From positions 1 through 60,834 of the IMG/VR virus record IMGVR_UViG_3300044972_001994: 60,834 nucleotides of DNA. The stretch is one strand, 5' to 3'. This document shows positions 1 through 60,834 of this stretch, one piece after another. The notes beneath the pieces are model-generated. The model saw nothing but the letters and a program-made list of their open reading frames with translations, did not search any database and had not been told where the DNA came from. Numbering within the stretch: position 1 is the stretch's first letter; each line of letters begins with the position of its first letter. The position numbers and the translations under genes were made by a program. This stretch comes from a virus. Its lineage: Duplodnaviria > Caudoviricetes.

Positions 1-2
1 CT

Positions 3-422
3 TACTCTGAATATGTAGCTGAGAACTTAGACAAATCTGTAGAATATTCTAAATATTTAGCAGAAAAAGTAGACGAGTCTATCCAATACTCAGAATACGT
101 AGCAGAAAAAGTAGATACTAATATCTCTTACTCTGAATACTTAGCTGAAAATCTTGATAGAGGAATTTCTTATTCTGAATATCTAGCTGAAAAAGTAGAT
201 CAAGGAATTGGATACAGTGAATACATCGCAGAAAAATTAGATCAAGGAATCGGATACACTGAATACCTAGCAGAAAATGTTAACAAAGGTATCGCTTATT
301 CTGAATATCTAGCTGAGAATTTGAACAAAGGAATTTCTTATTCAGATTATTTAGCTGAGAAGATCAAAAACAATATCGCTTACTCTGAGTATATCGCAGA
401 AAATGTAAACACTACATTTGCA
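3..422 (+). repeat. 42-bp coding tandem repeat, 10 copies of YSEY[LIV]AE[KN][LV][DN]xxIx
   Basis: Manual translation: YSEYVAENLDKSVE/YSKYLAEKVDESIQ/YSEYVAEKVDTNIS/YSEYLAENLDRGIS/YSEYLAEKVDQGIG/YSEYIAEKLDQGIG/YTEYLAENVNKGIA/YSEYLAENLNKGIS/YSDYLAEKIKNNIA/YSEYIAENVNTTFA. Confidence 0.95.
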
Positions 423-971
423 GGTAGCATCAATGAAAGTGAAAACCCAAGAGAAAAGGCAGACCTTGCTTCAAGCGCAGGTCTATTCGAATCTGGATTT
501 GCAGGAGATTACACAACAATCTCTTCTAAGATAGATTCACTTATAGAATCAGTTCAAACCCAAAAAACTGAAACCCTTACCAAAACAGTTGCTGAAAGAA
601 TGCAACCAGCTGCTCAAACCCAAAAGGCAGAACAAGCTCTAAACGAAAGTGAGGAGACAGAACAAAAACCAAGTTCAGGACACAAATTCGTAGACGAAGC
701 TCCGGCAGAATACGCTCAGATTTGGGAAAGTCTAAACGAAGGACACAAACAATCTTTGATTGCTCAAGCGTCTTTCTACAATTTAGAAACCCCTTATCAG
801 ATCAAAAACTTCTGGTCAACACGTCAACTTGGTAGAAACATTGGTCTTCAAAAATTAGTTGAAAGCGAAAGTATCGAAACACCAGTAGAGAGAACAACAA
901 CTAAAGCTTATTCTAACGAATATTTAAACTTTATTGCAGAATCTTTAAATGGTAAATTCCTAAAAAAATAA
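3..971 (+). CDS. Prohead core/scaffolding protein (T4 gp22-like position), 5'-truncated by window edge
   Basis: The frame is open from position 3 (TAC TCT GAA...), so the TTG start at 321 in the track is not the true start. It has a 14-aa amphipathic repeat and many [LI]xE protease-type sites (SINES, ALNES, SLNEG), and lies directly upstream of the major capsid gene. Confidence 0.75.
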   Translation, partial: YSEYVAENLDKSVEYSKYLAEKVDESIQYSEYVAEKVDTNISYSEYLAENLDRGISYSEYLAEKVDQGIGYSEYIAEKLDQGIGYTEYLAENVNKGIAYSEYLAENLNKGISYSDYLAEKIKNNIAYSEYIAENVNTTFAGSINESENPREKADLASSAGLFESGFAGDYTTISSKIDSLIESVQTQKTETLTKTVAERMQPAAQTQKAEQALNESEETEQKPSSGHKFVDEAPAEYAQIWESLNEGHKQSLIAQASFYNLETPYQIKNFWSTRQLGRNIGLQKLVESESIETPVERTTTKAYSNEYLNFIAESLNGKFLKK

Positions 972-996
972 AACAAAAATAAAAAAATAACAAGTT

Positions 997-2709
997 ATGA
1001 AACTTATTAACGAACAAGAAATTTTTGATACATGGTCTCCAATCATCGAGTCTAAAACTGGTATCAACGATTCATCAAAAACTCAGTGGTTAGCTAAATA
1101 TTGCCATTACCACTCATTAAACGAATCTGCCGGTGCTTACAACTCTTTAGCAGTTGTTAACGGTATGGGTGCAGTTACACCTCCAAACTTCCCAGGATCT
1201 ACTTTAGGTGCTGTTAGTAACGGTGGTCTTACCCCTAACCAAGGATTCTACAGCTCAACCTGGCAAGGTTCTGGCGATAAATTCCCTTCATTACTTCCAT
1301 TAGCTATTCAAGTAGCTGCGAAGACTGTAGGATTTGATATCGTTCCAGTTATCCCTATGTCTGGTCCTTCTGGAGTATTATCTTACTTAGATTATGTGTA
1401 TGCTGGTGGTAAAATCAGTCCTAGCTCTGCTGGAACTACAGCTGCTGAAGCTTTAGCAGTTGCTCCTACAATGATTAAAGTTCCTGTAGGTTCTACAGCT
1501 TCTGCTTTAGTAGTAGGTACTGTTTACTACATCGCTGCTGCTACTTCTGCAGGTGCTGCTTTAACTACTGCTTTCGTAGGTTACTCTAGAATCGATGGCT
1601 TCCCAATCTTCAGAATCACTGGGGTTACTGCAGGTGAAACTGTTGCTGATATCGTAGCTGCTGGTTCTACAATCGGTACAGGAAGTGCAGGTAGTGTTAC
1701 TGGCGGTGGATATGCTACTGGAGTTGCTCAATTGGTTAAAGCATTAGAAGATCACATCCAAGGTTTCTCTGGAGCTGGTTTCTATGACAACCAAGCTTAC
1801 CAAGGTCCATACGTAGATGGTACTAAGTCTTACAATCCAATGTTGAGATCTGTTGCGGAAAGCACTTATTACAACTCAATGGGTCTAACAACTTTCACCA
1901 AATTCGTTGAAGCTGACACTTTCCAAGTAGCTGCTTCTGTAACAACTGAGCAAATCCAAGATTTGAACAAACAGTTTGGTATTGATGTTATCTCTATGAT
2001 CGAGAATGCATTGGTAAATGAGGTTTCTCAAGCTATCAACAAGCACATCTTATCTAGAGCATTCCAATTAGGATGGTCTAACTGTTACAACTTCAACGCA
2101 ATTGAAGGTCAAAACTTAAACCTTAACCTTGTAATAGGCGGTGCTACTTCTGGTTCTACTGCTCTAGATTACTTAGGAAAAGAAGATACTCAATTGTTCA
2201 TGTCAATTCCAGGAGGTCCTGCATCAGGTACATACGAGAACTTATCAACTCTACAAAGAAGATTATTCTCTAGAATCCTGGCAGCTGCTAACGTTGTAGC
2301 TAATAGAGGTAGAAGAGGTCCAGCTAACTTCATCGTTACTAACGCTAACCTAGCGTCTGCAATGCAAGATATTAGCCAATTCACTTTCGCTCCATTTGCT
2401 AACACTTTAACTCAAAACAACGGAACTCTATATCCAGTAGGTTCTCTAGCTGGTATGACAGTATATGTTGACCAGAACATGAGATTCTCTGATAACAGAA
2501 TCCTAGTAGGTAGAAAAGGTGGCGACGACGAACCAGGTCTTAAATTCATGCCTTACATGATGGCGGAGTCAATCCAAACCATCTCTGAAGGTACTATGTC
2601 TCCTAAGATCGCAGTTAAATCAAGATACGCATTAGTAGAAGCAGGTTTCAACCCAGAAACTTTATACTTCACTTTCTACGTTCAAACTCCAGTTGGAGGA
2701 TTAAACTAA
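997..2709 (+). CDS. gp23: Major capsid protein, T4 gp23-like
   Basis: gp23-type motifs: WSPIIE, SLNES cleavage site, VPVIPMSGPSG, TEQIQDL, RRGPANFIV, VGRKG, MPYMM, PKIAVKSRYAL. Strong high-expression codon bias (TTC/AAC/ATC/TAC). Followed by a terminator. Confidence 0.93.
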   Translation: MKLINEQEIFDTWSPIIESKTGINDSSKTQWLAKYCHYHSLNESAGAYNSLAVVNGMGAVTPPNFPGSTLGAVSNGGLTPNQGFYSSTWQGSGDKFPSLLPLAIQVAAKTVGFDIVPVIPMSGPSGVLSYLDYVYAGGKISPSSAGTTAAEALAVAPTMIKVPVGSTASALVVGTVYYIAAATSAGAALTTAFVGYSRIDGFPIFRITGVTAGETVADIVAAGSTIGTGSAGSVTGGGYATGVAQLVKALEDHIQGFSGAGFYDNQAYQGPYVDGTKSYNPMLRSVAESTYYNSMGLTTFTKFVEADTFQVAASVTTEQIQDLNKQFGIDVISMIENALVNEVSQAINKHILSRAFQLGWSNCYNFNAIEGQNLNLNLVIGGATSGSTALDYLGKEDTQLFMSIPGGPASGTYENLSTLQRRLFSRILAAANVVANRGRRGPANFIVTNANLASAMQDISQFTFAPFANTLTQNNGTLYPVGSLAGMTVYVDQNMRFSDNRILVGRKGGDDEPGLKFMPYMMAESIQTISEGTMSPKIAVKSRYALVEAGFNPETLYFTFYVQTPVGGLN

Positions 2710-2735
2710 TCTTAAAAATTAGAAATCAACTATAC

Positions 2736-2767
2736 AAAAAACCTCTGAGAAATCAGAGGTTTTTTTT
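2736..2767 (+). terminator. Rho-independent terminator after the capsid gene (possibly bidirectional)
   Basis: AAAAA-ACCTCTGA-GAAA-TCAGAGGT-TTTTTTT: perfect 8-bp stem, GAAA loop, U tract, with an A tract on the 5' side. Confidence 0.93.
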
Positions 2768-2798
2768 GTGTCTTGAAATTAAAAATAAAATCCGGGTG

Positions 2799-2806
2799 GA
2801 TATATA
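2799..2806 (+). promoter_or_regulatory. Putative late promoter GATATATA
   Basis: Recurring motif, here 25 nt before the ATG at 2832 and immediately after a terminator. Analogous to the T4 late TATAAATA box. Confidence 0.65.
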
Positions 2807-2831
2807 GATCATAAATAATTAAATTACAAAG

Positions 2832-3875
2832 ATGAAATTAATCCCAAGTTATCAAGAATTCGTAGATAATATGTCTCTAACCGAAAAAATTAGCCCTGAA
2901 CTTGCAGAAAGTTTAGCTGCGGATTTAGAAGAAATTGAATCACTAAACGAAGGAGTCTTAGATTCAATTAAAAACACTTTATCCAAGACTTTTTTAGGGT
3001 CTCTATCTTCTATCAATATGATAGATAAATCAAGAGAAATGATATTGAAAGACCGAAAAGATCTTCTTAGCAAAAAATATTCTCATGAGGATGAAATTGA
3101 ATCATTGAATGCTAGTCTAAAAAAAGCTCAGGATGACAAAGACACTGCTAACGCAGATAAAATAAGTAAAACCATAGCCAACAAGGAGAATGAGTACAAG
3201 ACTTACGTAAACATGATTAATAAAAGAATCGAGAAGACTGAGGATGTGGCAGAAAAAATAATTGAAGGGAACAAGAGAAAATCCGAATATTATGATGCAG
3301 GAGTATCTCAAGATGAGTTAACAATTGCAGAGTTTGAATATAAGCTTGCAAAATCAAGATCTAATGTAGATCCAAAAGAAATTAAAGAACTTGAAACTAA
3401 GATTCAAACTGCTAAAGTAGAATCCGAAAAAGCTCAGGCAGAATTGAAGGCAAGCGAAGAAAAAAAAGCAAAAGAAGCTGAGGACAAAAAAGAAAAAGTT
3501 AAATCCGAGCTTTCGTCTCAAGTAGATGAAATTGATTCTAAAATAGAAGAATTAGAAAAGAAAATCGAAGAATTACAAGTTAAAAGGATACAAAACAAAA
3601 ATAAAAGATTAAGTCCAGTAGATCAGGACTCTTTAGAGTCAAACAAAGCTTCTTTAAAGAAGATGAAGGATCGTAAGAAAGATATAGAGAAAGCTCTAAG
3701 AGGATCTGGATCCAGAAAGAATCAAAAGCTTGATAAATACGTGGATTTTACCAAAAATCAAAAAAATGCTAAACCTGTTCTGACAGCTAGCAAAGGAGGT
3801 AAAGCGGATAAAGAGGAAGCTGGAGCATCAGCAGCTTCAAAACCAAGAGGAAGAAGAAAAAGATCAAATAGCTAA
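2832..3875 (+). CDS. Coiled-coil putative internal head protein
   Basis: N-terminus MKLIPSYQEFV resembles the T4 capsid-targeting sequence MKTYQEFIAE. Has an SLNEG site, a K/E-rich helical body and a basic tail. Paralogous to 3878..4741. Confidence 0.6.
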   Translation: MKLIPSYQEFVDNMSLTEKISPELAESLAADLEEIESLNEGVLDSIKNTLSKTFLGSLSSINMIDKSREMILKDRKDLLSKKYSHEDEIESLNASLKKAQDDKDTANADKISKTIANKENEYKTYVNMINKRIEKTEDVAEKIIEGNKRKSEYYDAGVSQDELTIAEFEYKLAKSRSNVDPKEIKELETKIQTAKVESEKAQAELKASEEKKAKEAEDKKEKVKSELSSQVDEIDSKIEELEKKIEELQVKRIQNKNKRLSPVDQDSLESNKASLKKMKDRKKDIEKALRGSGSRKNQKLDKYVDFTKNQKNAKPVLTASKGGKADKEEAGASAASKPRGRRKRSNS

Positions 3876-3877
3876 TA

Positions 3878-4741
3878 ATGACTACTTTAAAATTCACAGA
3901 TTGGGATAAAGCTTATTATTCTATAGATGAATCCTTAGGGGAGAACATCCATAACTGGCTGAGCAAAAACTTCGGAGGTAAAGTTAGTGAAATAGACGGA
4001 ATTCTTTCTGACATAGTTCGTGCAGAGAAGGAGTATTCTAAGGAATGGGAAAAACTAGAACTTGAAAATGATTCCATGAAATCCCAAATAGAATCAGGAA
4101 GCTTAGAAGAGAAAGAAGAGAAAGAACTAAGGAAGAAGATAAAAAACAATACAGAGTTAATTTCTATTTCTCTAAGAAAAAAGAACCAAAAGGTTAGAGT
4201 ACTGGATTCGAAAGGTGATAAAATAGTTCAAGGAAATCCTAGACTTAGTAAATACTGGGAGCTAAAAAAAGCAGAATCTGATCTAGAAATAATAGAAAAT
4301 CTTTATAAAATATCCAAGAACCTTTCGGACAAAGGGATTCAAGATGATCTATATGGAAAATATAAAAGATCATATTCTTCTCTACAAGGCAAAAAAGAAA
4401 AAGCCGAAAAGGTAGAAAAAGAAATTGACACAGAAGAGGATTCCTCTTATGATGATTCTGAGCTTGAATCACTTATCTCTATGAGTAATTCTAAATTCAG
4501 AGATGAGACTGAAGAATATTCTCCAAGAGAGATAAAATCTCTCAAGAGGGATTTAATAAATCAAAAGAATTCTTATATGAACGATTTAAGAATGCTCAAA
4601 AAGAGAAAAGAGAAAGAATCAAGTTCTGCTTCAACTTCTAGGGAAAGAAAGGAAATAACTACTAAGTTTAGCCCTAAGATCTCTGCATTAGGAGATAGAA
4701 TAGATAGAATAAGAGAAAAAATTGCAATTCTAAATGACTAA
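3878..4741 (+). CDS. Coiled-coil putative internal head protein, paralog of the upstream gene
   Basis: LKFTDW...IDES leader; shares LSK[TN]F and KI[IV]xGNxRxSxY blocks with 2832..3875. Confidence 0.55.
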   Translation: MTTLKFTDWDKAYYSIDESLGENIHNWLSKNFGGKVSEIDGILSDIVRAEKEYSKEWEKLELENDSMKSQIESGSLEEKEEKELRKKIKNNTELISISLRKKNQKVRVLDSKGDKIVQGNPRLSKYWELKKAESDLEIIENLYKISKNLSDKGIQDDLYGKYKRSYSSLQGKKEKAEKVEKEIDTEEDSSYDDSELESLISMSNSKFRDETEEYSPREIKSLKRDLINQKNSYMNDLRMLKKRKEKESSSASTSRERKEITTKFSPKISALGDRIDRIREKIAILND

Positions 4742-5021
4742 TTTAATTACCAGATATAAAAATTTCCTTTTTGAAGCAGAAGGAATGAATGCTAAAATAG
4801 AACAAACAAAACTTGAAATAGCAAAAATTCATGACGAAATTACAGCTGCAAAAGAGGAGGCAAAGGCTAAGAAAAAAGCAGACCCAAATAACGTTGCTGC
4901 AGACATAGATAGCATTAAGAAGCAAGCAGTTTCTTATGGAAAATTACCAGCTCTAATGACAACTCTTGCGACTCAGATGGCGGAATCAGCTAAACAAAAA
5001 AGTTCTGCAAACATTTACTAA
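4734..5021 (+). CDS. Small putative internal head protein
   Basis: ITRYKNFLFEAE CTS-like leader; helical; overlaps the upstream gene end. Confidence 0.55.
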   Translation: MTNLITRYKNFLFEAEGMNAKIEQTKLEIAKIHDEITAAKEEAKAKKKADPNNVAADIDSIKKQAVSYGKLPALMTTLATQMAESAKQKSSANIY

Positions 5022-5030
5022 CAGAATCAT

Positions 5031-7448
5031 ATGACACCAAAATATTTAAATACCAACCCTATAGCAAAGATGATGTCTTTGGAAACTCTTAGAATTTTCG
5101 AAAACGAATCTGTTGACGAGTTGATGCAAAAAATATCAACTTCTTTATTTGATATTTTTAAAAAAGTAACCGTAGATTTTTCAACACCGAAGCAAAGAAA
5201 AATCACAACAGTTAAGGAGAAATTAAAAGACACAGCAAATTCTTCATCTCTAAAATCGATGGTAGCAAAGATGAAAGATTATGCAAAAGAATCAGAGCTG
5301 GAACATTCTTCTTTTGCCGATGTTAAATCTCTTTATATTGATGGAATGGAACAACTTGCAGATTCTTTAAAAAGATCTGTTGAAGTTGACCCTAAACTGG
5401 AAGACAAAATCATCAAATATTTTCAAACCAGAACCACTAGGTATGTTCAAGCTTTAGACCAAGCTTATAAGCACGAAAAAGAAGCTTTGAATGAATCTGT
5501 TCAGATGGGATTGAAAGGGAGAGTTAATTCTTTAAAGAATAAATTACAGAAAGTTCTAATCCCAGAATCTGTTGGAAAAACCGACGATAATGGATATGGA
5601 AGAAACTGGCACAGAATTTTCAGTGAAATCGATCAGAAACTTTCGGTTATTGATGGAAAGAAAGAAATTTCTAACGAGAAAGAAAAGAAAGCTTTGAAAG
5701 ATCTAGAATCACAAACCGATAAATTATCTAAAGAATTCTATACATATTGCATTAAAGCTACTGAAGCTCCTTTTAAAAAGATCCTATCCGACGACGAAAT
5801 ATCTTCTAAATTCGAGGATGTAAAAGAAATTCTTTCTGGAGCACTTGACGTTTTAACTAGAGCTACTGTGGAAGAAGCTAGCGTGGAAGACCGAACTAGA
5901 GAGAAAATGGAAGGTCACGACAAGAAGGTTACTTCTATGGTTTTTCCTATTAAAGTTGGAGATAAAGACACAGATAAGAAATTTAAGGAATCTCTAATCA
6001 TTGCAAACGTTCAGAAAGCTCTAATGAATGCTTTTCCTCCGATTAAAGATCTTCTTGTTAAAAGAGGAGGAGCGGACGGTAAATTTACCTCAGCTTTCGA
6101 AGTAGCCATTAAATCTCTACAAGGAGTTCTTGGAAATAAAAATGTTAGTGGTGAACTTGATAGAAATTTACTTGACATCATTTTGGATGCTGATAAGATT
6201 TCAAATTCAGATAAAGAATCTATCGCTGACAGTTTAGACATTCTAAGAAAAGAATATGTTAACGAGAGCATAGAATTTATGAAAGGAAAATCTGTCGATG
6301 CAAGAATTTTAAATTCTTCACAGTTTTTTGGCCTTGTAAACGAATCCTCTATCCACATTGATGCAGATAAATTAGCTTCAGAAGTAGAGAAATATGAGAA
6401 AGAACTTTCTGAACCTGCAACTTCCAAAGGCGGAAGATCTGCTTTGGGCCACGGAGACAATTCAGATAACACAGATTTAGCTTACACTCTTGCTAAAATT
6501 TTAAGAAGCAAAGGGTTAGTTAAAGATGCGGAAGAAGAAACCTTCTTAAGAGAAGATGGATCTCTCAGAGCATCATATACCCCAGAATTTATGAATGGAT
6601 GGATTAAAACTGCTGAGGAAGCAGATAAAAATGATCCCCCTTTATATTTTTGGGTTGATTTCAAAGGAAGTAAAATAGATGGATTATATGCTTCTAGAAG
6701 ACTTTCAACTAGTGCAAAGAAACCTTGCAACTGGCCTAAGTGGAGTGAAATTGCAGGAGATACTGATAGCGAGGACGTTAAGAATTTTTCCGAATGGTAT
6801 ACAAGCTATTACTCTAATTTTGGAGGAATCGATACGAATTCTTTAACTTCCCTTGCTAAATCTATTTTTGATTACAACAGAGAAGAAAAAGAAGAAAATA
6901 GCAAAGTTTACGATAAACTTTATTCTTATTTTGGAACTAAAGAATATAAAACCAATTATGTTCCTTCTGATGTTCTAGAGTCAATCAAAAGTGCATTTAG
7001 AAGAGGGTCTCAAGTCGATGAGAAAATTCAAGACTTAACCGAATCTGATTTTGGACTACTTGCAAATTTAATAGCATTCAATGCTACAACTTTTACCTTT
7101 GATAGCAAGGGAGATAAATTTGTTCCTGTTTTAGAAATAATAATGGATGAGATTTTAACAGAATCGGAACTTAAAAAATTATCTTCTGAAGAAATTCTTG
7201 CTTCTGACGAACCAAGTTCAGATCAAGTTGCAATTCTAGACACTAAAAAAGGAATCAGAAAAGCTAACAAACAAGATAGAGAATCAGGGGAAAGCAGAAA
7301 TAAATCTGTATTTGAACACAATTTAAAAGAAGCTAAAACTCATCATCTACCAATTGTTGAAAAACAAGTTGCTAGAATGAACGCTAAAACTTCTGACGAT
7401 CTTTCAAAAAGAGAATCTAAGAGAATCTATAAGGTTCCTATCGAATAA
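5031..7448 (+). CDS. Large putative head/ejected protein with a central peptidoglycan-binding-like domain
   Basis: Segment 5940-6186 (IKVGDKD..VQKAL..GADGKFTSAFEVAIKSLQ..VSGELD) matches the PG_binding_1 three-helix pattern. Repeated [LV]NES sites. Confidence 0.6.
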   Translation: MTPKYLNTNPIAKMMSLETLRIFENESVDELMQKISTSLFDIFKKVTVDFSTPKQRKITTVKEKLKDTANSSSLKSMVAKMKDYAKESELEHSSFADVKSLYIDGMEQLADSLKRSVEVDPKLEDKIIKYFQTRTTRYVQALDQAYKHEKEALNESVQMGLKGRVNSLKNKLQKVLIPESVGKTDDNGYGRNWHRIFSEIDQKLSVIDGKKEISNEKEKKALKDLESQTDKLSKEFYTYCIKATEAPFKKILSDDEISSKFEDVKEILSGALDVLTRATVEEASVEDRTREKMEGHDKKVTSMVFPIKVGDKDTDKKFKESLIIANVQKALMNAFPPIKDLLVKRGGADGKFTSAFEVAIKSLQGVLGNKNVSGELDRNLLDIILDADKISNSDKESIADSLDILRKEYVNESIEFMKGKSVDARILNSSQFFGLVNESSIHIDADKLASEVEKYEKELSEPATSKGGRSALGHGDNSDNTDLAYTLAKILRSKGLVKDAEEETFLREDGSLRASYTPEFMNGWIKTAEEADKNDPPLYFWVDFKGSKIDGLYASRRLSTSAKKPCNWPKWSEIAGDTDSEDVKNFSEWYTSYYSNFGGIDTNSLTSLAKSIFDYNREEKEENSKVYDKLYSYFGTKEYKTNYVPSDVLESIKSAFRRGSQVDEKIQDLTESDFGLLANLIAFNATTFTFDSKGDKFVPVLEIIMDEILTESELKKLSSEEILASDEPSSDQVAILDTKKGIRKANKQDRESGESRNKSVFEHNLKEAKTHHLPIVEKQVARMNAKTSDDLSKRESKRIYKVPIE

Positions 7449-7452
7449 AATT

Positions 7453-8208
7453 ATGATGAAAAGAATTTACTCATTTAGAGAATTTATTTTAGAAGCAGAA
7501 ATGTCTATTAGTAACCCAGAAGAAGCTGGAGATAAATTTGCTAAAATATTAGGTGATCATAAAGACACTAAAGAATCCCCCAAAGGATCTAATAAGGGAC
7601 CCGAAGTTACTGCTTATCTTAAAAGCACAGGACTTCCTGGAGGAAACCCTTGGTGCATGGCGTTTGTTTATTATGTTTTTCAAGAACTATCTAAATCATT
7701 AGGAACTACGAATCCTCTAGTAAAAACTGCAGGGGTTAAGGATCATTGGAATAAAGCGGATAAAAGCTTAAAAATTGATATAGCTAAAGCTAAAGCAGAT
7801 CCTAGTCTAGTTAAACCCGGTCAAATCTTTATTATGAGCCGTCCTGGAGCAGGTCTAGGGCATACGGGAATTGTTCTAAGCGTGGATCCTTCTGCAAAAA
7901 CTATTACTACCATAGAGGGAAACACCAACGATCAAAAGTCTGGAGAGGGAGATAGAGTTGGTATAAACAAAAGACCTTTGAATGGAACACCTTTCTTAGG
8001 ATTCATCGATTATTTTAAGTCAAAAAGAACCCCAGAGTTCGAAAAAAATATAGTAAAAGCTTTGAGTCCTAGCGAGCTTGGAAAAATTTCTACACTTTCT
8101 GCTTCTAAATCCTCTGATTTTCCTGAGGCGGGTGTTACCATTCCAATAAGCGCAGAAGCTATTTTGAAAGCCTGGGCAGAATCAGAAAAAAATCCTATAA
8201 AATTCTAG
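7453..8208 (+). CDS. CHAP-domain amidase/endopeptidase with CTS-like leader
   Basis: Catalytic PWCMAFV (Cys), GHTGIV (His) and TIEGNT motifs; leader RIYSFREFILEAE. Confidence 0.85.
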   Translation: MMKRIYSFREFILEAEMSISNPEEAGDKFAKILGDHKDTKESPKGSNKGPEVTAYLKSTGLPGGNPWCMAFVYYVFQELSKSLGTTNPLVKTAGVKDHWNKADKSLKIDIAKAKADPSLVKPGQIFIMSRPGAGLGHTGIVLSVDPSAKTITTIEGNTNDQKSGEGDRVGINKRPLNGTPFLGFIDYFKSKRTPEFEKNIVKALSPSELGKISTLSASKSSDFPEAGVTIPISAEAILKAWAESEKNPIKF

Positions 8209-8281
8209 GTCTGATAAATTTAAGGAATTCTTAGCAAAGAAATTCTATTAATTTACTGAATGGATTCTTATATTTTATAAA

Positions 8282-8310
8282 GGAACAAGTTAACAACATT
8301 CCTCTATAAA
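8282..8310 (+). promoter_or_regulatory. Putative second-class (early/middle, ECF-like) promoter GGAAC-N18-TATAAA
   Basis: Same spacing as two copies at 13535 and 13593; precedes a non-structural operon. Confidence 0.4.
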
Positions 8311-8314
8311 TTAT

Positions 8315-8854
8315 ATGCTTACAATATTTGAAGGAGCTAGAAATTCCGGAAAAACCCATCTTGCAAACCTTGCAGCATCCTATAATAAAATTCCGATCTT
8401 TAAGTTCGAATTTGTGGATTGGTTTAATCTTTTAAAACTAGAAGACTCTTCAGAAGGAATACACCTATTTGCTCTTGGTAAAGAAATATCAATCCAACAG
8501 ATGAATCGGGAAGGTATTCTCCCTGATATGATAATGGATAGAGGATTTCTAACTGTAATCGTTTGGGGAATACTATCTAAGAGAATATCAGAAGAAAATG
8601 CTTACAAACAATTAGATCTAATAATTTCTCTCGGATTATTAAAAAATTCTAGAGTTTATTATATCCATGGGGACAATCCAAACAAGTCCAGCAGAAACAA
8701 AGATAATTGGGATTTCATGGACAATACTTCTATAGAAAAAAAACTCTATGAGAAGTTCATTAAATATCTTAAAGAGAATACAGATCCTTCCGAATTTGAA
8801 ATTTATGTTTTTGAAAACAAATTTGATGAATCATCTATAATTAAAGAATTATAA
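8315..8854 (+). CDS. Nucleoside monophosphate kinase (thymidylate kinase-like P-loop)
   Basis: N-terminal FEGARNSGKT Walker A motif and the TMPK-type MDRG motif. Confidence 0.75.
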   Translation: MLTIFEGARNSGKTHLANLAASYNKIPIFKFEFVDWFNLLKLEDSSEGIHLFALGKEISIQQMNREGILPDMIMDRGFLTVIVWGILSKRISEENAYKQLDLIISLGLLKNSRVYYIHGDNPNKSSRNKDNWDFMDNTSIEKKLYEKFIKYLKENTDPSEFEIYVFENKFDESSIIKEL

Positions 8855-8857
8855 TTT

Positions 8858-10258
8858 ATGTGTGGAATATTATTAACTCTAGATGGATCCGAATCTTCTC
8901 TAGGCTCAATTAAACATCGCGGGATAGAAAGAACAGTGGTTGAGAAGAATGGCGTGTTCTTATGTCACCATAGGCTCCCTATACAGACAGAAGATGGGGA
9001 TACTTGGAACCAACCAAGAGAAATATCCCCTGGAATTTATCTAATGTTCAACGGAGAGATTTTTAACTATGATAGGGTAGTTTATTCTTCAGATACAGAA
9101 TATCTTTGTACCCTCTTCGGAATGTATAAAGGTGGATCTTTTGAATTATTTACTGCTTTGTTCCTTCCACATATTCAATTATGGGATGGATTCTGGGCTA
9201 TCGTTATCTACGATTCGAATACAGGAGACATAATTTCTTTCACAGATCCACTCGGAAAGAAACCTTTATACTATAGCGAGAATGGAGAAATATGTTCAGA
9301 GATAAAAGGTCTTGCATACAATCAAAGTCCAATAGATCAAGTTTTCATTTCCGAAACTAGAAAATGGGGATACAATACTGATAACAGAACTCCATACACT
9401 GACGTAAAGAGATTTATACCAAATACAATTTACTACTACAATATAAAATCTCCAGATTTTAAAACCACTTACCCTGCTTATTATAAACTTTGGGATTCCC
9501 CTATTCCAGAACTTTATGAAAAGTCCTACGAAGATCACATGGATTGGCTTTGGAGAAAAATGATAGAGTCAGTTCAGAATAGATTGATCTCTAAAAATTA
9601 TCCAATCTCCCTCTTAATTTCAGGTGGTTTAGATTCTTCTATTATTGCAGCAATTCTTCAAGGAACAGACACTGATGTTACTTGGTATAGCATAGAAAAT
9701 GGAGAATCCGAATTTGTAAATATCTTATCCGAGAAATTTGACAAGAAAGTAAATTTTCTAAAGTATGATATGGATGATTCTTTGAATCAAATAATCTATC
9801 AATACTGGAACGAAACTCCTATTGATTTAGGATCTGTTATACCCCAGTATCATCTCTTCAAAGCAATCAAAGATAATAGCGACCATAGAATTGTTATAAG
9901 TGGGGACGGAGCAGATGAGTTATTTGGTGGATATAGAAGAATTCACGAGTATGATTCACAGGCTTCTGATATTTTTGAAGAGCTAACATATTACCATCTT
10001 CCAAGATTAGATAAAATGTCAATGGCTCATACTCTAGAATTGAGAAGTCCTTTTCTAAATCTAGAGATTGTTAGATTTGCTTTAAATCTTCCCCTTGAAT
10101 GGAGAAAGGATAAAAAAATTCTAAAAGATACTTTTGCTCCACTTCTCCCAGAGGAGATTATAAATAGGGATAAAGCTCCTCTTAAAAATCCAGGCATCAA
10201 GGAAGACAAGATAGCATACAGATATAAAGCCATAGATTTATTTCTCCAAGGTAGATAA
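8858..10258 (+). CDS. asnB: Asparagine synthase (glutamine-hydrolysing)-like amidotransferase
   Basis: MCGI Ntn nucleophile, HRG, HHRLPI, FNGEIFNY, DPLGKKPLYY, SGGLDSS PP-loop, SGDGADELFGGY, ELRSPFL. Confidence 0.9.
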   Translation: MCGILLTLDGSESSLGSIKHRGIERTVVEKNGVFLCHHRLPIQTEDGDTWNQPREISPGIYLMFNGEIFNYDRVVYSSDTEYLCTLFGMYKGGSFELFTALFLPHIQLWDGFWAIVIYDSNTGDIISFTDPLGKKPLYYSENGEICSEIKGLAYNQSPIDQVFISETRKWGYNTDNRTPYTDVKRFIPNTIYYYNIKSPDFKTTYPAYYKLWDSPIPELYEKSYEDHMDWLWRKMIESVQNRLISKNYPISLLISGGLDSSIIAAILQGTDTDVTWYSIENGESEFVNILSEKFDKKVNFLKYDMDDSLNQIIYQYWNETPIDLGSVIPQYHLFKAIKDNSDHRIVISGDGADELFGGYRRIHEYDSQASDIFEELTYYHLPRLDKMSMAHTLELRSPFLNLEIVRFALNLPLEWRKDKKILKDTFAPLLPEEIINRDKAPLKNPGIKEDKIAYRYKAIDLFLQGR

Positions 10259-10275
10259 TTTACTATTTTAGAAAG

Positions 10276-10283
10276 GATATATA
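10276..10283 (+). promoter_or_regulatory. Putative late promoter GATATATA
   Basis: Recurring motif 20 nt before the ATG at 10304. Confidence 0.65.
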
Positions 10284-10303
10284 GTCTAAAAATATTCTTA
10301 TAA

Positions 10304-10933
10304 ATGAGTAAAATTATAAAGAACTTTTCAGAATTTGAATCCGCAAATGAGGGATTTGATGTTACCAGTCTACTAGGAAATCTTGGAGACGTAGGAGCAG
10401 ATTTAGTAAAAAGTAAAGCAGCAGAATATCTATATGGATATTTAGGAATAAAACCCGAATCTCTGTTAGGGACTATTATCTCTAAATTAGTACAGACTGT
10501 AGATTTCAAAGAATACTGGGATATTATAACAGGAAAAGGAGATTTTCCTATAAGTAAAATTGCTCCTAAATTGGCAGATGCAACTATTGAGGTAGTTACA
10601 GACAAAGGTGTTGATGGAATTGCTTCATCTTTCAATTCAACTTTAGATAAGAACGGATTAATTTACAGAGCAATAAAAGAAATGATTACTAATCAATCTA
10701 GAAAAGCTGAATTTAGAGAAAATCTAATTTCTATGTATACTTCTATACTTACAGCAGGAAAAGGAGGTTTAAGTTCCCCTAAAAAGAGTCCTTTCACTTT
10801 TACCCCTTCAGAAGCAAAAACCTTGGCAAGTGACCCTGCACTAAAACAAAAAGCTGCTTCGGGATCTGGATCTACTGACTTGGTTCAATCTCTCTTTGGA
10901 GGAAAAGCATCAACAGGAACCACACAAGGATAA
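10304..10933 (+). CDS. Putative internal head protein
   Basis: IIKNFSEFESANEG CTS-like leader; preceded by the late-promoter motif. Confidence 0.55.
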   Translation: MSKIIKNFSEFESANEGFDVTSLLGNLGDVGADLVKSKAAEYLYGYLGIKPESLLGTIISKLVQTVDFKEYWDIITGKGDFPISKIAPKLADATIEVVTDKGVDGIASSFNSTLDKNGLIYRAIKEMITNQSRKAEFRENLISMYTSILTAGKGGLSSPKKSPFTFTPSEAKTLASDPALKQKAASGSGSTDLVQSLFGGKASTGTTQG

Positions 10934-10951
10934 TAAAACAATTTAAAAATT

Positions 10952-11344
10952 ATGAATTTAGAAGACATTTCAAAAAGAGAAATTTTAGATTTTAAGAAAT
11001 TTAGATCTAAAGTTATGGACGATACATTTAAACCTTTAGCCCCAGAAAATCAAGATCCATTGAGTTCTGCAAAAACTGGTTTACACCAAATCAAAAGACA
11101 AGCTGCTTATGATTGGGTTGGATATGCAAATGCAGTATTTAGTCCAGATAAAGCTGGTATTACTTTCCCTGGATTTAATTCTCAAGGAGATAGAAATTAC
11201 GTAAATGGTGTTGGTGTGACTACTGTTGATTTACAAAATAAAGCAGCTCAGCCAAACTCGGTTTTCAATATGGATACCAGCGAATCTGAAAAATTTAATG
11301 CTAAAGAATTTAAAGTCCTAAGACTTAACGAATTCAAAGGCTAA
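10952..11344 (+). CDS. Hypothetical protein, possibly head-associated
   Basis: Clean ORF with host-like codon usage; ILDFKKF near the N-terminus and VLRLNEF at the C-terminus. Confidence 0.55.
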   Translation: MNLEDISKREILDFKKFRSKVMDDTFKPLAPENQDPLSSAKTGLHQIKRQAAYDWVGYANAVFSPDKAGITFPGFNSQGDRNYVNGVGVTTVDLQNKAAQPNSVFNMDTSESEKFNAKEFKVLRLNEFKG

Positions 11345-12054
11345 TCTGGATCAATTTCCCTAAGGAATTTTTCCTTAGCAATTTTAAAAATCTCCGAGCT
11401 CTGATTAAAGGTCTCGGAGATTTCTATGATAATACAGGGGAATTTTTCCATAGAATCGACTCCTGCTGCAACTAGAATCTCGCACATAATAAATTCATAA
11501 GACATAGAATAGTAATCGTGCGGAATATAAATAGGCTTCATCATAACGCCTTTTTTAACTTCCTCCCCTATTCTAATTTCGGTTTTATTCCACCAGTAGG
11601 TAAAGATCTCGTTAGAAGTCATGCTTCTAAATATAACCATCCCATTCTTTTTATTATCGGTTACAACTTCTAGACTGTGGATCTTAATTTGATCCTCCAG
11701 ACTTCTTAAAAGTTTTAGACCACTCTCTGCATATTTTCCTAGCACTCGGAGAGAATTTTTTATTATCTCATCTATTTCTCTAACCTCATCATCTGAAAAA
11801 TACCCATTAACATAAGAATCCAGCAAATCTAAATCCTCTTCTGATAGATTCTCATCTAAGAAATTCTCTAGAGTTCTGTATTGGTAGAAATGGTCTAATT
11901 CTTTAGAAAGAGATAAGACAGTTCTAAGAGGTGAATGGAAGTTATCTTTTTTAATTTCTTGGCTGACCGATTTTAGAAAATCCAGAAGAATATAGTATTT
12001 TTCTTCGACGTCTATCGGATCTTTAAGAAACCAAACAGGACTCAGAGTTTTCAT
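11341..12054 (-). CDS. Hypothetical protein
   Basis: 237-aa ORF filling the gap between + strand genes; 4-bp convergent overlap with the upstream gene; AATATATA motif upstream on the minus strand. Confidence 0.7.
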   Translation of the reverse strand: MKTLSPVWFLKDPIDVEEKYYILLDFLKSVSQEIKKDNFHSPLRTVLSLSKELDHFYQYRTLENFLDENLSEEDLDLLDSYVNGYFSDDEVREIDEIIKNSLRVLGKYAESGLKLLRSLEDQIKIHSLEVVTDNKKNGMVIFRSMTSNEIFTYWWNKTEIRIGEEVKKGVMMKPIYIPHDYYSMSYEFIMCEILVAAGVDSMEKFPCIIIEISETFNQSSEIFKIAKEKFLREIDPD

Positions 12055-12081
12055 AGCCTTAATTTAGTTATTGAGTTAACT

Positions 12082-12119
12082 TATATATTCGAATGATAAA
12101 AATTCAATTTAGATATATA
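12082..12119. promoter_or_regulatory. Divergent pair of putative late promoters (AATATATA on -, 12082-12089; GATATATA on +, 12112-12119)
   Basis: Each motif lies about 20-27 nt upstream of the start codon on its own strand. Confidence 0.6.
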
Positions 12120-12139
12120 GACAAAAGAATCTAATTTAT

Positions 12140-12574
12140 ATGCCAAGAGTCGAAGATTATAATAGCTATTTTGCAGGAAAGAATAAAAATTTCTCTAATG
12201 AGCACTATTTCATTTCCAGTTTAGGTTACACAGATATTGTTGTTATTGGGAACCCACCAGAAATAACCAACGTAGATGATGCTAAGTGTGAAGTTGAATA
12301 TGAAGCTGTAGTTTCCAGAAATACAAAGGGGATAGATGGAATAGACTTCAAAATCCACAGAATAGAACTTGAGATAGCTGTAGATGATTATCCCAATGAT
12401 AAAAAAACTTTCGATTTTGAAATCGAACCTGGCATCAATATAAATCCAGAAATGGTAATGGCAGATCCCTTGGAATACATTCTTCCTACATATCCAACAC
12501 AGATTAGAATCGATATGAGAAAATCGATGGAAGTAAAAGATTTCAAGGTAATGGTAAGTTTTGGTAGAGACTAA
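12140..12574 (+). CDS. Hypothetical protein
   Basis: 144-aa beta-rich ORF; TAATG coupling to the next gene. Confidence 0.65.
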   Translation: MPRVEDYNSYFAGKNKNFSNEHYFISSLGYTDIVVIGNPPEITNVDDAKCEVEYEAVVSRNTKGIDGIDFKIHRIELEIAVDDYPNDKKTFDFEIEPGININPEMVMADPLEYILPTYPTQIRIDMRKSMEVKDFKVMVSFGRD

Positions 12575-13545
12575 TGAAATTCAATTCTGTATATAACTTT
12601 GACGATTATTCATATTCTCTTAATGAAGGAAATTCATATAAGAAAGATCTTGGAATCATAGGCCCCTTTTCGGATCAATGGGGGTATAAGATCAGAACTT
12701 CTTGCCCTTCCGAGGGGGGAGAAGAATCAGATTCAATTCTTCTAGCAGAAGAATCTGGAGACGGAAATATAATTTTAAAATACAATTACCCTGGAGGAAG
12801 TTCATCTCTTCCACTTTCTATGGGATGTTTTGATATTACCGGTTCTCCTAAGAACCCAATACTTCAGACTAGAAAAAATTCTAAATGGTGGGATGAAGAA
12901 AAACAAGAAGATTTTGATTCCTTTATAGATTCTTTTATCGAATCTAAATTTTTTACTGTTGATAAATCTGATTCTGCACACGAAGACATTTCCGATATCT
13001 TAGATCTTTTCGGAATAGAATCTGAAATTAAAAACATCGAAAAGAAAAAAGATCTACATTGGATTGCATATTTGGACAATGGATCAGAAATAGAACTTAG
13101 GAAAAAAAACGATAACAATTTTCTTAAAAGTTTAAAAATTTATCTGAATAAAGATTCATATTCCCCCGAGGTGGAAATACGTAAAGATGGAACTGGATTT
13201 GAAACTACTTTCTCTACTCCAAAGGGTAAGTTTACTAGAAGAGCAGAAAAATTTAGCGATGTGTATAAAGATCCAATTCATAAGTATCTTTTTCATTCTA
13301 GTATGAAGAAAGATCCGACTCTATATCATGAACCTGTTATGAATTATTTAAATTCAATTTTAAAAAATCACGACTGGAGACCTCCTTCTAAAAAAAATCC
13401 AGAAGAAGTAAAGTTAAGAGAATTTGAGATTAACAGGATTAAAAAGATGCTAACTAATACTATAGACGAATCTGCCCTGGATGAGATTTATTCTAGAGCT
13501 AGAGAAAAATATTCTAAAGACTCTCCCTCGACCCGAAACTCTTAA
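12574..13545 (+). CDS. Hypothetical protein with CTS-like leader
   Basis: SVYNFDDYSYSLNEG leader; 323-aa ORF. Confidence 0.6.
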   Translation: MKFNSVYNFDDYSYSLNEGNSYKKDLGIIGPFSDQWGYKIRTSCPSEGGEESDSILLAEESGDGNIILKYNYPGGSSSLPLSMGCFDITGSPKNPILQTRKNSKWWDEEKQEDFDSFIDSFIESKFFTVDKSDSAHEDISDILDLFGIESEIKNIEKKKDLHWIAYLDNGSEIELRKKNDNNFLKSLKIYLNKDSYSPEVEIRKDGTGFETTFSTPKGKFTRRAEKFSDVYKDPIHKYLFHSSMKKDPTLYHEPVMNYLNSILKNHDWRPPSKKNPEEVKLREFEINRIKKMLTNTIDESALDEIYSRAREKYSKDSPSTRNS

Positions 13546-13620
13546 TTCTCAATTAACTATAAAAATAAGTTCACTATTATTTTATTTGGTCGGAAACATT
13601 ATATCTAAATCCGATATAAT
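13535..13620 (+). promoter_or_regulatory. Tandem putative second-class promoters GAAAC-N18-TATAAA (13535-13563) and GAAAC-N17-TATAAT (13593-13620)
   Basis: Two copies with sigma-like spacing upstream of the 13640 operon, which includes the Nudix gene. Confidence 0.45.
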
Positions 13621-13639
13621 ATAAAGAACCCAACATAAA

Positions 13640-14293
13640 ATGTTGAAATCGATAATAGCTAACATATTTAAAAAGAAAAATAAAATGAGTTTAGAAGATA
13701 AATCTCTAGAAGAATTAAGAGCCGAGCTGTCAAATTCGGATTTCCAATGGATTAAGGGAGAACAGACCGGAATGATTGAAAAATACGAAAGTGTTTCCGA
13801 GGAAAATTCCATGAAATTTATAAATTTTAAAGGTGGAAATAGAATCAACATTGAAATTCTAAGAGAATTCATGGACATTTTTCCTTCTTCTCCTGTAGAT
13901 TTTGGGATCAATCCAGCTCCAGCAAAAAATAATTCCCCACAGCCACCTAAGGAATCAAAGGTTAATTCTATAAAATATGATTCTACTGTTCAAGTTGGGG
14001 TAGAAGAATCTCCAATTTATAAACTTTTAAAGAAACAAAAGCCTAATTGGGTAAATGTTAATATAAGTTTAAAACTCAACCTTCCTACTAAATCTCTTTA
14101 TAATGTTTTAGTTTCTTCTTTTGAAGACGCAGACACAGAGATTTCGAACTATGTAACTGAAGGTGTTGAGATAGAAGACATTAGAAATGCAATTGCAGAA
14201 TCCATTAGAACCTCTTTCTACGACGCAAAGAAAAATTCAGATTCAAAGATCAATAAAAAAGAAATAGAAAAAAATGAACTTTCCGAAGATTAA
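13640..14293 (+). CDS. Hypothetical phage protein
   Basis: 217-aa ORF; the start could alternatively be the ATG at 13685. Confidence 0.65.
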   Translation: MLKSIIANIFKKKNKMSLEDKSLEELRAELSNSDFQWIKGEQTGMIEKYESVSEENSMKFINFKGGNRINIEILREFMDIFPSSPVDFGINPAPAKNNSPQPPKESKVNSIKYDSTVQVGVEESPIYKLLKKQKPNWVNVNISLKLNLPTKSLYNVLVSSFEDADTEISNYVTEGVEIEDIRNAIAESIRTSFYDAKKNSDSKINKKEIEKNELSED

Positions 14294-14864
14294 AACCATA
14301 CACGAAAACGATGAATTCCAATTCTTAGAATGTGGAAACTTTACAGGAATAAAACCTCTTTTTACTAATGTGGTAGTTATGCCTTTTACTTCTGACGATC
14401 AAGGTTTACCTTTATCGATTGGAGTTTTACACGAGCCAAATCCTTTTAGAGAGGGTGGAATTAATATCAGTCTAGTTACCGGATGCACCGAAGATGAAGA
14501 CGGAGATCTTCTTTCAACTGCTCAAAGAGAACTTTACGAAGAAACTGGTTTAAATGTACCTGACATCTCTAAATGGTATTATCTTGGATCTGTTACTTCT
14601 TCTAAATTCGTAGATCATGAACAGCCTTGTTTTGCTGTTGATGTGACTGGAGTATCTAGAGAAATACCAAAGACTGACGGAACAACAAAAGAATCCCAAT
14701 CCCAATTTAAATTTATACCAGCAAATGATGTCGTGAAAGCAAAAGACATATTTATTCCTGGTCTTTTTTTAAAGCTTTTCAAATACGTCTTAGGAATAGA
14801 CGTACAAGCTCCTTCAACCGATTTTGAATTTGGAGCAGAAAAATCAAACGATTTAGAGTCTTAA
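14274..14864 (+). CDS. Nudix hydrolase
   Basis: Nudix box variant GCTEDEDGDLLSTAQRELYEETGL. Confidence 0.85.
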   Translation: MNFPKIKTIHENDEFQFLECGNFTGIKPLFTNVVVMPFTSDDQGLPLSIGVLHEPNPFREGGINISLVTGCTEDEDGDLLSTAQRELYEETGLNVPDISKWYYLGSVTSSKFVDHEQPCFAVDVTGVSREIPKTDGTTKESQSQFKFIPANDVVKAKDIFIPGLFLKLFKYVLGIDVQAPSTDFEFGAEKSNDLES

Positions 14865-14875
14865 TATATACAAAA

Positions 14876-15130
14876 ATGAGCGAATCAAGAAGATATAGAA
14901 GAGCAATGGCAAAACAGTTTGGTCTACTTTCCAAAAAAGAAACTTTGGACCAAATGTTAGAAAGGTATAGAAGATCGATCCAAATGGGAGATCAATTTCA
15001 TACCCAACATCTACAAGACTTAAAAAATAAAGAAATTTTACGAGCTGAAGAAAATTCAGACACAGATAAAAAAGACTCTGAAGAATCAACCTCAGAGGAA
15101 AACCCTTACGGATTTTTAGGAAAGAGATAA
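14876..15130 (+). CDS. Small hypothetical protein (basic N-terminus, acidic C-terminus)
   Basis: Tightly packed ORF; AATATATA at 14863-14870 upstream. Confidence 0.6.
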   Translation: MSESRRYRRAMAKQFGLLSKKETLDQMLERYRRSIQMGDQFHTQHLQDLKNKEILRAEENSDTDKKDSEESTSEENPYGFLGKR

Positions 15131-15131
15131 T

Positions 15132-15500
15132 TTGGAAGATAATTACTATTTTGAAGAAGATCAAATAGATCCTGGTGATCTGCAGGAAGTTAAATTTCTG
15201 TTGGCAGGATGTTCTATTAAAGAGGCAAAAAAGAAATATTGCTCTGACAAGGATCTGTTCATAGTGGATATTGGAAAAATCATCAAAGATCTTGGATATG
15301 ATTCAGATTCTCTTTCTAAAGAATCTGAATTTGTTATTAATTACTCAGTTACAAAGAAAATTACACAAGGAATATATAGTACTAAATGTAATGGAATATT
15401 AGTGGTACATAAGAACATCTCTTTAACTTTCGTAGAAAATTTAAAACATTTTTTAGAAGATTTAAATGAAGAGATTACTTATACCATCGAGATTCTATAA
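15132..15500 (+). CDS. Hypothetical protein
   Basis: TTG start 1 nt after the previous stop; fills the gap. Confidence 0.55.
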   Translation: MEDNYYFEEDQIDPGDLQEVKFLLAGCSIKEAKKKYCSDKDLFIVDIGKIIKDLGYDSDSLSKESEFVINYSVTKKITQGIYSTKCNGILVVHKNISLTFVENLKHFLEDLNEEITYTIEIL

Positions 15501-15516
15501 AAAATGTATTATATAA

Positions 15517-17415
15517 ATGGGTTTAAGCACCAATGATCCAACCACGGGGAATCCCCAAGCAAATGCCCAAGATGGGCAGAGATTAAACACGGGGAATACA
15601 CAAGCATTCCTTCAGAACGCAAGTAAGGATTTAGTAAATGCTAGGTATAATAGCGGAGTAGTAAATCCCTATGCAGGTCCAACACCAAAATCTTTATTTT
15701 ACAATGCTGCTACTTATAGAGACGGGAATTCTAATTATGCTCAGTATTTATTTTATTCTATAGTAGGAAACAATGATCCGAGTTTTATTGAAAATTATTA
15801 TCTTTCGGAAAGAACGGATCAAAACGCTAGAATATCGGAAGTTAATGCTATTTCAGGAGCTTCCAGAAATCCTAGTGCAGGATTCTTAGTAAGACAGACA
15901 GCTGCCAATCAAGGGGTTTTAAAAACAGCCAGATCCAATATTTTTAGTTATTTATTTGGGCCTGGGGATCACGGATCCTATATAATAGGAGGAGCTTCTG
16001 CCCCTTACTTCTGGAAAGATTTTTTATATTGTAAATATTACGGCCACATTCCTAATAATCACATGATTACTCTTAGAAGATTTCCAAGTCCCATGAGAGA
16101 TAATTTATCCTTACCAGCGAAGGTTAAAAATAGTGATGCATATAAAGTTAAAGGAGCGGGTCAGCCAGTTGCTCAAGCAGTTACCTGGTGGGGAGGAAAC
16201 ACAGAAAATACATTAAACTCAATTTTAAAGTTTTCAACGAGTCTTAAATGGGAGCCTTATGATGTTAAAGATAAAATAGAGCAGTCTTCTTTAAACCAAG
16301 GTATTTTTAAAGCAATTTCTGATAACCCAACACTAAGTGCGATTACATCTAAGATCCCAGGATTTAGCGTTATCACAAAAGCTGCCGAGTCAGTTGTGTC
16401 TGCTAGTAATTCTGGGTTTGAAGAAACTACAAATGCAAAAGTAAATTTTGCATTAAGGGACAAGGCAGAGAAAGAGGGAGGACCTTTAAGTAAATTTATT
16501 TGGACCTCGGTAGATACTATCACTAAAGCTACTATGAGGGCAAGAGGTTTAAATGGACATGATGAACAATTTTCTATCAAATTCCATTACGAGCTGACCT
16601 CCGTAGGTGAAGTCAATACCAAAGCTGCAATGGTGGATATTATTGGTAATTTATTAGGTCTTTGTACAAATTATGGACAGTTTCTAACCCCCGAGATCAG
16701 ATATGATAATGGATTTCCGGCTTTTAATTTTCCAGGAGGAGATCCGGGGTTAAACCAATTTTATTCAGATCCAGTAAGGTATATTAAATCCTTAATTTTA
16801 TATTCAATGGATCCAAATTCTTCTTCTACAGATCCAGCTGCTGGAACTGTATCTGGTGCGGTAAGTCAAGTAACAAAAGCAACAGATTGGTTAAATAATG
16901 CTCTAAAGAATCTAGAGGGACAAACTGAAGGAAATATCAAGGACGGATTGCTTAAAATTCTAGATTCTGATGAGTTCAGCAATCTGGTAAAAACCGGAAT
17001 GGCTGACAAATTTATAGAAAATGTTTATATGCCTCAGCTTGTTCTAACGGGAGCTCCTGTTGGGGAATGGCACTTGGTAGTTGGAAATCCTTGCAACCCT
17101 ATAGCAATGATAGGAAATCTTATTTGTTTGGATCTTAGCATAGAGTTTGGAGAGAATTTAGGTCCTGATGATTTTCCAACAGAATTAACTGCTACAATTC
17201 AGCTGCAGCATGCAACAGAAAGAGAAAGAGGTCAAATAGAATCTATGTTCAATCGAGGAGGGGGAAGACTTTACCAATCTTCTGCACCAGTATATTCTAA
17301 TAGCCAATCTCTGGAATCTCAAGGAACTACACAAGGAAATAATATTCCATTTGATAGCGCAGGAGGAGTAATAAATCTAGCTACAGTATTTGGTAGCACT
17401 TTCGAAAATCAATAA
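15517..17415 (+). CDS. Putative baseplate/tail-tube junction protein (gp48/gp54-like position)
   Basis: Heads the gp53-hub-gp5 cluster. The C-terminal strand pattern (CLDLSIEFG..DDFPTELTATIQL) resembles tube-fold baseplate proteins. Assignment is mostly positional. Confidence 0.4.
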   Translation: MGLSTNDPTTGNPQANAQDGQRLNTGNTQAFLQNASKDLVNARYNSGVVNPYAGPTPKSLFYNAATYRDGNSNYAQYLFYSIVGNNDPSFIENYYLSERTDQNARISEVNAISGASRNPSAGFLVRQTAANQGVLKTARSNIFSYLFGPGDHGSYIIGGASAPYFWKDFLYCKYYGHIPNNHMITLRRFPSPMRDNLSLPAKVKNSDAYKVKGAGQPVAQAVTWWGGNTENTLNSILKFSTSLKWEPYDVKDKIEQSSLNQGIFKAISDNPTLSAITSKIPGFSVITKAAESVVSASNSGFEETTNAKVNFALRDKAEKEGGPLSKFIWTSVDTITKATMRARGLNGHDEQFSIKFHYELTSVGEVNTKAAMVDIIGNLLGLCTNYGQFLTPEIRYDNGFPAFNFPGGDPGLNQFYSDPVRYIKSLILYSMDPNSSSTDPAAGTVSGAVSQVTKATDWLNNALKNLEGQTEGNIKDGLLKILDSDEFSNLVKTGMADKFIENVYMPQLVLTGAPVGEWHLVVGNPCNPIAMIGNLICLDLSIEFGENLGPDDFPTELTATIQLQHATERERGQIESMFNRGGGRLYQSSAPVYSNSQSLESQGTTQGNNIPFDSAGGVINLATVFGSTFENQ

Positions 17416-17426
17416 ATGATAGAAAA

Positions 17427-18014
17427 ATGATAGAAATAGACACACTTTCCAGAAATAAAAATATATTCAATCCCAATAAGGATCTTCAAAATCAGGGGAT
17501 AGGAATTCTAGATCTAACCAGATCATCTCTTAGTTTTGGCAATATAAATTTAAAAATTAGCCAATTTTATAGAGTTCCCGAGGATGCACAGATGAGACCA
17601 GATCTAATTTGTTTGCAAGGATATGGAAATTTAACCAACGTAGGATCTCTTATGAAAACTAATGGAATATCGAATCCTTTTGCAATCAGCACTGGAACTC
17701 TTTTTGCAATGCCTGAGGCTGAAGGACTTGAATCTGCATTCGAACAAAAGAAGATGACTCTAACCAGTGGAAATACTACCGACAATCCAAATACTGCCTT
17801 TAGAAAATCTCAGGAAAATAAAGCTTTCAAAACTAGTGATAGCAGAAAAAACTTCATAGAACAACAAAGTAAAGCAAAGAATCCTATATCCGAGCCTCTT
17901 CCTCCTAATTTATTACAGGACGGAGAAGTTCAAACCCTAAAAACACCATCTGTTATTGCTCTTGGACCTAGCACTAGTGCAGCAGGACCAAATCCTAATG
18001 GTTTACCTAGCTAA
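17427..18014 (+). CDS. gp53: Baseplate wedge protein, gp53/LysM-like
   Basis: YRV...RPDLI...YG...NGISNPF LysM-like signature typical of gp53/P2 gpX; position before the hub gene. Confidence 0.7.
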   Translation: MIEIDTLSRNKNIFNPNKDLQNQGIGILDLTRSSLSFGNINLKISQFYRVPEDAQMRPDLICLQGYGNLTNVGSLMKTNGISNPFAISTGTLFAMPEAEGLESAFEQKKMTLTSGNTTDNPNTAFRKSQENKAFKTSDSRKNFIEQQSKAKNPISEPLPPNLLQDGEVQTLKTPSVIALGPSTSAAGPNPNGLPS

Positions 18015-18025
18015 TTTAATTTAAT

Positions 18026-19549
18026 ATGGCATCAGAAAAATCTATTATAAGAAATTATGCTAAAACTGGAATAGTCCTCGACGAACTTGCTATCGCAAAT
18101 AGATCGGGTAATATTGATAACCCAAATCCAGACATAATCGATACTGACGATAAAGAAGCTGGATACACAACTCCTGTAATCTTCATCAATGGATATTTTG
18201 TTCAGAGGTATCTGATGGATTTTCATTTGGACATGAATGGAATTCTTCCGGTAGTGAAATTTAAATTTTATATGGGTGGTACTACGTTTCTGACAGTTAA
18301 TTATCCTAAAGACGGAGATATAATTTCAATTTATATAAGATCTAATGTATCTGTCTATAAACCTATCCGAATGGATTTTAATGTTCTTAGTGTAGATTCT
18401 AATGTTTCCGGAGACCCGGAAGGGAACCTACTAATTTTTTCTATCCTGGGGGAATGCAGAATTCCTGGATTTTATACCGATGTTTGTAAAGCGTATCCAA
18501 ATAGAACTTCTCGGGATGCTTTATTCGCAGTTTCCCAAGATTTAGATTTAGGATTTGCTACAAACGATTCTTCTTTAAACGATTCAATGACTTGGATTTG
18601 TCCATTTATTTCGTATTATAATTTTATAAAGGAAGTAACCAAAAGTTCATATAAAGATGATAGAAGTTTTTATGCTACTTGGGTAGACATTTACTACAAT
18701 TTAAATTTTGTCAATCTTAACAATCAATTGGAAGCTAATAACATATCACAGCTTGTAAGAGTTCAGCCTACTGCAGGTAGAGGACAAGCAAATGATGTTA
18801 AATTTACCGGAACAGAACTTCAGAGTATTGAAACCTATTTGACAGTTACCAACGATCCAGAATTTGCAGGATATCCTTTTTTTATAAACGGCTACACTCT
18901 ACTAAGCGAAGCCGGGAATGTAACAAACGGGGCTGGATATATTCAAGTTGTTCAACTTTATAACGAAAGTTCACAATATCAGAGATCCCCAGCAGAAAAA
19001 GAAGTCACTTACAGCATACAAGCAACAACAACAGAAAACATAAGGGAAAATATGGTTCTTCAGAGAGGAAGAGCTTCGGAAAAAGAATATTTAAAAGAGG
19101 TTAGAACAAAATGGATGGGAATCTTAGATTCCGGAGAAAATGGATCAGTTCACGATAACTATTTACAGGCAAGAGTTCAAAATCCGTTAAATATATCCGA
19201 CGTAACTAAATTCACCCTTCAAGTAGAAACAATTTCTTATTTTCCAGGATTCTATAGAGGGCAGGCAATACCTGTTCTAATCTATGTTACGGATAAAGGA
19301 TTAAGAATGGATAATACCGGTAGATCTTCTAATCAGAATTCAAAAAATACAGATGGAAAAATTTTAGATCAATTTTTATCTGGCCAGTATATTTTAATGG
19401 GGTATACTGTCAGCTGGAGTCCAGAAAAGGGGTTCTATCAAATTCTAAACTTATGTAAAAGAGAATGGATTCTTAACAGTGCAGGGTCAATGCCAAAAGC
19501 ATTTCCTATCAATGTTGTTAGCGGAAGTACTCAACAGAACAATAGATAA
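18026..19549 (+). CDS. Putative baseplate hub protein (gp27/GpD-like)
   Basis: Lies between the gp53-like and gp5-like genes; C-terminal RGQAIPV...LSGQYIL...L.KREW resembles hub OB/beta-barrel ends. Confidence 0.55.
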   Translation: MASEKSIIRNYAKTGIVLDELAIANRSGNIDNPNPDIIDTDDKEAGYTTPVIFINGYFVQRYLMDFHLDMNGILPVVKFKFYMGGTTFLTVNYPKDGDIISIYIRSNVSVYKPIRMDFNVLSVDSNVSGDPEGNLLIFSILGECRIPGFYTDVCKAYPNRTSRDALFAVSQDLDLGFATNDSSLNDSMTWICPFISYYNFIKEVTKSSYKDDRSFYATWVDIYYNLNFVNLNNQLEANNISQLVRVQPTAGRGQANDVKFTGTELQSIETYLTVTNDPEFAGYPFFINGYTLLSEAGNVTNGAGYIQVVQLYNESSQYQRSPAEKEVTYSIQATTTENIRENMVLQRGRASEKEYLKEVRTKWMGILDSGENGSVHDNYLQARVQNPLNISDVTKFTLQVETISYFPGFYRGQAIPVLIYVTDKGLRMDNTGRSSNQNSKNTDGKILDQFLSGQYILMGYTVSWSPEKGFYQILNLCKREWILNSAGSMPKAFPINVVSGSTQQNNR

Positions 19550-19567
19550 ATATAAAAATACACATCA

Positions 19568-21943
19568 ATGGGAATTAAAGCAACAGATAAAAATAGGTCC
19601 TTATTTCTAAAAGGGTTTAATCTTTCTAATTCAGGAGCGAATGAGGATCCAACCTATCTTGGATTTAAGTTTGTATTTGATTTTGGATCTCTTCCGGTAA
19701 ATCTGGAATATGGATGGGCCCCGAGTCCTTTACTAAGAATCCCCAATTATACAAGTGTAAATGGTGCTGCCAATATGCCAAAAAATTTATTTGGTCAACC
19801 TCAGTACCAAAACGTAAATAGCAATGTTACCTATTATTCTGCTTATAATTATTTGCTTGAGAGAGATGGTTCTTATAGAGGATCAAATGGTCTAAAAAGA
19901 GCAAATGCTTTAAAACAATTTCAAATCCTTCTCAATAACATAAATTCAAATGCTCCTTGGTTTTTTCAATCCATAGATGGTCTAGATAAACTTGAACAAA
20001 TTGCTCTTTCCGGATTTCAAGACGAACAGGGTATGGATTCTTTCGATCCTGCAAGAACAAACAGGAAGACACTGAAAATAAATTGTTTAGAATCTTTAAA
20101 TTTAAGAATGACAGCTCTTGCAAATCTATATAATCAAGCAACTTTTGATGCTGATAATATGAGATGGCTTGTTCCTAGAAATTTGAGAAAATTCACAATG
20201 TGGATTTACGTAACGGAGATTAGAAATTTTTTCAAAACGACTAGATTAACTGGAACTTCTGCTGTAATTTCACAATTAGATGATCTTACTTCTTTACTTA
20301 CTAGCGACAGAAACCCAGGAGGAGCTATTTCAAATACCCCAGAAGGAGAAAGACAACCATCTGGCCCAGGTGCACCTGGAAATGCTTTCAATTCATTTGC
20401 TAGAGGAGTTTTATCCCAATCTGGACTAATGAACGAAGTAGATTCTTTTAGAAACCAGCAAGATCAAAGCGGGATAAAACCAGTTTTAATTTATGAGCTA
20501 AGTCAATGTGAATTCGATTTTAGTGAAAGTACCCCATTACAAACTTCTGTAGATGTAGGGATACAACCAAATGCAGCTACCCAATCTTTTAAGATCCACG
20601 TTGGAAAGGTTAGAATGAAAACTCAATTCCCCAACATCAGAACGGATAATAATTATCTTGTACTTGCAGATGGATACGATCAAAATAAAAGCTCGGTTCA
20701 AATTTATTCTGACACTTTAGATTTAGAAACCATCGTTAGCTTAGGAAGGGAGGCACTAACTAACATCACATCTCAAGCTATTAGTGATCTTATAAACGAA
20801 GGAATTAGTCAGCTTGTAAACCCAACTACTTCTGGTATCGATCAAACTTCACTCGGAAATATCTACACTTTTAACCCTTCCCAATTAGCCAGATTGACCA
20901 ATCAAGGTGGCCAATTTGGATTTAACAATGCTCAGAATTTTTTAAATGGGGCAGCAGATACAGGTATAGATAATGTATTTAAAGGAAATCTACCTACACC
21001 TCAATCAATGGGTCTTGGTGGTCCACCGGATAGACTTTACCCAATTATACAAACGGATAAAGACGTTTATTCTGGGGTTCCAGGACCAGATCTAGGTGTT
21101 CCTGGAAGAGTTTATCCTGCACCAGGTGGAGACGTTTATTCTGGGGTTCCGGGACCAGATCTAGGAGTTCCCGACAGAGTTTATCCTGCACCAGGTGGAG
21201 ATGTTTATCCAGACGTTCCTGGTCCAGATCTAGGTGTTCCTGGAAGAGTTTATCCTGCACCAGGTGGAGACGTTTATTCTGGGGTTCCGGGACCAGATCT
21301 AGGAGTTCCCGACAGAGTTTATCCTGCACCAGGTGGGGACGTTTATTCTGGAGTTCCTGGACCAGATCTTGGGGTTCCTGATAGAGTTTATGTTGATCCA
21401 ACAGGAGATGTTTATCCAAATTCTCCGGGCAGGGATCTTGGAGTTCCTGATAGAGTTTATGTTGATCCAGCAGGAGATGTTTATCCAAATTCTCCAGGAA
21501 GAGATCTTGGAGTTCCAGATAGAGTTTATGTTGATCCAGCAGGAGATGTTTATCCTACTGTTCCAGGAGGAGATCTTGGGGTTCCGGATAGAGTTTATAA
21601 AGACCCTTCTGGAAAAGTCTACCCGGATCCAGCAGGAGCTTCAATATTTCCTGGCCAAGATATAGGAAAAGTTTATTCTCCAGGGACTTTAATTTCTTCG
21701 GGATCTGAATTAAGATCTCCTGAAAATACCTTTCCTTCACCTCCTTCTCCAGTTTATGCACCACCGACGTTTAACTATCAGAGAGGGGAGATTGGAAAAA
21801 TTTACCCACCGACATCTGGGGACTTTATTGCAATGGCTCCTATTGATTTAGGAAACACCAAAGGTCCAGATAAATTTAACATAAGTCTTGGAACTTTAAA
21901 TCCACCAGACCAAACTGATTCACCAACTAGTCCAATAATATAA
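19568..21943 (+). CDS. Tail tube-fold-like baseplate protein with a Pro/Gly-rich tandem-repeat C-terminus
   Basis: N-terminal F.F.FDF..WFFQSIDGL..INCLES..YELSQCEF pattern is reminiscent of tube-like proteins; 23-aa repeat at the C-terminus; GATAAATA at 19545-19552. Confidence 0.45.
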   Translation: MGIKATDKNRSLFLKGFNLSNSGANEDPTYLGFKFVFDFGSLPVNLEYGWAPSPLLRIPNYTSVNGAANMPKNLFGQPQYQNVNSNVTYYSAYNYLLERDGSYRGSNGLKRANALKQFQILLNNINSNAPWFFQSIDGLDKLEQIALSGFQDEQGMDSFDPARTNRKTLKINCLESLNLRMTALANLYNQATFDADNMRWLVPRNLRKFTMWIYVTEIRNFFKTTRLTGTSAVISQLDDLTSLLTSDRNPGGAISNTPEGERQPSGPGAPGNAFNSFARGVLSQSGLMNEVDSFRNQQDQSGIKPVLIYELSQCEFDFSESTPLQTSVDVGIQPNAATQSFKIHVGKVRMKTQFPNIRTDNNYLVLADGYDQNKSSVQIYSDTLDLETIVSLGREALTNITSQAISDLINEGISQLVNPTTSGIDQTSLGNIYTFNPSQLARLTNQGGQFGFNNAQNFLNGAADTGIDNVFKGNLPTPQSMGLGGPPDRLYPIIQTDKDVYSGVPGPDLGVPGRVYPAPGGDVYSGVPGPDLGVPDRVYPAPGGDVYPDVPGPDLGVPGRVYPAPGGDVYSGVPGPDLGVPDRVYPAPGGDVYSGVPGPDLGVPDRVYVDPTGDVYPNSPGRDLGVPDRVYVDPAGDVYPNSPGRDLGVPDRVYVDPAGDVYPTVPGGDLGVPDRVYKDPSGKVYPDPAGASIFPGQDIGKVYSPGTLISSGSELRSPENTFPSPPSPVYAPPTFNYQRGEIGKIYPPTSGDFIAMAPIDLGNTKGPDKFNISLGTLNPPDQTDSPTSPII
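21062..21613 (+). repeat. 69-bp coding tandem repeat, 8 copies of DVYxxxPGxDLGVP[DG]RVYxxPxG
   Basis: Unit starts at 21062, 21131, 21200, 21269, 21338, 21407, 21476 and 21545; degenerate copies flank the array. Confidence 0.95.
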
Positions 21944-21944
21944 T

Positions 21945-22778
21945 ATGGCAAATCCTCACGTTCATCTCGGAGAAATAGTAGATATAAATGATCCTCTTAA
22001 ACAAGGGAGGGCTAGGGTCAGAGTGTTCGGTTTTTTTGACGAACTTGAAATTGAAGACATTCCCTGGGCAGAACAGATTTCTGGTCTTTCTTTTTCATCT
22101 TCTTTAGGTAGTGGAAATATTTCAATTCCTAGACTAGGAGCAGTGGTCAATACCCAATTTGATGGAGTTAATTACTATAAAATATTCTATGAATTTGAGA
22201 AAGAAACTGCCCCAGCTCTGCTAGATGAAATATCTAATTCTTATGAGGGAGCTCAATCTCTAATTTATGACACGGATGCTGTTAATTCAAATGGAGATAC
22301 TGGATTGAAATTATTTTTCACCAGGGGAGAAAACGGTAAAGGATTCGTTTCGGATTTTGGTGGTAGCATGCTAAACATCAGAATGGATAGTTCGGTCTAT
22401 CTGAACTCAAATTCTAAAGTACCGGGTGCTAATGTCATTCACATCAAGGATGGAAAGATTAGTTTAGGTTTAGAAAACGAAAGTAAACAACCAGCAGTTT
22501 TAGGGGATCATAACGAAAGTGCTCTAAATTCCTTATTGAGTAGACTTAACGAAGTAATGATTGCTTTGCAGACTTATTCTATTGCTCAAACTGCAGTTAC
22601 CTCTGCAATACCTATATTTTCACCACTTATTCCTGCTTTAACGGTTTTGAATACACAGATAGCAGCAGCTCAAAGCCAACTGACAAGCATTACTGCACCA
22701 ATGATAGAGACAACAAAATCCAAGACCGTTTCCATCGGAGGTGAGGGGGATGGGATTAATCCAATCACAAAACTATAA
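21945..22778 (+). CDS. gp5: Baseplate central spike, gp5/GpV-like OB-fold (no lysozyme domain)
   Basis: GEIVDINDPLKQGRARVRVFG...IPWA...IPRLGAVV OB-fold signature followed by short beta repeats. Confidence 0.85.
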   Translation: MANPHVHLGEIVDINDPLKQGRARVRVFGFFDELEIEDIPWAEQISGLSFSSSLGSGNISIPRLGAVVNTQFDGVNYYKIFYEFEKETAPALLDEISNSYEGAQSLIYDTDAVNSNGDTGLKLFFTRGENGKGFVSDFGGSMLNIRMDSSVYLNSNSKVPGANVIHIKDGKISLGLENESKQPAVLGDHNESALNSLLSRLNEVMIALQTYSIAQTAVTSAIPIFSPLIPALTVLNTQIAAAQSQLTSITAPMIETTKSKTVSIGGEGDGINPITKL

Positions 22779-22784
22779 TAGAAC

Positions 22785-23381
22785 ATGACCAGAGATCAAT
22801 TTATAATTATATACGAAAGATTTGAATCTGAGTATTCAAATGCGTTAAAAAAAGCAGATTTAGAATATCAAGAGGTAATAGCTTCTGTAAATTCATATCA
22901 AAAAATAGTTAATCCTGTAGGTAAAGAAGTCGGGAAAGCAATTTCTCCAGATGTTGAATTCGTTCTAAAAGATAAAATTCTGCCGAACGGGAATACACAA
23001 AAATCAGAAATATATTTCTTTAAAGAAGATCCTCTAACTTTAACTATACCAAGTGGAATCGAAGGGTATCCAGATTTTGGACCTTTTGATATTGATCCGG
23101 TGGATCATCCAAGTGATAAAGGATTGTCGTCCGAAAAATTGTCTGTAATTTATGGAAAAATTGTTTCTGGATATACCTCTCCAATTCTATTTAAGTATTT
23201 AGAAGTGAATTTTCTTCTCGATGAAGTAAGTTTCTTACGTAAGGAAATAGTAACTCTGCAAACGGAAGTAAAGGATCTGAGGAGAGATGTCAGATTATTG
23301 CAAATTCAGTTGGGTATTTTGACAGGAGGGGCAACAACACTACCAGATATAATAAAATATCTAAAAGATAAATTAATCTAA
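22785..23381 (+). CDS. Hypothetical protein with C-terminal coiled coil
   Basis: Heptad run EVSFLRKEIVTLQTEVKDLRRDVRLLQIQL. Confidence 0.6.
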   Translation: MTRDQFIIIYERFESEYSNALKKADLEYQEVIASVNSYQKIVNPVGKEVGKAISPDVEFVLKDKILPNGNTQKSEIYFFKEDPLTLTIPSGIEGYPDFGPFDIDPVDHPSDKGLSSEKLSVIYGKIVSGYTSPILFKYLEVNFLLDEVSFLRKEIVTLQTEVKDLRRDVRLLQIQLGILTGGATTLPDIIKYLKDKLI

Positions 23382-23401
23382 TTTAATTAGAATTTTACGA
23401 A

Positions 23402-23409
23402 GATATATA
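23402..23409 (+). promoter_or_regulatory. Putative late promoter GATATATA upstream of bS1
   Basis: Recurring motif 30 nt before the ATG at 23440. Confidence 0.65.
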
Positions 23410-23439
23410 CATTCAATCACCCTTTAAACAATAAAAATA

Positions 23440-24606
23440 ATGCAAGTAATTTCTCTATTAGAAAAAGAAACAGAAACATTTAACTGGGATCTACCCAGCG
23501 GATTCATCGTAAATAAAAAAATCCAAACCCCAAGCTACATCAAAATTTATTCCCACGAAAAATATGCTGCAGAATTATATGCTTCATATAGAGGAATCAA
23601 TCCCGGAAATCTAGAATCAGGAAAGGATTTAGAAGAAGGAAAAGTATACACGTGCAGAATTACTAGCACAGATAAAGATAGTGGATTTGCCCACACCGAC
23701 TCAGGTCAAACAATCTATTTAGACCTAAAGAAAGAAAGAAAAGATGCTCAGAAATTAGGAATACAAGGTCTTGATTTTACGATAGGAACATCCATTAAAA
23801 CTTTAATTAAGGAAATAGACGGATCTTATTATGGATCAATTGTTGATTGTTATGTACAAAATTTAAAAGATGAATTCTTCGATCAAATTAAATCTGCTTC
23901 TACAGCTTATCCAGCAAAAGTTGAAGCAATTAATAAAGGAGGATATTTAGTTGACATTTCGGGTGTTAAGTGTTTCCTTCCTGGATCACTTGCAGCAGCA
24001 AATAAAATTACAGATTTTGAATCTCTAGTAGGTAAAACAATCTATGTAATGATAGACGGTTATGTTGCACCAAAAGATATTTTCGTAGTTTCTTACAAGA
24101 AATATCTAAGCAAAATCATAGGTCAAAAAATTCAAGAATTAGATTTAACTAAGAAGTACCAAGGTACTGTTACCGGATCTTCTTCATTTGGCTTGTTTGT
24201 TGAATGGGAAGAGTTTTACACTGGTCTAATTCATAAAACGGAATTTCCAAATCAAACCGTTCAAGGATTCAATCCTGGAGACGAAATTGAATTCTATGTA
24301 AGAGAAGTTAAAGAAGACAATAAACTAACTCTTAGCTTTGAAGCACCTGTAGAAAAAATTGTTAAGCTTTATGAAATTAAAGAGGCTGTTGAAAAAGGAA
24401 CAATTTCAGAAATGGCGGCAATTGTTAAATACAGAAGAAAAAATGGTTGCTTAGTTGAATTACCAGAATCCGGTTTGATGGCTATGATACCACAAGAAAG
24501 AATAGACTCAGATGCTGATATCAGACCTGGAGACAGAGTTGGTATTTTAGTATATGAGATTGACCCAGTAATGGGTAAAATATTTGCAGACATCGTAAAT
24601 GGCTAA
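23440..24606 (+). CDS. rpsA: Ribosomal protein bS1 homolog (four S1 domains)
   Basis: KGGYLVDISGVKCFLPGS..D...VGKT..VVS (bS1 D2), YQGTVTG..FGLFVE..GLIHKTE (D3), GCLVEL..PGDRV..YEID (D4). N-terminal FNWD as recalled for Bacteroidota bS1. Confidence 0.85.
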   Translation: MQVISLLEKETETFNWDLPSGFIVNKKIQTPSYIKIYSHEKYAAELYASYRGINPGNLESGKDLEEGKVYTCRITSTDKDSGFAHTDSGQTIYLDLKKERKDAQKLGIQGLDFTIGTSIKTLIKEIDGSYYGSIVDCYVQNLKDEFFDQIKSASTAYPAKVEAINKGGYLVDISGVKCFLPGSLAAANKITDFESLVGKTIYVMIDGYVAPKDIFVVSYKKYLSKIIGQKIQELDLTKKYQGTVTGSSSFGLFVEWEEFYTGLIHKTEFPNQTVQGFNPGDEIEFYVREVKEDNKLTLSFEAPVEKIVKLYEIKEAVEKGTISEMAAIVKYRRKNGCLVELPESGLMAMIPQERIDSDADIRPGDRVGILVYEIDPVMGKIFADIVNG

Positions 24607-26017
24607 TTTCCAAAATCACTTTGATAGACTACAAGCTCTAAATGCTTCCATAATTGGATTTGAATTCGAATTCTTTTCCAATATGGTTAGAGGAAGAATT
24701 GTGGAATCCCTATCTAAGTTATTAGGAAAAAAAGTAATACTTTCGTCTAGATACCACTCAAAAATTCCAGTTACCCAATCCGTTTTTAAACTTGAGCCTG
24801 ATTATTCAGGGGGGAGTAAAATGAACGAGCTTATCACTGGTCCACTTCCATATGCCGAAGCAATTCCGGTTCTCATCAAAGTTCTTAAATGGATAGATGA
24901 AAACGGGTGGACAAATGATAAATGTGCTTTTCAGTTTAATATCAGTTTTGATAAAATGAGAAAAGATGTAGGAATGAGAATGGAAAATCTTGACAGACTT
25001 CAATTCATTTTAGGAATTGACGAGGGAATGATCTATTCTAAGTTTGGAAATAGAATGAATAACGTTTATGCAAAGTCAATCAAGAAGATAGTTCCTAGAA
25101 ATAGATTCTCTTCTATTGACGATCTAACAACAATTGATCCTAAGTTATTCAAACTTCCGGACGACAAATATTACGGAGCTAATTTTACAAAATTAAAAGA
25201 CGGCTATATCGAAATCAGATATTTAGGAGGTAGAGATTATCAAAAGAAAATATCTGAAATTAGAGAAATTCTTGACTATGTCATAATTCATCTTTATAAT
25301 ATTCTCAGCGGAAGATCTACATATTCACAGAAAGATCTTGATACGTTAAAGAAAATGATGAAAGAATACTCAAAGGTAGTAAAAAGTTTTTCGGATCCTA
25401 GAGCTTTCTTCATGAATTATCCAGATTTCCACTTGTTGGTGGATCTAAAAGGATTTGAAGAGAACATCAAGACTTATTTCCCTATGATCAGAGACAAAGT
25501 TTTTGATCTTATCGTAGAAGGGGGAGTTCGTCACGGGTTCTTTAATTATGATACTTCAACAGGAAGATTTCAGTTAAAAGATGCAAGATGCAGGGATGCT
25601 TCTTATATTACAGATTTTGACCTTCTTAATTGTGACATCAAAGGATCTAGAGTTATCAATTGCAATCTTTATTCTTGTAAAGTTAAAAATTGCCAAGTAG
25701 AAGATTCTCAATTACTAACAGGAAATACAATCGAAAATAGCAAAGTTAAAAACACATCTGCTGAATATTCTAATAGTTTAGAAGAGTGTTATATAGACTG
25801 CGCAGGAAAATCCATAGACTGTAATATAAAAGGTGGAGTAATTAGAAAGGCAGATCTTGGAAGAAATGCAAAAGTTTCTAAAGAAACTGAAGAGGTGAAA
25901 GATTTTGATGACGTTAGAAAAGCTAGATTCGTTTCCGATTCTAGATTAAAGGACTCAAATACTCTTTATAAACCTCAATCTTTCAAAGATCAAAACTGGA
26001 AGTATAAAAAACTATAA
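24599..26017 (+). CDS. Putative amidoligase (COOH-NH2 ligase, Amidoligase_2-like) with a Cys-rich beta-helix C-terminus
   Basis: IGFEFEF, EPDYS, NELITGP, NDKCAFQFNISF, KYYGANF and YIEIRY motifs; C-terminal NCDI/NCNL/SCKV/NCQV 5-residue periodicity. Confidence 0.7.
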   Translation: MANFQNHFDRLQALNASIIGFEFEFFSNMVRGRIVESLSKLLGKKVILSSRYHSKIPVTQSVFKLEPDYSGGSKMNELITGPLPYAEAIPVLIKVLKWIDENGWTNDKCAFQFNISFDKMRKDVGMRMENLDRLQFILGIDEGMIYSKFGNRMNNVYAKSIKKIVPRNRFSSIDDLTTIDPKLFKLPDDKYYGANFTKLKDGYIEIRYLGGRDYQKKISEIREILDYVIIHLYNILSGRSTYSQKDLDTLKKMMKEYSKVVKSFSDPRAFFMNYPDFHLLVDLKGFEENIKTYFPMIRDKVFDLIVEGGVRHGFFNYDTSTGRFQLKDARCRDASYITDFDLLNCDIKGSRVINCNLYSCKVKNCQVEDSQLLTGNTIENSKVKNTSAEYSNSLEECYIDCAGKSIDCNIKGGVIRKADLGRNAKVSKETEEVKDFDDVRKARFVSDSRLKDSNTLYKPQSFKDQNWKYKKL

Positions 26018-26022
26018 CTAAA

Positions 26023-26796
26023 ATGACTGAAGCAGAATTAATACAAGACATTAAAGACGATCTTTCCGCATCTTGTTCCCTTCCATACAATTTAAACGAT
26101 CAAGAAATAATTAGAATTATCAATAGAGCGAAAGCTTGGATGTATGATAACTATCAATATGCGGTAGAGCAAAGATTCTTTGTTCTAGGTTCTACTCTTT
26201 TTTCTACACAAGAATTTCTAAAGACGAGACAAATTCAACTTCCGGATAAGATTGTAACAGTTTTCGATGTCAGGGAAGCAAATAATCCTGGTGTTTCTGG
26301 AAACCCCGACAGAGACTTTGGGAGTTCAAAACTTCTTGGTTCTGAACTTCTTCTATCTCCTTTTATGGGAGACAACTTGGTTTATAGAACAGTAATGTAT
26401 TCTTATTTCGATTTAGCTAAAGCTTATTTATTAGAAACTTTTGCATTCAGATGGAACAAGAACACTAAGAAACTTACGATACTAGGAAGAAATCCTGCAG
26501 GATCACCTAACAACGTGGGAACTGGGCCGAACAACTATGTTAAGTCCGTGGCAGTTAGCTGCTTTGTTGCAATTGAAGATCATGAGTTATTTGACGATGA
26601 ACTTTTCTCCAGATACTGCAGAGCAAAAGCAAAGCAAAGTTTAGCAAGAGTTATTGGTGCTTTCAATTATAATCTTCCAGGTGGAGTTCAAGTTAACTTT
26701 TCAGAGATAAAAGCAATGGGAGATGCAGAGATGCAGGAGGTAATGGAAATGATAAATGGTGAGAATACTCCTTCATATTTCCTTCAGTGGAATTAA
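26023..26796 (+). CDS. gp13: Neck/head-completion protein, gp13-like
   Basis: IINRA...WN..TKKLTI...AKAKQ...NLPGGVQVN signature of gp13-family adaptors. Confidence 0.75.
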   Translation: MTEAELIQDIKDDLSASCSLPYNLNDQEIIRIINRAKAWMYDNYQYAVEQRFFVLGSTLFSTQEFLKTRQIQLPDKIVTVFDVREANNPGVSGNPDRDFGSSKLLGSELLLSPFMGDNLVYRTVMYSYFDLAKAYLLETFAFRWNKNTKKLTILGRNPAGSPNNVGTGPNNYVKSVAVSCFVAIEDHELFDDELFSRYCRAKAKQSLARVIGAFNYNLPGGVQVNFSEIKAMGDAEMQEVMEMINGENTPSYFLQWN

Positions 26797-26935
26797 TTTT
26801 TTTATTTAGGAAACCTTTTTGCTAGAAACCATCTAAAAGAATTACTTATATTCCCAGGGGAAGAATCTAATATACAGGGTTCCCTAACCCCAATCTTAAC
26901 TAAAATTCATTAGTTTACCCCAGTTTCTAAACGTA

Positions 26936-26943
26936 GATATATA
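26936..26943 (+). promoter_or_regulatory. Putative late promoter GATATATA
   Basis: 20 nt before the gp25-like ATG. Confidence 0.65.
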
Positions 26944-26963
26944 ATGGGAAATAAAAAATCCCA

Positions 26964-27335
26964 ATGATAGAGATTTACAATAGAGATCCAGGAGACTTCG
27001 GATATAAAGAAGGAATACTTGAAACTACAGATCCCATCGAGATCTGCATAGGTCAATTGAAGATGCTTCTTTTAACCAACAAAGGAGAAGTTTTAGGTGA
27101 CCCTGAATTTGGAATTAGCTTAGATGAATTAGTTTTTAATTTGGAGCTTTCCGAAACTTCTATCAAAAAAGAAATAGATTTTCAAATCAACACTTATTGC
27201 ACTTTGTTCTATGAACTTGGTGGATACTTTGATTTGAAATTTTATCAGGGAACTATGAGGGATATAGCCACAATAGATTTTTATATTTCCTCTCAATCAA
27301 CAAAGAGTCCAATCATAACATTACAGGTAACATAA
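26964..27335 (+). CDS. gp25: Baseplate wedge/sheath initiator, gp25-like
   Basis: LLLTNKGEVLGDPEFG..L..LVF GPW/gp25 motif; 123 aa; directly before the gp6-like gene. Confidence 0.85.
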   Translation: MIEIYNRDPGDFGYKEGILETTDPIEICIGQLKMLLLTNKGEVLGDPEFGISLDELVFNLELSETSIKKEIDFQINTYCTLFYELGGYFDLKFYQGTMRDIATIDFYISSQSTKSPIITLQVT

Positions 27336-27344
27336 TTAACATAG

Positions 27345-29072
27345 ATGAATAATATTTTTCAGAAAAATAATATTTTAATTAGAGGTCTTTTAAACACGAC
27401 CTATAATTTCTTGCAGCAAACTTTCAATCAAACAAGAAATGTCTTTACGACTGCTTCTGCTTGGGGACAAATATTATTTGTTCTTGAAAACCTATCCCAG
27501 CTAATTCTTTACTTCATCGAAGATTCGATTACAGAATTAAATATCTATGAAGCTACTAGAGACTACTCGGTTAGAAGTTTGGCTAGAATAGCAGGATATG
27601 ATCCTGCAAGAGCCATGGGAGCCCAAGGTGAAATTGAAGTCTCCTGGAACACTAAAGCAACTACCACTGGAGGCGGAGCAGTTTTACTACAGGAAAATAC
27701 CAGAATCCAATGTGATCAAAATGGACTCGTTTATACTATTATTCTAAATGGACCTAGAGTAAAGATTCCTTTAACCAGAGGAAATTCTTTTAGGTTTAAA
27801 ATTGTGCAAGGAACTTTTAATGAGACTATATTTACTGGAAACGGGGCTGCACTCCAAAGTTTTAACATCCCAATCAAAGGAGGATCTCTTGTTGATCAAT
27901 TTTATATCAACACTACAGTCAACGATAACAAATGGAAAAAATATGATTCTCTCTATGATATTCCTCTTCAGGGAGAAGGGTATTTAGTAAAGACCGGAAT
28001 TAGCGAGGGAATAGACATTTATTTTGGAAATTCTAATTTTGGAAAAGTTCCACCAAGAGGATCTTTGATTAAAGTTCAATATTTACAAACTCTAGGATTT
28101 GCTGGAAATCTTAGATCTACCTCTACCAGTAAAATTACTTACAGATTTTTAGATACAGGTACTGATTTATTTGGGGCAGAAGTAAATCTTAATGACTACC
28201 TTCAAATTGTCAATACGGTAGATCCTTCTTTTGGAGCTAATGAAGAACCAATTTCTATTACAAGACTTGCAGCTCCGAAGACAAGCAGAGCTTTTGTTTT
28301 TGCTAATGCTGGAAACTATGAAATTTACTTACAGAGATTTAATATATTTTCTCAGATACAAGCATTTTCTACCTTTGATGATGAATACTTAGATGACGAT
28401 AATGTTGTTTACTTGTATTTAATTCCTGATATAACGATAGGTTTATCTTCTAATGAGGACTATTTTAGTATTCCTCTTTCAAGTTTTCTTTTGACGAATG
28501 CACAAAAATTGGCAATTTTAAATCTTATTGAAGATTCAGGGTCTATGATAGCAACTACTGTTGTTAAAATAATAGAGCCTACTATTCAAAGGTTTGTAGG
28601 AAACGCAGTTCTAACTGTTTTCGAGGGATATGATCCTGAGATTATTAAAGATAAGATTCAAGCTTCTATTTCTTCTTACATGATAAATCTAAAGAGAAGA
28701 GATAAAATTCCAAAGTCTGATATGATTGCTCTTATAGAATCTATTCCTGGGGTTGACTCGGTTAGCTTCTATTTTGTAGGACAAGCCAATGAAGCTTACC
28801 ATGCAACTGTAGATTTCCTCCCTAACGTTAGCACAAGTCAGCTTACAACTAATATAGGATTTGATCAATTCGGAGACATTATTATTGGGAGGGGAGAACT
28901 AGTAGTTTTGAGAGGGGGATGGAACGATAGAAATGGGATGTACTATGAACTTGGGGTAGTACCAGGTAAACCTTCTGCTTTGAATATTTCAATTAGTGGA
29001 TTTGTCCCTGTTAATTATCTTTCTGAACTTAATGCTGAAACTAAAGCACAATTAATAGCTGCAAATAGATAA
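27345..29072 (+). CDS. gp6: Baseplate wedge protein gp6/baseplate J-like
   Basis: ATRDYSVRSLARIAGY, IYFGN..FGKVP, V.YL.T.G..GN, GANEE, IESIPGVDSV. Confidence 0.85.
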   Translation: MNNIFQKNNILIRGLLNTTYNFLQQTFNQTRNVFTTASAWGQILFVLENLSQLILYFIEDSITELNIYEATRDYSVRSLARIAGYDPARAMGAQGEIEVSWNTKATTTGGGAVLLQENTRIQCDQNGLVYTIILNGPRVKIPLTRGNSFRFKIVQGTFNETIFTGNGAALQSFNIPIKGGSLVDQFYINTTVNDNKWKKYDSLYDIPLQGEGYLVKTGISEGIDIYFGNSNFGKVPPRGSLIKVQYLQTLGFAGNLRSTSTSKITYRFLDTGTDLFGAEVNLNDYLQIVNTVDPSFGANEEPISITRLAAPKTSRAFVFANAGNYEIYLQRFNIFSQIQAFSTFDDEYLDDDNVVYLYLIPDITIGLSSNEDYFSIPLSSFLLTNAQKLAILNLIEDSGSMIATTVVKIIEPTIQRFVGNAVLTVFEGYDPEIIKDKIQASISSYMINLKRRDKIPKSDMIALIESIPGVDSVSFYFVGQANEAYHATVDFLPNVSTSQLTTNIGFDQFGDIIIGRGELVVLRGGWNDRNGMYYELGVVPGKPSALNISISGFVPVNYLSELNAETKAQLIAANR

Positions 29073-29075
29073 ATC

Positions 29076-29648
29076 ATGGCACTAGATTATTCACCACAAT
29101 TCAATCAGGAAGGTAAAAACGCATACAATAACTATAAAGTTGTTCCTTCGAGCAATTCTTCAGGGAAGAATGAAGGAGGCTACACGTATAAAAACTATAC
29201 GACTAATTTTGATACCTTAGATGATCTTTATCCTACCTCTACACAAGCTTCTGAAAGAGCTTATAATCTTGGATGCTCTGGGTATAGAAAACGTTTAATT
29301 AGCTCTGCTGGAAATTATCAGTATGCTCCTTGTCAAACCTCTGTTGAATACATTTCTATTATGGGAGGTATACCAAAGGGAGATATGGAAAGAAGATATT
29401 ATTTATTTGATCAAACTGAGAATGTTTTTGATGTAACTGAATCTATAAACGACACAGCTACTACTGGATTTAATTATAAGGAACAGATCTTCCCAAGAAC
29501 ACTTTCTAATCTAATCTATAGAGACCCTAGTAAAATTTTAATTTTGGACAAATATCAGAGGGTAGTTTTTGCTTTGATTGAATCTGTTAAGCAGATAAAA
29601 AACTATTTTAATTACACAGTTCCTTTCAACAACAGAAGAGTATTCTAA
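29076..29648 (+). CDS. Hypothetical baseplate-region protein with a two-Cys mini-domain
   Basis: LYPTSTQASERAYNLGCSGY...YAPC; TAATG coupling to the next gene. Confidence 0.6.
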   Translation: MALDYSPQFNQEGKNAYNNYKVVPSSNSSGKNEGGYTYKNYTTNFDTLDDLYPTSTQASERAYNLGCSGYRKRLISSAGNYQYAPCQTSVEYISIMGGIPKGDMERRYYLFDQTENVFDVTESINDTATTGFNYKEQIFPRTLSNLIYRDPSKILILDKYQRVVFALIESVKQIKNYFNYTVPFNNRRVF

Positions 29649-32600
29649 TGGCTAATCTACACTTAAGATTTTTTGACAAACAAGGAGATCCTTTAAACTA
29701 CCAATACGTAGGACCAACCGGTTCTGTGGATCTGGATTTTAGCTTTTCGTATCTTTCTACAAATACTGGATCTACCCCATCACAGGGATATGTTTCCTTT
29801 TCAGACGTAGACTCTGGAGTTTTATATCTTAACTCAACAGATCAAAATAGATCTTCTATTCTTCCATGGGCAAATGAAGTTTTAAGCTCAATTATCAACG
29901 GAGCAACGATTAGAGTAAATTTTGCAGTTTATCCTGCCAATAGTTTAAACTTTAGAGTTACTAATGTTTCTTTTGCTGGCAGCGTTGTTGTTCTTGATAT
30001 TAGTAAAATCGTAGGGTCTACGATAATTTCAAATAACAATAGCATCATTTTAACCACCGAATACACAAATCTCCCAGGAGGGTACTTCTACGGGGAAGTG
30101 TATTTTGATCCTGTATCTGCTGGACTTTATGAAAATCAGCAGATCTTTGTTGTTCAAGAGCTAGTAAATTCAGGATCTCTAGAATTGGGTTATCCGCATA
30201 CAAATGCAACCGGAGGAACTGGAGCTAATATATGGAGAACGAGATGGGCAAATGACACTTACGGAAATACCGATGTTACTGAAATTATATTCACGTATAA
30301 AATAACTCCTCACGACTCTGATATTGATGGGTTTCCTGCAATAGTAAACTATCAAAATATTGCTATTCCAGTTACCCAAGAATCAGGTGATTTTTATTCC
30401 ATAGCTTATCCAGGTTATCTACAAACCACTTCTGTAGATTCTTCTGCATTGACAATTAACGTTGCTTTAAATGCTCCGGATGTTGCAGCAGAGGTATATG
30501 AAAGAAGATTAATAGTTGAGGACTTAACTTCTGGGACTCCGGAGAAAGTTTTGGAAATTTTATTTTATGGTCAAATCATAGGGGAAGATTCGAGACTTGA
30601 TGTACTAACAGCAAATTTAGGAAGAGCTTTCTACCAAATCGATTCTAATATTCTAAGGGGACATGATCCTTATGAGCCGCTTCCAAACTGGATAGAGATT
30701 AACGAAAAGAGAAAAGAGCTGATGGTTGCAGGGGAAGAAATCTTCCCATATATCGGAGCTTATAAAGGTTTAATAGGAGCACTCCAATTCTTTGGCTATC
30801 AAGATTTGAGAATAAAAGAGTATTGGTTAAATCTTGCATACCAAAAAGTTAAACTTAGTCCACTTTTAGAAAATCAGAATTTTCTGAATAAGTATGATCA
30901 AAGTTTCATGGTCAATCAGTCAATTCAGATTGCAGACCTTCTAGATAACGAAAATAGTGGAAAATATAGGCTTCAGGAAACTTATGGTCCAGATGCTGAT
31001 GGGAATTACGTTTTAAATGTTTCTGGAGAGGACACACTTCTTCCAAGCAAAACTTACAAGAAAACATCTTTATTTGGTCTTTACTATGATTTGAATAAAT
31101 CTACAGATCTGGAGGATCCTTATGGATACCCTATTACACAAGAAGCATTCATTTTTAGCCAGGAAGAAATTCTAGTAAAACTATTTGCTTTAAAGCAAAG
31201 ACTTAAACAAACATATCTTCCACTAAATGCTAGAATCGTTGATATAACTGGTGAAGGTGTTTATTTTGAAGTCTATAATACCAAATCGTGGACGGACTCA
31301 ATGGAAAGAAATGATATTGAGTCTGGGTTTTATCTAGATGTAAAATCAAATCCTCCTAAGGGATTCATAGAAGATCTTAGAGCATTCAGTCTGAGAACAT
31401 ATCCAAATTCTATCCAGACTCCTATGAACTACTTCAACGTTGTAGATTATACCGTTTCTGTTGCAGGTCCTTCTGGTGATGCTCTTACTTTTTCTGGTGT
31501 TGCTGGTTATAATCCAACTCTAACTTTTGAAAAAGGAAAGACTTATAATTTCACGGTTTCAAGTTCAAACTACGATTTCTATTTAACTACAAATCCTTCT
31601 TTGGCTCAATCTGATCCACTTGGAGTAATTAATAATGGGTCTTATGGAGGTTCTACCGGATCTGTTGTTTCTATAAATGTTAATCCACAAGAGCAAACTA
31701 CGATTTATTATTATTCAAGCGTAAATCCTAGCAAAATGTTTGGAAGTATTAATATTGTAGACTCTAGCATTTCTGATTTTGGAAACGTATCCTTTCCTTT
31801 AGCTGATAATCAGATCTATAATTCTACCCAGAATTCTGCAATGCAAACTGCTATTGCTAATTTCTACACTCTGAAGGAAAACAATGGAATAAAATTTTTA
31901 GGCGACGGTACATCAGATCCTATACTATTTACTGATCCCGCTACAGGATTGCCTTATCAAAATCCGATAGGAATGCCAGTGATTCTGGAATCTATTCTTG
32001 ATCAATGGATCTGGGACGAAATGGGTATCAGCTGGAATTCCCTTAAATTGCCTGAATTTAAAGTTGGTGATTTGATAGACGTTAAAACATATCAAGATCC
32101 AAATGGTCCTTTTTATGGACCAACTGGACCAACCGGAACAACCGGGGGTGTTGGAGGGCAGATTCTTTCTGCTTCCTATGATCTACAAACCTATAGCGTT
32201 AGACTCTCCTCTGATTTTTCTATAGTAACTCTATCTGCAAATTTATTGACATCTTCAATTCAAGATACCCAGTTACTAACCTGGGCAAATATAGATTTTT
32301 CAACTTACACTGAAATAGAATGGATAATTGAGAAGCCAACCTCTCAACCGGGAAGTCCATATTATTTCAAGAAGAGAGGACTGATTATGGACTATTACAA
32401 AATGGCTCATTTCCTTCCTTATGTTGGTGAGTACAATATTACATGTACAGTTTATGACTCTTTTAACTATCAGAGTAAAGTCATAAAAAATTCATTAATT
32501 AAAGTTGATCCGATTCAAATTGATATAAATGCTTGGACTAGATACAGAGAAAATGAGAATTATCTGTGGGATCAAACAGTTAGAAATTGGGATTCTTATG

Positions 32601-33892
32601 AATCAATCTGGGAGTATCCTGCAGAAGGAAAAACTATTCAAGAACTAACTAATAGAATTCCTCCGGAGGTTCTTGAGTTTTCAACTTATGGAAACAATGT
32701 TCAAGGAACCCAAGATATGCTGGTTAAAGTTCCAATTAATCCAATTGGGGCATCCGGTAATATTGTTCTTCAACAGGCCGTATATTCTATTGATTCTGCT
32801 TACTCTGCATTTATCTCAGGAAGCCAGTATGGGTTTGTACAGATATTTACCAATCAGCCCCATAATTTTGAAGAGGGTTCTTTAGTTTTTATTACCGGAT
32901 CTTCCCCTCAGATTAATGGAGCTTGGAATATTACTATACCAACTGGATCAACTGGGAATTCTTTTGAAATACCTGTAGCTCTAGTAGGAGGACCTGGTGT
33001 GATAGCTCCGACAACTCCAGGAGCTACCTCAACCTATATTGATCCTGGATATTATCCTGACCAGACTGTTACGGGAGGAGGGAATATTTCTATTTCAGTA
33101 AACGGAAGAGTGATTGGAGCTACCTCAGCAGGGGCAAGTCTACAATCTACAGTTAATTCTATAGTTGAAGTTGTAAATTCAGTTTATACCCAGCCAGATT
33201 ATTTTGCAGGATCCACCGCTCCTAATTCTATTCCTGCTACTTTAAATATTCTAGCAAACACAGATTCTGGAAACGTTGGAAATGGAGACGTTTTAACTGC
33301 AGTTGTTACCGGGTCCCTTTCGGTAGTTTCCATAGATTCTACCTTTTCTGGAGGTGGAACTTCTGGAACTCAATATATTACCTGGAACGAAAATTATGGA
33401 AGTTTTCCTGACGAAAATCTGAGATATTGGGGAACACAAAATTTAAATTGGGATTCTATTCCAACCTCAACTTGGGATGAAGCTTATGCTCACGGATGGT
33501 ATGATTTTGAGTATGAAAACGGATGGCTTGGTGGATTTGAAATTCATAGTATTAAAGTTGGCGACAATATCAAAGTTAGTACTGGGAATGAGACGTTTCC
33601 TTTCCCCGTAGGGGTTACTTTTAGCGCGACTGGAGGAGTTACGGGTCCTACAGGATATATCACCTTAGGTGGAGCAGTAAGTGAATTAAACAGCTCTACA
33701 GATCCCCATATCGCTAACTTTTATTATAGGGTTACTCCTTATGGGTCTGATGATCTTCTGACAACAAACGGTCCAGTACAAACATCTTTTAGCATTTTTG
33801 GAGCAACAGCAGGAGGATATTCAGCACCACCAACAGTTCCTGGAGCACCTCCTGAACTGATAGTATCTTTCACATACGCAACAGGACCATAA
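29648..33892 (+). CDS. Large baseplate wedge protein (gp7/P2 gpI-like) with accessory modules
   Basis: Follows gp25-gp6; YIGAYKGLIGALQFFGY wedge-like motif; cupredoxin-like, PKD-like and FCCH-like modules; many GxTG motifs. Confidence 0.6.
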   Translation: MANLHLRFFDKQGDPLNYQYVGPTGSVDLDFSFSYLSTNTGSTPSQGYVSFSDVDSGVLYLNSTDQNRSSILPWANEVLSSIINGATIRVNFAVYPANSLNFRVTNVSFAGSVVVLDISKIVGSTIISNNNSIILTTEYTNLPGGYFYGEVYFDPVSAGLYENQQIFVVQELVNSGSLELGYPHTNATGGTGANIWRTRWANDTYGNTDVTEIIFTYKITPHDSDIDGFPAIVNYQNIAIPVTQESGDFYSIAYPGYLQTTSVDSSALTINVALNAPDVAAEVYERRLIVEDLTSGTPEKVLEILFYGQIIGEDSRLDVLTANLGRAFYQIDSNILRGHDPYEPLPNWIEINEKRKELMVAGEEIFPYIGAYKGLIGALQFFGYQDLRIKEYWLNLAYQKVKLSPLLENQNFLNKYDQSFMVNQSIQIADLLDNENSGKYRLQETYGPDADGNYVLNVSGEDTLLPSKTYKKTSLFGLYYDLNKSTDLEDPYGYPITQEAFIFSQEEILVKLFALKQRLKQTYLPLNARIVDITGEGVYFEVYNTKSWTDSMERNDIESGFYLDVKSNPPKGFIEDLRAFSLRTYPNSIQTPMNYFNVVDYTVSVAGPSGDALTFSGVAGYNPTLTFEKGKTYNFTVSSSNYDFYLTTNPSLAQSDPLGVINNGSYGGSTGSVVSINVNPQEQTTIYYYSSVNPSKMFGSINIVDSSISDFGNVSFPLADNQIYNSTQNSAMQTAIANFYTLKENNGIKFLGDGTSDPILFTDPATGLPYQNPIGMPVILESILDQWIWDEMGISWNSLKLPEFKVGDLIDVKTYQDPNGPFYGPTGPTGTTGGVGGQILSASYDLQTYSVRLSSDFSIVTLSANLLTSSIQDTQLLTWANIDFSTYTEIEWIIEKPTSQPGSPYYFKKRGLIMDYYKMAHFLPYVGEYNITCTVYDSFNYQSKVIKNSLIKVDPIQIDINAWTRYRENENYLWDQTVRNWDSYESIWEYPAEGKTIQELTNRIPPEVLEFSTYGNNVQGTQDMLVKVPINPIGASGNIVLQQAVYSIDSAYSAFISGSQYGFVQIFTNQPHNFEEGSLVFITGSSPQINGAWNITIPTGSTGNSFEIPVALVGGPGVIAPTTPGATSTYIDPGYYPDQTVTGGGNISISVNGRVIGATSAGASLQSTVNSIVEVVNSVYTQPDYFAGSTAPNSIPATLNILANTDSGNVGNGDVLTAVVTGSLSVVSIDSTFSGGGTSGTQYITWNENYGSFPDENLRYWGTQNLNWDSIPTSTWDEAYAHGWYDFEYENGWLGGFEIHSIKVGDNIKVSTGNETFPFPVGVTFSATGGVTGPTGYITLGGAVSELNSSTDPHIANFYYRVTPYGSDDLLTTNGPVQTSFSIFGATAGGYSAPPTVPGAPPELIVSFTYATGP

Positions 33893-33905
33893 TTAATTTA
33901 ATCTA

Positions 33906-35618
33906 ATGGCAGACATTTTACAAATATACCAATATCAGACAGTAAATTTTACTGACACTAGTACAGGAGCTCTTCCTTTGACAAGACTTTGGAGTTTTCC
34001 TGGAGGGACCCCTATAACTACTCCAAATCCTTTAACCTCTAGTCCAACAAATATAAAGTATCTAGTTCCTGGAACATATAGTGTTACCTTGACGGAAACT
34101 GACAACTTCGGAACAACTAAATCCTTAACTGAGGTTAATATCATTCAGGTTTCTCCTTCAAGTTTAACTGCTGGAATTTCTGGCCCTTCCCCTGCGTCGG
34201 TTAAGATGGACGAGGGATATCAATTAGACGATGCAAGTACAGGAACCCCCTTTGCACCAACCTCTTGGGCTTGGACTCTTCCTTATGGAAGATCTGCAAC
34301 CACACAAAATGTTGGGGTTACCGGATATGGGGATTGGAACACCTTAACTGGAACTTATTCTGGAGCACCAGGTTCTACATATACGGGAAATATTTCTTTG
34401 ACCTCTTCTGCTAACATTTCAGGAACTACTCTTAACAGTACTTCTTCCACTACAGTTGATGTTTCTAAGCTAGGACCTCTAGAAAATTTATATTTAAATG
34501 CAACAGGATCTAATCCTAGTCAATACGTGACGGGACTTTCCGGAGGACTTGTGGTTTTTCCCGGAAATATTCCTGCAATAGGATCGGATTTTGGATATCC
34601 TGCAAATACTAATCTTGTTATTAAATTAGATTATAGACTTAGAGGATTTGGTAATAATTCAAATCTTTATTTTCATTCGACCAACGAGATCGGAAATGTT
34701 ACTATGCTTACTGGTTTATGGTCACCAAATTATAATGATATTATAAATGGATTTTTAATAATACAGGCTCCTATCTACAGCCAATTTTCGGCAGTTCCTG
34801 TTGATTCTGCTATTAGCTTAGGTAATTATATTGTATCGGGTCAAAGTCCAGATATTTTTCTAATTGACGAAAGTGGTCTTCTTTCAAATCTCTATAACAA
34901 TTACAATTACAATCCTGACCTTCTTAGCTATCTAATAGTAAATCCTTACAAGATAATTTTTAGTGGAAATATTCAGTATATTAATCAGAGTGGAGCTCCT
35001 GGAACCCCTATGACATTTGTAGACACAGGGGGAGGAAGTAATTCTAATCCTGTTGTGTATTCCCCTCAAGCTTTGATATCTAAGGGTCTACCTCCTCTTC
35101 CTACTCCTGTTTATACCGTTACCATTTCAGTCACATTTAATAATTTACCGCAAACCCCAATAGTTGTTAATTTTAATGGACCAACCGGGAATGATCTGGT
35201 AACTGGTGAATACTATGTCGCTCAAGATAATAGTAATGGACAGGGATTTGTCAGCATCCTAAATAGCGCTATAAACTTATCCGGTATTCCCTTTGGAGGA
35301 TTATCTTCTTTAGAATTTAAGGCTAATCCTATATTTTCAATTCTTAACGGAACTGGATATGATTCTGCTGGATTCAATGGGGTTTCTCTTGAAATAAAAA
35401 CCCCTGCAATCTCTTTGGTTACTATAACTGATAATTCTGCGACTTTGAGCACTCCCCTAGTAACGGTAGCTCCTTTTATGGGAAATTATTTTAATACACA
35501 AGGATCAACCGAGACCTGCACCGGAATGTTCTCTGTAGGACCTTCCGGGAACCCGGGGAACTTTCCTAACAATGCTCCCTATTATAATGATCTAATTTTT
35601 GGAGGATCAATCTATTAA
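33906..35618 (+). CDS. PKD-domain virion/fibre protein
   Basis: VNFTDTSTG..WSFPGGTP..Y..PGTYSVTLT PKD signature and a second PKD-like unit (DASTG..SWAWTLP). Confidence 0.7.
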   Translation: MADILQIYQYQTVNFTDTSTGALPLTRLWSFPGGTPITTPNPLTSSPTNIKYLVPGTYSVTLTETDNFGTTKSLTEVNIIQVSPSSLTAGISGPSPASVKMDEGYQLDDASTGTPFAPTSWAWTLPYGRSATTQNVGVTGYGDWNTLTGTYSGAPGSTYTGNISLTSSANISGTTLNSTSSTTVDVSKLGPLENLYLNATGSNPSQYVTGLSGGLVVFPGNIPAIGSDFGYPANTNLVIKLDYRLRGFGNNSNLYFHSTNEIGNVTMLTGLWSPNYNDIINGFLIIQAPIYSQFSAVPVDSAISLGNYIVSGQSPDIFLIDESGLLSNLYNNYNYNPDLLSYLIVNPYKIIFSGNIQYINQSGAPGTPMTFVDTGGGSNSNPVVYSPQALISKGLPPLPTPVYTVTISVTFNNLPQTPIVVNFNGPTGNDLVTGEYYVAQDNSNGQGFVSILNSAINLSGIPFGGLSSLEFKANPIFSILNGTGYDSAGFNGVSLEIKTPAISLVTITDNSATLSTPLVTVAPFMGNYFNTQGSTETCTGMFSVGPSGNPGNFPNNAPYYNDLIFGGSIY

Positions 35619-35632
35619 AGATAAATACATAA

Positions 35633-38600
35633 ATGGCAAGTACATCAGCATATATTAACGGAACAGCTCTAGACGAATTTAATAACGTATGGGCAGTTGG
35701 GAGGGATCTAACTAAATTTGATGGGTCTTCTTGGACCTATTATGATTCTACCAATTCCGTAGTTCCGGGAAATATCCCATATTATTTAGATACTAGAAGT
35801 ATTTCTATATCTCCAAATTCAACTAAATGGGTGGGATGTGCTTATTCACCTTCTTTGCCAACCCCTTTAGTTTTTAGCGCAGCAGGACCTTATGCTGCTA
35901 CTGGATCTAGCTGGACTGCTTCCGAGATTACTGGGTCTGGATCTCAGGCTTTAGATGTTCCTACTATTTATGCATCTCCCTTTGGCGACGAAATTCTTGC
36001 TTTTATTTCTCCTTTAAATGGAGGAGCTGGAACTGGACCTGCTGGAGTTTTTGGAGTTACCGGAGGAAGTCTTTATACTTATAGCACTGTCTTAAAAACT
36101 TGGTTTGAAAATGCACCTGATTTTGTTTGGCCACACATTTATGATATTAAAGCAAAGGGAATAGACGGATATAGATTTAGCTATTACCTAGCAACACAAT
36201 ACGGAATTTATATAATTCCGGACGGGGATCTTAGCGTTTCTTCTTTAGAAGGAGGAGAGCCTTATATAGAAAATTCTACAGTCTGGAACAGTAAAAATAC
36301 CTCTCTCCCTTCTGATATAGTTTATTCTTTAGATTTTGATGAAAATGGTAATCTTTGGATTGGAACTTCTGCAGGTCTAGTTTATTGGGACCAAAATAAA
36401 TTCTACGTTTGGGACGATACAACTCTACCAAATTTAGGAAGCAATGAAATTAGATTTGTCCAAAGTAGACCAAATGGACACGTTTTCTTTAGCGCTGGAA
36501 ATCCTTTAAACTCACAAGGAACTGGATTGTATTACTTCAACGGGGATACTCTTACTGTTTATAATTCTTCTAATTCTTCTCTTCCTACTGATAATATAGT
36601 TTCTATTATGCTGGTTGAGAATAAATCGGTTAATATCGGGCTTAAAATATTTCCAAATGACATATTTGTAGCTGATGAAACTTCTATTGGACTATTTGAT
36701 TATGTTATTCCTCACGTTTATGCTTCATCAAAATATGCAGGAACTACCGGATGGAATTTTGTAGATTATACTCCAACAACAGAAGCTTTAACTACTGACG
36801 AAGCGGCTTTACCTAAAGCTGACAAGTATACCTGGAATTATCCTTCTTGGAGAAACTATCAAAACTATGATCTTCAGTATAAACATCCAGGATTAGATCC
36901 TAGAAATTTATTTTTAGAAGCAAACCTAAAAGCAATTGCCGACGGTACAGCTGGAACCCAGGACTACTGGAATCTCGGACAAATTCCTAATTTTGATTCT
37001 GTTCAATTAGCACAATCGTTACAAAATTCTTCTTGGGTTAATGGGGTAACTGGTGGAGTAACTAAAAATACTTCTTCCACATATCTGGATGGAAAATATA
37101 TAGTTGGAGGATATACCACTTTAGACACCGCATATTTTGGATTAAAAAATAATTTAGAACCTCTGGTTCTTAACAATCCAAATCCGACTTTATCAAGTAT
37201 TCCAAGATCCGGACAAAAAGTTGGATACATTTCTTATTATAACGAGAATGGTCAAATTCAAGACGTTATTACAATCAGAGGTGAAGAAACTGAGGTGTGG
37301 GATGTACAATCGTCCCCAGATCAAAAGTCCCTTTACGTTTTAGGATCATATAAAGGATACATTGAAGCTGGAGATCTCATCTGGTCTTCTGTTTATCCAG
37401 GAGCAGCCGGAATGACAGGTCCTATTGGAGGACCAATCGGTTTTTCTAATGTACAAACTCCTGGAATTACAGGAAGCCCTTATCTTTACCCTTGGATCTA
37501 CAACGGAACACAAACTCTTCCTGCTACAGGTCCATTTCTTCCTGTTACCACAATATCAGTTGTCAATGTTTCAGTACCTGGAATTTTTGTGATGGAAATA
37601 GAAAAAAATCTGGGGAATCAAACTTCTTATGGAGGAATAAATTTCGGATCTACTGGTTCTTTAGAAACTTCTTATAGACTTAAGAATTTCAGATCTTTCC
37701 CTGGAGCAAGTTCAATTTATGATCCTCTTTCTTCATCTTCAACTATAGACACAGCTTTCTATGAAAAAACTTTATCTCTATCAGTTTCTGATTATGATGT
37801 TGATATAGTTGGAACTTTAGAAGGTGGAATTTCAACTTATAAAAATGGGTACGGAAGAACTTTGGATAGCATAGAAACTTCCGAATTTTTATTTTCTTCC
37901 TGGAATTCTTCATCTTATTTAAAAGATGGATTTTGGATTTCTCTAGGGACAGAATTAGAACTTCTAAAAACTAATGCAACCTATGGAACGGGCGGAAATA
38001 AAGTTTTTAATTCGATTCAGAAAGATCAAGGAACTTTAACGTATTTAATTACGGGAACTTCTGATTGCCCTAGTTTTAGTTTCTTAGGAACATCTGTTAC
38101 CGGTGGAACTTCTGGAGTTTTACCTTTCTACCTTATCTCTAATTATACCCCTTCAGTTTCGTCTTACAATTTTATCCAAACAAACTCTGCTCCAATTGAT
38201 ACAGACCAAGGAATAGATTCTGGATACAGAGATGGAAAATATTTCTTCGGAACAACCTATTCAGGAACTGCTTCTTTTGGATCTTATACAGCTTCACAGG
38301 AGGAAAATTACAATGGATATAGTTTATTGACTGTTGAGATTACACCTTCTCAGTCTTTTACAACACTATCTAGTAATAAAATACTTCCGGTAGATTTAAA
38401 TTCTACTGCTATTGGAATTGATGATATTGAAATGGGAAAAGAAGGACAAATTTTCTATTCTGTCTTTAGTCAAGGAGGAACCGCTACTAATAATATCTAT
38501 AAGATCAACCAGTATGGTGGATTAAATGGTTCTATTTTAGTCGGTGGAACTGGACACCTGAGACTTGCATTAGACGAAAAAGATAATTTATTGATTGGTG

Positions 38601-39244
38601 GATATAGAATTGGATCAACTGGTCCTGATAGTTTACCTGTCGTTTCTTCAACAACAGATAGTTCTTTTGCTTCCTTAATTCCCCAGTATATTCCAGGAGT
38701 CGGTATTGATTTAGGAAATATAATTTCTAGAGCTGGATCTGGAGCTTGGACTTGGGCAGACGTTCACGATTCATACGGGGATCTTCCAGTTCCTCTTTTA
38801 TCCACAGTTTTCTTTACTAATTACGGATCTAATATTTTTGGAAAACAAAATAATCAATGGATTCTAAAAGATGAAGTTAGCGGAACTGTTATTTTAGATG
38901 TTAAATCAATCCCTTATTTTATTTACACCTTTACTGAGGTGGGATACTATTCAATAGAGAATAAAGTTGAGGATTCTTTAGGTAATGTCTACCAAATATC
39001 AAAGCCAGCCTTTATCAAGGTATTCAATCAATCTGTTCCTTCTGAATCAGATCCAAACCCGGAATATGTGAATTCTGTAGATTATGGATATCCTCAGGTT
39101 ATGCCAGGAGATAGAAATAACTCAGCCCAATTGAGCAAGGATCTTTTGGAACAGCAGGCGGTTATTCTTGAAGAAATGAGACAGCCATTTGGTTCTGGAT
39201 TAATTCTAAAGAACGATCCAGACGCTACTTTTAGTGGAAATTAA
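35633..39244 (+). CDS. Beta-propeller receptor-binding/fibre protein
   Basis: Reg_prop-like blades (SLPSDIVYSLDFDENGNLWIGTSAGL; YNSSNSSLPTDNIVSI); PKD-like C-terminal segment; GATAAATA at 35620-35627. Confidence 0.7.
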   Translation: MASTSAYINGTALDEFNNVWAVGRDLTKFDGSSWTYYDSTNSVVPGNIPYYLDTRSISISPNSTKWVGCAYSPSLPTPLVFSAAGPYAATGSSWTASEITGSGSQALDVPTIYASPFGDEILAFISPLNGGAGTGPAGVFGVTGGSLYTYSTVLKTWFENAPDFVWPHIYDIKAKGIDGYRFSYYLATQYGIYIIPDGDLSVSSLEGGEPYIENSTVWNSKNTSLPSDIVYSLDFDENGNLWIGTSAGLVYWDQNKFYVWDDTTLPNLGSNEIRFVQSRPNGHVFFSAGNPLNSQGTGLYYFNGDTLTVYNSSNSSLPTDNIVSIMLVENKSVNIGLKIFPNDIFVADETSIGLFDYVIPHVYASSKYAGTTGWNFVDYTPTTEALTTDEAALPKADKYTWNYPSWRNYQNYDLQYKHPGLDPRNLFLEANLKAIADGTAGTQDYWNLGQIPNFDSVQLAQSLQNSSWVNGVTGGVTKNTSSTYLDGKYIVGGYTTLDTAYFGLKNNLEPLVLNNPNPTLSSIPRSGQKVGYISYYNENGQIQDVITIRGEETEVWDVQSSPDQKSLYVLGSYKGYIEAGDLIWSSVYPGAAGMTGPIGGPIGFSNVQTPGITGSPYLYPWIYNGTQTLPATGPFLPVTTISVVNVSVPGIFVMEIEKNLGNQTSYGGINFGSTGSLETSYRLKNFRSFPGASSIYDPLSSSSTIDTAFYEKTLSLSVSDYDVDIVGTLEGGISTYKNGYGRTLDSIETSEFLFSSWNSSSYLKDGFWISLGTELELLKTNATYGTGGNKVFNSIQKDQGTLTYLITGTSDCPSFSFLGTSVTGGTSGVLPFYLISNYTPSVSSYNFIQTNSAPIDTDQGIDSGYRDGKYFFGTTYSGTASFGSYTASQEENYNGYSLLTVEITPSQSFTTLSSNKILPVDLNSTAIGIDDIEMGKEGQIFYSVFSQGGTATNNIYKINQYGGLNGSILVGGTGHLRLALDEKDNLLIGGYRIGSTGPDSLPVVSSTTDSSFASLIPQYIPGVGIDLGNIISRAGSGAWTWADVHDSYGDLPVPLLSTVFFTNYGSNIFGKQNNQWILKDEVSGTVILDVKSIPYFIYTFTEVGYYSIENKVEDSLGNVYQISKPAFIKVFNQSVPSESDPNPEYVNSVDYGYPQVMPGDRNNSAQLSKDLLEQQAVILEEMRQPFGSGLILKNDPDATFSGN

Positions 39245-39927
39245 GATTCGTATTCTCTGTAGATATCGAGAATTTTAGGAACGATAGGATTTCTATGGTT
39301 CTTTAGAAGAGTAATTACTTTAACCCCCTCAACTCTAGCTTCTAGAATTTTGAAGAAGTCTATTCCTGAGTCTTTCTTAGATCTTAAATCTATCTGAGAA
39401 GTGTCCCCGCAGAATACCATTCTGGAATTTGTACCAAGTCTTCCTACTATCATTTCAGTTTGCTTTCCGTTAACGTTTTGACATTCGTCCACGATAACCA
39501 TAGCATCTACGAAAGTTCTACCCCTAACGAATGTAAAAGGCAGAATTTCTATAGTCTGACTTTCTATCATTTTGTCGATAGTTTCCTTGTTGTATAGCAT
39601 GTAAAGGTTTGCGTAAATAGGAGCTAACCAAGGGTCCATCTTTGCTTTAATATCCCCAGGAAGAAATCCCATTGGATCTGCTGCATCAACTACTGGTCTG
39701 GTGATGATAATCTTTTCGATTTCTCGATTAAAGAATAGATCTAGAGCTATTTGACAAGCTAATAGAGTTTTTCCCGATCCTGCCTGTCCCTTTACTAAGG
39801 TAACTACATTTTTTAGGATTTCTGATTTTGCTGCTTTTTGTTCTTCGTTTAGAGCGAGTGCAAATTTGATTTCACCTTTAGGTTTTCTCTTTACAGCGTT
39901 TTTGTTGGCGGTTTGTTTTTGATCCAT
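39241..39927 (-). CDS. phoH: PhoH-family ATPase
   Basis: GQAGSGKT, ITRP, GFLPGD, RGRTF, DECQN, RLG and GDTSQIDL motifs plus the terminal HR motif. Confidence 0.95.
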   Translation of the reverse strand: MDQKQTANKNAVKRKPKGEIKFALALNEEQKAAKSEILKNVVTLVKGQAGSGKTLLACQIALDLFFNREIEKIIITRPVVDAADPMGFLPGDIKAKMDPWLAPIYANLYMLYNKETIDKMIESQTIEILPFTFVRGRTFVDAMVIVDECQNVNGKQTEMIVGRLGTNSRMVFCGDTSQIDLRSKKDSGIDFFKILEARVEGVKVITLLKNHRNPIVPKILDIYREYES

Positions 39928-39945
39928 GAGTAATAAATCTTATGG

Positions 39946-40006
39946 TATATATTAACTTAAATTTTGAAATTTTAATTTTAGACTTGTTTTAGTGCATTGA
40001 TATATA
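39946..40006. promoter_or_regulatory. Divergent putative late promoters (AATATATA on -, 39946-39953; GATATATA on +, 39999-40006)
   Basis: Each motif lies upstream of the start codon on its own strand (phoH; 40048). Confidence 0.6.
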
Positions 40007-40047
40007 GAAAGAATAAAAATATATCAGCAGAAAACAAATAAATTAAA

Positions 40048-40944
40048 ATGGCAACAGTAACTACAACCTCCATTCTTGGATCAGATTCGATATCAGCTTC
40101 GAGAATAACAATCAACTCTAATTTTCTAATTTTGGATAATTGGGTAAACGGATTCGTTAGTACCTTTGGGATCGACACAAACACCGGAATTTTAAACCTT
40201 TCCTCGGCTTCAACAGGATCTATTTATGCAAAAACAGGTTATTTCGACCAGGTTCAAGTACCTGCTGTAGGATCTTTCCTTGCTAGAATTCTATCAAGCG
40301 GAGCAGCATCTTTTACAGGGGTTAGCACAACAACATTTACTTCTAGCGGACTGACCACTATCAGCGGATCTTTAGTTCAAAACGGAGCATCTACTTTTGG
40401 AGCAACTGCGGCTTTTAATAGCCCAGTAAATATAAACGGATCTTTAATTATAGGTTCATTAGGAAATTTAAGAAGTACTAATACAACTTACGTTTCAGGA
40501 GCTACTGCAGGTCAAGCATTCCCAGTTTCTGATACTCTTGGAGGAGGTGGACTTTTTACTACTGTAAATGCACCTTATGCTATCACCGGACAAGAAGACG
40601 TTATTTATGCAAATTGTGGTCCTACTGGATTTTTCATGTCTGTAGTAGCTGGAAATGGAGCAACCGCTGCTAATATTCCTGCTGGATATAGAATCAGGAT
40701 TGTTAATACAAGTGGAGCTACTGGATACATTTATACCGGGGTAACCGGGGGTGGGTCTGATTATTATACCGGATTTAACACATCTTCATCTTACGGAAAC
40801 TATCCAACAGGAGGAATCGTGGTAAATCAGAACAGCCAATATCAGGCTTCTGTTCACCTTCAATGGGAACCCAGAATTGCACAAGGGCAAGCAAGCCAAC
40901 AAGGATCTTGGATCGTTCTTTCTGGAACTAACGTAACAATATAA
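40048..40944 (+). CDS. Short tail-fibre-like virion protein
   Basis: N-terminal DSISASRITINSNF fibre-anchor motif; G/S/T-rich beta repeats. Confidence 0.6.
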   Translation: MATVTTTSILGSDSISASRITINSNFLILDNWVNGFVSTFGIDTNTGILNLSSASTGSIYAKTGYFDQVQVPAVGSFLARILSSGAASFTGVSTTTFTSSGLTTISGSLVQNGASTFGATAAFNSPVNINGSLIIGSLGNLRSTNTTYVSGATAGQAFPVSDTLGGGGLFTTVNAPYAITGQEDVIYANCGPTGFFMSVVAGNGATAANIPAGYRIRIVNTSGATGYIYTGVTGGGSDYYTGFNTSSSYGNYPTGGIVVNQNSQYQASVHLQWEPRIAQGQASQQGSWIVLSGTNVTI

Positions 40945-40959
40945 AATTAAAAAGCTTAG

Positions 40960-43161
40960 ATGGCTACAACCCCTTTCATTCGCCCACTACAAGTACAAGG
41001 AGGAACCTTCTATAGTTTCTCTTCTTCTGCTGAGGATTTATCATTCACATTTAATAATTCGGTTAACAAATTTAAATTTTCTAAGTTTGCCCTTCTAAAT
41101 ATTCCCCCTTTAAATAACGGGGACCCTCTTGGGAATTCCCTTAAATTAAACGCTCCAGATAGTGCTTTCTTAGATTTTGCTACTAATGCTCAGCAAATAA
41201 TTACCGGAAATGCAAATATAGATTTTTCTCAAAGTTTTCAAAGCTATTGCTTAAATTTAGAATCTACAATTTTAAGTTCCACTGACTATAATTCAGATAT
41301 TAAGCAAACCGTTGCAGAAAAAGTTTTCTTTAAGTGGTTAAAAGAAATCGGTGGGATTAGATATCAGCCGGCTAATTCAACCCAGGTTACTCCTTTATTA
41401 AATCAAAATCAAGTTCCAGTAAATGTAAACGGTCTTCCAACTTCTAATCAATTAAGATGGGTAGAGGGAGATCCTGTTGGAGGTACTGGATCTTACGGTC
41501 TAACTGGTGCAAACTATAATAGAGTTGTTCAGTATATTGGGAACTTGGATATTGTAAACTCTGTTAAGAATAATAATAACACTTACTCAGAAGTTTATGT
41601 TTATGTTCCAACTAAAGACGGAAACACTCCGACAGTTTTATTTAAGAACACCTTAGACGTAAATTACCTTCAAGATTATCAATGGACAAATAATCCGACA
41701 GATCCGCTTAATGACGAATATCTACAAGGAAGAGCTTATGATGAATTAAATCCAAGTGGATTAACTAATTTAGCTATCTTTGACGATGACGTATTAGGTG
41801 CACCAACAGTTACCTTTACCGACACTGACGACGGTGCTACAGGATCAGGAAATTGGTATACACCAAGAGATACTGCTGACACGTATTTCACCGACACTAT
41901 TTTCTATGATCCAACTTCTCAGATTTTAACTAAAACATTCAATTCAGTTTCTCAGACTTATGTTAGAACTAAATTGGATTCAGTGGGGATTGATTTTGAT
42001 CCGGATTCATATCAACAGATAGTTTCTGATTCCTCAATTTCTACAATAGAGGAATTTAATTCCACAGCTGCTTCTGAGGATTTTAACTTCAACTGTGTTT
42101 TAATTTACTATGATGTTTACGATCCTGCCACCCCAGCAGATTCTGCTACTAATCTATACGGAGTTCTTTTCTTGGATGATGTTCAAGATTCAGGAGCAAA
42201 TATTTATTCGATCCCGACACTTAAGAAATATAAACCAAATATCGTCACTAAATTAAATGGTAATTCTTATGGGTTCAAAATAAATCTTAAGTTTGATGTT
42301 GATATAGATCAAACCGGAGTAGAACAAGCAATTAATGATTATTCTCCTTTCTCTTTAAGTATGTTTATGGATTCCATGAACGTTCTTCAGGATGCAACTT
42401 CAACTATAAATAACACAGCATCTACTTACGTTGGACTAGAACAAAGGGTTTCTAATTTGGAAAGTTTGTCTCTTACTTCTGATAGTGTATTTAATATCGA
42501 TAAAAGAATTGCTGATTTAGAAGCTTCTTTAGCAGCTAACCAGGCAATATTTAATAACACCCAAGCAATAATGGGGCTGATTAATCAAAACTATGAATTA
42601 GTTAGATCATTAATCAACAACGAGACAAGTATTGAGGTTTCTTATAATTTAAATCTTATTAAGCAAGGACCTGGTATTGTTGTAGACAGAAGCATTCCAA
42701 ACCAACTAATTATCTCTAATGATAATCAAGATTATAATATTGGAGTAGATGGAGGAGTGGTTACTTTATCAACAACTTCTAATAATGTAATTTCATTAAG
42801 ACCATATGGAAATTACACTAAACACGTTAACAACGGAACACCTATTACTCTAACCTCGGATCTAACAATCAGATTAAATGACACAGATCAAAAATGGAGA
42901 AGAGGTCAAGTTTATAGATTCTCATTTGGAGATCAGATCTACCCAGGAGATTATAACGTTACATTCTTAACCGATGCAACAGGATCTTATCCTGTTTCTT
43001 CACCTTCTGGAGTTCCTTATGGCAATTTAATTATTTCTTTAAACAAGACCGAATTTGAAGCTAAAGATTATCTTCCAGTGATTGATATAATTTGTACAAA
43101 TTCTGAAAACTTAACCTTCCAGGTTGATATGATAGGTAATAGTCTAACCAATAACTCTTAA
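40960..43161 (+). CDS. Putative virion structural protein
   Basis: 733 aa, N/D/T-rich with a short coiled coil (LEQRVSNLE, IDKRIADLE); in the tail cluster. Confidence 0.55.
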   Translation: MATTPFIRPLQVQGGTFYSFSSSAEDLSFTFNNSVNKFKFSKFALLNIPPLNNGDPLGNSLKLNAPDSAFLDFATNAQQIITGNANIDFSQSFQSYCLNLESTILSSTDYNSDIKQTVAEKVFFKWLKEIGGIRYQPANSTQVTPLLNQNQVPVNVNGLPTSNQLRWVEGDPVGGTGSYGLTGANYNRVVQYIGNLDIVNSVKNNNNTYSEVYVYVPTKDGNTPTVLFKNTLDVNYLQDYQWTNNPTDPLNDEYLQGRAYDELNPSGLTNLAIFDDDVLGAPTVTFTDTDDGATGSGNWYTPRDTADTYFTDTIFYDPTSQILTKTFNSVSQTYVRTKLDSVGIDFDPDSYQQIVSDSSISTIEEFNSTAASEDFNFNCVLIYYDVYDPATPADSATNLYGVLFLDDVQDSGANIYSIPTLKKYKPNIVTKLNGNSYGFKINLKFDVDIDQTGVEQAINDYSPFSLSMFMDSMNVLQDATSTINNTASTYVGLEQRVSNLESLSLTSDSVFNIDKRIADLEASLAANQAIFNNTQAIMGLINQNYELVRSLINNETSIEVSYNLNLIKQGPGIVVDRSIPNQLIISNDNQDYNIGVDGGVVTLSTTSNNVISLRPYGNYTKHVNNGTPITLTSDLTIRLNDTDQKWRRGQVYRFSFGDQIYPGDYNVTFLTDATGSYPVSSPSGVPYGNLIISLNKTEFEAKDYLPVIDIICTNSENLTFQVDMIGNSLTNNS

Positions 43162-43177
43162 AATTGTAAAATAAAAA

Positions 43178-46100
43178 ATGGCATATACACAAAATTCTAT
43201 AAGTTCATTAGTAGCTCAGTTTCTGAGACTTCAAAAGAATGCTTTAGAAATAATTAACGGTTTAAATCAAGTAGCAACCTCAACAAACGATACTGTAGAG
43301 ATTCAATTACTAGATGAGTTAGGTTTCCCTACAACTTCTAGTATTCCAGCCTATGGTTATTTAAGAAGCCAAATCCAAAGACTTGATAGTAATGTACAAG
43401 CTCTAGCAGGATTAGGTGCCAATTTTTCTACCGTTAGAAACCCAGACGGAACATATTCACAAATTTATAAAGCAAGTCCGCTGAGAGATCCATCACCGTT
43501 GGTCGGTCTTCCAGTTCCTAGCACATTTTCTATTAAGGACAATTGGTTTTTTGAAAGTTTTCTTTCCCCACTTCTTTATATTAGCATAGATGTTACTGGT
43601 CAAATTCCAGACGAATCGGACAGAATCAAGATAAAAAGAATTATAGCAAATACCGTTACCGATGCTCAAAAAACTTATTTTGATCAAAATTTAAAGGGGA
43701 GAAACGATGTAACTGAAGTTGGATTTATTAACGCTTTAACTGCGGGTGGAATTGGATATTTTACTGATGAGGATATAATTCCACTTCCTCTTAGATCAAT
43801 AAGATATTCTGGAAACTTCAGTGTTCTTGGGGTATTTGATAGCGTGGTTTCTACTACAGACGCTAATAATCAAACTGTTCAGCAGACCGTAAGAAACTAC
43901 AAATTAAATAGTTTAAATTACACAGACACATCTTCCAATATATTAAACGGAAAAACTCTAGCTGTAAATGATAATCTTTTAACCCTTGACGGGTCTATGT
44001 ATCAAATAGTTTCTGTTAATATTAACGAAACTACAGTTCAGCTTAGAAGGGTTTCTGGATTTCAGCCGGTTCAAGAGGGTGCAGATACTTTAAGTTTATC
44101 TAGCACTGATCTAGGACCAAGATCTATCCAAGTTAATGTTGGGTATAATGAGAGACAGGGGGTTTTCTTTAAGAAAATTGATGATAACTACAACATAGTT
44201 TCTACCACATGGTCTACTGGAATTACCTTCTTTAGTAACGAGCTTCGAATTAATACTACTGCTGGGATTCAAACTCTAGAAACATTCTATCTAAATTCTG
44301 TTGCAGATATAGGGCAACTTCTTCTGAGCGCAGCTAAGGAGAAAAAAGTTCCTTCTTATGATGGATTAGTTCCAAATGTTCCTACCCTGGTAGATACTAA
44401 CTTCAAGGTAGTTCAAATTAACACACAATTAACTGCTGGAACTTCCATTGAAGATTTAAACTCTAAAGTTTCTGCTAAAACCGCACTTCAATCAGAAATT
44501 GTACAACTGGACAGTGCTCTTGCAAATGCAAGATCTGTAGCAAATTCCAATACTAGTTCTATAGTTTCTTCTAATGTTTTAGAATCTGTCGTATCACCAA
44601 TTCAATCTGCTACTAGTTCTAGTTCTGTACAAGCTCAGATTAATAATTTAACTGTCCAAAGAACTCAAAAACAGCAATTACTTTCCTCTCTCGTTCAAGA
44701 TATAACTACCCTAAGCCAGAGTACACCTAGCTTATTCGAAGCTCCAAAATATAGAGTTAGAGGATTCTGGGCTATTCCTGAACCTGTAGTTAGTCCGAAA
44801 ACTGGTCCTCAACAGGTTATTCAATTCTCTGTTCAGTACAGATACTTAAGTGATTCAGGATCTGCTAATCCAATACAGCAAGTTGATTACATTGATAACA
44901 ACGGACAAACTAAGACGGGAGCATTTAGTAACTGGAACGAATACAAAACTGAGATTAGAAAAAAGGTTTATGACGCCGCAACGGGAACTTATGTTTGGGC
45001 ACCGGAAATTACAGCAGATGCAGATGCTAATAATGTAAATCAGTTAGATATTCCTATAACGAGAGGAGAAAGAGTTGAAATTAGAATTAAATCTATCTCT
45101 GAAGCTGGATGGCCTGATAATCCTCAAACCTCCGATTTTTCTGAGAGTGTTATAATTTCTTTTCCAGCGGATCTTTCAGTTCAATCTGCATCCGCAAATA
45201 CCACTACCAATTTAAAAGACGCAGCAGTATTAGAGATTCAACAAGATTTACAATCTAGAGGAATTGACGGACTTTTAAACAAGCAAGTTGTTTATGGGGC
45301 GAAGACCTATTATTTAGATGCCGCTTCAATTTATAGCGGAACAGTTAGTTCTTCAGGACAACCTATGGATCTTCTTCAGAAGATCAATGAACTCCAAGAT
45401 CAAATCAGTTCACTTCAAGCAGTAGTAGAAAAAGCAGTTGGAACTTTGGAAGTTTACGTTGTTTTACCTGATGGAACTTCTGCTAAGATGTCTCCTGGTT
45501 CTATTTTTGAATTGCCACCTGTTATTTATAACCAGGTATTCCCAAACCCAACTACTGCAGATGCTGGTAGAATATCTTCTTCGATTTATTCTATTCAAAT
45601 CTTAAATTCTTCGTCAGGACTTCTTGAATTATCGAGTGCACTTCCAGGAGGGCTAAATACTCTTGCGGGATCTAGCAACACATACACACTTCCTGATGGA
45701 TACACTCAGAATCTTAGATATGGAGAAATTCCAATTTCAATCACATCTCTAAATCCCTCTAATATTGTTCCTCCTGGATCTCAAGTGGCTACCGTGAATT
45801 CCTTCCAGCTTCTACAGCAGGCTTCACCTTATATGTCTGCTAATGAAAATGGACAATTTATTTATCCGAGATGGAAAAGTGTCGGTTTAGATTCTACTTA
45901 TTATGTAACCCCTGCTCCTTATATTGGATCTTATTCATATGGAACAATAGCAGGTCAAGGACCCCTTGACGGAAGTGCACTCCTTCCCTTTTCTCCATCT
46001 TCTACGACACCAGTTTACCCTAATGGAGGAATAAACGGATCAGTTTGGAACGGTGGGGTAACAGGAACAACCGGATCTTATGTTGGAACAGGAAACGGAT

Positions 46101-46783
46101 ATATTTCTGAATTCTGCATCAGTAAGGACCACCCAGCAATTGCTTTAGGAGATCCTGATAATACTACAAATACAATTTTTACCCAATTGGTAACCCCTGA
46201 TTTTTCTAATGATGGATCTGTCGTTTATCCTTATTTTAGGCATTCTGATTATTTCTACACGGATGTTAATTCTGCTACTACTACAACTACTAATCCTTAT
46301 GCACAACTAGGATGGTCTGAAGTTGATAACACCTTTGCAACTGGACCAACTGCTTCAAGAACCGATTCAATGTATCCAAATAAACTTGGATTTGATCCCA
46401 ACGATCAATATTTGATAGGAAAATACACTTGCGGAGCTTATCTTTTCTTAGGACCTCCAACAACATCTTTAATTCAGGTAGAAGGATCAACTGCACTTGC
46501 CAGCAGATATGTTAAACAAGGGACGGCCAATTCGATTAATGTCCCTCTAATTTTTCAATTTAGAGCAACCGATAATTTAGGTTTTATTGGTGGATATCGT
46601 TTATCCGGAAATCCTAGCAATATCATATATCAAAAGAAAATCGGTATAGATATTCAAGTTAGAAATTCGGCTCCTTTCTCTTTTGATCTTCTTGCTACAG
46701 GATCTTATAAGAAACAAACCCTTGCTGGATTCGGAATAGGATCTGCTAGCTCACCTTCAGGAAACGCTTTAACTGGATTTTAA
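43178..46783 (+). CDS. Putative virion structural protein with coiled-coil segments
   Basis: 1201 aa; coiled coils interleaved with beta-rich FN3-like regions; GxTG motifs. Confidence 0.55.
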   Translation: MAYTQNSISSLVAQFLRLQKNALEIINGLNQVATSTNDTVEIQLLDELGFPTTSSIPAYGYLRSQIQRLDSNVQALAGLGANFSTVRNPDGTYSQIYKASPLRDPSPLVGLPVPSTFSIKDNWFFESFLSPLLYISIDVTGQIPDESDRIKIKRIIANTVTDAQKTYFDQNLKGRNDVTEVGFINALTAGGIGYFTDEDIIPLPLRSIRYSGNFSVLGVFDSVVSTTDANNQTVQQTVRNYKLNSLNYTDTSSNILNGKTLAVNDNLLTLDGSMYQIVSVNINETTVQLRRVSGFQPVQEGADTLSLSSTDLGPRSIQVNVGYNERQGVFFKKIDDNYNIVSTTWSTGITFFSNELRINTTAGIQTLETFYLNSVADIGQLLLSAAKEKKVPSYDGLVPNVPTLVDTNFKVVQINTQLTAGTSIEDLNSKVSAKTALQSEIVQLDSALANARSVANSNTSSIVSSNVLESVVSPIQSATSSSSVQAQINNLTVQRTQKQQLLSSLVQDITTLSQSTPSLFEAPKYRVRGFWAIPEPVVSPKTGPQQVIQFSVQYRYLSDSGSANPIQQVDYIDNNGQTKTGAFSNWNEYKTEIRKKVYDAATGTYVWAPEITADADANNVNQLDIPITRGERVEIRIKSISEAGWPDNPQTSDFSESVIISFPADLSVQSASANTTTNLKDAAVLEIQQDLQSRGIDGLLNKQVVYGAKTYYLDAASIYSGTVSSSGQPMDLLQKINELQDQISSLQAVVEKAVGTLEVYVVLPDGTSAKMSPGSIFELPPVIYNQVFPNPTTADAGRISSSIYSIQILNSSSGLLELSSALPGGLNTLAGSSNTYTLPDGYTQNLRYGEIPISITSLNPSNIVPPGSQVATVNSFQLLQQASPYMSANENGQFIYPRWKSVGLDSTYYVTPAPYIGSYSYGTIAGQGPLDGSALLPFSPSSTTPVYPNGGINGSVWNGGVTGTTGSYVGTGNGYISEFCISKDHPAIALGDPDNTTNTIFTQLVTPDFSNDGSVVYPYFRHSDYFYTDVNSATTTTTNPYAQLGWSEVDNTFATGPTASRTDSMYPNKLGFDPNDQYLIGKYTCGAYLFLGPPTTSLIQVEGSTALASRYVKQGTANSINVPLIFQFRATDNLGFIGGYRLSGNPSNIIYQKKIGIDIQVRNSAPFSFDLLATGSYKKQTLAGFGIGSASSPSGNALTGF

Positions 46784-46798
46784 AGGAATTTATAAAAA

Positions 46799-49700
46799 AT
46801 GACAACAGAAAAACTATTTGATTACAATAGTTCCTTCGGGGTACTTAGGACTAATCCAAAACTAACAGGAAATTTAAAATTAACACTAGATTCCACAGGT
46901 GGGATCTGGCTTAATTCTATGGACGTAAATCCAACCCTAAGTCTTCAGAAATATAAAAAGTTTAGCGTTACTGGACAGAACACGTATGCTAAAGATGTTC
47001 ACAATTTCTTCGATGAAGGAAATACCCCAAACGATATAGTTTTTCAGGTTGGAAATTTCACAAATGGTGCTAGACAACCAGCGGATACATTTAGTTCACA
47101 ATATGATTTTTTCTATGCATCCGGGGCTTCAACTCTAGTTGATAAAAATTATCCAGAAAATTTTAGGTATTTTCAGCCTCTTTGGATAAGAGACGTTATT
47201 CCTGATTATTTTGTTATTTTTAAAGTTCCAAATCCTATAAGTTATCCATATCCAGCCAATGTGGATACTATAGCTAACGGGTCTCAATATAAAGTAATAG
47301 CAAGTCCAGACTCAACAGAACCTTTCATTATTCAATATTGGAACAATGAAACTAGTTCTTTTCAAAATTACGCAGATGGGGAATTCTTCAACGGTAATAG
47401 CATTTACAGCACGTATACGATCGTTCAAGGATCAGGTTCAGTAACTCTGATGGATGAATTAAAAAACTACGCAGACGTGAATAACGTCGAGCAATTTTTT
47501 AATTCTAAGATCCTTCCAAATGCTCAAGCAATTGCTACATTTGATCTAAGATCTAAAACTAACATTGGAAGATATATCAGATCTATTGTTGCTAACCCTG
47601 GATTTAATCCAAATCCTTTTGATTTCAGTTTACAATCAAACACTTATAGCTACTACAACGGGATTAGTATAAAGAATGGGGTTTACACCCAAAAAGGAGA
47701 ATTTTTAAATTCCTATTTAACTTCTCCTAATTCGAGTTCTCAGATTGACTTTGAAGAATATATCACAGATGGATTTTCTAGAAATGGAATAATTTGTCCA
47801 AATCTTCTAAACATGGAATTCCTGTTCGATGATCCTGATGCTGATTTATATTCTATCAATAGATATTTTGGATTCTATGTTTCTAGAAACGACGTGGGTG
47901 AATTCAAATTAAATGGTCAATATTTCTTTGACAATAAGAATGCCTCTGACAATTTAAATCTTCCAAAGCCTTCTAGAAATAACATAGGATATTATTATAG
48001 TTCAACTCCGGCTTTCCAAAGTAGCACTGGAGGGGTTAGACTTTATTATCAAGGAGCTTCTGGATGGATGCCGGGATCTGAAGATGTGAACATTTACGAC
48101 CCTCAAAAACTTTATTATGTAACTGACAAATATGACAGATTTTATAGCCTATCTAGATATGAGAACTATGAAAAAAATGGGGCTCCCTTGTCATATAACC
48201 CTTACACTAACACATATTCTTTAGGAGATTGGTTAAATAACACGCCAGACTATTTAAAATTTGGACCTTATTATCAAGACGTTCAAAAAATAACTAAAGC
48301 TTATTCTTTATTAGTTAGCGGAAGCCAATATGGATATGTCAATATTGTAACAGAATCTAATCACGGTCTTTCCGACAATGATCTAGTTACTATTTCAGGG
48401 CCAAGTCAACAAATTGAAGGATCTTGGAGGATTACTATTCCTTTAGGTGCTACTGGAAATTCGTTCCAGATCCCTACAGTTTTATCTTCAGGCCCAGGTG
48501 TAGTTACCGGAAGCACAGGATTTATACCTGGTCAAACTTCAAATTATATTTTTATAGGTGGATCTACTGGATACACTTTATCCGGGTCATATTATTTTGG
48601 AACCACCGGATCAAGCTCTATAAAAACCGGATCTTTGGTTATTAGTGACACCAGTGTAAATCTATTAGATTTTACTGGACCTGATGAAAAAATTGGTTCT
48701 TATATTGGAAAAATAGACGGACAAAAAGGAAAGGCTTACACAAATGTGACTTTCCAGAAAAATCTAGATCTTACTCTTCCTGTGACATTCAAAATATTCT
48801 GGCCAAACGGATCAAGAGGAGAATTGGGAAGTAAATATGATTTAATAACATCAGGGGATTATGCCGGAACACTTCTGTCTTGGTCTTCTGGATCTCACTA
48901 TGCTGCAGGGAATAACTATTATTTCAATTGGTATCAAGGAACAACATCAGAAGTAGCTAAGGCATTCTCTGGTTCTTTTTCTGATATTTCTACTGTGGTT
49001 TGGGATGCGGGAACATCCGATGCAGATTCTATCATTAGAGTTAAAAACCCAGGATCTAAACAGAATCTCGAATACCAAATTACTGTTTTCTCCGATTATA
49101 CCACATTTGAATCTAATTATCAAGGAGTTTGGAACAATATTTCTGCTTATTCAGTAGGGAATATAGTTATCTATAATAACACATACTATAAGTCTGTATC
49201 TGCAGTTCCTCAGAATTCCTTTAATTATAATCCTTCCCCAGACCAAAGTTCGGATTGGACACTTTATTATCCTTTTTCTTATCCTGGGTATGTTAGCATA
49301 GCAGGGGTAGATGCATCTCAAATATCTTATATCCAGAAATTTCAAGGGGGAACCGATTATTCAAAAAATAGGGTTGTATTCTCTAATCTAGAATCCGGAA
49401 ATGTTATTCCTGGGAATTGGATAGAAGTTGAAAGCGGAAAGGGAATTACCGGTGGATTATCTATGATTTCTAGTGTTACCAGATATGTAGATTCCCCAAT
49501 TTATGATAACGATATTACCTCAACGACAGGAACCGTAACCGGATTTTCTGGATATAAGGAATATTTAGTTGCTACCCTATCTGATGATCGTGCAGTTATT
49601 AATCTAGGATCAAATTCTAGTTTTAATGTTTATAGCATGACTAATTTATACACCGGGGTATTTTCTTTCTTTGATATGAAGGAAATAGATTTTGATTTCT

Positions 49701-52700
49701 GGTCTTCTACTTATGGAATAACTCCAACTTCAGAATTTCACAGATACTTTCAATTGATACCAAATCAAGACGATCAGCTTAAGTTTGGTGTTAAATACTA
49801 TGTTAGAAGAGGATCTATTGTGGTTGAAAGAGGAACAGTCAATCAAAGGGTAGTTAATCAAGGAAGTGTTTTTATTTGTTTAGGATCAACATCTTTTCAG
49901 GATCTAAATTTAAATAATCAACCTGCCATAGTTCTTCCTGCTGTTTTTACCCGGATGGGATATGTAAATTCTGTTTCCTACGGATCAACTTCACCTTATA
50001 ACTACGGAACAACTGTTGCTTCAGAGCAAGATCTAAATTCGTTTAATGGGTTCTACGGAATACAAAGTCTCAATCCGTCTGGTAATTTCGACGAGAATGT
50101 TAAAGAAACCTTATTTGAATATGGTAAATTATCTACCGAATATCAATATCTAGAAGAGAATTACACAGTAACAAGAGCAAATAAATCTAGAATAGTTCCT
50201 TATATAAACAAATGGGTTTATAACGGCGGAACCGACGCTAGAGGAAATGCTTATAGGCTAAATGTTAGCCCAGCTTTTACCCCAACTAATTTCTCGCCAG
50301 GATTCCAGCAGGATTTTCCGTCTCCTCAATATTTCACCCACGAGTGGATGCTTCTAGAAGGTGTTCCTAGAGAATTTCCTATTGATGGTATCATTTCCCA
50401 AAATAATTATTTACCATATAAGATAGATTTAGAAAGAGCAAAGAATGCAGATCCTTCAGATGCGGATTACTTCAATTCATATTTCACTGTAGATCCTATC
50501 GATTATCCATCACCATATAATACCGATGTTAATGAAGTAAAAGAATTCTTTACCCCCTTTAAGTATAATAGTGTAACTGGTTTTTATGATACGATTTTCA
50601 GAGGGATTAAAATTTCTCTGAAAAGAAGAAGTACTTTACCTGATCCAAAAAATGATCTAGAAAAATTTGTTCCTAACTTTAGGGGTTTCCAAGATTATAA
50701 ATTTTCTTCTATTCTGAGGGTTATTCCAGAAGATCCATCAATTATACAATCTCCAGTTAGATATGAGGTTATTGAAAATGTAACTCAAAAATCTATTCTA
50801 TTTGTTACTTATGCAGTGATCAAAGATTACAGAGCCCTTCCGATAGGATATACCGGAGGTACTGGAGGAGATCCTTATTTGGATTATCTTCTCATGTATT
50901 CACTAAGCGGTAAAAAGAAAAAGACGGACGTTGGAATTACAGGAAACCCAGGCCCAACTGGATCACCTTTGTATGCTATCGATGATATAAAATTGAGTGC
51001 AGCATTAGATCTTTCTTTTTCCTCTAATAGTAATTGCGGTCAATCTGTAGATGGTCAAATTTACATCATCCCAAATCCTGAGTATGATACAGATCTAAGA
51101 GAAGAAATAAATTTATACTATCCCTCAGGATCTACCGGAATCGCAGGATTTGGAACATTAGGAACTACTGGAACTTTTAAAGTTCTTGCAGGTTCTTCTT
51201 CTTATTCTTACTATCCTTGGCCTACCGGAAGATCACAGAATGTGGTTAATTTTGGACCTACTAATCCAAGCAATTATTATTTCGATATTCCTTTTTCTCC
51301 AACTTATCCTGGACCAACTTTAAATATTCCTCTAGCTTCTCAAGGAGCTTATAAGGGTAAACCAGTTGTACAGATTGAAGGAGGAGAAAATTATTTTGAT
51401 TTTATTCTAAAAAGATTATCCCTGTCTTACATAGCTAATCAAGTAAATACAGAAAGTTCTTATATTACTTATACAACTTACGACTGGAATAAAACAACAC
51501 AGGAAACAGTATCAATTTCGGATTACTTTGATCTTTCTTTTGTTCAGCCAACTGCTATTAAAAAACCTACTGGAACAACTCCAGTGAAGAGCTATTCGGG
51601 TCCACAGACCTTAGGACAAAATCAACCTACTGGATATGATATTATCAACGGTGGAATTTCTCTATCTGCTGATATTCTAAGATATTCCGGAGGATATGAA
51701 CCTGCATTTAAGAAATCTATCATGTATAAAAATGACAAGATAGATACAATTACAGGAGCTACTGGAATCGATCTTAGCTACAGAAACTGCACATTTGCAC
51801 CTGAGAAGATAGGATTTGGGTTAATTGACAATCTTAGTTACACTAAGGTCTCCCTGGGTAAAAATATTCTTAGCGCATCGCAAAATCTTGCACAGGGATC
51901 TGTTTATCCATTAATTGGAGAAACCCCAATCGAGAAAAAGAATTTCCCTATTTTCTCTTCGACTTGGGATCCTGGATATTACAATCTTTACACCAGCAGC
52001 GTGGATCAAACTCCAGTTGCGGGAACTAGAGCCATGCTAGAATATAAGACTTTCATGGGATCTAAAATGATGCAAACTCCCGGAACTATTAGCACTTACA
52101 CTTTTATAGCTTTGGAAATTTCCAAAACAGAAGGGACTTCAGATCCGCAAGTTATAAATTTAGAAGCTCAATCTGCAACCTCAACTATCCAGTCAATGAC
52201 CCCTTCCCAGTCAAACACAGGGATAGGTCAATTGGGTCCTGCTCTCTCAGGGGTGGATCTTTCTAAATTAGACGAGAGCATTTATCCTGATATTGAGGTA
52301 TTCTGGCAAAAAGACCCCGTTGCTAATCTTGTGTATGGTGTGATTAGATTAGATCGAATTCTAAGAAGATATATTCTGAATTCTGGAATAAGCTCTGTTT
52401 TTATCAATAATATAATTACCGAATATGGAGTTGGTAATCCTAATGACATCCAGGATGACATCAAAACTTACATAGACCAGAATATAGTTCCGATCTACGA
52501 AGGGAAACAACTAAATCTTTCTGTTCTAAAAAGAGGACAGCCTTTAACTTCTACCCAAATTTTAGTAAGAGGGGATTTAATTAATCCGGACAAAATTAAA
52601 TATGGATATGTTCCACAGCCTAATTTTAAGCTAACTCAAAGAACATCTTTGACCTATGAGTTTGAATACGCTTTAGATGTAAACCAGAACTACTCTCTGA

Positions 52701-52729
52701 CCTTTAATTTTGAGATTGGAAAAATATAA
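46799..52729 (+). CDS. Very large putative baseplate/tail structural protein
   Basis: 1976 aa; FCCH-like module shared with the 29648 gene, a CBM5/12-like motif, and many GxTG motifs. Confidence 0.6.
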   Translation: MTTEKLFDYNSSFGVLRTNPKLTGNLKLTLDSTGGIWLNSMDVNPTLSLQKYKKFSVTGQNTYAKDVHNFFDEGNTPNDIVFQVGNFTNGARQPADTFSSQYDFFYASGASTLVDKNYPENFRYFQPLWIRDVIPDYFVIFKVPNPISYPYPANVDTIANGSQYKVIASPDSTEPFIIQYWNNETSSFQNYADGEFFNGNSIYSTYTIVQGSGSVTLMDELKNYADVNNVEQFFNSKILPNAQAIATFDLRSKTNIGRYIRSIVANPGFNPNPFDFSLQSNTYSYYNGISIKNGVYTQKGEFLNSYLTSPNSSSQIDFEEYITDGFSRNGIICPNLLNMEFLFDDPDADLYSINRYFGFYVSRNDVGEFKLNGQYFFDNKNASDNLNLPKPSRNNIGYYYSSTPAFQSSTGGVRLYYQGASGWMPGSEDVNIYDPQKLYYVTDKYDRFYSLSRYENYEKNGAPLSYNPYTNTYSLGDWLNNTPDYLKFGPYYQDVQKITKAYSLLVSGSQYGYVNIVTESNHGLSDNDLVTISGPSQQIEGSWRITIPLGATGNSFQIPTVLSSGPGVVTGSTGFIPGQTSNYIFIGGSTGYTLSGSYYFGTTGSSSIKTGSLVISDTSVNLLDFTGPDEKIGSYIGKIDGQKGKAYTNVTFQKNLDLTLPVTFKIFWPNGSRGELGSKYDLITSGDYAGTLLSWSSGSHYAAGNNYYFNWYQGTTSEVAKAFSGSFSDISTVVWDAGTSDADSIIRVKNPGSKQNLEYQITVFSDYTTFESNYQGVWNNISAYSVGNIVIYNNTYYKSVSAVPQNSFNYNPSPDQSSDWTLYYPFSYPGYVSIAGVDASQISYIQKFQGGTDYSKNRVVFSNLESGNVIPGNWIEVESGKGITGGLSMISSVTRYVDSPIYDNDITSTTGTVTGFSGYKEYLVATLSDDRAVINLGSNSSFNVYSMTNLYTGVFSFFDMKEIDFDFWSSTYGITPTSEFHRYFQLIPNQDDQLKFGVKYYVRRGSIVVERGTVNQRVVNQGSVFICLGSTSFQDLNLNNQPAIVLPAVFTRMGYVNSVSYGSTSPYNYGTTVASEQDLNSFNGFYGIQSLNPSGNFDENVKETLFEYGKLSTEYQYLEENYTVTRANKSRIVPYINKWVYNGGTDARGNAYRLNVSPAFTPTNFSPGFQQDFPSPQYFTHEWMLLEGVPREFPIDGIISQNNYLPYKIDLERAKNADPSDADYFNSYFTVDPIDYPSPYNTDVNEVKEFFTPFKYNSVTGFYDTIFRGIKISLKRRSTLPDPKNDLEKFVPNFRGFQDYKFSSILRVIPEDPSIIQSPVRYEVIENVTQKSILFVTYAVIKDYRALPIGYTGGTGGDPYLDYLLMYSLSGKKKKTDVGITGNPGPTGSPLYAIDDIKLSAALDLSFSSNSNCGQSVDGQIYIIPNPEYDTDLREEINLYYPSGSTGIAGFGTLGTTGTFKVLAGSSSYSYYPWPTGRSQNVVNFGPTNPSNYYFDIPFSPTYPGPTLNIPLASQGAYKGKPVVQIEGGENYFDFILKRLSLSYIANQVNTESSYITYTTYDWNKTTQETVSISDYFDLSFVQPTAIKKPTGTTPVKSYSGPQTLGQNQPTGYDIINGGISLSADILRYSGGYEPAFKKSIMYKNDKIDTITGATGIDLSYRNCTFAPEKIGFGLIDNLSYTKVSLGKNILSASQNLAQGSVYPLIGETPIEKKNFPIFSSTWDPGYYNLYTSSVDQTPVAGTRAMLEYKTFMGSKMMQTPGTISTYTFIALEISKTEGTSDPQVINLEAQSATSTIQSMTPSQSNTGIGQLGPALSGVDLSKLDESIYPDIEVFWQKDPVANLVYGVIRLDRILRRYILNSGISSVFINNIITEYGVGNPNDIQDDIKTYIDQNIVPIYEGKQLNLSVLKRGQPLTSTQILVRGDLINPDKIKYGYVPQPNFKLTQRTSLTYEFEYALDVNQNYSLTFNFEIGKI

Positions 52730-52746
52730 GGGATAAATTCCTTAGG

Positions 52747-52754
52747 AATATATA
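52747..52754 (+). promoter_or_regulatory. Putative late promoter AATATATA
   Basis: Motif variant 16 nt before the ATG at 52771. Confidence 0.55.
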
Positions 52755-52770
52755 GAGAAAGAAGAGAAAA

Positions 52771-54255
52771 ATGCCAAACTTAACCATAATAAATCTTAAC
52801 CCTGGGGATACCCAAGAAGATCTGATCAATAAAATAAATCAGAATTTTGATGCTATCGTTGCAAACGGTGGAGGACCTCAAGGTGCAGACGGAAAACAAG
52901 GGGATCAAGGACCAATAGGACCAGAAGGTCCAATTGGAGATACAGGAGTTCCTGGAGAAAGAGGGACTAGATGGTTCCTTTCTAATATTGCTCCAGAAAC
53001 TCAAACAGGATTCGACGAAGTACTTTTAGTTGGGGATTATTGGGTAAATACAAACCCGTCATTTAATAAAGCAGTTTCTATTTATACAACAAGTGGGTGG
53101 GTATCTACAGGTCAGAGCTTACAAGCTCAAGACGTTTTTACAACTTTAACTGGAATAACTGGCCCGTCAAATGCATCTTTGAAAAATGCAATAGTACAGT
53201 CTTCTTCTACTCCTGGGAATAATACTTTTGTTTTGAGCGACGATAGAGTTATTCCTGCTACTGCAAATCCAACATATTCTAAATTTTTAATTGCTACTAA
53301 TGCATCTAATGGATTTCCTTTATTAGAATTTGCAAAAAGTAATTTAATGGATCAAGATACCGCTCTTCCTTCTGATTATAATAGACATCCTTATTTTGAT
53401 TGGAAAAATCCATCCTCTACAGATTACGCTATTAGATTTGTGTCACCTTCAGATTCCCTAGACATAATAGCTGGTAAAAATTTAAATCTTCAAAGTACCA
53501 ACGGAGACATTACAGTTTCCGGAATTTCTTCAAGTTTAACTGCTAATACGTCCATGAGTTTTACGACTTCTGGATTGATGAATCTAAATTCTGGAACTTC
53601 AAATCTTTTGGTAAATTCTAATCAATTGGTTTTAAATGGAGCGTCTGCTGTATTTAATATCCCTATCACCATTAATGGATCTTTTTCTGGTTCATCCATG
53701 GCTTCTTTTGTAAATACAAGCACAGGAGGAGGAATTAGTGTTAATTTAACAGGAACTGCTTCAACCAGTAGATTCTTGGCTAATTTTTCTACGGCTTCTT
53801 CTAGTAAATTTTCTGTTAGATCAGACGGAAAAATAAAATTCGATAAAACCCTCTATGCTTATTCTACAAATACTAGGGGAGGGACTGGAGATTATCAGGT
53901 AAGCAATAAGTTTTATAATTTAGTTGGCCCCAGCGTTATTACAAACGGTAATATTGCAATGGTTAGTTTTTTAGGAAATGGAGCTACGGGGGCAGGAATT
54001 GCTATTCCCCTGATGCCTGGTCCTACCGGATTTTCAGATCTTATAGGAGTTGGGGAATCTTATCAAATGAATGTTTTTAGTTCTTCTACTGCTAATACTC
54101 TCTCTGGAATTTCATTGACTACAAACGGAACAACTTCTCTAACCGCAGGAACTTTTACTGCAACTTCATCGGTTTCAATAAACATTGTTAGATTAGCCAG
54201 TTCTTGGATAGTTTACTATGATACACCTTCAGTTTCAGGAATTCTTACCGCATAA
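52771..54255 (+). CDS. Collagen-containing tail fibre protein
   Basis: KINQNF anchor, 11 Gly-X-Y triplets (52873-52971), RGTRWF..GDYWV fibre motif. Confidence 0.75.
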   Translation: MPNLTIINLNPGDTQEDLINKINQNFDAIVANGGGPQGADGKQGDQGPIGPEGPIGDTGVPGERGTRWFLSNIAPETQTGFDEVLLVGDYWVNTNPSFNKAVSIYTTSGWVSTGQSLQAQDVFTTLTGITGPSNASLKNAIVQSSSTPGNNTFVLSDDRVIPATANPTYSKFLIATNASNGFPLLEFAKSNLMDQDTALPSDYNRHPYFDWKNPSSTDYAIRFVSPSDSLDIIAGKNLNLQSTNGDITVSGISSSLTANTSMSFTTSGLMNLNSGTSNLLVNSNQLVLNGASAVFNIPITINGSFSGSSMASFVNTSTGGGISVNLTGTASTSRFLANFSTASSSKFSVRSDGKIKFDKTLYAYSTNTRGGTGDYQVSNKFYNLVGPSVITNGNIAMVSFLGNGATGAGIAIPLMPGPTGFSDLIGVGESYQMNVFSSSTANTLSGISLTTNGTTSLTAGTFTATSSVSINIVRLASSWIVYYDTPSVSGILTA

Positions 54256-54257
54256 AA

Positions 54258-55967
54258 ATGAACTTTAATACCAACTACATACTTCCGGGAGACGATAAAA
54301 ATCAAATAATAGCAAAGACTAATTATAATTTTTCTCAGATCCTTTCTAATTCTACTGGATTACCTGGAGAATTTGGACCCATTGGTTCCACCGGTATCGT
54401 AGGACAAGTGGGAAGAGATGGACTACCCGGAGCAACAGGCCAGAGGGCTACTAATTGGTATTTTCAAGAAAATGCCCCTTATGTCTCACTACCTGCTAAC
54501 GAAAGACCTCTTATATTTGGAGATATTTGGATCGATTCATCGCCTTCAGGAAACCAACCAATATATACCTACAATGGATCATCTTGGGTAAGTACCCCAT
54601 ATAACTTCATATCCGAAGGAGTTTTTACTGTTGTGTCTGGAATAAGTGGCCCAGGAGAAGTAAATGAAAATAATGCAATAGTTATTGGACCGACTGCTTT
54701 GGTAAATCAGCCAATTACAACTTTTGTATTTAGTGATTCTCTTGTCAATGTAAATAATGCAAATCCAACTTATTCAAAGGTTTTAGTCTCAACCGATGCT
54801 TCTTTAACTGCTTCACTTCCAATATTCTCTTTTGATAAGACTTTTTATCAATCTTCAAATCTACCTTCTTTTAGATGGGGAAGTACAGGGTCTGATTATA
54901 ATATTCAATTCTCTTCCGATGATGCCATTGCTATTCAGTCTCAAGCAACTGGAACTTATAGTTCTACAGGTGGAACTGTTTCCTTGATAGGAAATAATGT
55001 TGGATTTTCTTCTAATACCGCTACCATTACTGGAACGGGGGGAATCAACATAAATTCCTCTTCGATAGGTTTTCTTGGAAGAAACATTTCCCTAAATAAT
55101 AGTAGAGCAGAATTTAGAGAAAATAGTGGAGGATTTAGCTTAAGCACTACAAGTTCTTCCAACGCTTTAACTGTAAATTCAGATTTAAAAGATTCCCAAA
55201 CAGCGCTTTCCTATACTGGAGTATCTAATTCAGGAGCTCTTAATCTCTCCATGGGAGGGAATTCTCTATTTAGAGTTACTGGTGGATCTAATTATTCAAA
55301 TATTGGAATTGGATTTACAGGGGCAACCGGAATAACCGGAGGAACCGGAGCTTTCGTAGTTAAATCTTATCAGAATATTACAGATACAGTTTCTTCAACG
55401 GTAAGCGTTATAGCTACAAGAAGGATTGCTGGATTTACTGTGACCACACTCTTATTAAATCCAGCAATTACGATTGTTCCCGATGGAGATGTTATTGTAG
55501 TAACCCCAAATCCTTCTAGATCAATTGAATCTGATTTTAGAGCAAATAGAATTTGGCTTAATGTAACCGGATTTAAAAATCCGTATGTTGAAGCTGGAAA
55601 CGTTTCCGTGGTTGATATTTACATGAATTCGTCGTCTTATTCTATAGGAGGTGTTTATATAAATACTAATATTTCCTCTCTCAATAATGCCAATAAAATA
55701 AAAATAATAGATTCAGCGGGAAATTCACCTACAACTACTCTCCCTTCCGCTACTGGAGGATGTAGACATGTGAGATTAACCTACTTTGGATCTCCTTTCA
55801 ATTCAACATCTAATAAATTAGTTTATCTGCAAGCTTTCTCTTCTGGAAATAACACATCAACTTTATTGAATTATGAATACAATCTAGGAACTGGTATAGG
55901 AACTGCCGATCAAATTAACCAAACTGTTGACCCTAGTAGGCTTGGAGGAATTTCCCCTGTTCAGTAA
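54258..55967 (+). CDS. Collagen-containing tail fibre protein, paralog of the upstream gene
   Basis: KTNYNF anchor, 10 Gly-X-Y triplets (54357-54446), shared ANPTYSK and DYxIxF blocks. Confidence 0.75.
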   Translation: MNFNTNYILPGDDKNQIIAKTNYNFSQILSNSTGLPGEFGPIGSTGIVGQVGRDGLPGATGQRATNWYFQENAPYVSLPANERPLIFGDIWIDSSPSGNQPIYTYNGSSWVSTPYNFISEGVFTVVSGISGPGEVNENNAIVIGPTALVNQPITTFVFSDSLVNVNNANPTYSKVLVSTDASLTASLPIFSFDKTFYQSSNLPSFRWGSTGSDYNIQFSSDDAIAIQSQATGTYSSTGGTVSLIGNNVGFSSNTATITGTGGININSSSIGFLGRNISLNNSRAEFRENSGGFSLSTTSSSNALTVNSDLKDSQTALSYTGVSNSGALNLSMGGNSLFRVTGGSNYSNIGIGFTGATGITGGTGAFVVKSYQNITDTVSSTVSVIATRRIAGFTVTTLLLNPAITIVPDGDVIVVTPNPSRSIESDFRANRIWLNVTGFKNPYVEAGNVSVVDIYMNSSSYSIGGVYINTNISSLNNANKIKIIDSAGNSPTTTLPSATGGCRHVRLTYFGSPFNSTSNKLVYLQAFSSGNNTSTLLNYEYNLGTGIGTADQINQTVDPSRLGGISPVQ

Positions 55968-55991
55968 AAGAATATTTTAAGAATTTTAAGG

Positions 55992-55999
55992 TATAAATA
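55992..55999 (+). promoter_or_regulatory. TATAAATA (exact T4 late-promoter consensus), with GATAAATA at 56006-56013
   Basis: Intergenic, upstream of 56015. Confidence 0.45.
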
Positions 56000-56014
56000 G
56001 AGTCAGATAAATAT

Positions 56015-56281
56015 ATGAATAAGAATTTAACAATCAAAGAAGAAAAAAAAGCTAGAAATTTAAAGACTGAATTCACCTCAGTTCATTCTCAAATTCAAGG
56101 AATCCAAATTGAAATGGAATTTCTCCAGAAGAGAGCAAAAGAATTGATAGATCAGTTAGAAAATCTAAGAGCAGAAGAATCAACCTTTGCTAAATCGCTA
56201 GAAGAAAAATATGGGGAAGGAAAACTAAACCCATTCACATTAATATACGAACAAAAAGAAGAAGAAAATGCAAACAACTAA
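56015..56281 (+). CDS. Small coiled-coil protein (possible fibre chaperone or lysis accessory)
   Basis: Heptad helix ending LEEKYGEGKLN. Confidence 0.6.
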   Translation: MNKNLTIKEEKKARNLKTEFTSVHSQIQGIQIEMEFLQKRAKELIDQLENLRAEESTFAKSLEEKYGEGKLNPFTLIYEQKEEENANN

Positions 56282-56867
56282 AAAAATATTTCCTTACATT
56301 ATTATTGCAATTTTAGCTGTAATAATATTTTATCAAAAAGGATGTTCAGGTAAAAAAACCCCAGGATCTACCGTTAATATAGGTGGAACTGATTATGAAG
56401 TTCTTAAACACGAGATTGATACTTTCTATCAGATTGATACACAGAGATTCTATAGAAAAGGCAAAGACATAGTTAAAATAGTTGAGGTAGTGAAAGAAAT
56501 TCCTGCCGATATAGATACTCTAAATATTCTAAAGGATTATTATGCAAGAGTATTTTATAAAGACACTTTCAAGCTAAAAGATTCTTTAGGTTATATTGTT
56601 ATCAACGACACAATCACTACCAATAGAATATTCGCTAGAGGTTTTACCTCTTATGTAAATATTCCAACTATTAGAGAAACAATCTACCTAAAAGAATTGG
56701 AGAACACATTATTTTTTGGACCTGCTATTCAGCTAGGAAAAATCCCTTCTTTTGGAGGAGATCTTCATCTTAAAACTAAAAAAGATATGCTTCTCGGATT
56801 TGGACTTGGATTTAATCTAAATGCATCCCCTTATTTCAGAGGATCGATTGGATGGAAAATAAAATAA
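56268..56867 (+). CDS. Membrane-anchored protein with C-terminal amphipathic beta-strands (spanin-like candidate)
   Basis: N-terminal hydrophobic helix (IFPYIIIAILAVIIFY) plus KGC; DT-rich stalk; C-terminus GFGLGF..PYFRGSIGWKIK. Confidence 0.55.
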   Translation: MQTTKKIFPYIIIAILAVIIFYQKGCSGKKTPGSTVNIGGTDYEVLKHEIDTFYQIDTQRFYRKGKDIVKIVEVVKEIPADIDTLNILKDYYARVFYKDTFKLKDSLGYIVINDTITTNRIFARGFTSYVNIPTIRETIYLKELENTLFFGPAIQLGKIPSFGGDLHLKTKKDMLLGFGLGFNLNASPYFRGSIGWKIK

Positions 56868-56876
56868 AATAGTTTA

Positions 56877-59384
56877 ATGGCATATTCTAGCACTTCTAAA
56901 TACGTTCAGTTAACTCCATACTTGGTGATGGAGTACCTGTATGCGGATCAACCAGATCCAGAAACCTATCCGGTTAATACGGGATCAACTACTGTTGCCT
57001 ATGATAAATTAATCAATGGTATTATAAAAGGTGCTGGGTCAACTGCTTCTAATGATGTTCAGATTTTTAACCAAAGTCAGGATTATTCTATAACTGCTAA
57101 CACATCTCTTAATAGTGTTGTTAAAGTTACAGATAACAGTTACATAACTTTGGACCCAAACTATATCGTTCCTTATAACGATTTTAATCCCAATTTAACT
57201 TCAACCGCAGATCTACCAGTTACTTTCTCCAGTAATATTTTTCTAACCTATGATTCTGTTAGATATCATATTTTAGCTGGTTATAATCTGGGAAATATAG
57301 ACGGGCTAATACTTGGGATAGATTTTCTAGATGTTGATGGATCTTACGTTACTTTCTCTCAGATTTTCTTGAACAACGGATTTTCAGATCAATACACTCT
57401 AAATCCAAGTCCGTTGATGATAGGAATAAATTCTTATGACAAGTATTTTGAAATTAAAATTCCAAGTCTTCTTTTTTTAAATAATCAATATATTTCTTCT
57501 GCAAATCCATCTCTAACTGCAGCTGCTCTATTTAGCAAAAGCGGAAGAGGATTCGTAATTGGATCTCCGATGAGAATTAGAGCATACGAGGTTTTAAATA
57601 CAACTCTAACTTCTGGATATGAAACTTATGGGGCTAATCTAATTGCAACCCTTTCTCTAGAATCTGAAGACCCATTTACAAACATCGGAGCTCAGATTGC
57701 TCCTGCTGATACTGGGGACTTCTTTGAATTCTTTGCAACTGATAATGATGGATTTATAGAAAATTTTATTCTTTTTCAAAACTCTATAGGTAATGCTTAT
57801 TATATCCAAAACAATATAGAAGTAATAGAACAAATTGGAACATCTTTTATTCAAACTGCTAATTTCTTTACAATCCAAACTACTGCATACGATATTCCTA
57901 ATCTTTACAGACCGATCATCAGAAATGCCGGTGTGGCATCTTCATTTACACTAAGGTATACGATGACTTTAGTTAATTCCACAGATCAATCAAGAGTTAC
58001 AAGAATAGCTTCGTACACGTCAACTAATGCAGCTAAATATGGGTCTTTTATAGCCCCATTGCAATTACAAACCCTTCCTCAAGTACAGAAGATTTACAAT
58101 AAACTTGCTACTGCTACTAACATCGCAGTTCCAAACTCTAGTACCTCACCGAAGGTGGTAGTTAAATACAGCAATGTGTTTTTTGAAAGAGGTCTTGTGA
58201 ATACCACTTTGACAAATCTAGTGGTGAAAGGAAACGAAATAACTACCGCAGCTGGGCAATCTTCACAGAATGAAATAGCCTATGGGCAGGGGAAAGCATA
58301 TATTTTTATTAGCCCTTTTGATAACTATTACAAGTTTACTTTTTATAAACAAGGGACAGATGGAAATACTCAGCTAATAGACTTGGAAGCTTCTGGTACT
58401 TATTACATGGTTTTTATTAACAATAGTAATAAAAAAGTTTCTGCTCCTACTATAGATAATAAAAACATAGCTAATCCGTCCAAGGGAGAACTTGCATTTA
58501 AAGTTACAGAAACTCTTTCTACTGAAATTTTACAGTACACAAATAGAAATTTCTACATTACTAATAGACCTCCTGCAGCATCAGATCCAGATATTATTCA
58601 GGATCAAATTCCTACGGGATCAGCTGCCAAAGATGCTTTGGCTAAAAAATCTACCTCTTTGAATGATTCTTCAAAGGATCTAATTCTAGCAGCCAAGCAA
58701 ATAAATGAGGGTCTACTTACAAATAAGCTTACTGTTTCTGCTAATTCTTCTTCTGTTCTATACTATGGTAATTGGTTGAAGGAAGGTGAAGCTATTCCTT
58801 CAGTTGGTGCAACTGGAGCAACTGGTGCAACTGCAGCTAACACTAATGCTACAGTATTACCAAGTTTAGTCGGCACTGCTATTTCCGGGGCTGACCTCGC
58901 ACTCAATCCAGATCTTATATCTGAAGTTTCGACTGTTTCATCTTGGCAGACCATTGGGCCTACTGTGATAGCATCTTCTGGAGATGAAGTAATTACTTTA
59001 GGTGGTTTAACTAATCCTAACCTTCTTGTTAGTAATTTAAATAGTTCTACCCAATTAGTTTCGACAGGTAAATTAACCCCGGTAGAGCTTCAATCTGCAG
59101 TATCTGCGGATGTTAGAGGCAAGATAGCTTTAAATTGGGCGACTTATGATATAATTTCTTACTTCCTAGATCCTACTCAACCTGGATACAAACTGTACGT
59201 GGGTCTGACAAAGTCAACCTTCACCCAAGCAGTAACTGGAATTTTCGATGATTCTGCTTTGATTATTCTGAACAATTATGGTAATACTGGAAATGGTTTA
59301 ACTAACGGAGGTGCTGGTGCTGTCAAAGGAAGTACCACTGCTCAAACAGGAACAGATAATGGGATGTTCGCTAGACCACAATAA
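56877..59384 (+). CDS. Putative virion structural protein
   Basis: 835 aa beta-rich protein; GATGATGATA motif; lies between tail genes. Confidence 0.55.
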   Translation: MAYSSTSKYVQLTPYLVMEYLYADQPDPETYPVNTGSTTVAYDKLINGIIKGAGSTASNDVQIFNQSQDYSITANTSLNSVVKVTDNSYITLDPNYIVPYNDFNPNLTSTADLPVTFSSNIFLTYDSVRYHILAGYNLGNIDGLILGIDFLDVDGSYVTFSQIFLNNGFSDQYTLNPSPLMIGINSYDKYFEIKIPSLLFLNNQYISSANPSLTAAALFSKSGRGFVIGSPMRIRAYEVLNTTLTSGYETYGANLIATLSLESEDPFTNIGAQIAPADTGDFFEFFATDNDGFIENFILFQNSIGNAYYIQNNIEVIEQIGTSFIQTANFFTIQTTAYDIPNLYRPIIRNAGVASSFTLRYTMTLVNSTDQSRVTRIASYTSTNAAKYGSFIAPLQLQTLPQVQKIYNKLATATNIAVPNSSTSPKVVVKYSNVFFERGLVNTTLTNLVVKGNEITTAAGQSSQNEIAYGQGKAYIFISPFDNYYKFTFYKQGTDGNTQLIDLEASGTYYMVFINNSNKKVSAPTIDNKNIANPSKGELAFKVTETLSTEILQYTNRNFYITNRPPAASDPDIIQDQIPTGSAAKDALAKKSTSLNDSSKDLILAAKQINEGLLTNKLTVSANSSSVLYYGNWLKEGEAIPSVGATGATGATAANTNATVLPSLVGTAISGADLALNPDLISEVSTVSSWQTIGPTVIASSGDEVITLGGLTNPNLLVSNLNSSTQLVSTGKLTPVELQSAVSADVRGKIALNWATYDIISYFLDPTQPGYKLYVGLTKSTFTQAVTGIFDDSALIILNNYGNTGNGLTNGGAGAVKGSTTAQTGTDNGMFARPQ

Positions 59385-59398
59385 ATTGATAACAACAC

Positions 59399-59950
59399 AT
59401 GATACTAAATTCGAGAGCCAATAGTTTTTACTTTGTTTTTCCGAAGGGATTTTTTCCACCCGATGTGGAGAGCAAATATTTTGCTTATATTAAGGGACAG
59501 TCTTTTCCTTATGACACTCTAACTCAGTTCATGAATAGCACGATTCAATCAATTTCTTTTCCTTCAATTCAAGCTACTAGTGTTACTCAAACTAGACCTT
59601 TAGGTAAAACCATTACTTATCAAAGTGCAACTCCAGTTCAAAACCTATTTTCACCGGGTGTTCAGGTTACTTTTAGAATGGGAGAAGGATTTATCAATTA
59701 CTTCGTAATGATGGAGACAATCTTAGCTCACTTAAATTTTAAAAATCCTGCTCTCTTTGTAGATAATCTTCCTCTTAGAATTCTGGACAATCAAGGAAAT
59801 ATTATCACGAGCGTTCTTTTTAAAGGGATAACAATAGCATCTCTTTCTGAGCTAAGTCTAAACTATACCCAAAATGCTCCAGCTGCCACTTCATTTAGTG
59901 TTGGATTTAACTATAATTATATTTCGATAGATCTAGAAATGGCTAGATAA
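59399..59950 (+). CDS. Tail tube-fold protein (gp3 terminator/gp19-like)
   Basis: QSISFPSI...VQVTFRMGEGFINY...LRILD...SLSELSLNY...FSVGFNY pattern of tube/terminator proteins; 183 aa. Confidence 0.6.
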   Translation: MILNSRANSFYFVFPKGFFPPDVESKYFAYIKGQSFPYDTLTQFMNSTIQSISFPSIQATSVTQTRPLGKTITYQSATPVQNLFSPGVQVTFRMGEGFINYFVMMETILAHLNFKNPALFVDNLPLRILDNQGNIITSVLFKGITIASLSELSLNYTQNAPAATSFSVGFNYNYISIDLEMAR

Positions 59951-59965
59951 TTTTTATCAAGATTA

Positions 59966-59973
59966 GATATATA
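59966..59973 (+). promoter_or_regulatory. Putative late promoter GATATATA
   Basis: 22 nt before the ATG at 59996. Confidence 0.65.
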
Positions 59974-59995
59974 AGGAATAAAATAATAGAAAACA

Positions 59996-60241
59996 ATGAG
60001 AAAATTTTCAGAACTTACCAAAATAAACGAGATGAAGTATGGTCAACCAATGTACGGAAAAAATGACCACAAACAGCACATGAAAGATGTGCTAGTTGCT
60101 GCTTCAGGTAACGATCAAAGGGTTTTAAACGATATAGTTGATTGTTTAACCGACGATCAAATGGAAAAGTGTTACGACAAGCTAGTTAAAGTTTATCAAT
60201 TTACAGGACAAGTAGGACAAGCAGTAAAGCCTAATATGTAA
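59996..60241 (+). CDS. Small putative internal head protein
   Basis: MRKFSELTKINE CTS-like leader; late-promoter motif upstream. Confidence 0.55.
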   Translation: MRKFSELTKINEMKYGQPMYGKNDHKQHMKDVLVAASGNDQRVLNDIVDCLTDDQMEKCYDKLVKVYQFTGQVGQAVKPNM

Positions 60242-60249
60242 TATAACCA

Positions 60250-60591
60250 ATGTCAAGTCTTCTGATTCAGATAAAATATGGTCTTGACTCTAATGGTAAT
60301 ATTCTAACACTATCTGTAAATCCCAAAAACGTTGGATCATATAGGTCAGAATTAAATAGGTTTTATATTTTTCTGAACGGGATAGACTATAGTTCAAACC
60401 CACTTCCTTCTTGTAGGAACTTCCAGACAAAGCTAGAATTTTTAGCGCCAACAGGGTCAATCGGAGCTACCGCAGCAGGTAACTTCATGGAAGGACTATG
60501 GAATAACGCAGTTTATGGATCAGATCTGATTAGCACGATAGACTTTCAAAGTCCTGGATTCTTATTTTATCAAACTATTTTATCCACTTAA
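60250..60591 (+). CDS. Hypothetical protein (GxTG/GATA-motif-bearing)
   Basis: 113-aa ORF containing APTGSIGATAAG. Confidence 0.55.
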   Translation: MSSLLIQIKYGLDSNGNILTLSVNPKNVGSYRSELNRFYIFLNGIDYSSNPLPSCRNFQTKLEFLAPTGSIGATAAGNFMEGLWNNAVYGSDLISTIDFQSPGFLFYQTILST

Positions 60592-60834
60592 TGAAGGCAA
60601 TAAGAATAGCACATATCTCGGGAGGTGAAAAAATGTACACCTCTTTCTCTTTGGACACCTTTTCGGAGATTAAAGCAGAAAAAGACTATGTCTATTTATT
60701 TTTTAACTCCCTAATTTATCAGAATCCCTATGTAGCTACTGCATATTATTATGGAACCAGAGTTGAGTTTTACAAAGCAGATTTTGGATATCAATTTTAT
60801 GGAGAAATAGTTCAAACCCTATCCCAGTTAAATT
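60591..60834 (+). CDS. Hypothetical protein, 3'-truncated (not in the ORF track)
   Basis: TAATG overlap with the previous stop; frame MKAIRIAHISGGEKMYTSFSLDTFSEIK...QTLSQLN stays open to the window end. Confidence 0.6.
   Translation, partial: MKAIRIAHISGGEKMYTSFSLDTFSEIKAEKDYVYLFFNSLIYQNPYVATAYYYGTRVEFYKADFGYQFYGEIVQTLSQLN

What the first reader, a model, noticed from the sequence alone, without database searches (positions are those of the whole stretch)
23402..26017. Late-promoter cassette coupling a phage ribosomal protein bS1 to an amidoligase inside the baseplate/neck genes
Seen: a four-S1-domain bS1 homolog has its own GATATATA motif. It overlaps by 8 nt a COOH-NH2-ligase-like gene, which runs straight into the gp13-like neck gene. 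Established: bS1 loads A/U-rich, SD-less mRNAs; S1 homologs are reported in some huge phages; COOH-NH2 ligases (glutamine synthetase/GCS/PafA superfamily) join carboxylates to amines, sometimes tagging proteins. Inference: this may be a late translation-takeover module in which phage bS1 replaces the host protein to favour structural mRNAs and the ligase modifies a ribosomal or virion target. The pairing is not one I recognise as characterised.
Basis: partly seen in the sequence, partly recalled or inferred. Interest (0 to 1): 0.8.

Follow-up and report, generated by a model that had tools for sequence, protein, structure and literature searches.

The report
Megaphage late operon: S1 protein plus amidoligase
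A giant bacteriophage carries, inside its tail and neck genes, a shortened copy of ribosomal protein S1 joined by overlapping reading frames to an uncharacterised ligase-like protein; phage S1 genes were already known, but this ligase family and the pairing were not described.

Summary
A 388-aa protein with four S1 domains (23440-24606) overlaps by 8 nt a 472-aa Amidoligase_2-like protein with a pentapeptide-repeat beta-helix (24599-26017). The head-tail adaptor gene starts 5 nt later. GATATATA lies 30 nt before the S1 start. All 7 copies in the window are on the + strand and intergenic. The motif stands before S1 in 19 of 19 relatives examined.

In a complete 373-kb relative the motif precedes head, tail and lysis genes but no replication gene, and a T4 gp55-like late sigma factor is encoded. 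"Late promoter" is therefore a supported inference; timing was not measured.

S1 is collinear with bS1 domains 1-4. A complex model docks its N-terminal part on Flavobacterium uS2 (ipSAE 0.72, best control 0.00; a like complex is solved).

S1 then ligase then adaptor is kept in 46 of 48 related IMG/VR contigs; the other 2 are cut at the contig end. In four distinct more distant huge-phage genomes the two genes are unlinked. Lak phages have S1 only, and five cultured relatives have neither.

The ligase belongs to a large unnamed viral family. The window's clade keeps the putative catalytic residues except one His, replaced by Gln; about a third of the family has lost several. Its substrate is unknown.

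Phage S1 is already published. The ligase fusion and the coupling are a new variant.

The parts
23402..23409 (+). GATATATA promoter-like motif, 30 nt upstream of the S1 start
   Evidence: All 7 window copies are on the + strand and intergenic. The motif is conserved upstream of S1 in 19 of 19 relatives. In the complete relative G002, 60 of 75 copies are intergenic and 53 have a co-oriented gene start within 120 nt.
23440..24606 (+). Gene for a 388-aa four-domain bS1-like protein
   Evidence: Pfam S1 at E 5.2e-17. The best NCBIfam and PDB sequence hits are all 30S protein S1. Foldseek top hit is E. coli bS1, 9gut_B, E 1.6e-22.
23503..23628 (+). N-terminal segment (residues 22-63) predicted to contact uS2
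   Evidence: Interface residues 22 and 33-63 in the complex model. F14, W16, N25, Y37 and Y42 are invariant in 18 of 18 relatives. No PDB chain matches residues 1-75 by sequence.
23632..23838 (+). S1 domain 1 (residues 65-133)
   Evidence: AF2 model. Residues 75-76, 83-93 and 128-129 lie in the predicted uS2 interface.
23905..24093 (+). S1 domain 2 (residues 156-218), with a KGG...FLPGSL signature like bS1 domain 2
   Evidence: The profile alignment to E. coli bS1 residues 60-259 is collinear. GG at 167-168 and PGSLAAAN at 181-188 are invariant, except K166 and L180.
24154..24336 (+). S1 domain 3 (residues 239-299), the canonical S1 RNA-binding domain
   Evidence: Best Pfam S1 stretch, 239-299. 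Found independently as 24154-24336.
24412..24600 (+). S1 domain 4 (residues 325-387)
   Evidence: AF2 model. Weak Pfam OB_cyt-4 match at 325-385.
24599..24606 (+). 8-nt overlap ATGGCTAA of the S1 stop with the ligase start (translational coupling)
   Evidence: From the ORF coordinates, the overlap is 8 or 11 nt in 19 of 19 relatives.
24599..26017 (+). Gene for a 472-aa Amidoligase_2-like / pentapeptide-repeat fusion protein
   Evidence: The family has 1012 representatives at E <= 0.001.
24599..25498 (+). N-terminal glutamine-synthetase-like (Amidoligase_2) region, residues 1-300
   Evidence: PF12224 on residues 19-115. 30 of 100 diverse family members hit PF12224, best E 7.1e-14. VIA-align to human glutamine synthetase 2ojw_A: Z 6.9, rmsd 4.5, 168 residues aligned. 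GFEFEF at residues 20-25 is invariant.
25526..25894 (+). C-terminal pentapeptide-repeat beta-helix, residues about 310-432
   Evidence: pLDDT 82-97 and regular short strands in the AF2 model. Pentapeptide repeat proteins are the best Foldseek rows, E 2e-3. 31 of 100 family members hit Pentapeptide_4, best E 1.2e-6.
26023..26796 (+). Head-tail adaptor (neck) gene, third gene of the unit
   Evidence: phrog_211 at E 5.8e-11. It follows the ligase gene in every related locus that has downstream DNA.
26936..26943 (+). Next GATATATA copy, before the gp25-like baseplate gene; it marks the end of the S1-ligase-adaptor unit
   Evidence: No convincing terminator and no sigma-70 enrichment between the two motifs.

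Best explanation
The locus is a three-gene unit (S1, ligase, head-tail adaptor) driven by a phage-specific promoter of the GATATATA class. It sits in a roughly 370-435 kb megaphage lineage related to the Lak, LR756500 and Tenacibaculum PTm1 phages, whose mRNAs lack Shine-Dalgarno sequences.

Shown:
- the gene anatomy;
- the conserved motif;
- the conserved 8 or 11 nt frame overlap;
- the four S1 domains, collinear with bS1;
- Amidoligase_2 plus pentapeptide-repeat ancestry of the second protein;
- clade-wide synteny.

Inferred:
1. The motif is a late promoter read with a gp55-like sigma factor.
2. The S1 protein is a shortened bS1 surrogate. It docks on uS2 of the host 30S subunit through its N-terminal segment and domain 1, and uses domains 3-4 to hold A/U-rich, SD-less leaders. 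This adds to or displaces host bS1 when virion proteins are made in bulk.
3. The second protein is an ATP-dependent carboxylate-amine ligase, and its beta-helix serves as a docking or oligomerisation module. It is made in fixed ratio with S1 because of the frame overlap. Its substrate is unknown.
4. Its link with S1 is a lineage-specific operon arrangement rather than an obligate two-part system.
For: Anatomy.

S1 identity:
- All top NCBIfam, PDB sequence and Foldseek hits are bS1.
- The clade profile aligns collinearly with E. coli bS1 residues 60-259, i.e. the end of domain 1 through domain 3.
- The model has four OB domains.

uS2 docking:
- Score 0.72, best of 3 controls 0.00.
- That mark was reached by 58 of 80 solved complexes and 2 of 110 mismatched pairs. 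These counts hold only roughly, because my own alignment was used.
- The runs agree in at least 77% of contacts, and the partner's pLDDT is at least 79.

SD-less context:
- 3 of 39 window genes have an SD-like motif; leaders are A-rich.

Promoter class:
- Motif placement and conservation.
- In G002 the motif-bearing annotated genes are head closure, head protease, 3 tail fibre and 2 endolysin genes, with no replication gene.
- The 119 motif-less genes scanned include DNA polymerase, primase, ligase, topoisomerase II, thymidylate synthases, UvsX and a gp55-like late sigma factor, phrog_234 at E 1e-15.
- By my rough count the split is 7 versus 2 against 5 versus 18, Fisher p 0.006.

Ligase identity:
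- PF12224 hits 15 of 18 clade members and 30 of 100 diverse members, best E 7.1e-14.
- All 30 named ESM Atlas look-alikes are one set. The top three rows carry PF12224 in 37-54% of members, with score 0.92 and 203-205 of 256 shared features.
- The residues E22, E24, E66, D68, E77, E205 and R207 are kept in 18 of 18 clade members.

Synteny.

Translation-related context in complete relatives:
- 33 tRNA genes in G002.
- A RimK-like ATP-grasp gene in 3 of 3 complete relatives.
Against: - The window protein misses every rpsA equivalog cut-off by far (64.8 bits against 577). It has four domains, not six.
- Its first 75 residues match no solved chain by sequence.
- The uS2 used was a stand-in from Flavobacterium johnsoniae. 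A bS1-uS2 complex is solved, so the pass may reflect likeness only.
- No time course exists. The only RNA data are four short metatranscriptome contigs, and DNA carry-over is not excluded.
- The window's ligase is 0.2 bits under the Pfam cut-off. Its model is poor in residues 129-261. Fold matches to glutamine synthetase-type enzymes are weak.
- Profile comparison with the LUZ24 amidoligases gp16 and gp18 gave nothing significant.
- The clade has Gln where most of the family has His at position 112. Only 65 of 113 diverse members keep the whole acidic/basic set, so catalysis is not universal in the family.
- The two genes are unlinked in LR756501/3, LR756502, LR745206 and LR756504.
- In Lak-A2 the S1 gene lies among tRNA-His guanylyltransferase, DnaB helicase and RNA ligase genes, not virion genes.
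Confidence: 0.45

Rival explanations
1. Functional couple. The ligase covalently modifies the phage S1, uS2 or another ribosomal protein, in the way RimK adds glutamates to bS6. The modification fixes or tunes the phage S1 on host ribosomes. The frame overlap exists because enzyme and substrate are needed together.
For: - The 8 or 11 nt overlap is kept in 19 of 19 relatives. It also holds in L056, where the ligase is only about 39% identical.
- The putative catalytic set is intact in 18 of 18 clade members.
- The clade also carries a RimK-like gene in 3 of 3 complete genomes, behind the same motif in G002.
- The classical phage amidoligase cluster of LUZ24 likewise sits with a RimK-like gene.
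Against: - The two genes are unlinked in four distinct huge-phage genomes that have both. Lak phages have S1 alone.
- The S1 C-terminus is not conserved within the clade, so it is a poor candidate for a tail-modification site.
- No interaction test was run, because the single complex job went to S1-uS2.
Confidence: 0.15
2. Packaged effectors. S1 and the ligase are made late because they are loaded into the virion and injected with the DNA. They would act at the start of the next infection, following the logic of T4 Alt or the phiKZ virion RNA polymerase (recalled examples).
For: - Both genes lie inside virion modules even where they are not adjacent.
- S1 directly follows the tail-tube homologue in LR756504 and LR756501, and follows giant structural protein homologues in LR745206.
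- The ligase lies among tail, baseplate or neck homologues in LR756500, LR745206, LR756502 and LR756504.
- They are co-transcribed with the head-tail adaptor.
Against: - In Lak-A2 the S1 gene lies among replication and tRNA-processing genes.
- In LR756501 no window homologue was found within 7 kb of the ligase.
- No virion proteome exists for any relative that has these genes. The five cultured relatives lack both.
Confidence: 0.13
3. Non-catalytic accessory virion or assembly protein. The ligase-like protein has been recruited as a scaffold or neck/baseplate accessory. Its adjacency to S1 is incidental.
For: - About a third of 113 diverse family members have lost several putative catalytic residues while keeping the full two-domain length. 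Other positions (F25, E142, Y208, G210, G211, Y214) stay above 90%.
- Beta-helices are common in tail proteins.
- The gene consistently sits in structural modules.
Against: - The window's clade keeps 7 of 8 putative catalytic positions in 18 of 18 members.
- Five cultured relatives with homologous capsid genes lack the gene, and Lak lacks it too. It is therefore not a core structural part.
- Alignment of the most distant members may be unreliable.
Confidence: 0.17
4. Off-ribosome S1. The S1 protein acts as a free RNA chaperone, an mRNA stabiliser or a cofactor of a nuclease or polymerase, as host S1 does for T4 RegB or Q-beta replicase. It is not a ribosomal subunit protein.
For: - It misses the rpsA equivalog thresholds and lacks domains 5-6.
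- Al-Shayeb et al. note that true rpS1 cannot be told from other S1-domain proteins and allow a role 'on or off the ribosome' (PMC7162821, passage read).
- Known off-ribosome roles of S1 are listed in PMC13157829 (passages read).
Against: - It is collinear with bS1 including the domain-2 signature, which in bS1 serves ribosome binding rather than RNA binding (the role is recalled; the alignment is).
- The complex model docks the N-terminal part on uS2, with clean controls.
Confidence: 0.1

Closest known systems
Bacterial ribosomal protein bS1 (rpsA)
   Same: - Tandem S1/OB domains.
- Collinear alignment with E. coli bS1 from the end of domain 1 through domain 3, including the KGG...FLPGSL strand of domain 2.
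- Best structural match is bS1 on the 30S subunit, 9gut_B, E 1.6e-22.
- Predicted docking on uS2.
   Different: - Four domains instead of six; 388 aa against about 550-590.
- A 60-residue N-terminal segment with its own conserved F-x-W motif and no detectable sequence match to any solved S1.
- Far below every rpsA equivalog cut-off.
- Encoded in a phage virion-gene operon.
rpS1 genes of huge phages (Al-Shayeb et al. 2020, PMC7162821; passages read)
   Same: - Same kind of gene in the same broad group. The records LR756500-LR756504, LR745206 and the Lak phages all carry homologues at 25-35% identity.
- Same association with genomes that lack Shine-Dalgarno sequences (for this window).
   Different: - The passages I read say nothing about promoter class, about position within virion modules, about a uS2 interface, or about a coupled ligase.
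- The supplements of that paper were not available to me and may hold gene-context tables.
Phage Amidoligase_2 / COOH-NH2 ligase clusters, e.g. Pseudomonas phage LUZ24 gp16 and gp18 with a GlmS-like amidotransferase, a RimK-like protein and gamma-glutamyl cyclotransferase (annotation seen)
   Same: - Same Pfam family by transitivity: 30 of 100 family members hit PF12224, best E 7.1e-14.
- Viral Amidoligase_2 clusters are the nearest ESM Atlas neighbours.
- A RimK-like gene is present in the same genomes.
   Different: - Here the domain is fused to a pentapeptide-repeat beta-helix.
- It stands without an adjacent amidotransferase or cyclotransferase, and lies in a late virion operon instead of the left-arm cluster that in LUZ24 runs on into the primase/helicase and polymerase genes.
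- Direct profile comparison with LUZ24 gp16 and gp18 was not significant.
RimK, the ATP-grasp enzyme that adds glutamates to ribosomal protein bS6
   Same: It is a working analogy for an ATP-dependent amide-bond ligase that modifies a ribosomal protein.
   Different: - A different fold (ATP-grasp against glutamine-synthetase-like).
- No evidence here for any protein substrate.
- The clade has a separate RimK-like gene elsewhere.
T4-type late promoters (TATAAATA, read with gp55 and gp33; recalled)
   Same: - A single A/T-rich octamer about 30 nt before start codons, with no -35 element.
- It stands in front of head, tail and lysis genes.
- A gp55-like late sigma factor is encoded in the complete relative G002 (phrog_234, E 1e-15).
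   Different: - The sequence is GATATATA, not TATAAATA.
- Timing, transcription start and dependence on the sigma factor are untested.
Pentapeptide repeat proteins (Qnr, MfpA, AlbG)
   Same: - Five-residue periodicity.
- A confidently modelled beta-helix.
- Best Foldseek rows: 2o6w at E 2.0e-3 and AlbG 2xt2_B at E 2.4e-3.
- Weak profile hits to designed and natural pentapeptide proteins.
   Different: - Below the Pfam cut-off in the window protein (17.4 bits against 38).
- Only about 120 residues.
- Fused to an enzyme-like domain.
- No link to gyrase or to DNA mimicry is shown.

Membership tests
Ribosomal protein bS1 | Several tandem S1 (OB-fold) domains | tested here: met
   Pfam S1 at E 5.2e-17 with 2 stretches. 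Four OB domains in the AF2 model, mean pLDDT 75.5.
Ribosomal protein bS1 | Domain order collinear with bS1, including the non-canonical ribosome-binding domains 1-2 | tested here: met
   Profile positions 106-296 align with E. coli bS1 residues 60-259 in a single stretch, E 3.3e-17. Foldseek aligns 374 columns to bS1 9gut_B, E 1.6e-22.
Ribosomal protein bS1 | Score above NCBIfam rpsA equivalog cut-offs | tested here: not met
   TIGR00717 gives 64.8 bits against a cut-off of 577. All 12 S1 equivalog models (11 rpsA plus the IspH/S1 fusion) fall far below their cut-offs.
Ribosomal protein bS1 | Six S1 domains, as in Proteobacteria and Bacteroidota (recalled) | tested here: not met
   Four domains in 388 aa. 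Nothing corresponds to domains 5-6.
Ribosomal protein bS1 | Docking on uS2 through the N-terminal segment and domain 1 | tested here: met
   This is a model only. Against Flavobacterium johnsoniae uS2 the ipSAE is 0.72 and the best of 3 controls is 0.00. The mark was reached by 58 of 80 solved complexes and 2 of 110 mismatched pairs (roughly, because my own alignment was used). Contacts agree in at least 77% of cases and partner pLDDT is at least 79. A like complex is solved, so the pass may show likeness only.
Ribosomal protein bS1 | Physical presence in 30S subunits and a role in initiation | not testable with these tools
   Needs biochemistry.
Amidoligase_2 (PF12224), glutamine synthetase-like COOH-NH2 ligases | Pfam score above the gathering cut-off | tested here: inconclusive
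   The window protein scores 21.8 bits against 22. 15 of 18 clade members match at E <= 0.01, best 4e-6. 30 of 100 diverse members match, best 7.1e-14. The family is tied together at E <= 1e-43 for the 150 listed representatives.
Amidoligase_2 (PF12224), glutamine synthetase-like COOH-NH2 ligases | Glutamine-synthetase-type catalytic fold | tested here: inconclusive
   - VIA-align: human glutamine synthetase 2ojw_A, Z 6.9, rmsd 4.5, 168 aligned, model residues 7-241.
- Foldseek: GshF 3ln7_A E 9.3e-3, and glutamine synthetase 8fbp_E E 1.4e-2.
- The model has pLDDT below 50 over most of residues 129-261.
Amidoligase_2 (PF12224), glutamine synthetase-like COOH-NH2 ligases | Metal- and ATP-binding residues: G-x-E-x-E on the first strand, further acidic residues, a His, and E-x-R near the end. 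The mapping onto glutamine synthetase is recalled, not computed. | tested here: inconclusive
   E22, E24, E66, D68, E77, E205 and R207 are invariant in 18 of 18 clade members. Position 112 is Gln in 18 of 18, where 66 of 113 family members have His. The whole set is kept in 65 of 113.
Amidoligase_2 (PF12224), glutamine synthetase-like COOH-NH2 ligases | ATP-dependent ligation of a carboxylate to an amine | not testable with these tools
   Needs an enzyme assay.
Pentapeptide repeat proteins | Right-handed beta-helix built from five-residue repeats | tested here: inconclusive
   - pLDDT is 82-97 across residues 310-430, with regular 3-residue strands.
- Best Foldseek rows are pentapeptide proteins, E 2e-3 to 3e-3.
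- Pfam Pentapeptide_4 scores 17.4 bits against a cut-off of 38 in the window protein. 31 of 100 family members match at E <= 0.01, best 1.2e-6.
- VIA-align ranks left-handed beta-helix proteins as high (Z 9-10), but with rmsd about 11.
T4-type late promoter class | Conserved -10-like octamer before late genes, read with a phage late sigma factor | tested here: inconclusive
   Motif placement and conservation are met. The association with virion and lysis genes, and not with replication genes, is met in G002. A gp55-like sigma factor is present in G002. Timing and transcription start were not measured.

The most novel reading that the evidence does not exclude
S1 and the ligase form one takeover device. 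The ligase, docked through its pentapeptide beta-helix, covalently modifies the phage S1, uS2 or a neighbouring 30S protein. As a result host ribosomes become committed to SD-less phage messages. The two proteins may even be packaged and injected, so that this happens at the very start of infection.
Probability: 0.1. Interest if true: 0.8.

Novelty: new variant of a known kind. Interest (0 to 1): 0.5.

Why it matters
Phage-encoded S1 has been proposed as a way to capture host ribosomes, but it has never been tied to a promoter class, an interface or a partner.

This locus gives a concrete, conserved and testable case in phages of bacteria that initiate translation without Shine-Dalgarno pairing. 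It offers a short S1 with a predicted uS2 interface, made from a late-type promoter in fixed ratio with an enzyme-like protein.

It also brings to light a large viral family that no source names. The family has 1012 representatives at 50% clustering, and it fuses an amidoligase domain to a pentapeptide-repeat helix. It sits in virion modules of the largest known phages, and part of it looks catalytically dead.

If the ligase acts on the translation machinery or on virion proteins, that would be a new kind of phage-directed protein modification. If it does not, the family is still an unexplained and abundant megaphage gene.

Tried and rejected
- PHROGs has no family for either protein.
- Residues 1-75 of S1 searched alone against PDB sequences gave nothing at E <= 10.
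- The ligase profile against PDB sequences gave only weak pentapeptide hits, best E 0.006.
- Profile comparison of the 113-member alignment with LUZ24 gp16 and gp18 gave probabilities of 0.2-0.3%, i.e. no support. LUZ24 gp18 itself only reaches 24 bits on PF12224.
  - I then used three single distant members. They gave one locus (L056) and nothing twice.
- The five cultured relatives chosen by capsid similarity have neither gene: 0 of 5 twice. No virion proteome could therefore be brought in.
- Sigma-70-like promoters and intrinsic terminators in 22700-27400 are at chance level: 18 found against 19.2 expected, and 2 against 2.6.
- RNA evidence:
  - One metatranscriptome run held 13% of the sampled words.
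  - Four short contigs matched without any difference. They lie at 24553-24746, 25582-25744, 25954-26175 and 26431-26637.
  - The rest of 22700-27400 had no cover, which shows nothing.
  - DNA in the library is not excluded, so I do not count this as proof of transcription.
- I considered that the S1 protein could be a structural OB-fold protein. I rejected this because every sequence, profile and fold match is to bS1.
- I considered stop-codon recoding, as in Lak phages. The window reads open under table 11 throughout.
- Iyer et al. 2009 on amidoligases (PMC3268129) is not held. What I say of that paper is recalled.

Full report
**1. What is in the sequence**

- Two + strand ORFs fill the stated span: 23440..24606 (388 aa) and 24599..26017 (472 aa).
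- They share the 8 nt ATGGCTAA, so the ligase start codon lies inside the last S1 codons.
- The next ORF, 26023..26796, begins 5 nt after the ligase stop and matches phrog_211, head-tail adaptor Ad2, at E 5.8e-11.
- Upstream lie a baseplate hub protein (21945..22778; phrog_37871 at E 3.2e-22) and an unconserved 198-aa ORF. Downstream lie gp25-like and gp6-like baseplate wedge genes.
- GATATATA sits at 23402-23409 in the 58-nt gap before the S1 ATG.

**2. Is the motif more than chance?**

- The count is not. Seven copies were found against 4.6 expected, and 18 of 100 shuffles reach 7.
- The placement is. All seven are on the + strand and in intergenic gaps upstream of a + strand ORF, while only 3.6% of the window is intergenic.
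- One-mismatch variants stand in two further gaps, at about 52750 and 55990.
- Upstream of the S1 gene the octamer is kept in 19 of 19 relatives examined, roughly 25-50 nt (by eye) before the ATG, with the flanks diverged.

**3. What genome this is**

- The window is an IMG/VR record that CheckV rates as about 22% complete.
- It is almost wholly a virion module: major head protein, endolysin-like protein, sheath-like and tube proteins, baseplate, and giant fibre-like proteins.
- Its capsid protein is 44% identical to those of LR756500 and the Lak megaphages, and 38% identical to Tenacibaculum phage PTm1. It is 27-31% identical to Tenacibaculum pT24, Flavobacterium MaF61, Sphingomonas PAU and Chryseobacterium MA9V-1.
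- Close relatives include complete genomes with terminal repeats of 373,485, 430,120 and 434,509 bp.
- Only 3 of 39 window genes have an SD-like motif, and leaders are A-rich. This fits hosts that initiate without Shine-Dalgarno pairing. That host inference is mine.

**4. The S1 protein**

- Pfam S1 scores E 5.2e-17.
- The top five NCBIfam hits, and 12 of the 24 in all, are 30S S1 models (one of them the IspH/S1 fusion), all far below their equivalog cut-offs, for example 64.8 against 577 bits.
- Ten of the eleven PDB sequence hits are S1 proteins.
- The clade profile aligns in one stretch, positions 106-296, with E. coli bS1 residues 60-259. This includes the KGG...FLPGSL strand of domain 2.
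- The AlphaFold2 model (mean pLDDT 75.5) has four OB domains and a poorly ordered first 60 residues containing one helix at 43-51.
- Foldseek puts E. coli bS1 on the 30S subunit first: 9gut_B, E 1.6e-22, 374 columns.
- The N-terminal 75 residues match no solved chain by sequence. Even so, F14, W16, N25, Y37 and Y42 are invariant in 18 of 18 relatives.

A complex model of residues 1-225 with Flavobacterium johnsoniae uS2 gave the following:
- Score 0.72, with the best of 3 controls at 0.00.
- That mark was reached by 58 of 80 solved complexes and 2 of 110 mismatched pairs. The counts hold only roughly, because my own alignment was used.
- The runs agree in at least 77% of contacts, and the partner's pLDDT is at least 79.
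- The interface uses S1 residues 22 and 33-63, plus parts of domain 1.
- The uS2 was a stand-in and a bS1-uS2 complex is solved. The pass therefore shows likeness. It does not show binding.

**5. The ligase-like protein**

Family membership:
- The window protein scores 21.8 bits on Amidoligase_2 against a cut-off of 22, over profile positions 5-117 of 245. It also has a weak Pentapeptide_4 match.
- 15 of 18 clade members match PF12224, best E 4e-6.
- Among 100 diverse family members, 30 match PF12224 (best 7.1e-14) and 31 match Pentapeptide_4 (best 1.2e-6).
- The ESM Atlas returned 30 named look-alikes, all of one set. The top three are viral clusters in which 37-54% of members carry PF12224, with score 0.92 and 203-205 of 256 shared features. 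By the tool's own figures, scores of 0.9 or more arise by chance 4 to 10 times in 100.

Structure:
- The AlphaFold2 model is mediocre: mean pLDDT 64.1 and pTM 0.47.
- It is good for residues 20-100 and 310-430 and poor for 129-261.
- Foldseek gives pentapeptide repeat proteins first, at E 2e-3. Further down it gives GshF (3ln7_A, E 9.3e-3) and glutamine synthetase (8fbp_E, E 1.4e-2).
- VIA-align gives beta-helix proteins for residues 300-440. For residues 7-241 it gives human glutamine synthetase 2ojw_A at Z 6.9, rmsd 4.5, 168 aligned. That Z is within the range the tool calls common.
- Direct profile comparison with the LUZ24 amidoligases was not significant.

Size and naming of the family:
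- 1012 representatives at E <= 0.001, and 210 at E <= 1e-30.
- Nearly all are 420-490 aa and match over their full length.
- Every source name seen is 'hypothetical protein'.

Putative catalytic residues (my mapping onto glutamine synthetase is recalled, not computed):
- In the window's clade E22, E24, E66, D68, E77, E205 and R207 are invariant. Position 112 is Gln in 18 of 18.
- In 113 diverse members position 112 is His in 66.
- 65 of the 113 keep the whole acidic/basic set, and roughly a third have lost several of these residues.
- Meanwhile F25, E142, Y208, G210, G211 and Y214 stay above 90%.

**6. Synteny**

- A scan of IMG/VR with the ligase gave 47 loci at 56-85% identity.
- 45 of them have the S1 gene directly upstream. 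In the other 2 the contig ends there.
- A scan with S1 added one further contig that carries the pair, so 46 of 48 distinct contigs have it. Several contigs are near-duplicates, so these are not 46 independent events.
- The adaptor, gp25-like and gp6-like genes follow in every locus with downstream DNA.
- From the ORF coordinates, the overlap is 8 or 11 nt in 19 of 19 relatives.
- A more distant relative, L056 (ligase about 39% identical), keeps S1, ligase, adaptor, gp25 and gp6 in the same order.
- In LR756500 the order is kept, but two opposite-strand 127-aa ORFs separate S1 from the ligase, and two small ORFs separate the ligase from the adaptor.
- In four of these five distant genomes (counting LR756500) the ligase still lies among homologues of window tail, baseplate or neck genes. 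In LR756501 no window homologue was found within 7 kb.
- S1 follows the tail-tube homologue in LR756504 and LR756501, and giant structural protein homologues in LR745206.
- In Lak-A2 the S1 gene lies next to tRNA-His guanylyltransferase, DnaB-like helicase and RNA ligase genes. Lak genomes have no ligase homologue: 0 of 2, with 3 of 3 positive controls.
- Five cultured relatives of 168-235 kb have neither gene.

**7. Promoter class**

I used the complete relative G002.
- GATATATA occurs 75 times. 60 copies are intergenic under a crude gene call with 87% coding, and 53 have a co-oriented gene start within 120 nt.
- Of the 53 downstream genes, PHROGs names these:
  - head closure, head maturation protease, three tail-fibre proteins and two endolysins;
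  - an NTP pyrophosphohydrolase, a nuclease and three homing or HNH endonucleases;
  - a RimK-like protein.
  - None is a replication gene.
- I also scanned 119 genes that have an upstream gap of at least 40 nt but no motif. They include:
  - DNA polymerase, primase, DNA ligase, a 3'-5' exonuclease and two topoisomerase II subunits;
  - two thymidylate synthases, dCMP deaminase, thymidylate kinase and UvsX;
  - a sigma-70-type factor, and a T4 gp55-like late sigma factor (phrog_234, E 1e-15);
  - only five virion or lysis genes.
- By my rough sorting the split is 7 versus 2 against 5 versus 18, Fisher p 0.006.
- Between the motif at 23402 and the next one at 26936 there is no convincing terminator.
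- Four metatranscriptome contigs without any difference span the S1/ligase junction and the ligase/adaptor junction, but DNA carry-over is not excluded.
- 'Late promoter' is thus a reasonable inference and not a measurement.

**8. How it most likely works**

- I take the S1 protein to be a shortened bS1 surrogate that docks on uS2 and holds A/U-rich leaders. It would be produced together with virion proteins.
- I take the second protein to be an ATP-dependent amide-bond ligase with a beta-helical docking module and an unknown substrate. The frame overlap would make it in fixed ratio with S1.
- The unlinked arrangement in deeper relatives, and S1 without the ligase in Lak, argue that the pairing is a lineage-specific operon arrangement. 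I give this combined reading 0.45.
- The rivals are:
  - a true enzyme-substrate couple, 0.15;
  - packaged and injected effectors, 0.13;
  - a non-catalytic virion accessory protein, 0.17;
  - an off-ribosome S1, 0.10.
- The clade has a wider translation-related gene set: 33 tRNA genes in G002, tRNA nucleotidyltransferase and tRNA amidotransferase, and a RimK-like ATP-grasp gene in 3 of 3 complete genomes.

**9. What is in print**

- Al-Shayeb et al. 2020 (PMC7162821, passages read) report S1 among huge-phage ribosomal proteins. They note up to six S1 domains, a correlation with missing Shine-Dalgarno sequences, and the difficulty of confirming true rpS1.
- A 2026 paper on cyanophage PhiMa05 (PMC13157829, passages read) reports a phage bS1 and reviews S1 roles.
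- The jumbo-phage overview PMC7824862 (passages read) mentions amidoligases only in its reference list.
- A search for 'amidoligase' with 'pentapeptide repeat' found 2 papers, of which 1 was listed, on an unrelated subject (listing only).
- Searches for 'S1 homologue' with phage and ribosome, and for 'phage-encoded', 'ribosomal protein S1' and 'jumbo', showed no paper on a phage S1 coupled to a ligase.
- The library lacks most subscription journals.

**10. Verdict**

The ligase's role and any functional link to S1 remain open.
- The S1 half is a new member of a published kind.
- The Amidoligase_2/pentapeptide fusion family and its frame-overlapped coupling to S1 in a virion operon are, as far as my searches reach, undescribed.
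- Overall this is a new variant of a known kind, of moderate interest.

Noticed in passing
G002:C1:154306-155766 (L074:14306-15763); also G001:C1 about 396690 and G003:C1 about 388532: The complete relatives carry a 486-aa RimK-like ATP-grasp protein. It matches PF08443 at E 3.6e-35 and phrog_2599 'ribosomal protein S6 glutaminyl transferase'. In G002 it stands behind a GATATATA copy, and it is present in 3 of 3 complete genomes. This is a second candidate modifier of the translation machinery in the clade.
   Followed up: partly
L068:14388-14744 (G002 34388-34744) and L082:11097-11990: The complete relative G002 encodes a T4 gp55-like late sigma factor (phrog_234, E 1e-15) and a separate sigma-70-type factor (phrog_351, E 1.7e-43). 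They are candidates for reading the GATATATA class and another promoter class.
   Followed up: no
window 19568-21943: The 791-aa protein upstream of the hub carries about ten tandem proline- and glycine-rich repeats of the type GDVYSGVPGPDLGVPDRVYPAP, with locally raised GC of 0.40. Homologues are present in most related loci.
   Followed up: no
window 39241-39927 (- strand): A PhoH-like gene (phrog_170, E 1.5e-62) lies on the opposite strand in the middle of the + strand virion module. G002 has the same arrangement.
   Followed up: no
window 22785-23381: The 198-aa ORF between the hub gene and the S1 promoter has no homologue in any of the 49 related loci by tblastn. In those loci about 2 kb of other sequence lies between the hub homologue and S1, so this is a variable spot just upstream of the conserved promoter.
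   Followed up: partly
window 2710-2831: After the major head protein gene there is a clear hairpin followed by a T run (CCTCTGAGAAATCAGAGGTTTTTTTT), and then a GATATATA copy at 2799. It looks like a terminator-promoter pair.
   Followed up: no
window 14865-15131, 55968-56267, 59951-60249: Three 'intergenic' gaps of 267-300 nt look like coding sequence for short proteins under 90 aa that my ORF cut-off left out. The third follows the GATATATA copy at 59966.
   Followed up: no
L082-L083 (G002 about 303.5-335 kb): G002 has 33 tRNA genes, 32 of them clustered in about 16 kb, covering all 20 amino acids. tRNA nucleotidyltransferase and tRNA amidotransferase genes lie elsewhere in the genome.
   Followed up: no
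L051:5916-6698 (LR756500): Two tandem 127-aa ORFs on the opposite strand are inserted between S1 and the ligase in LR756500. A homing endonuclease gene follows the adaptor. The operon is evidently open to insertions in that lineage.
   Followed up: partly
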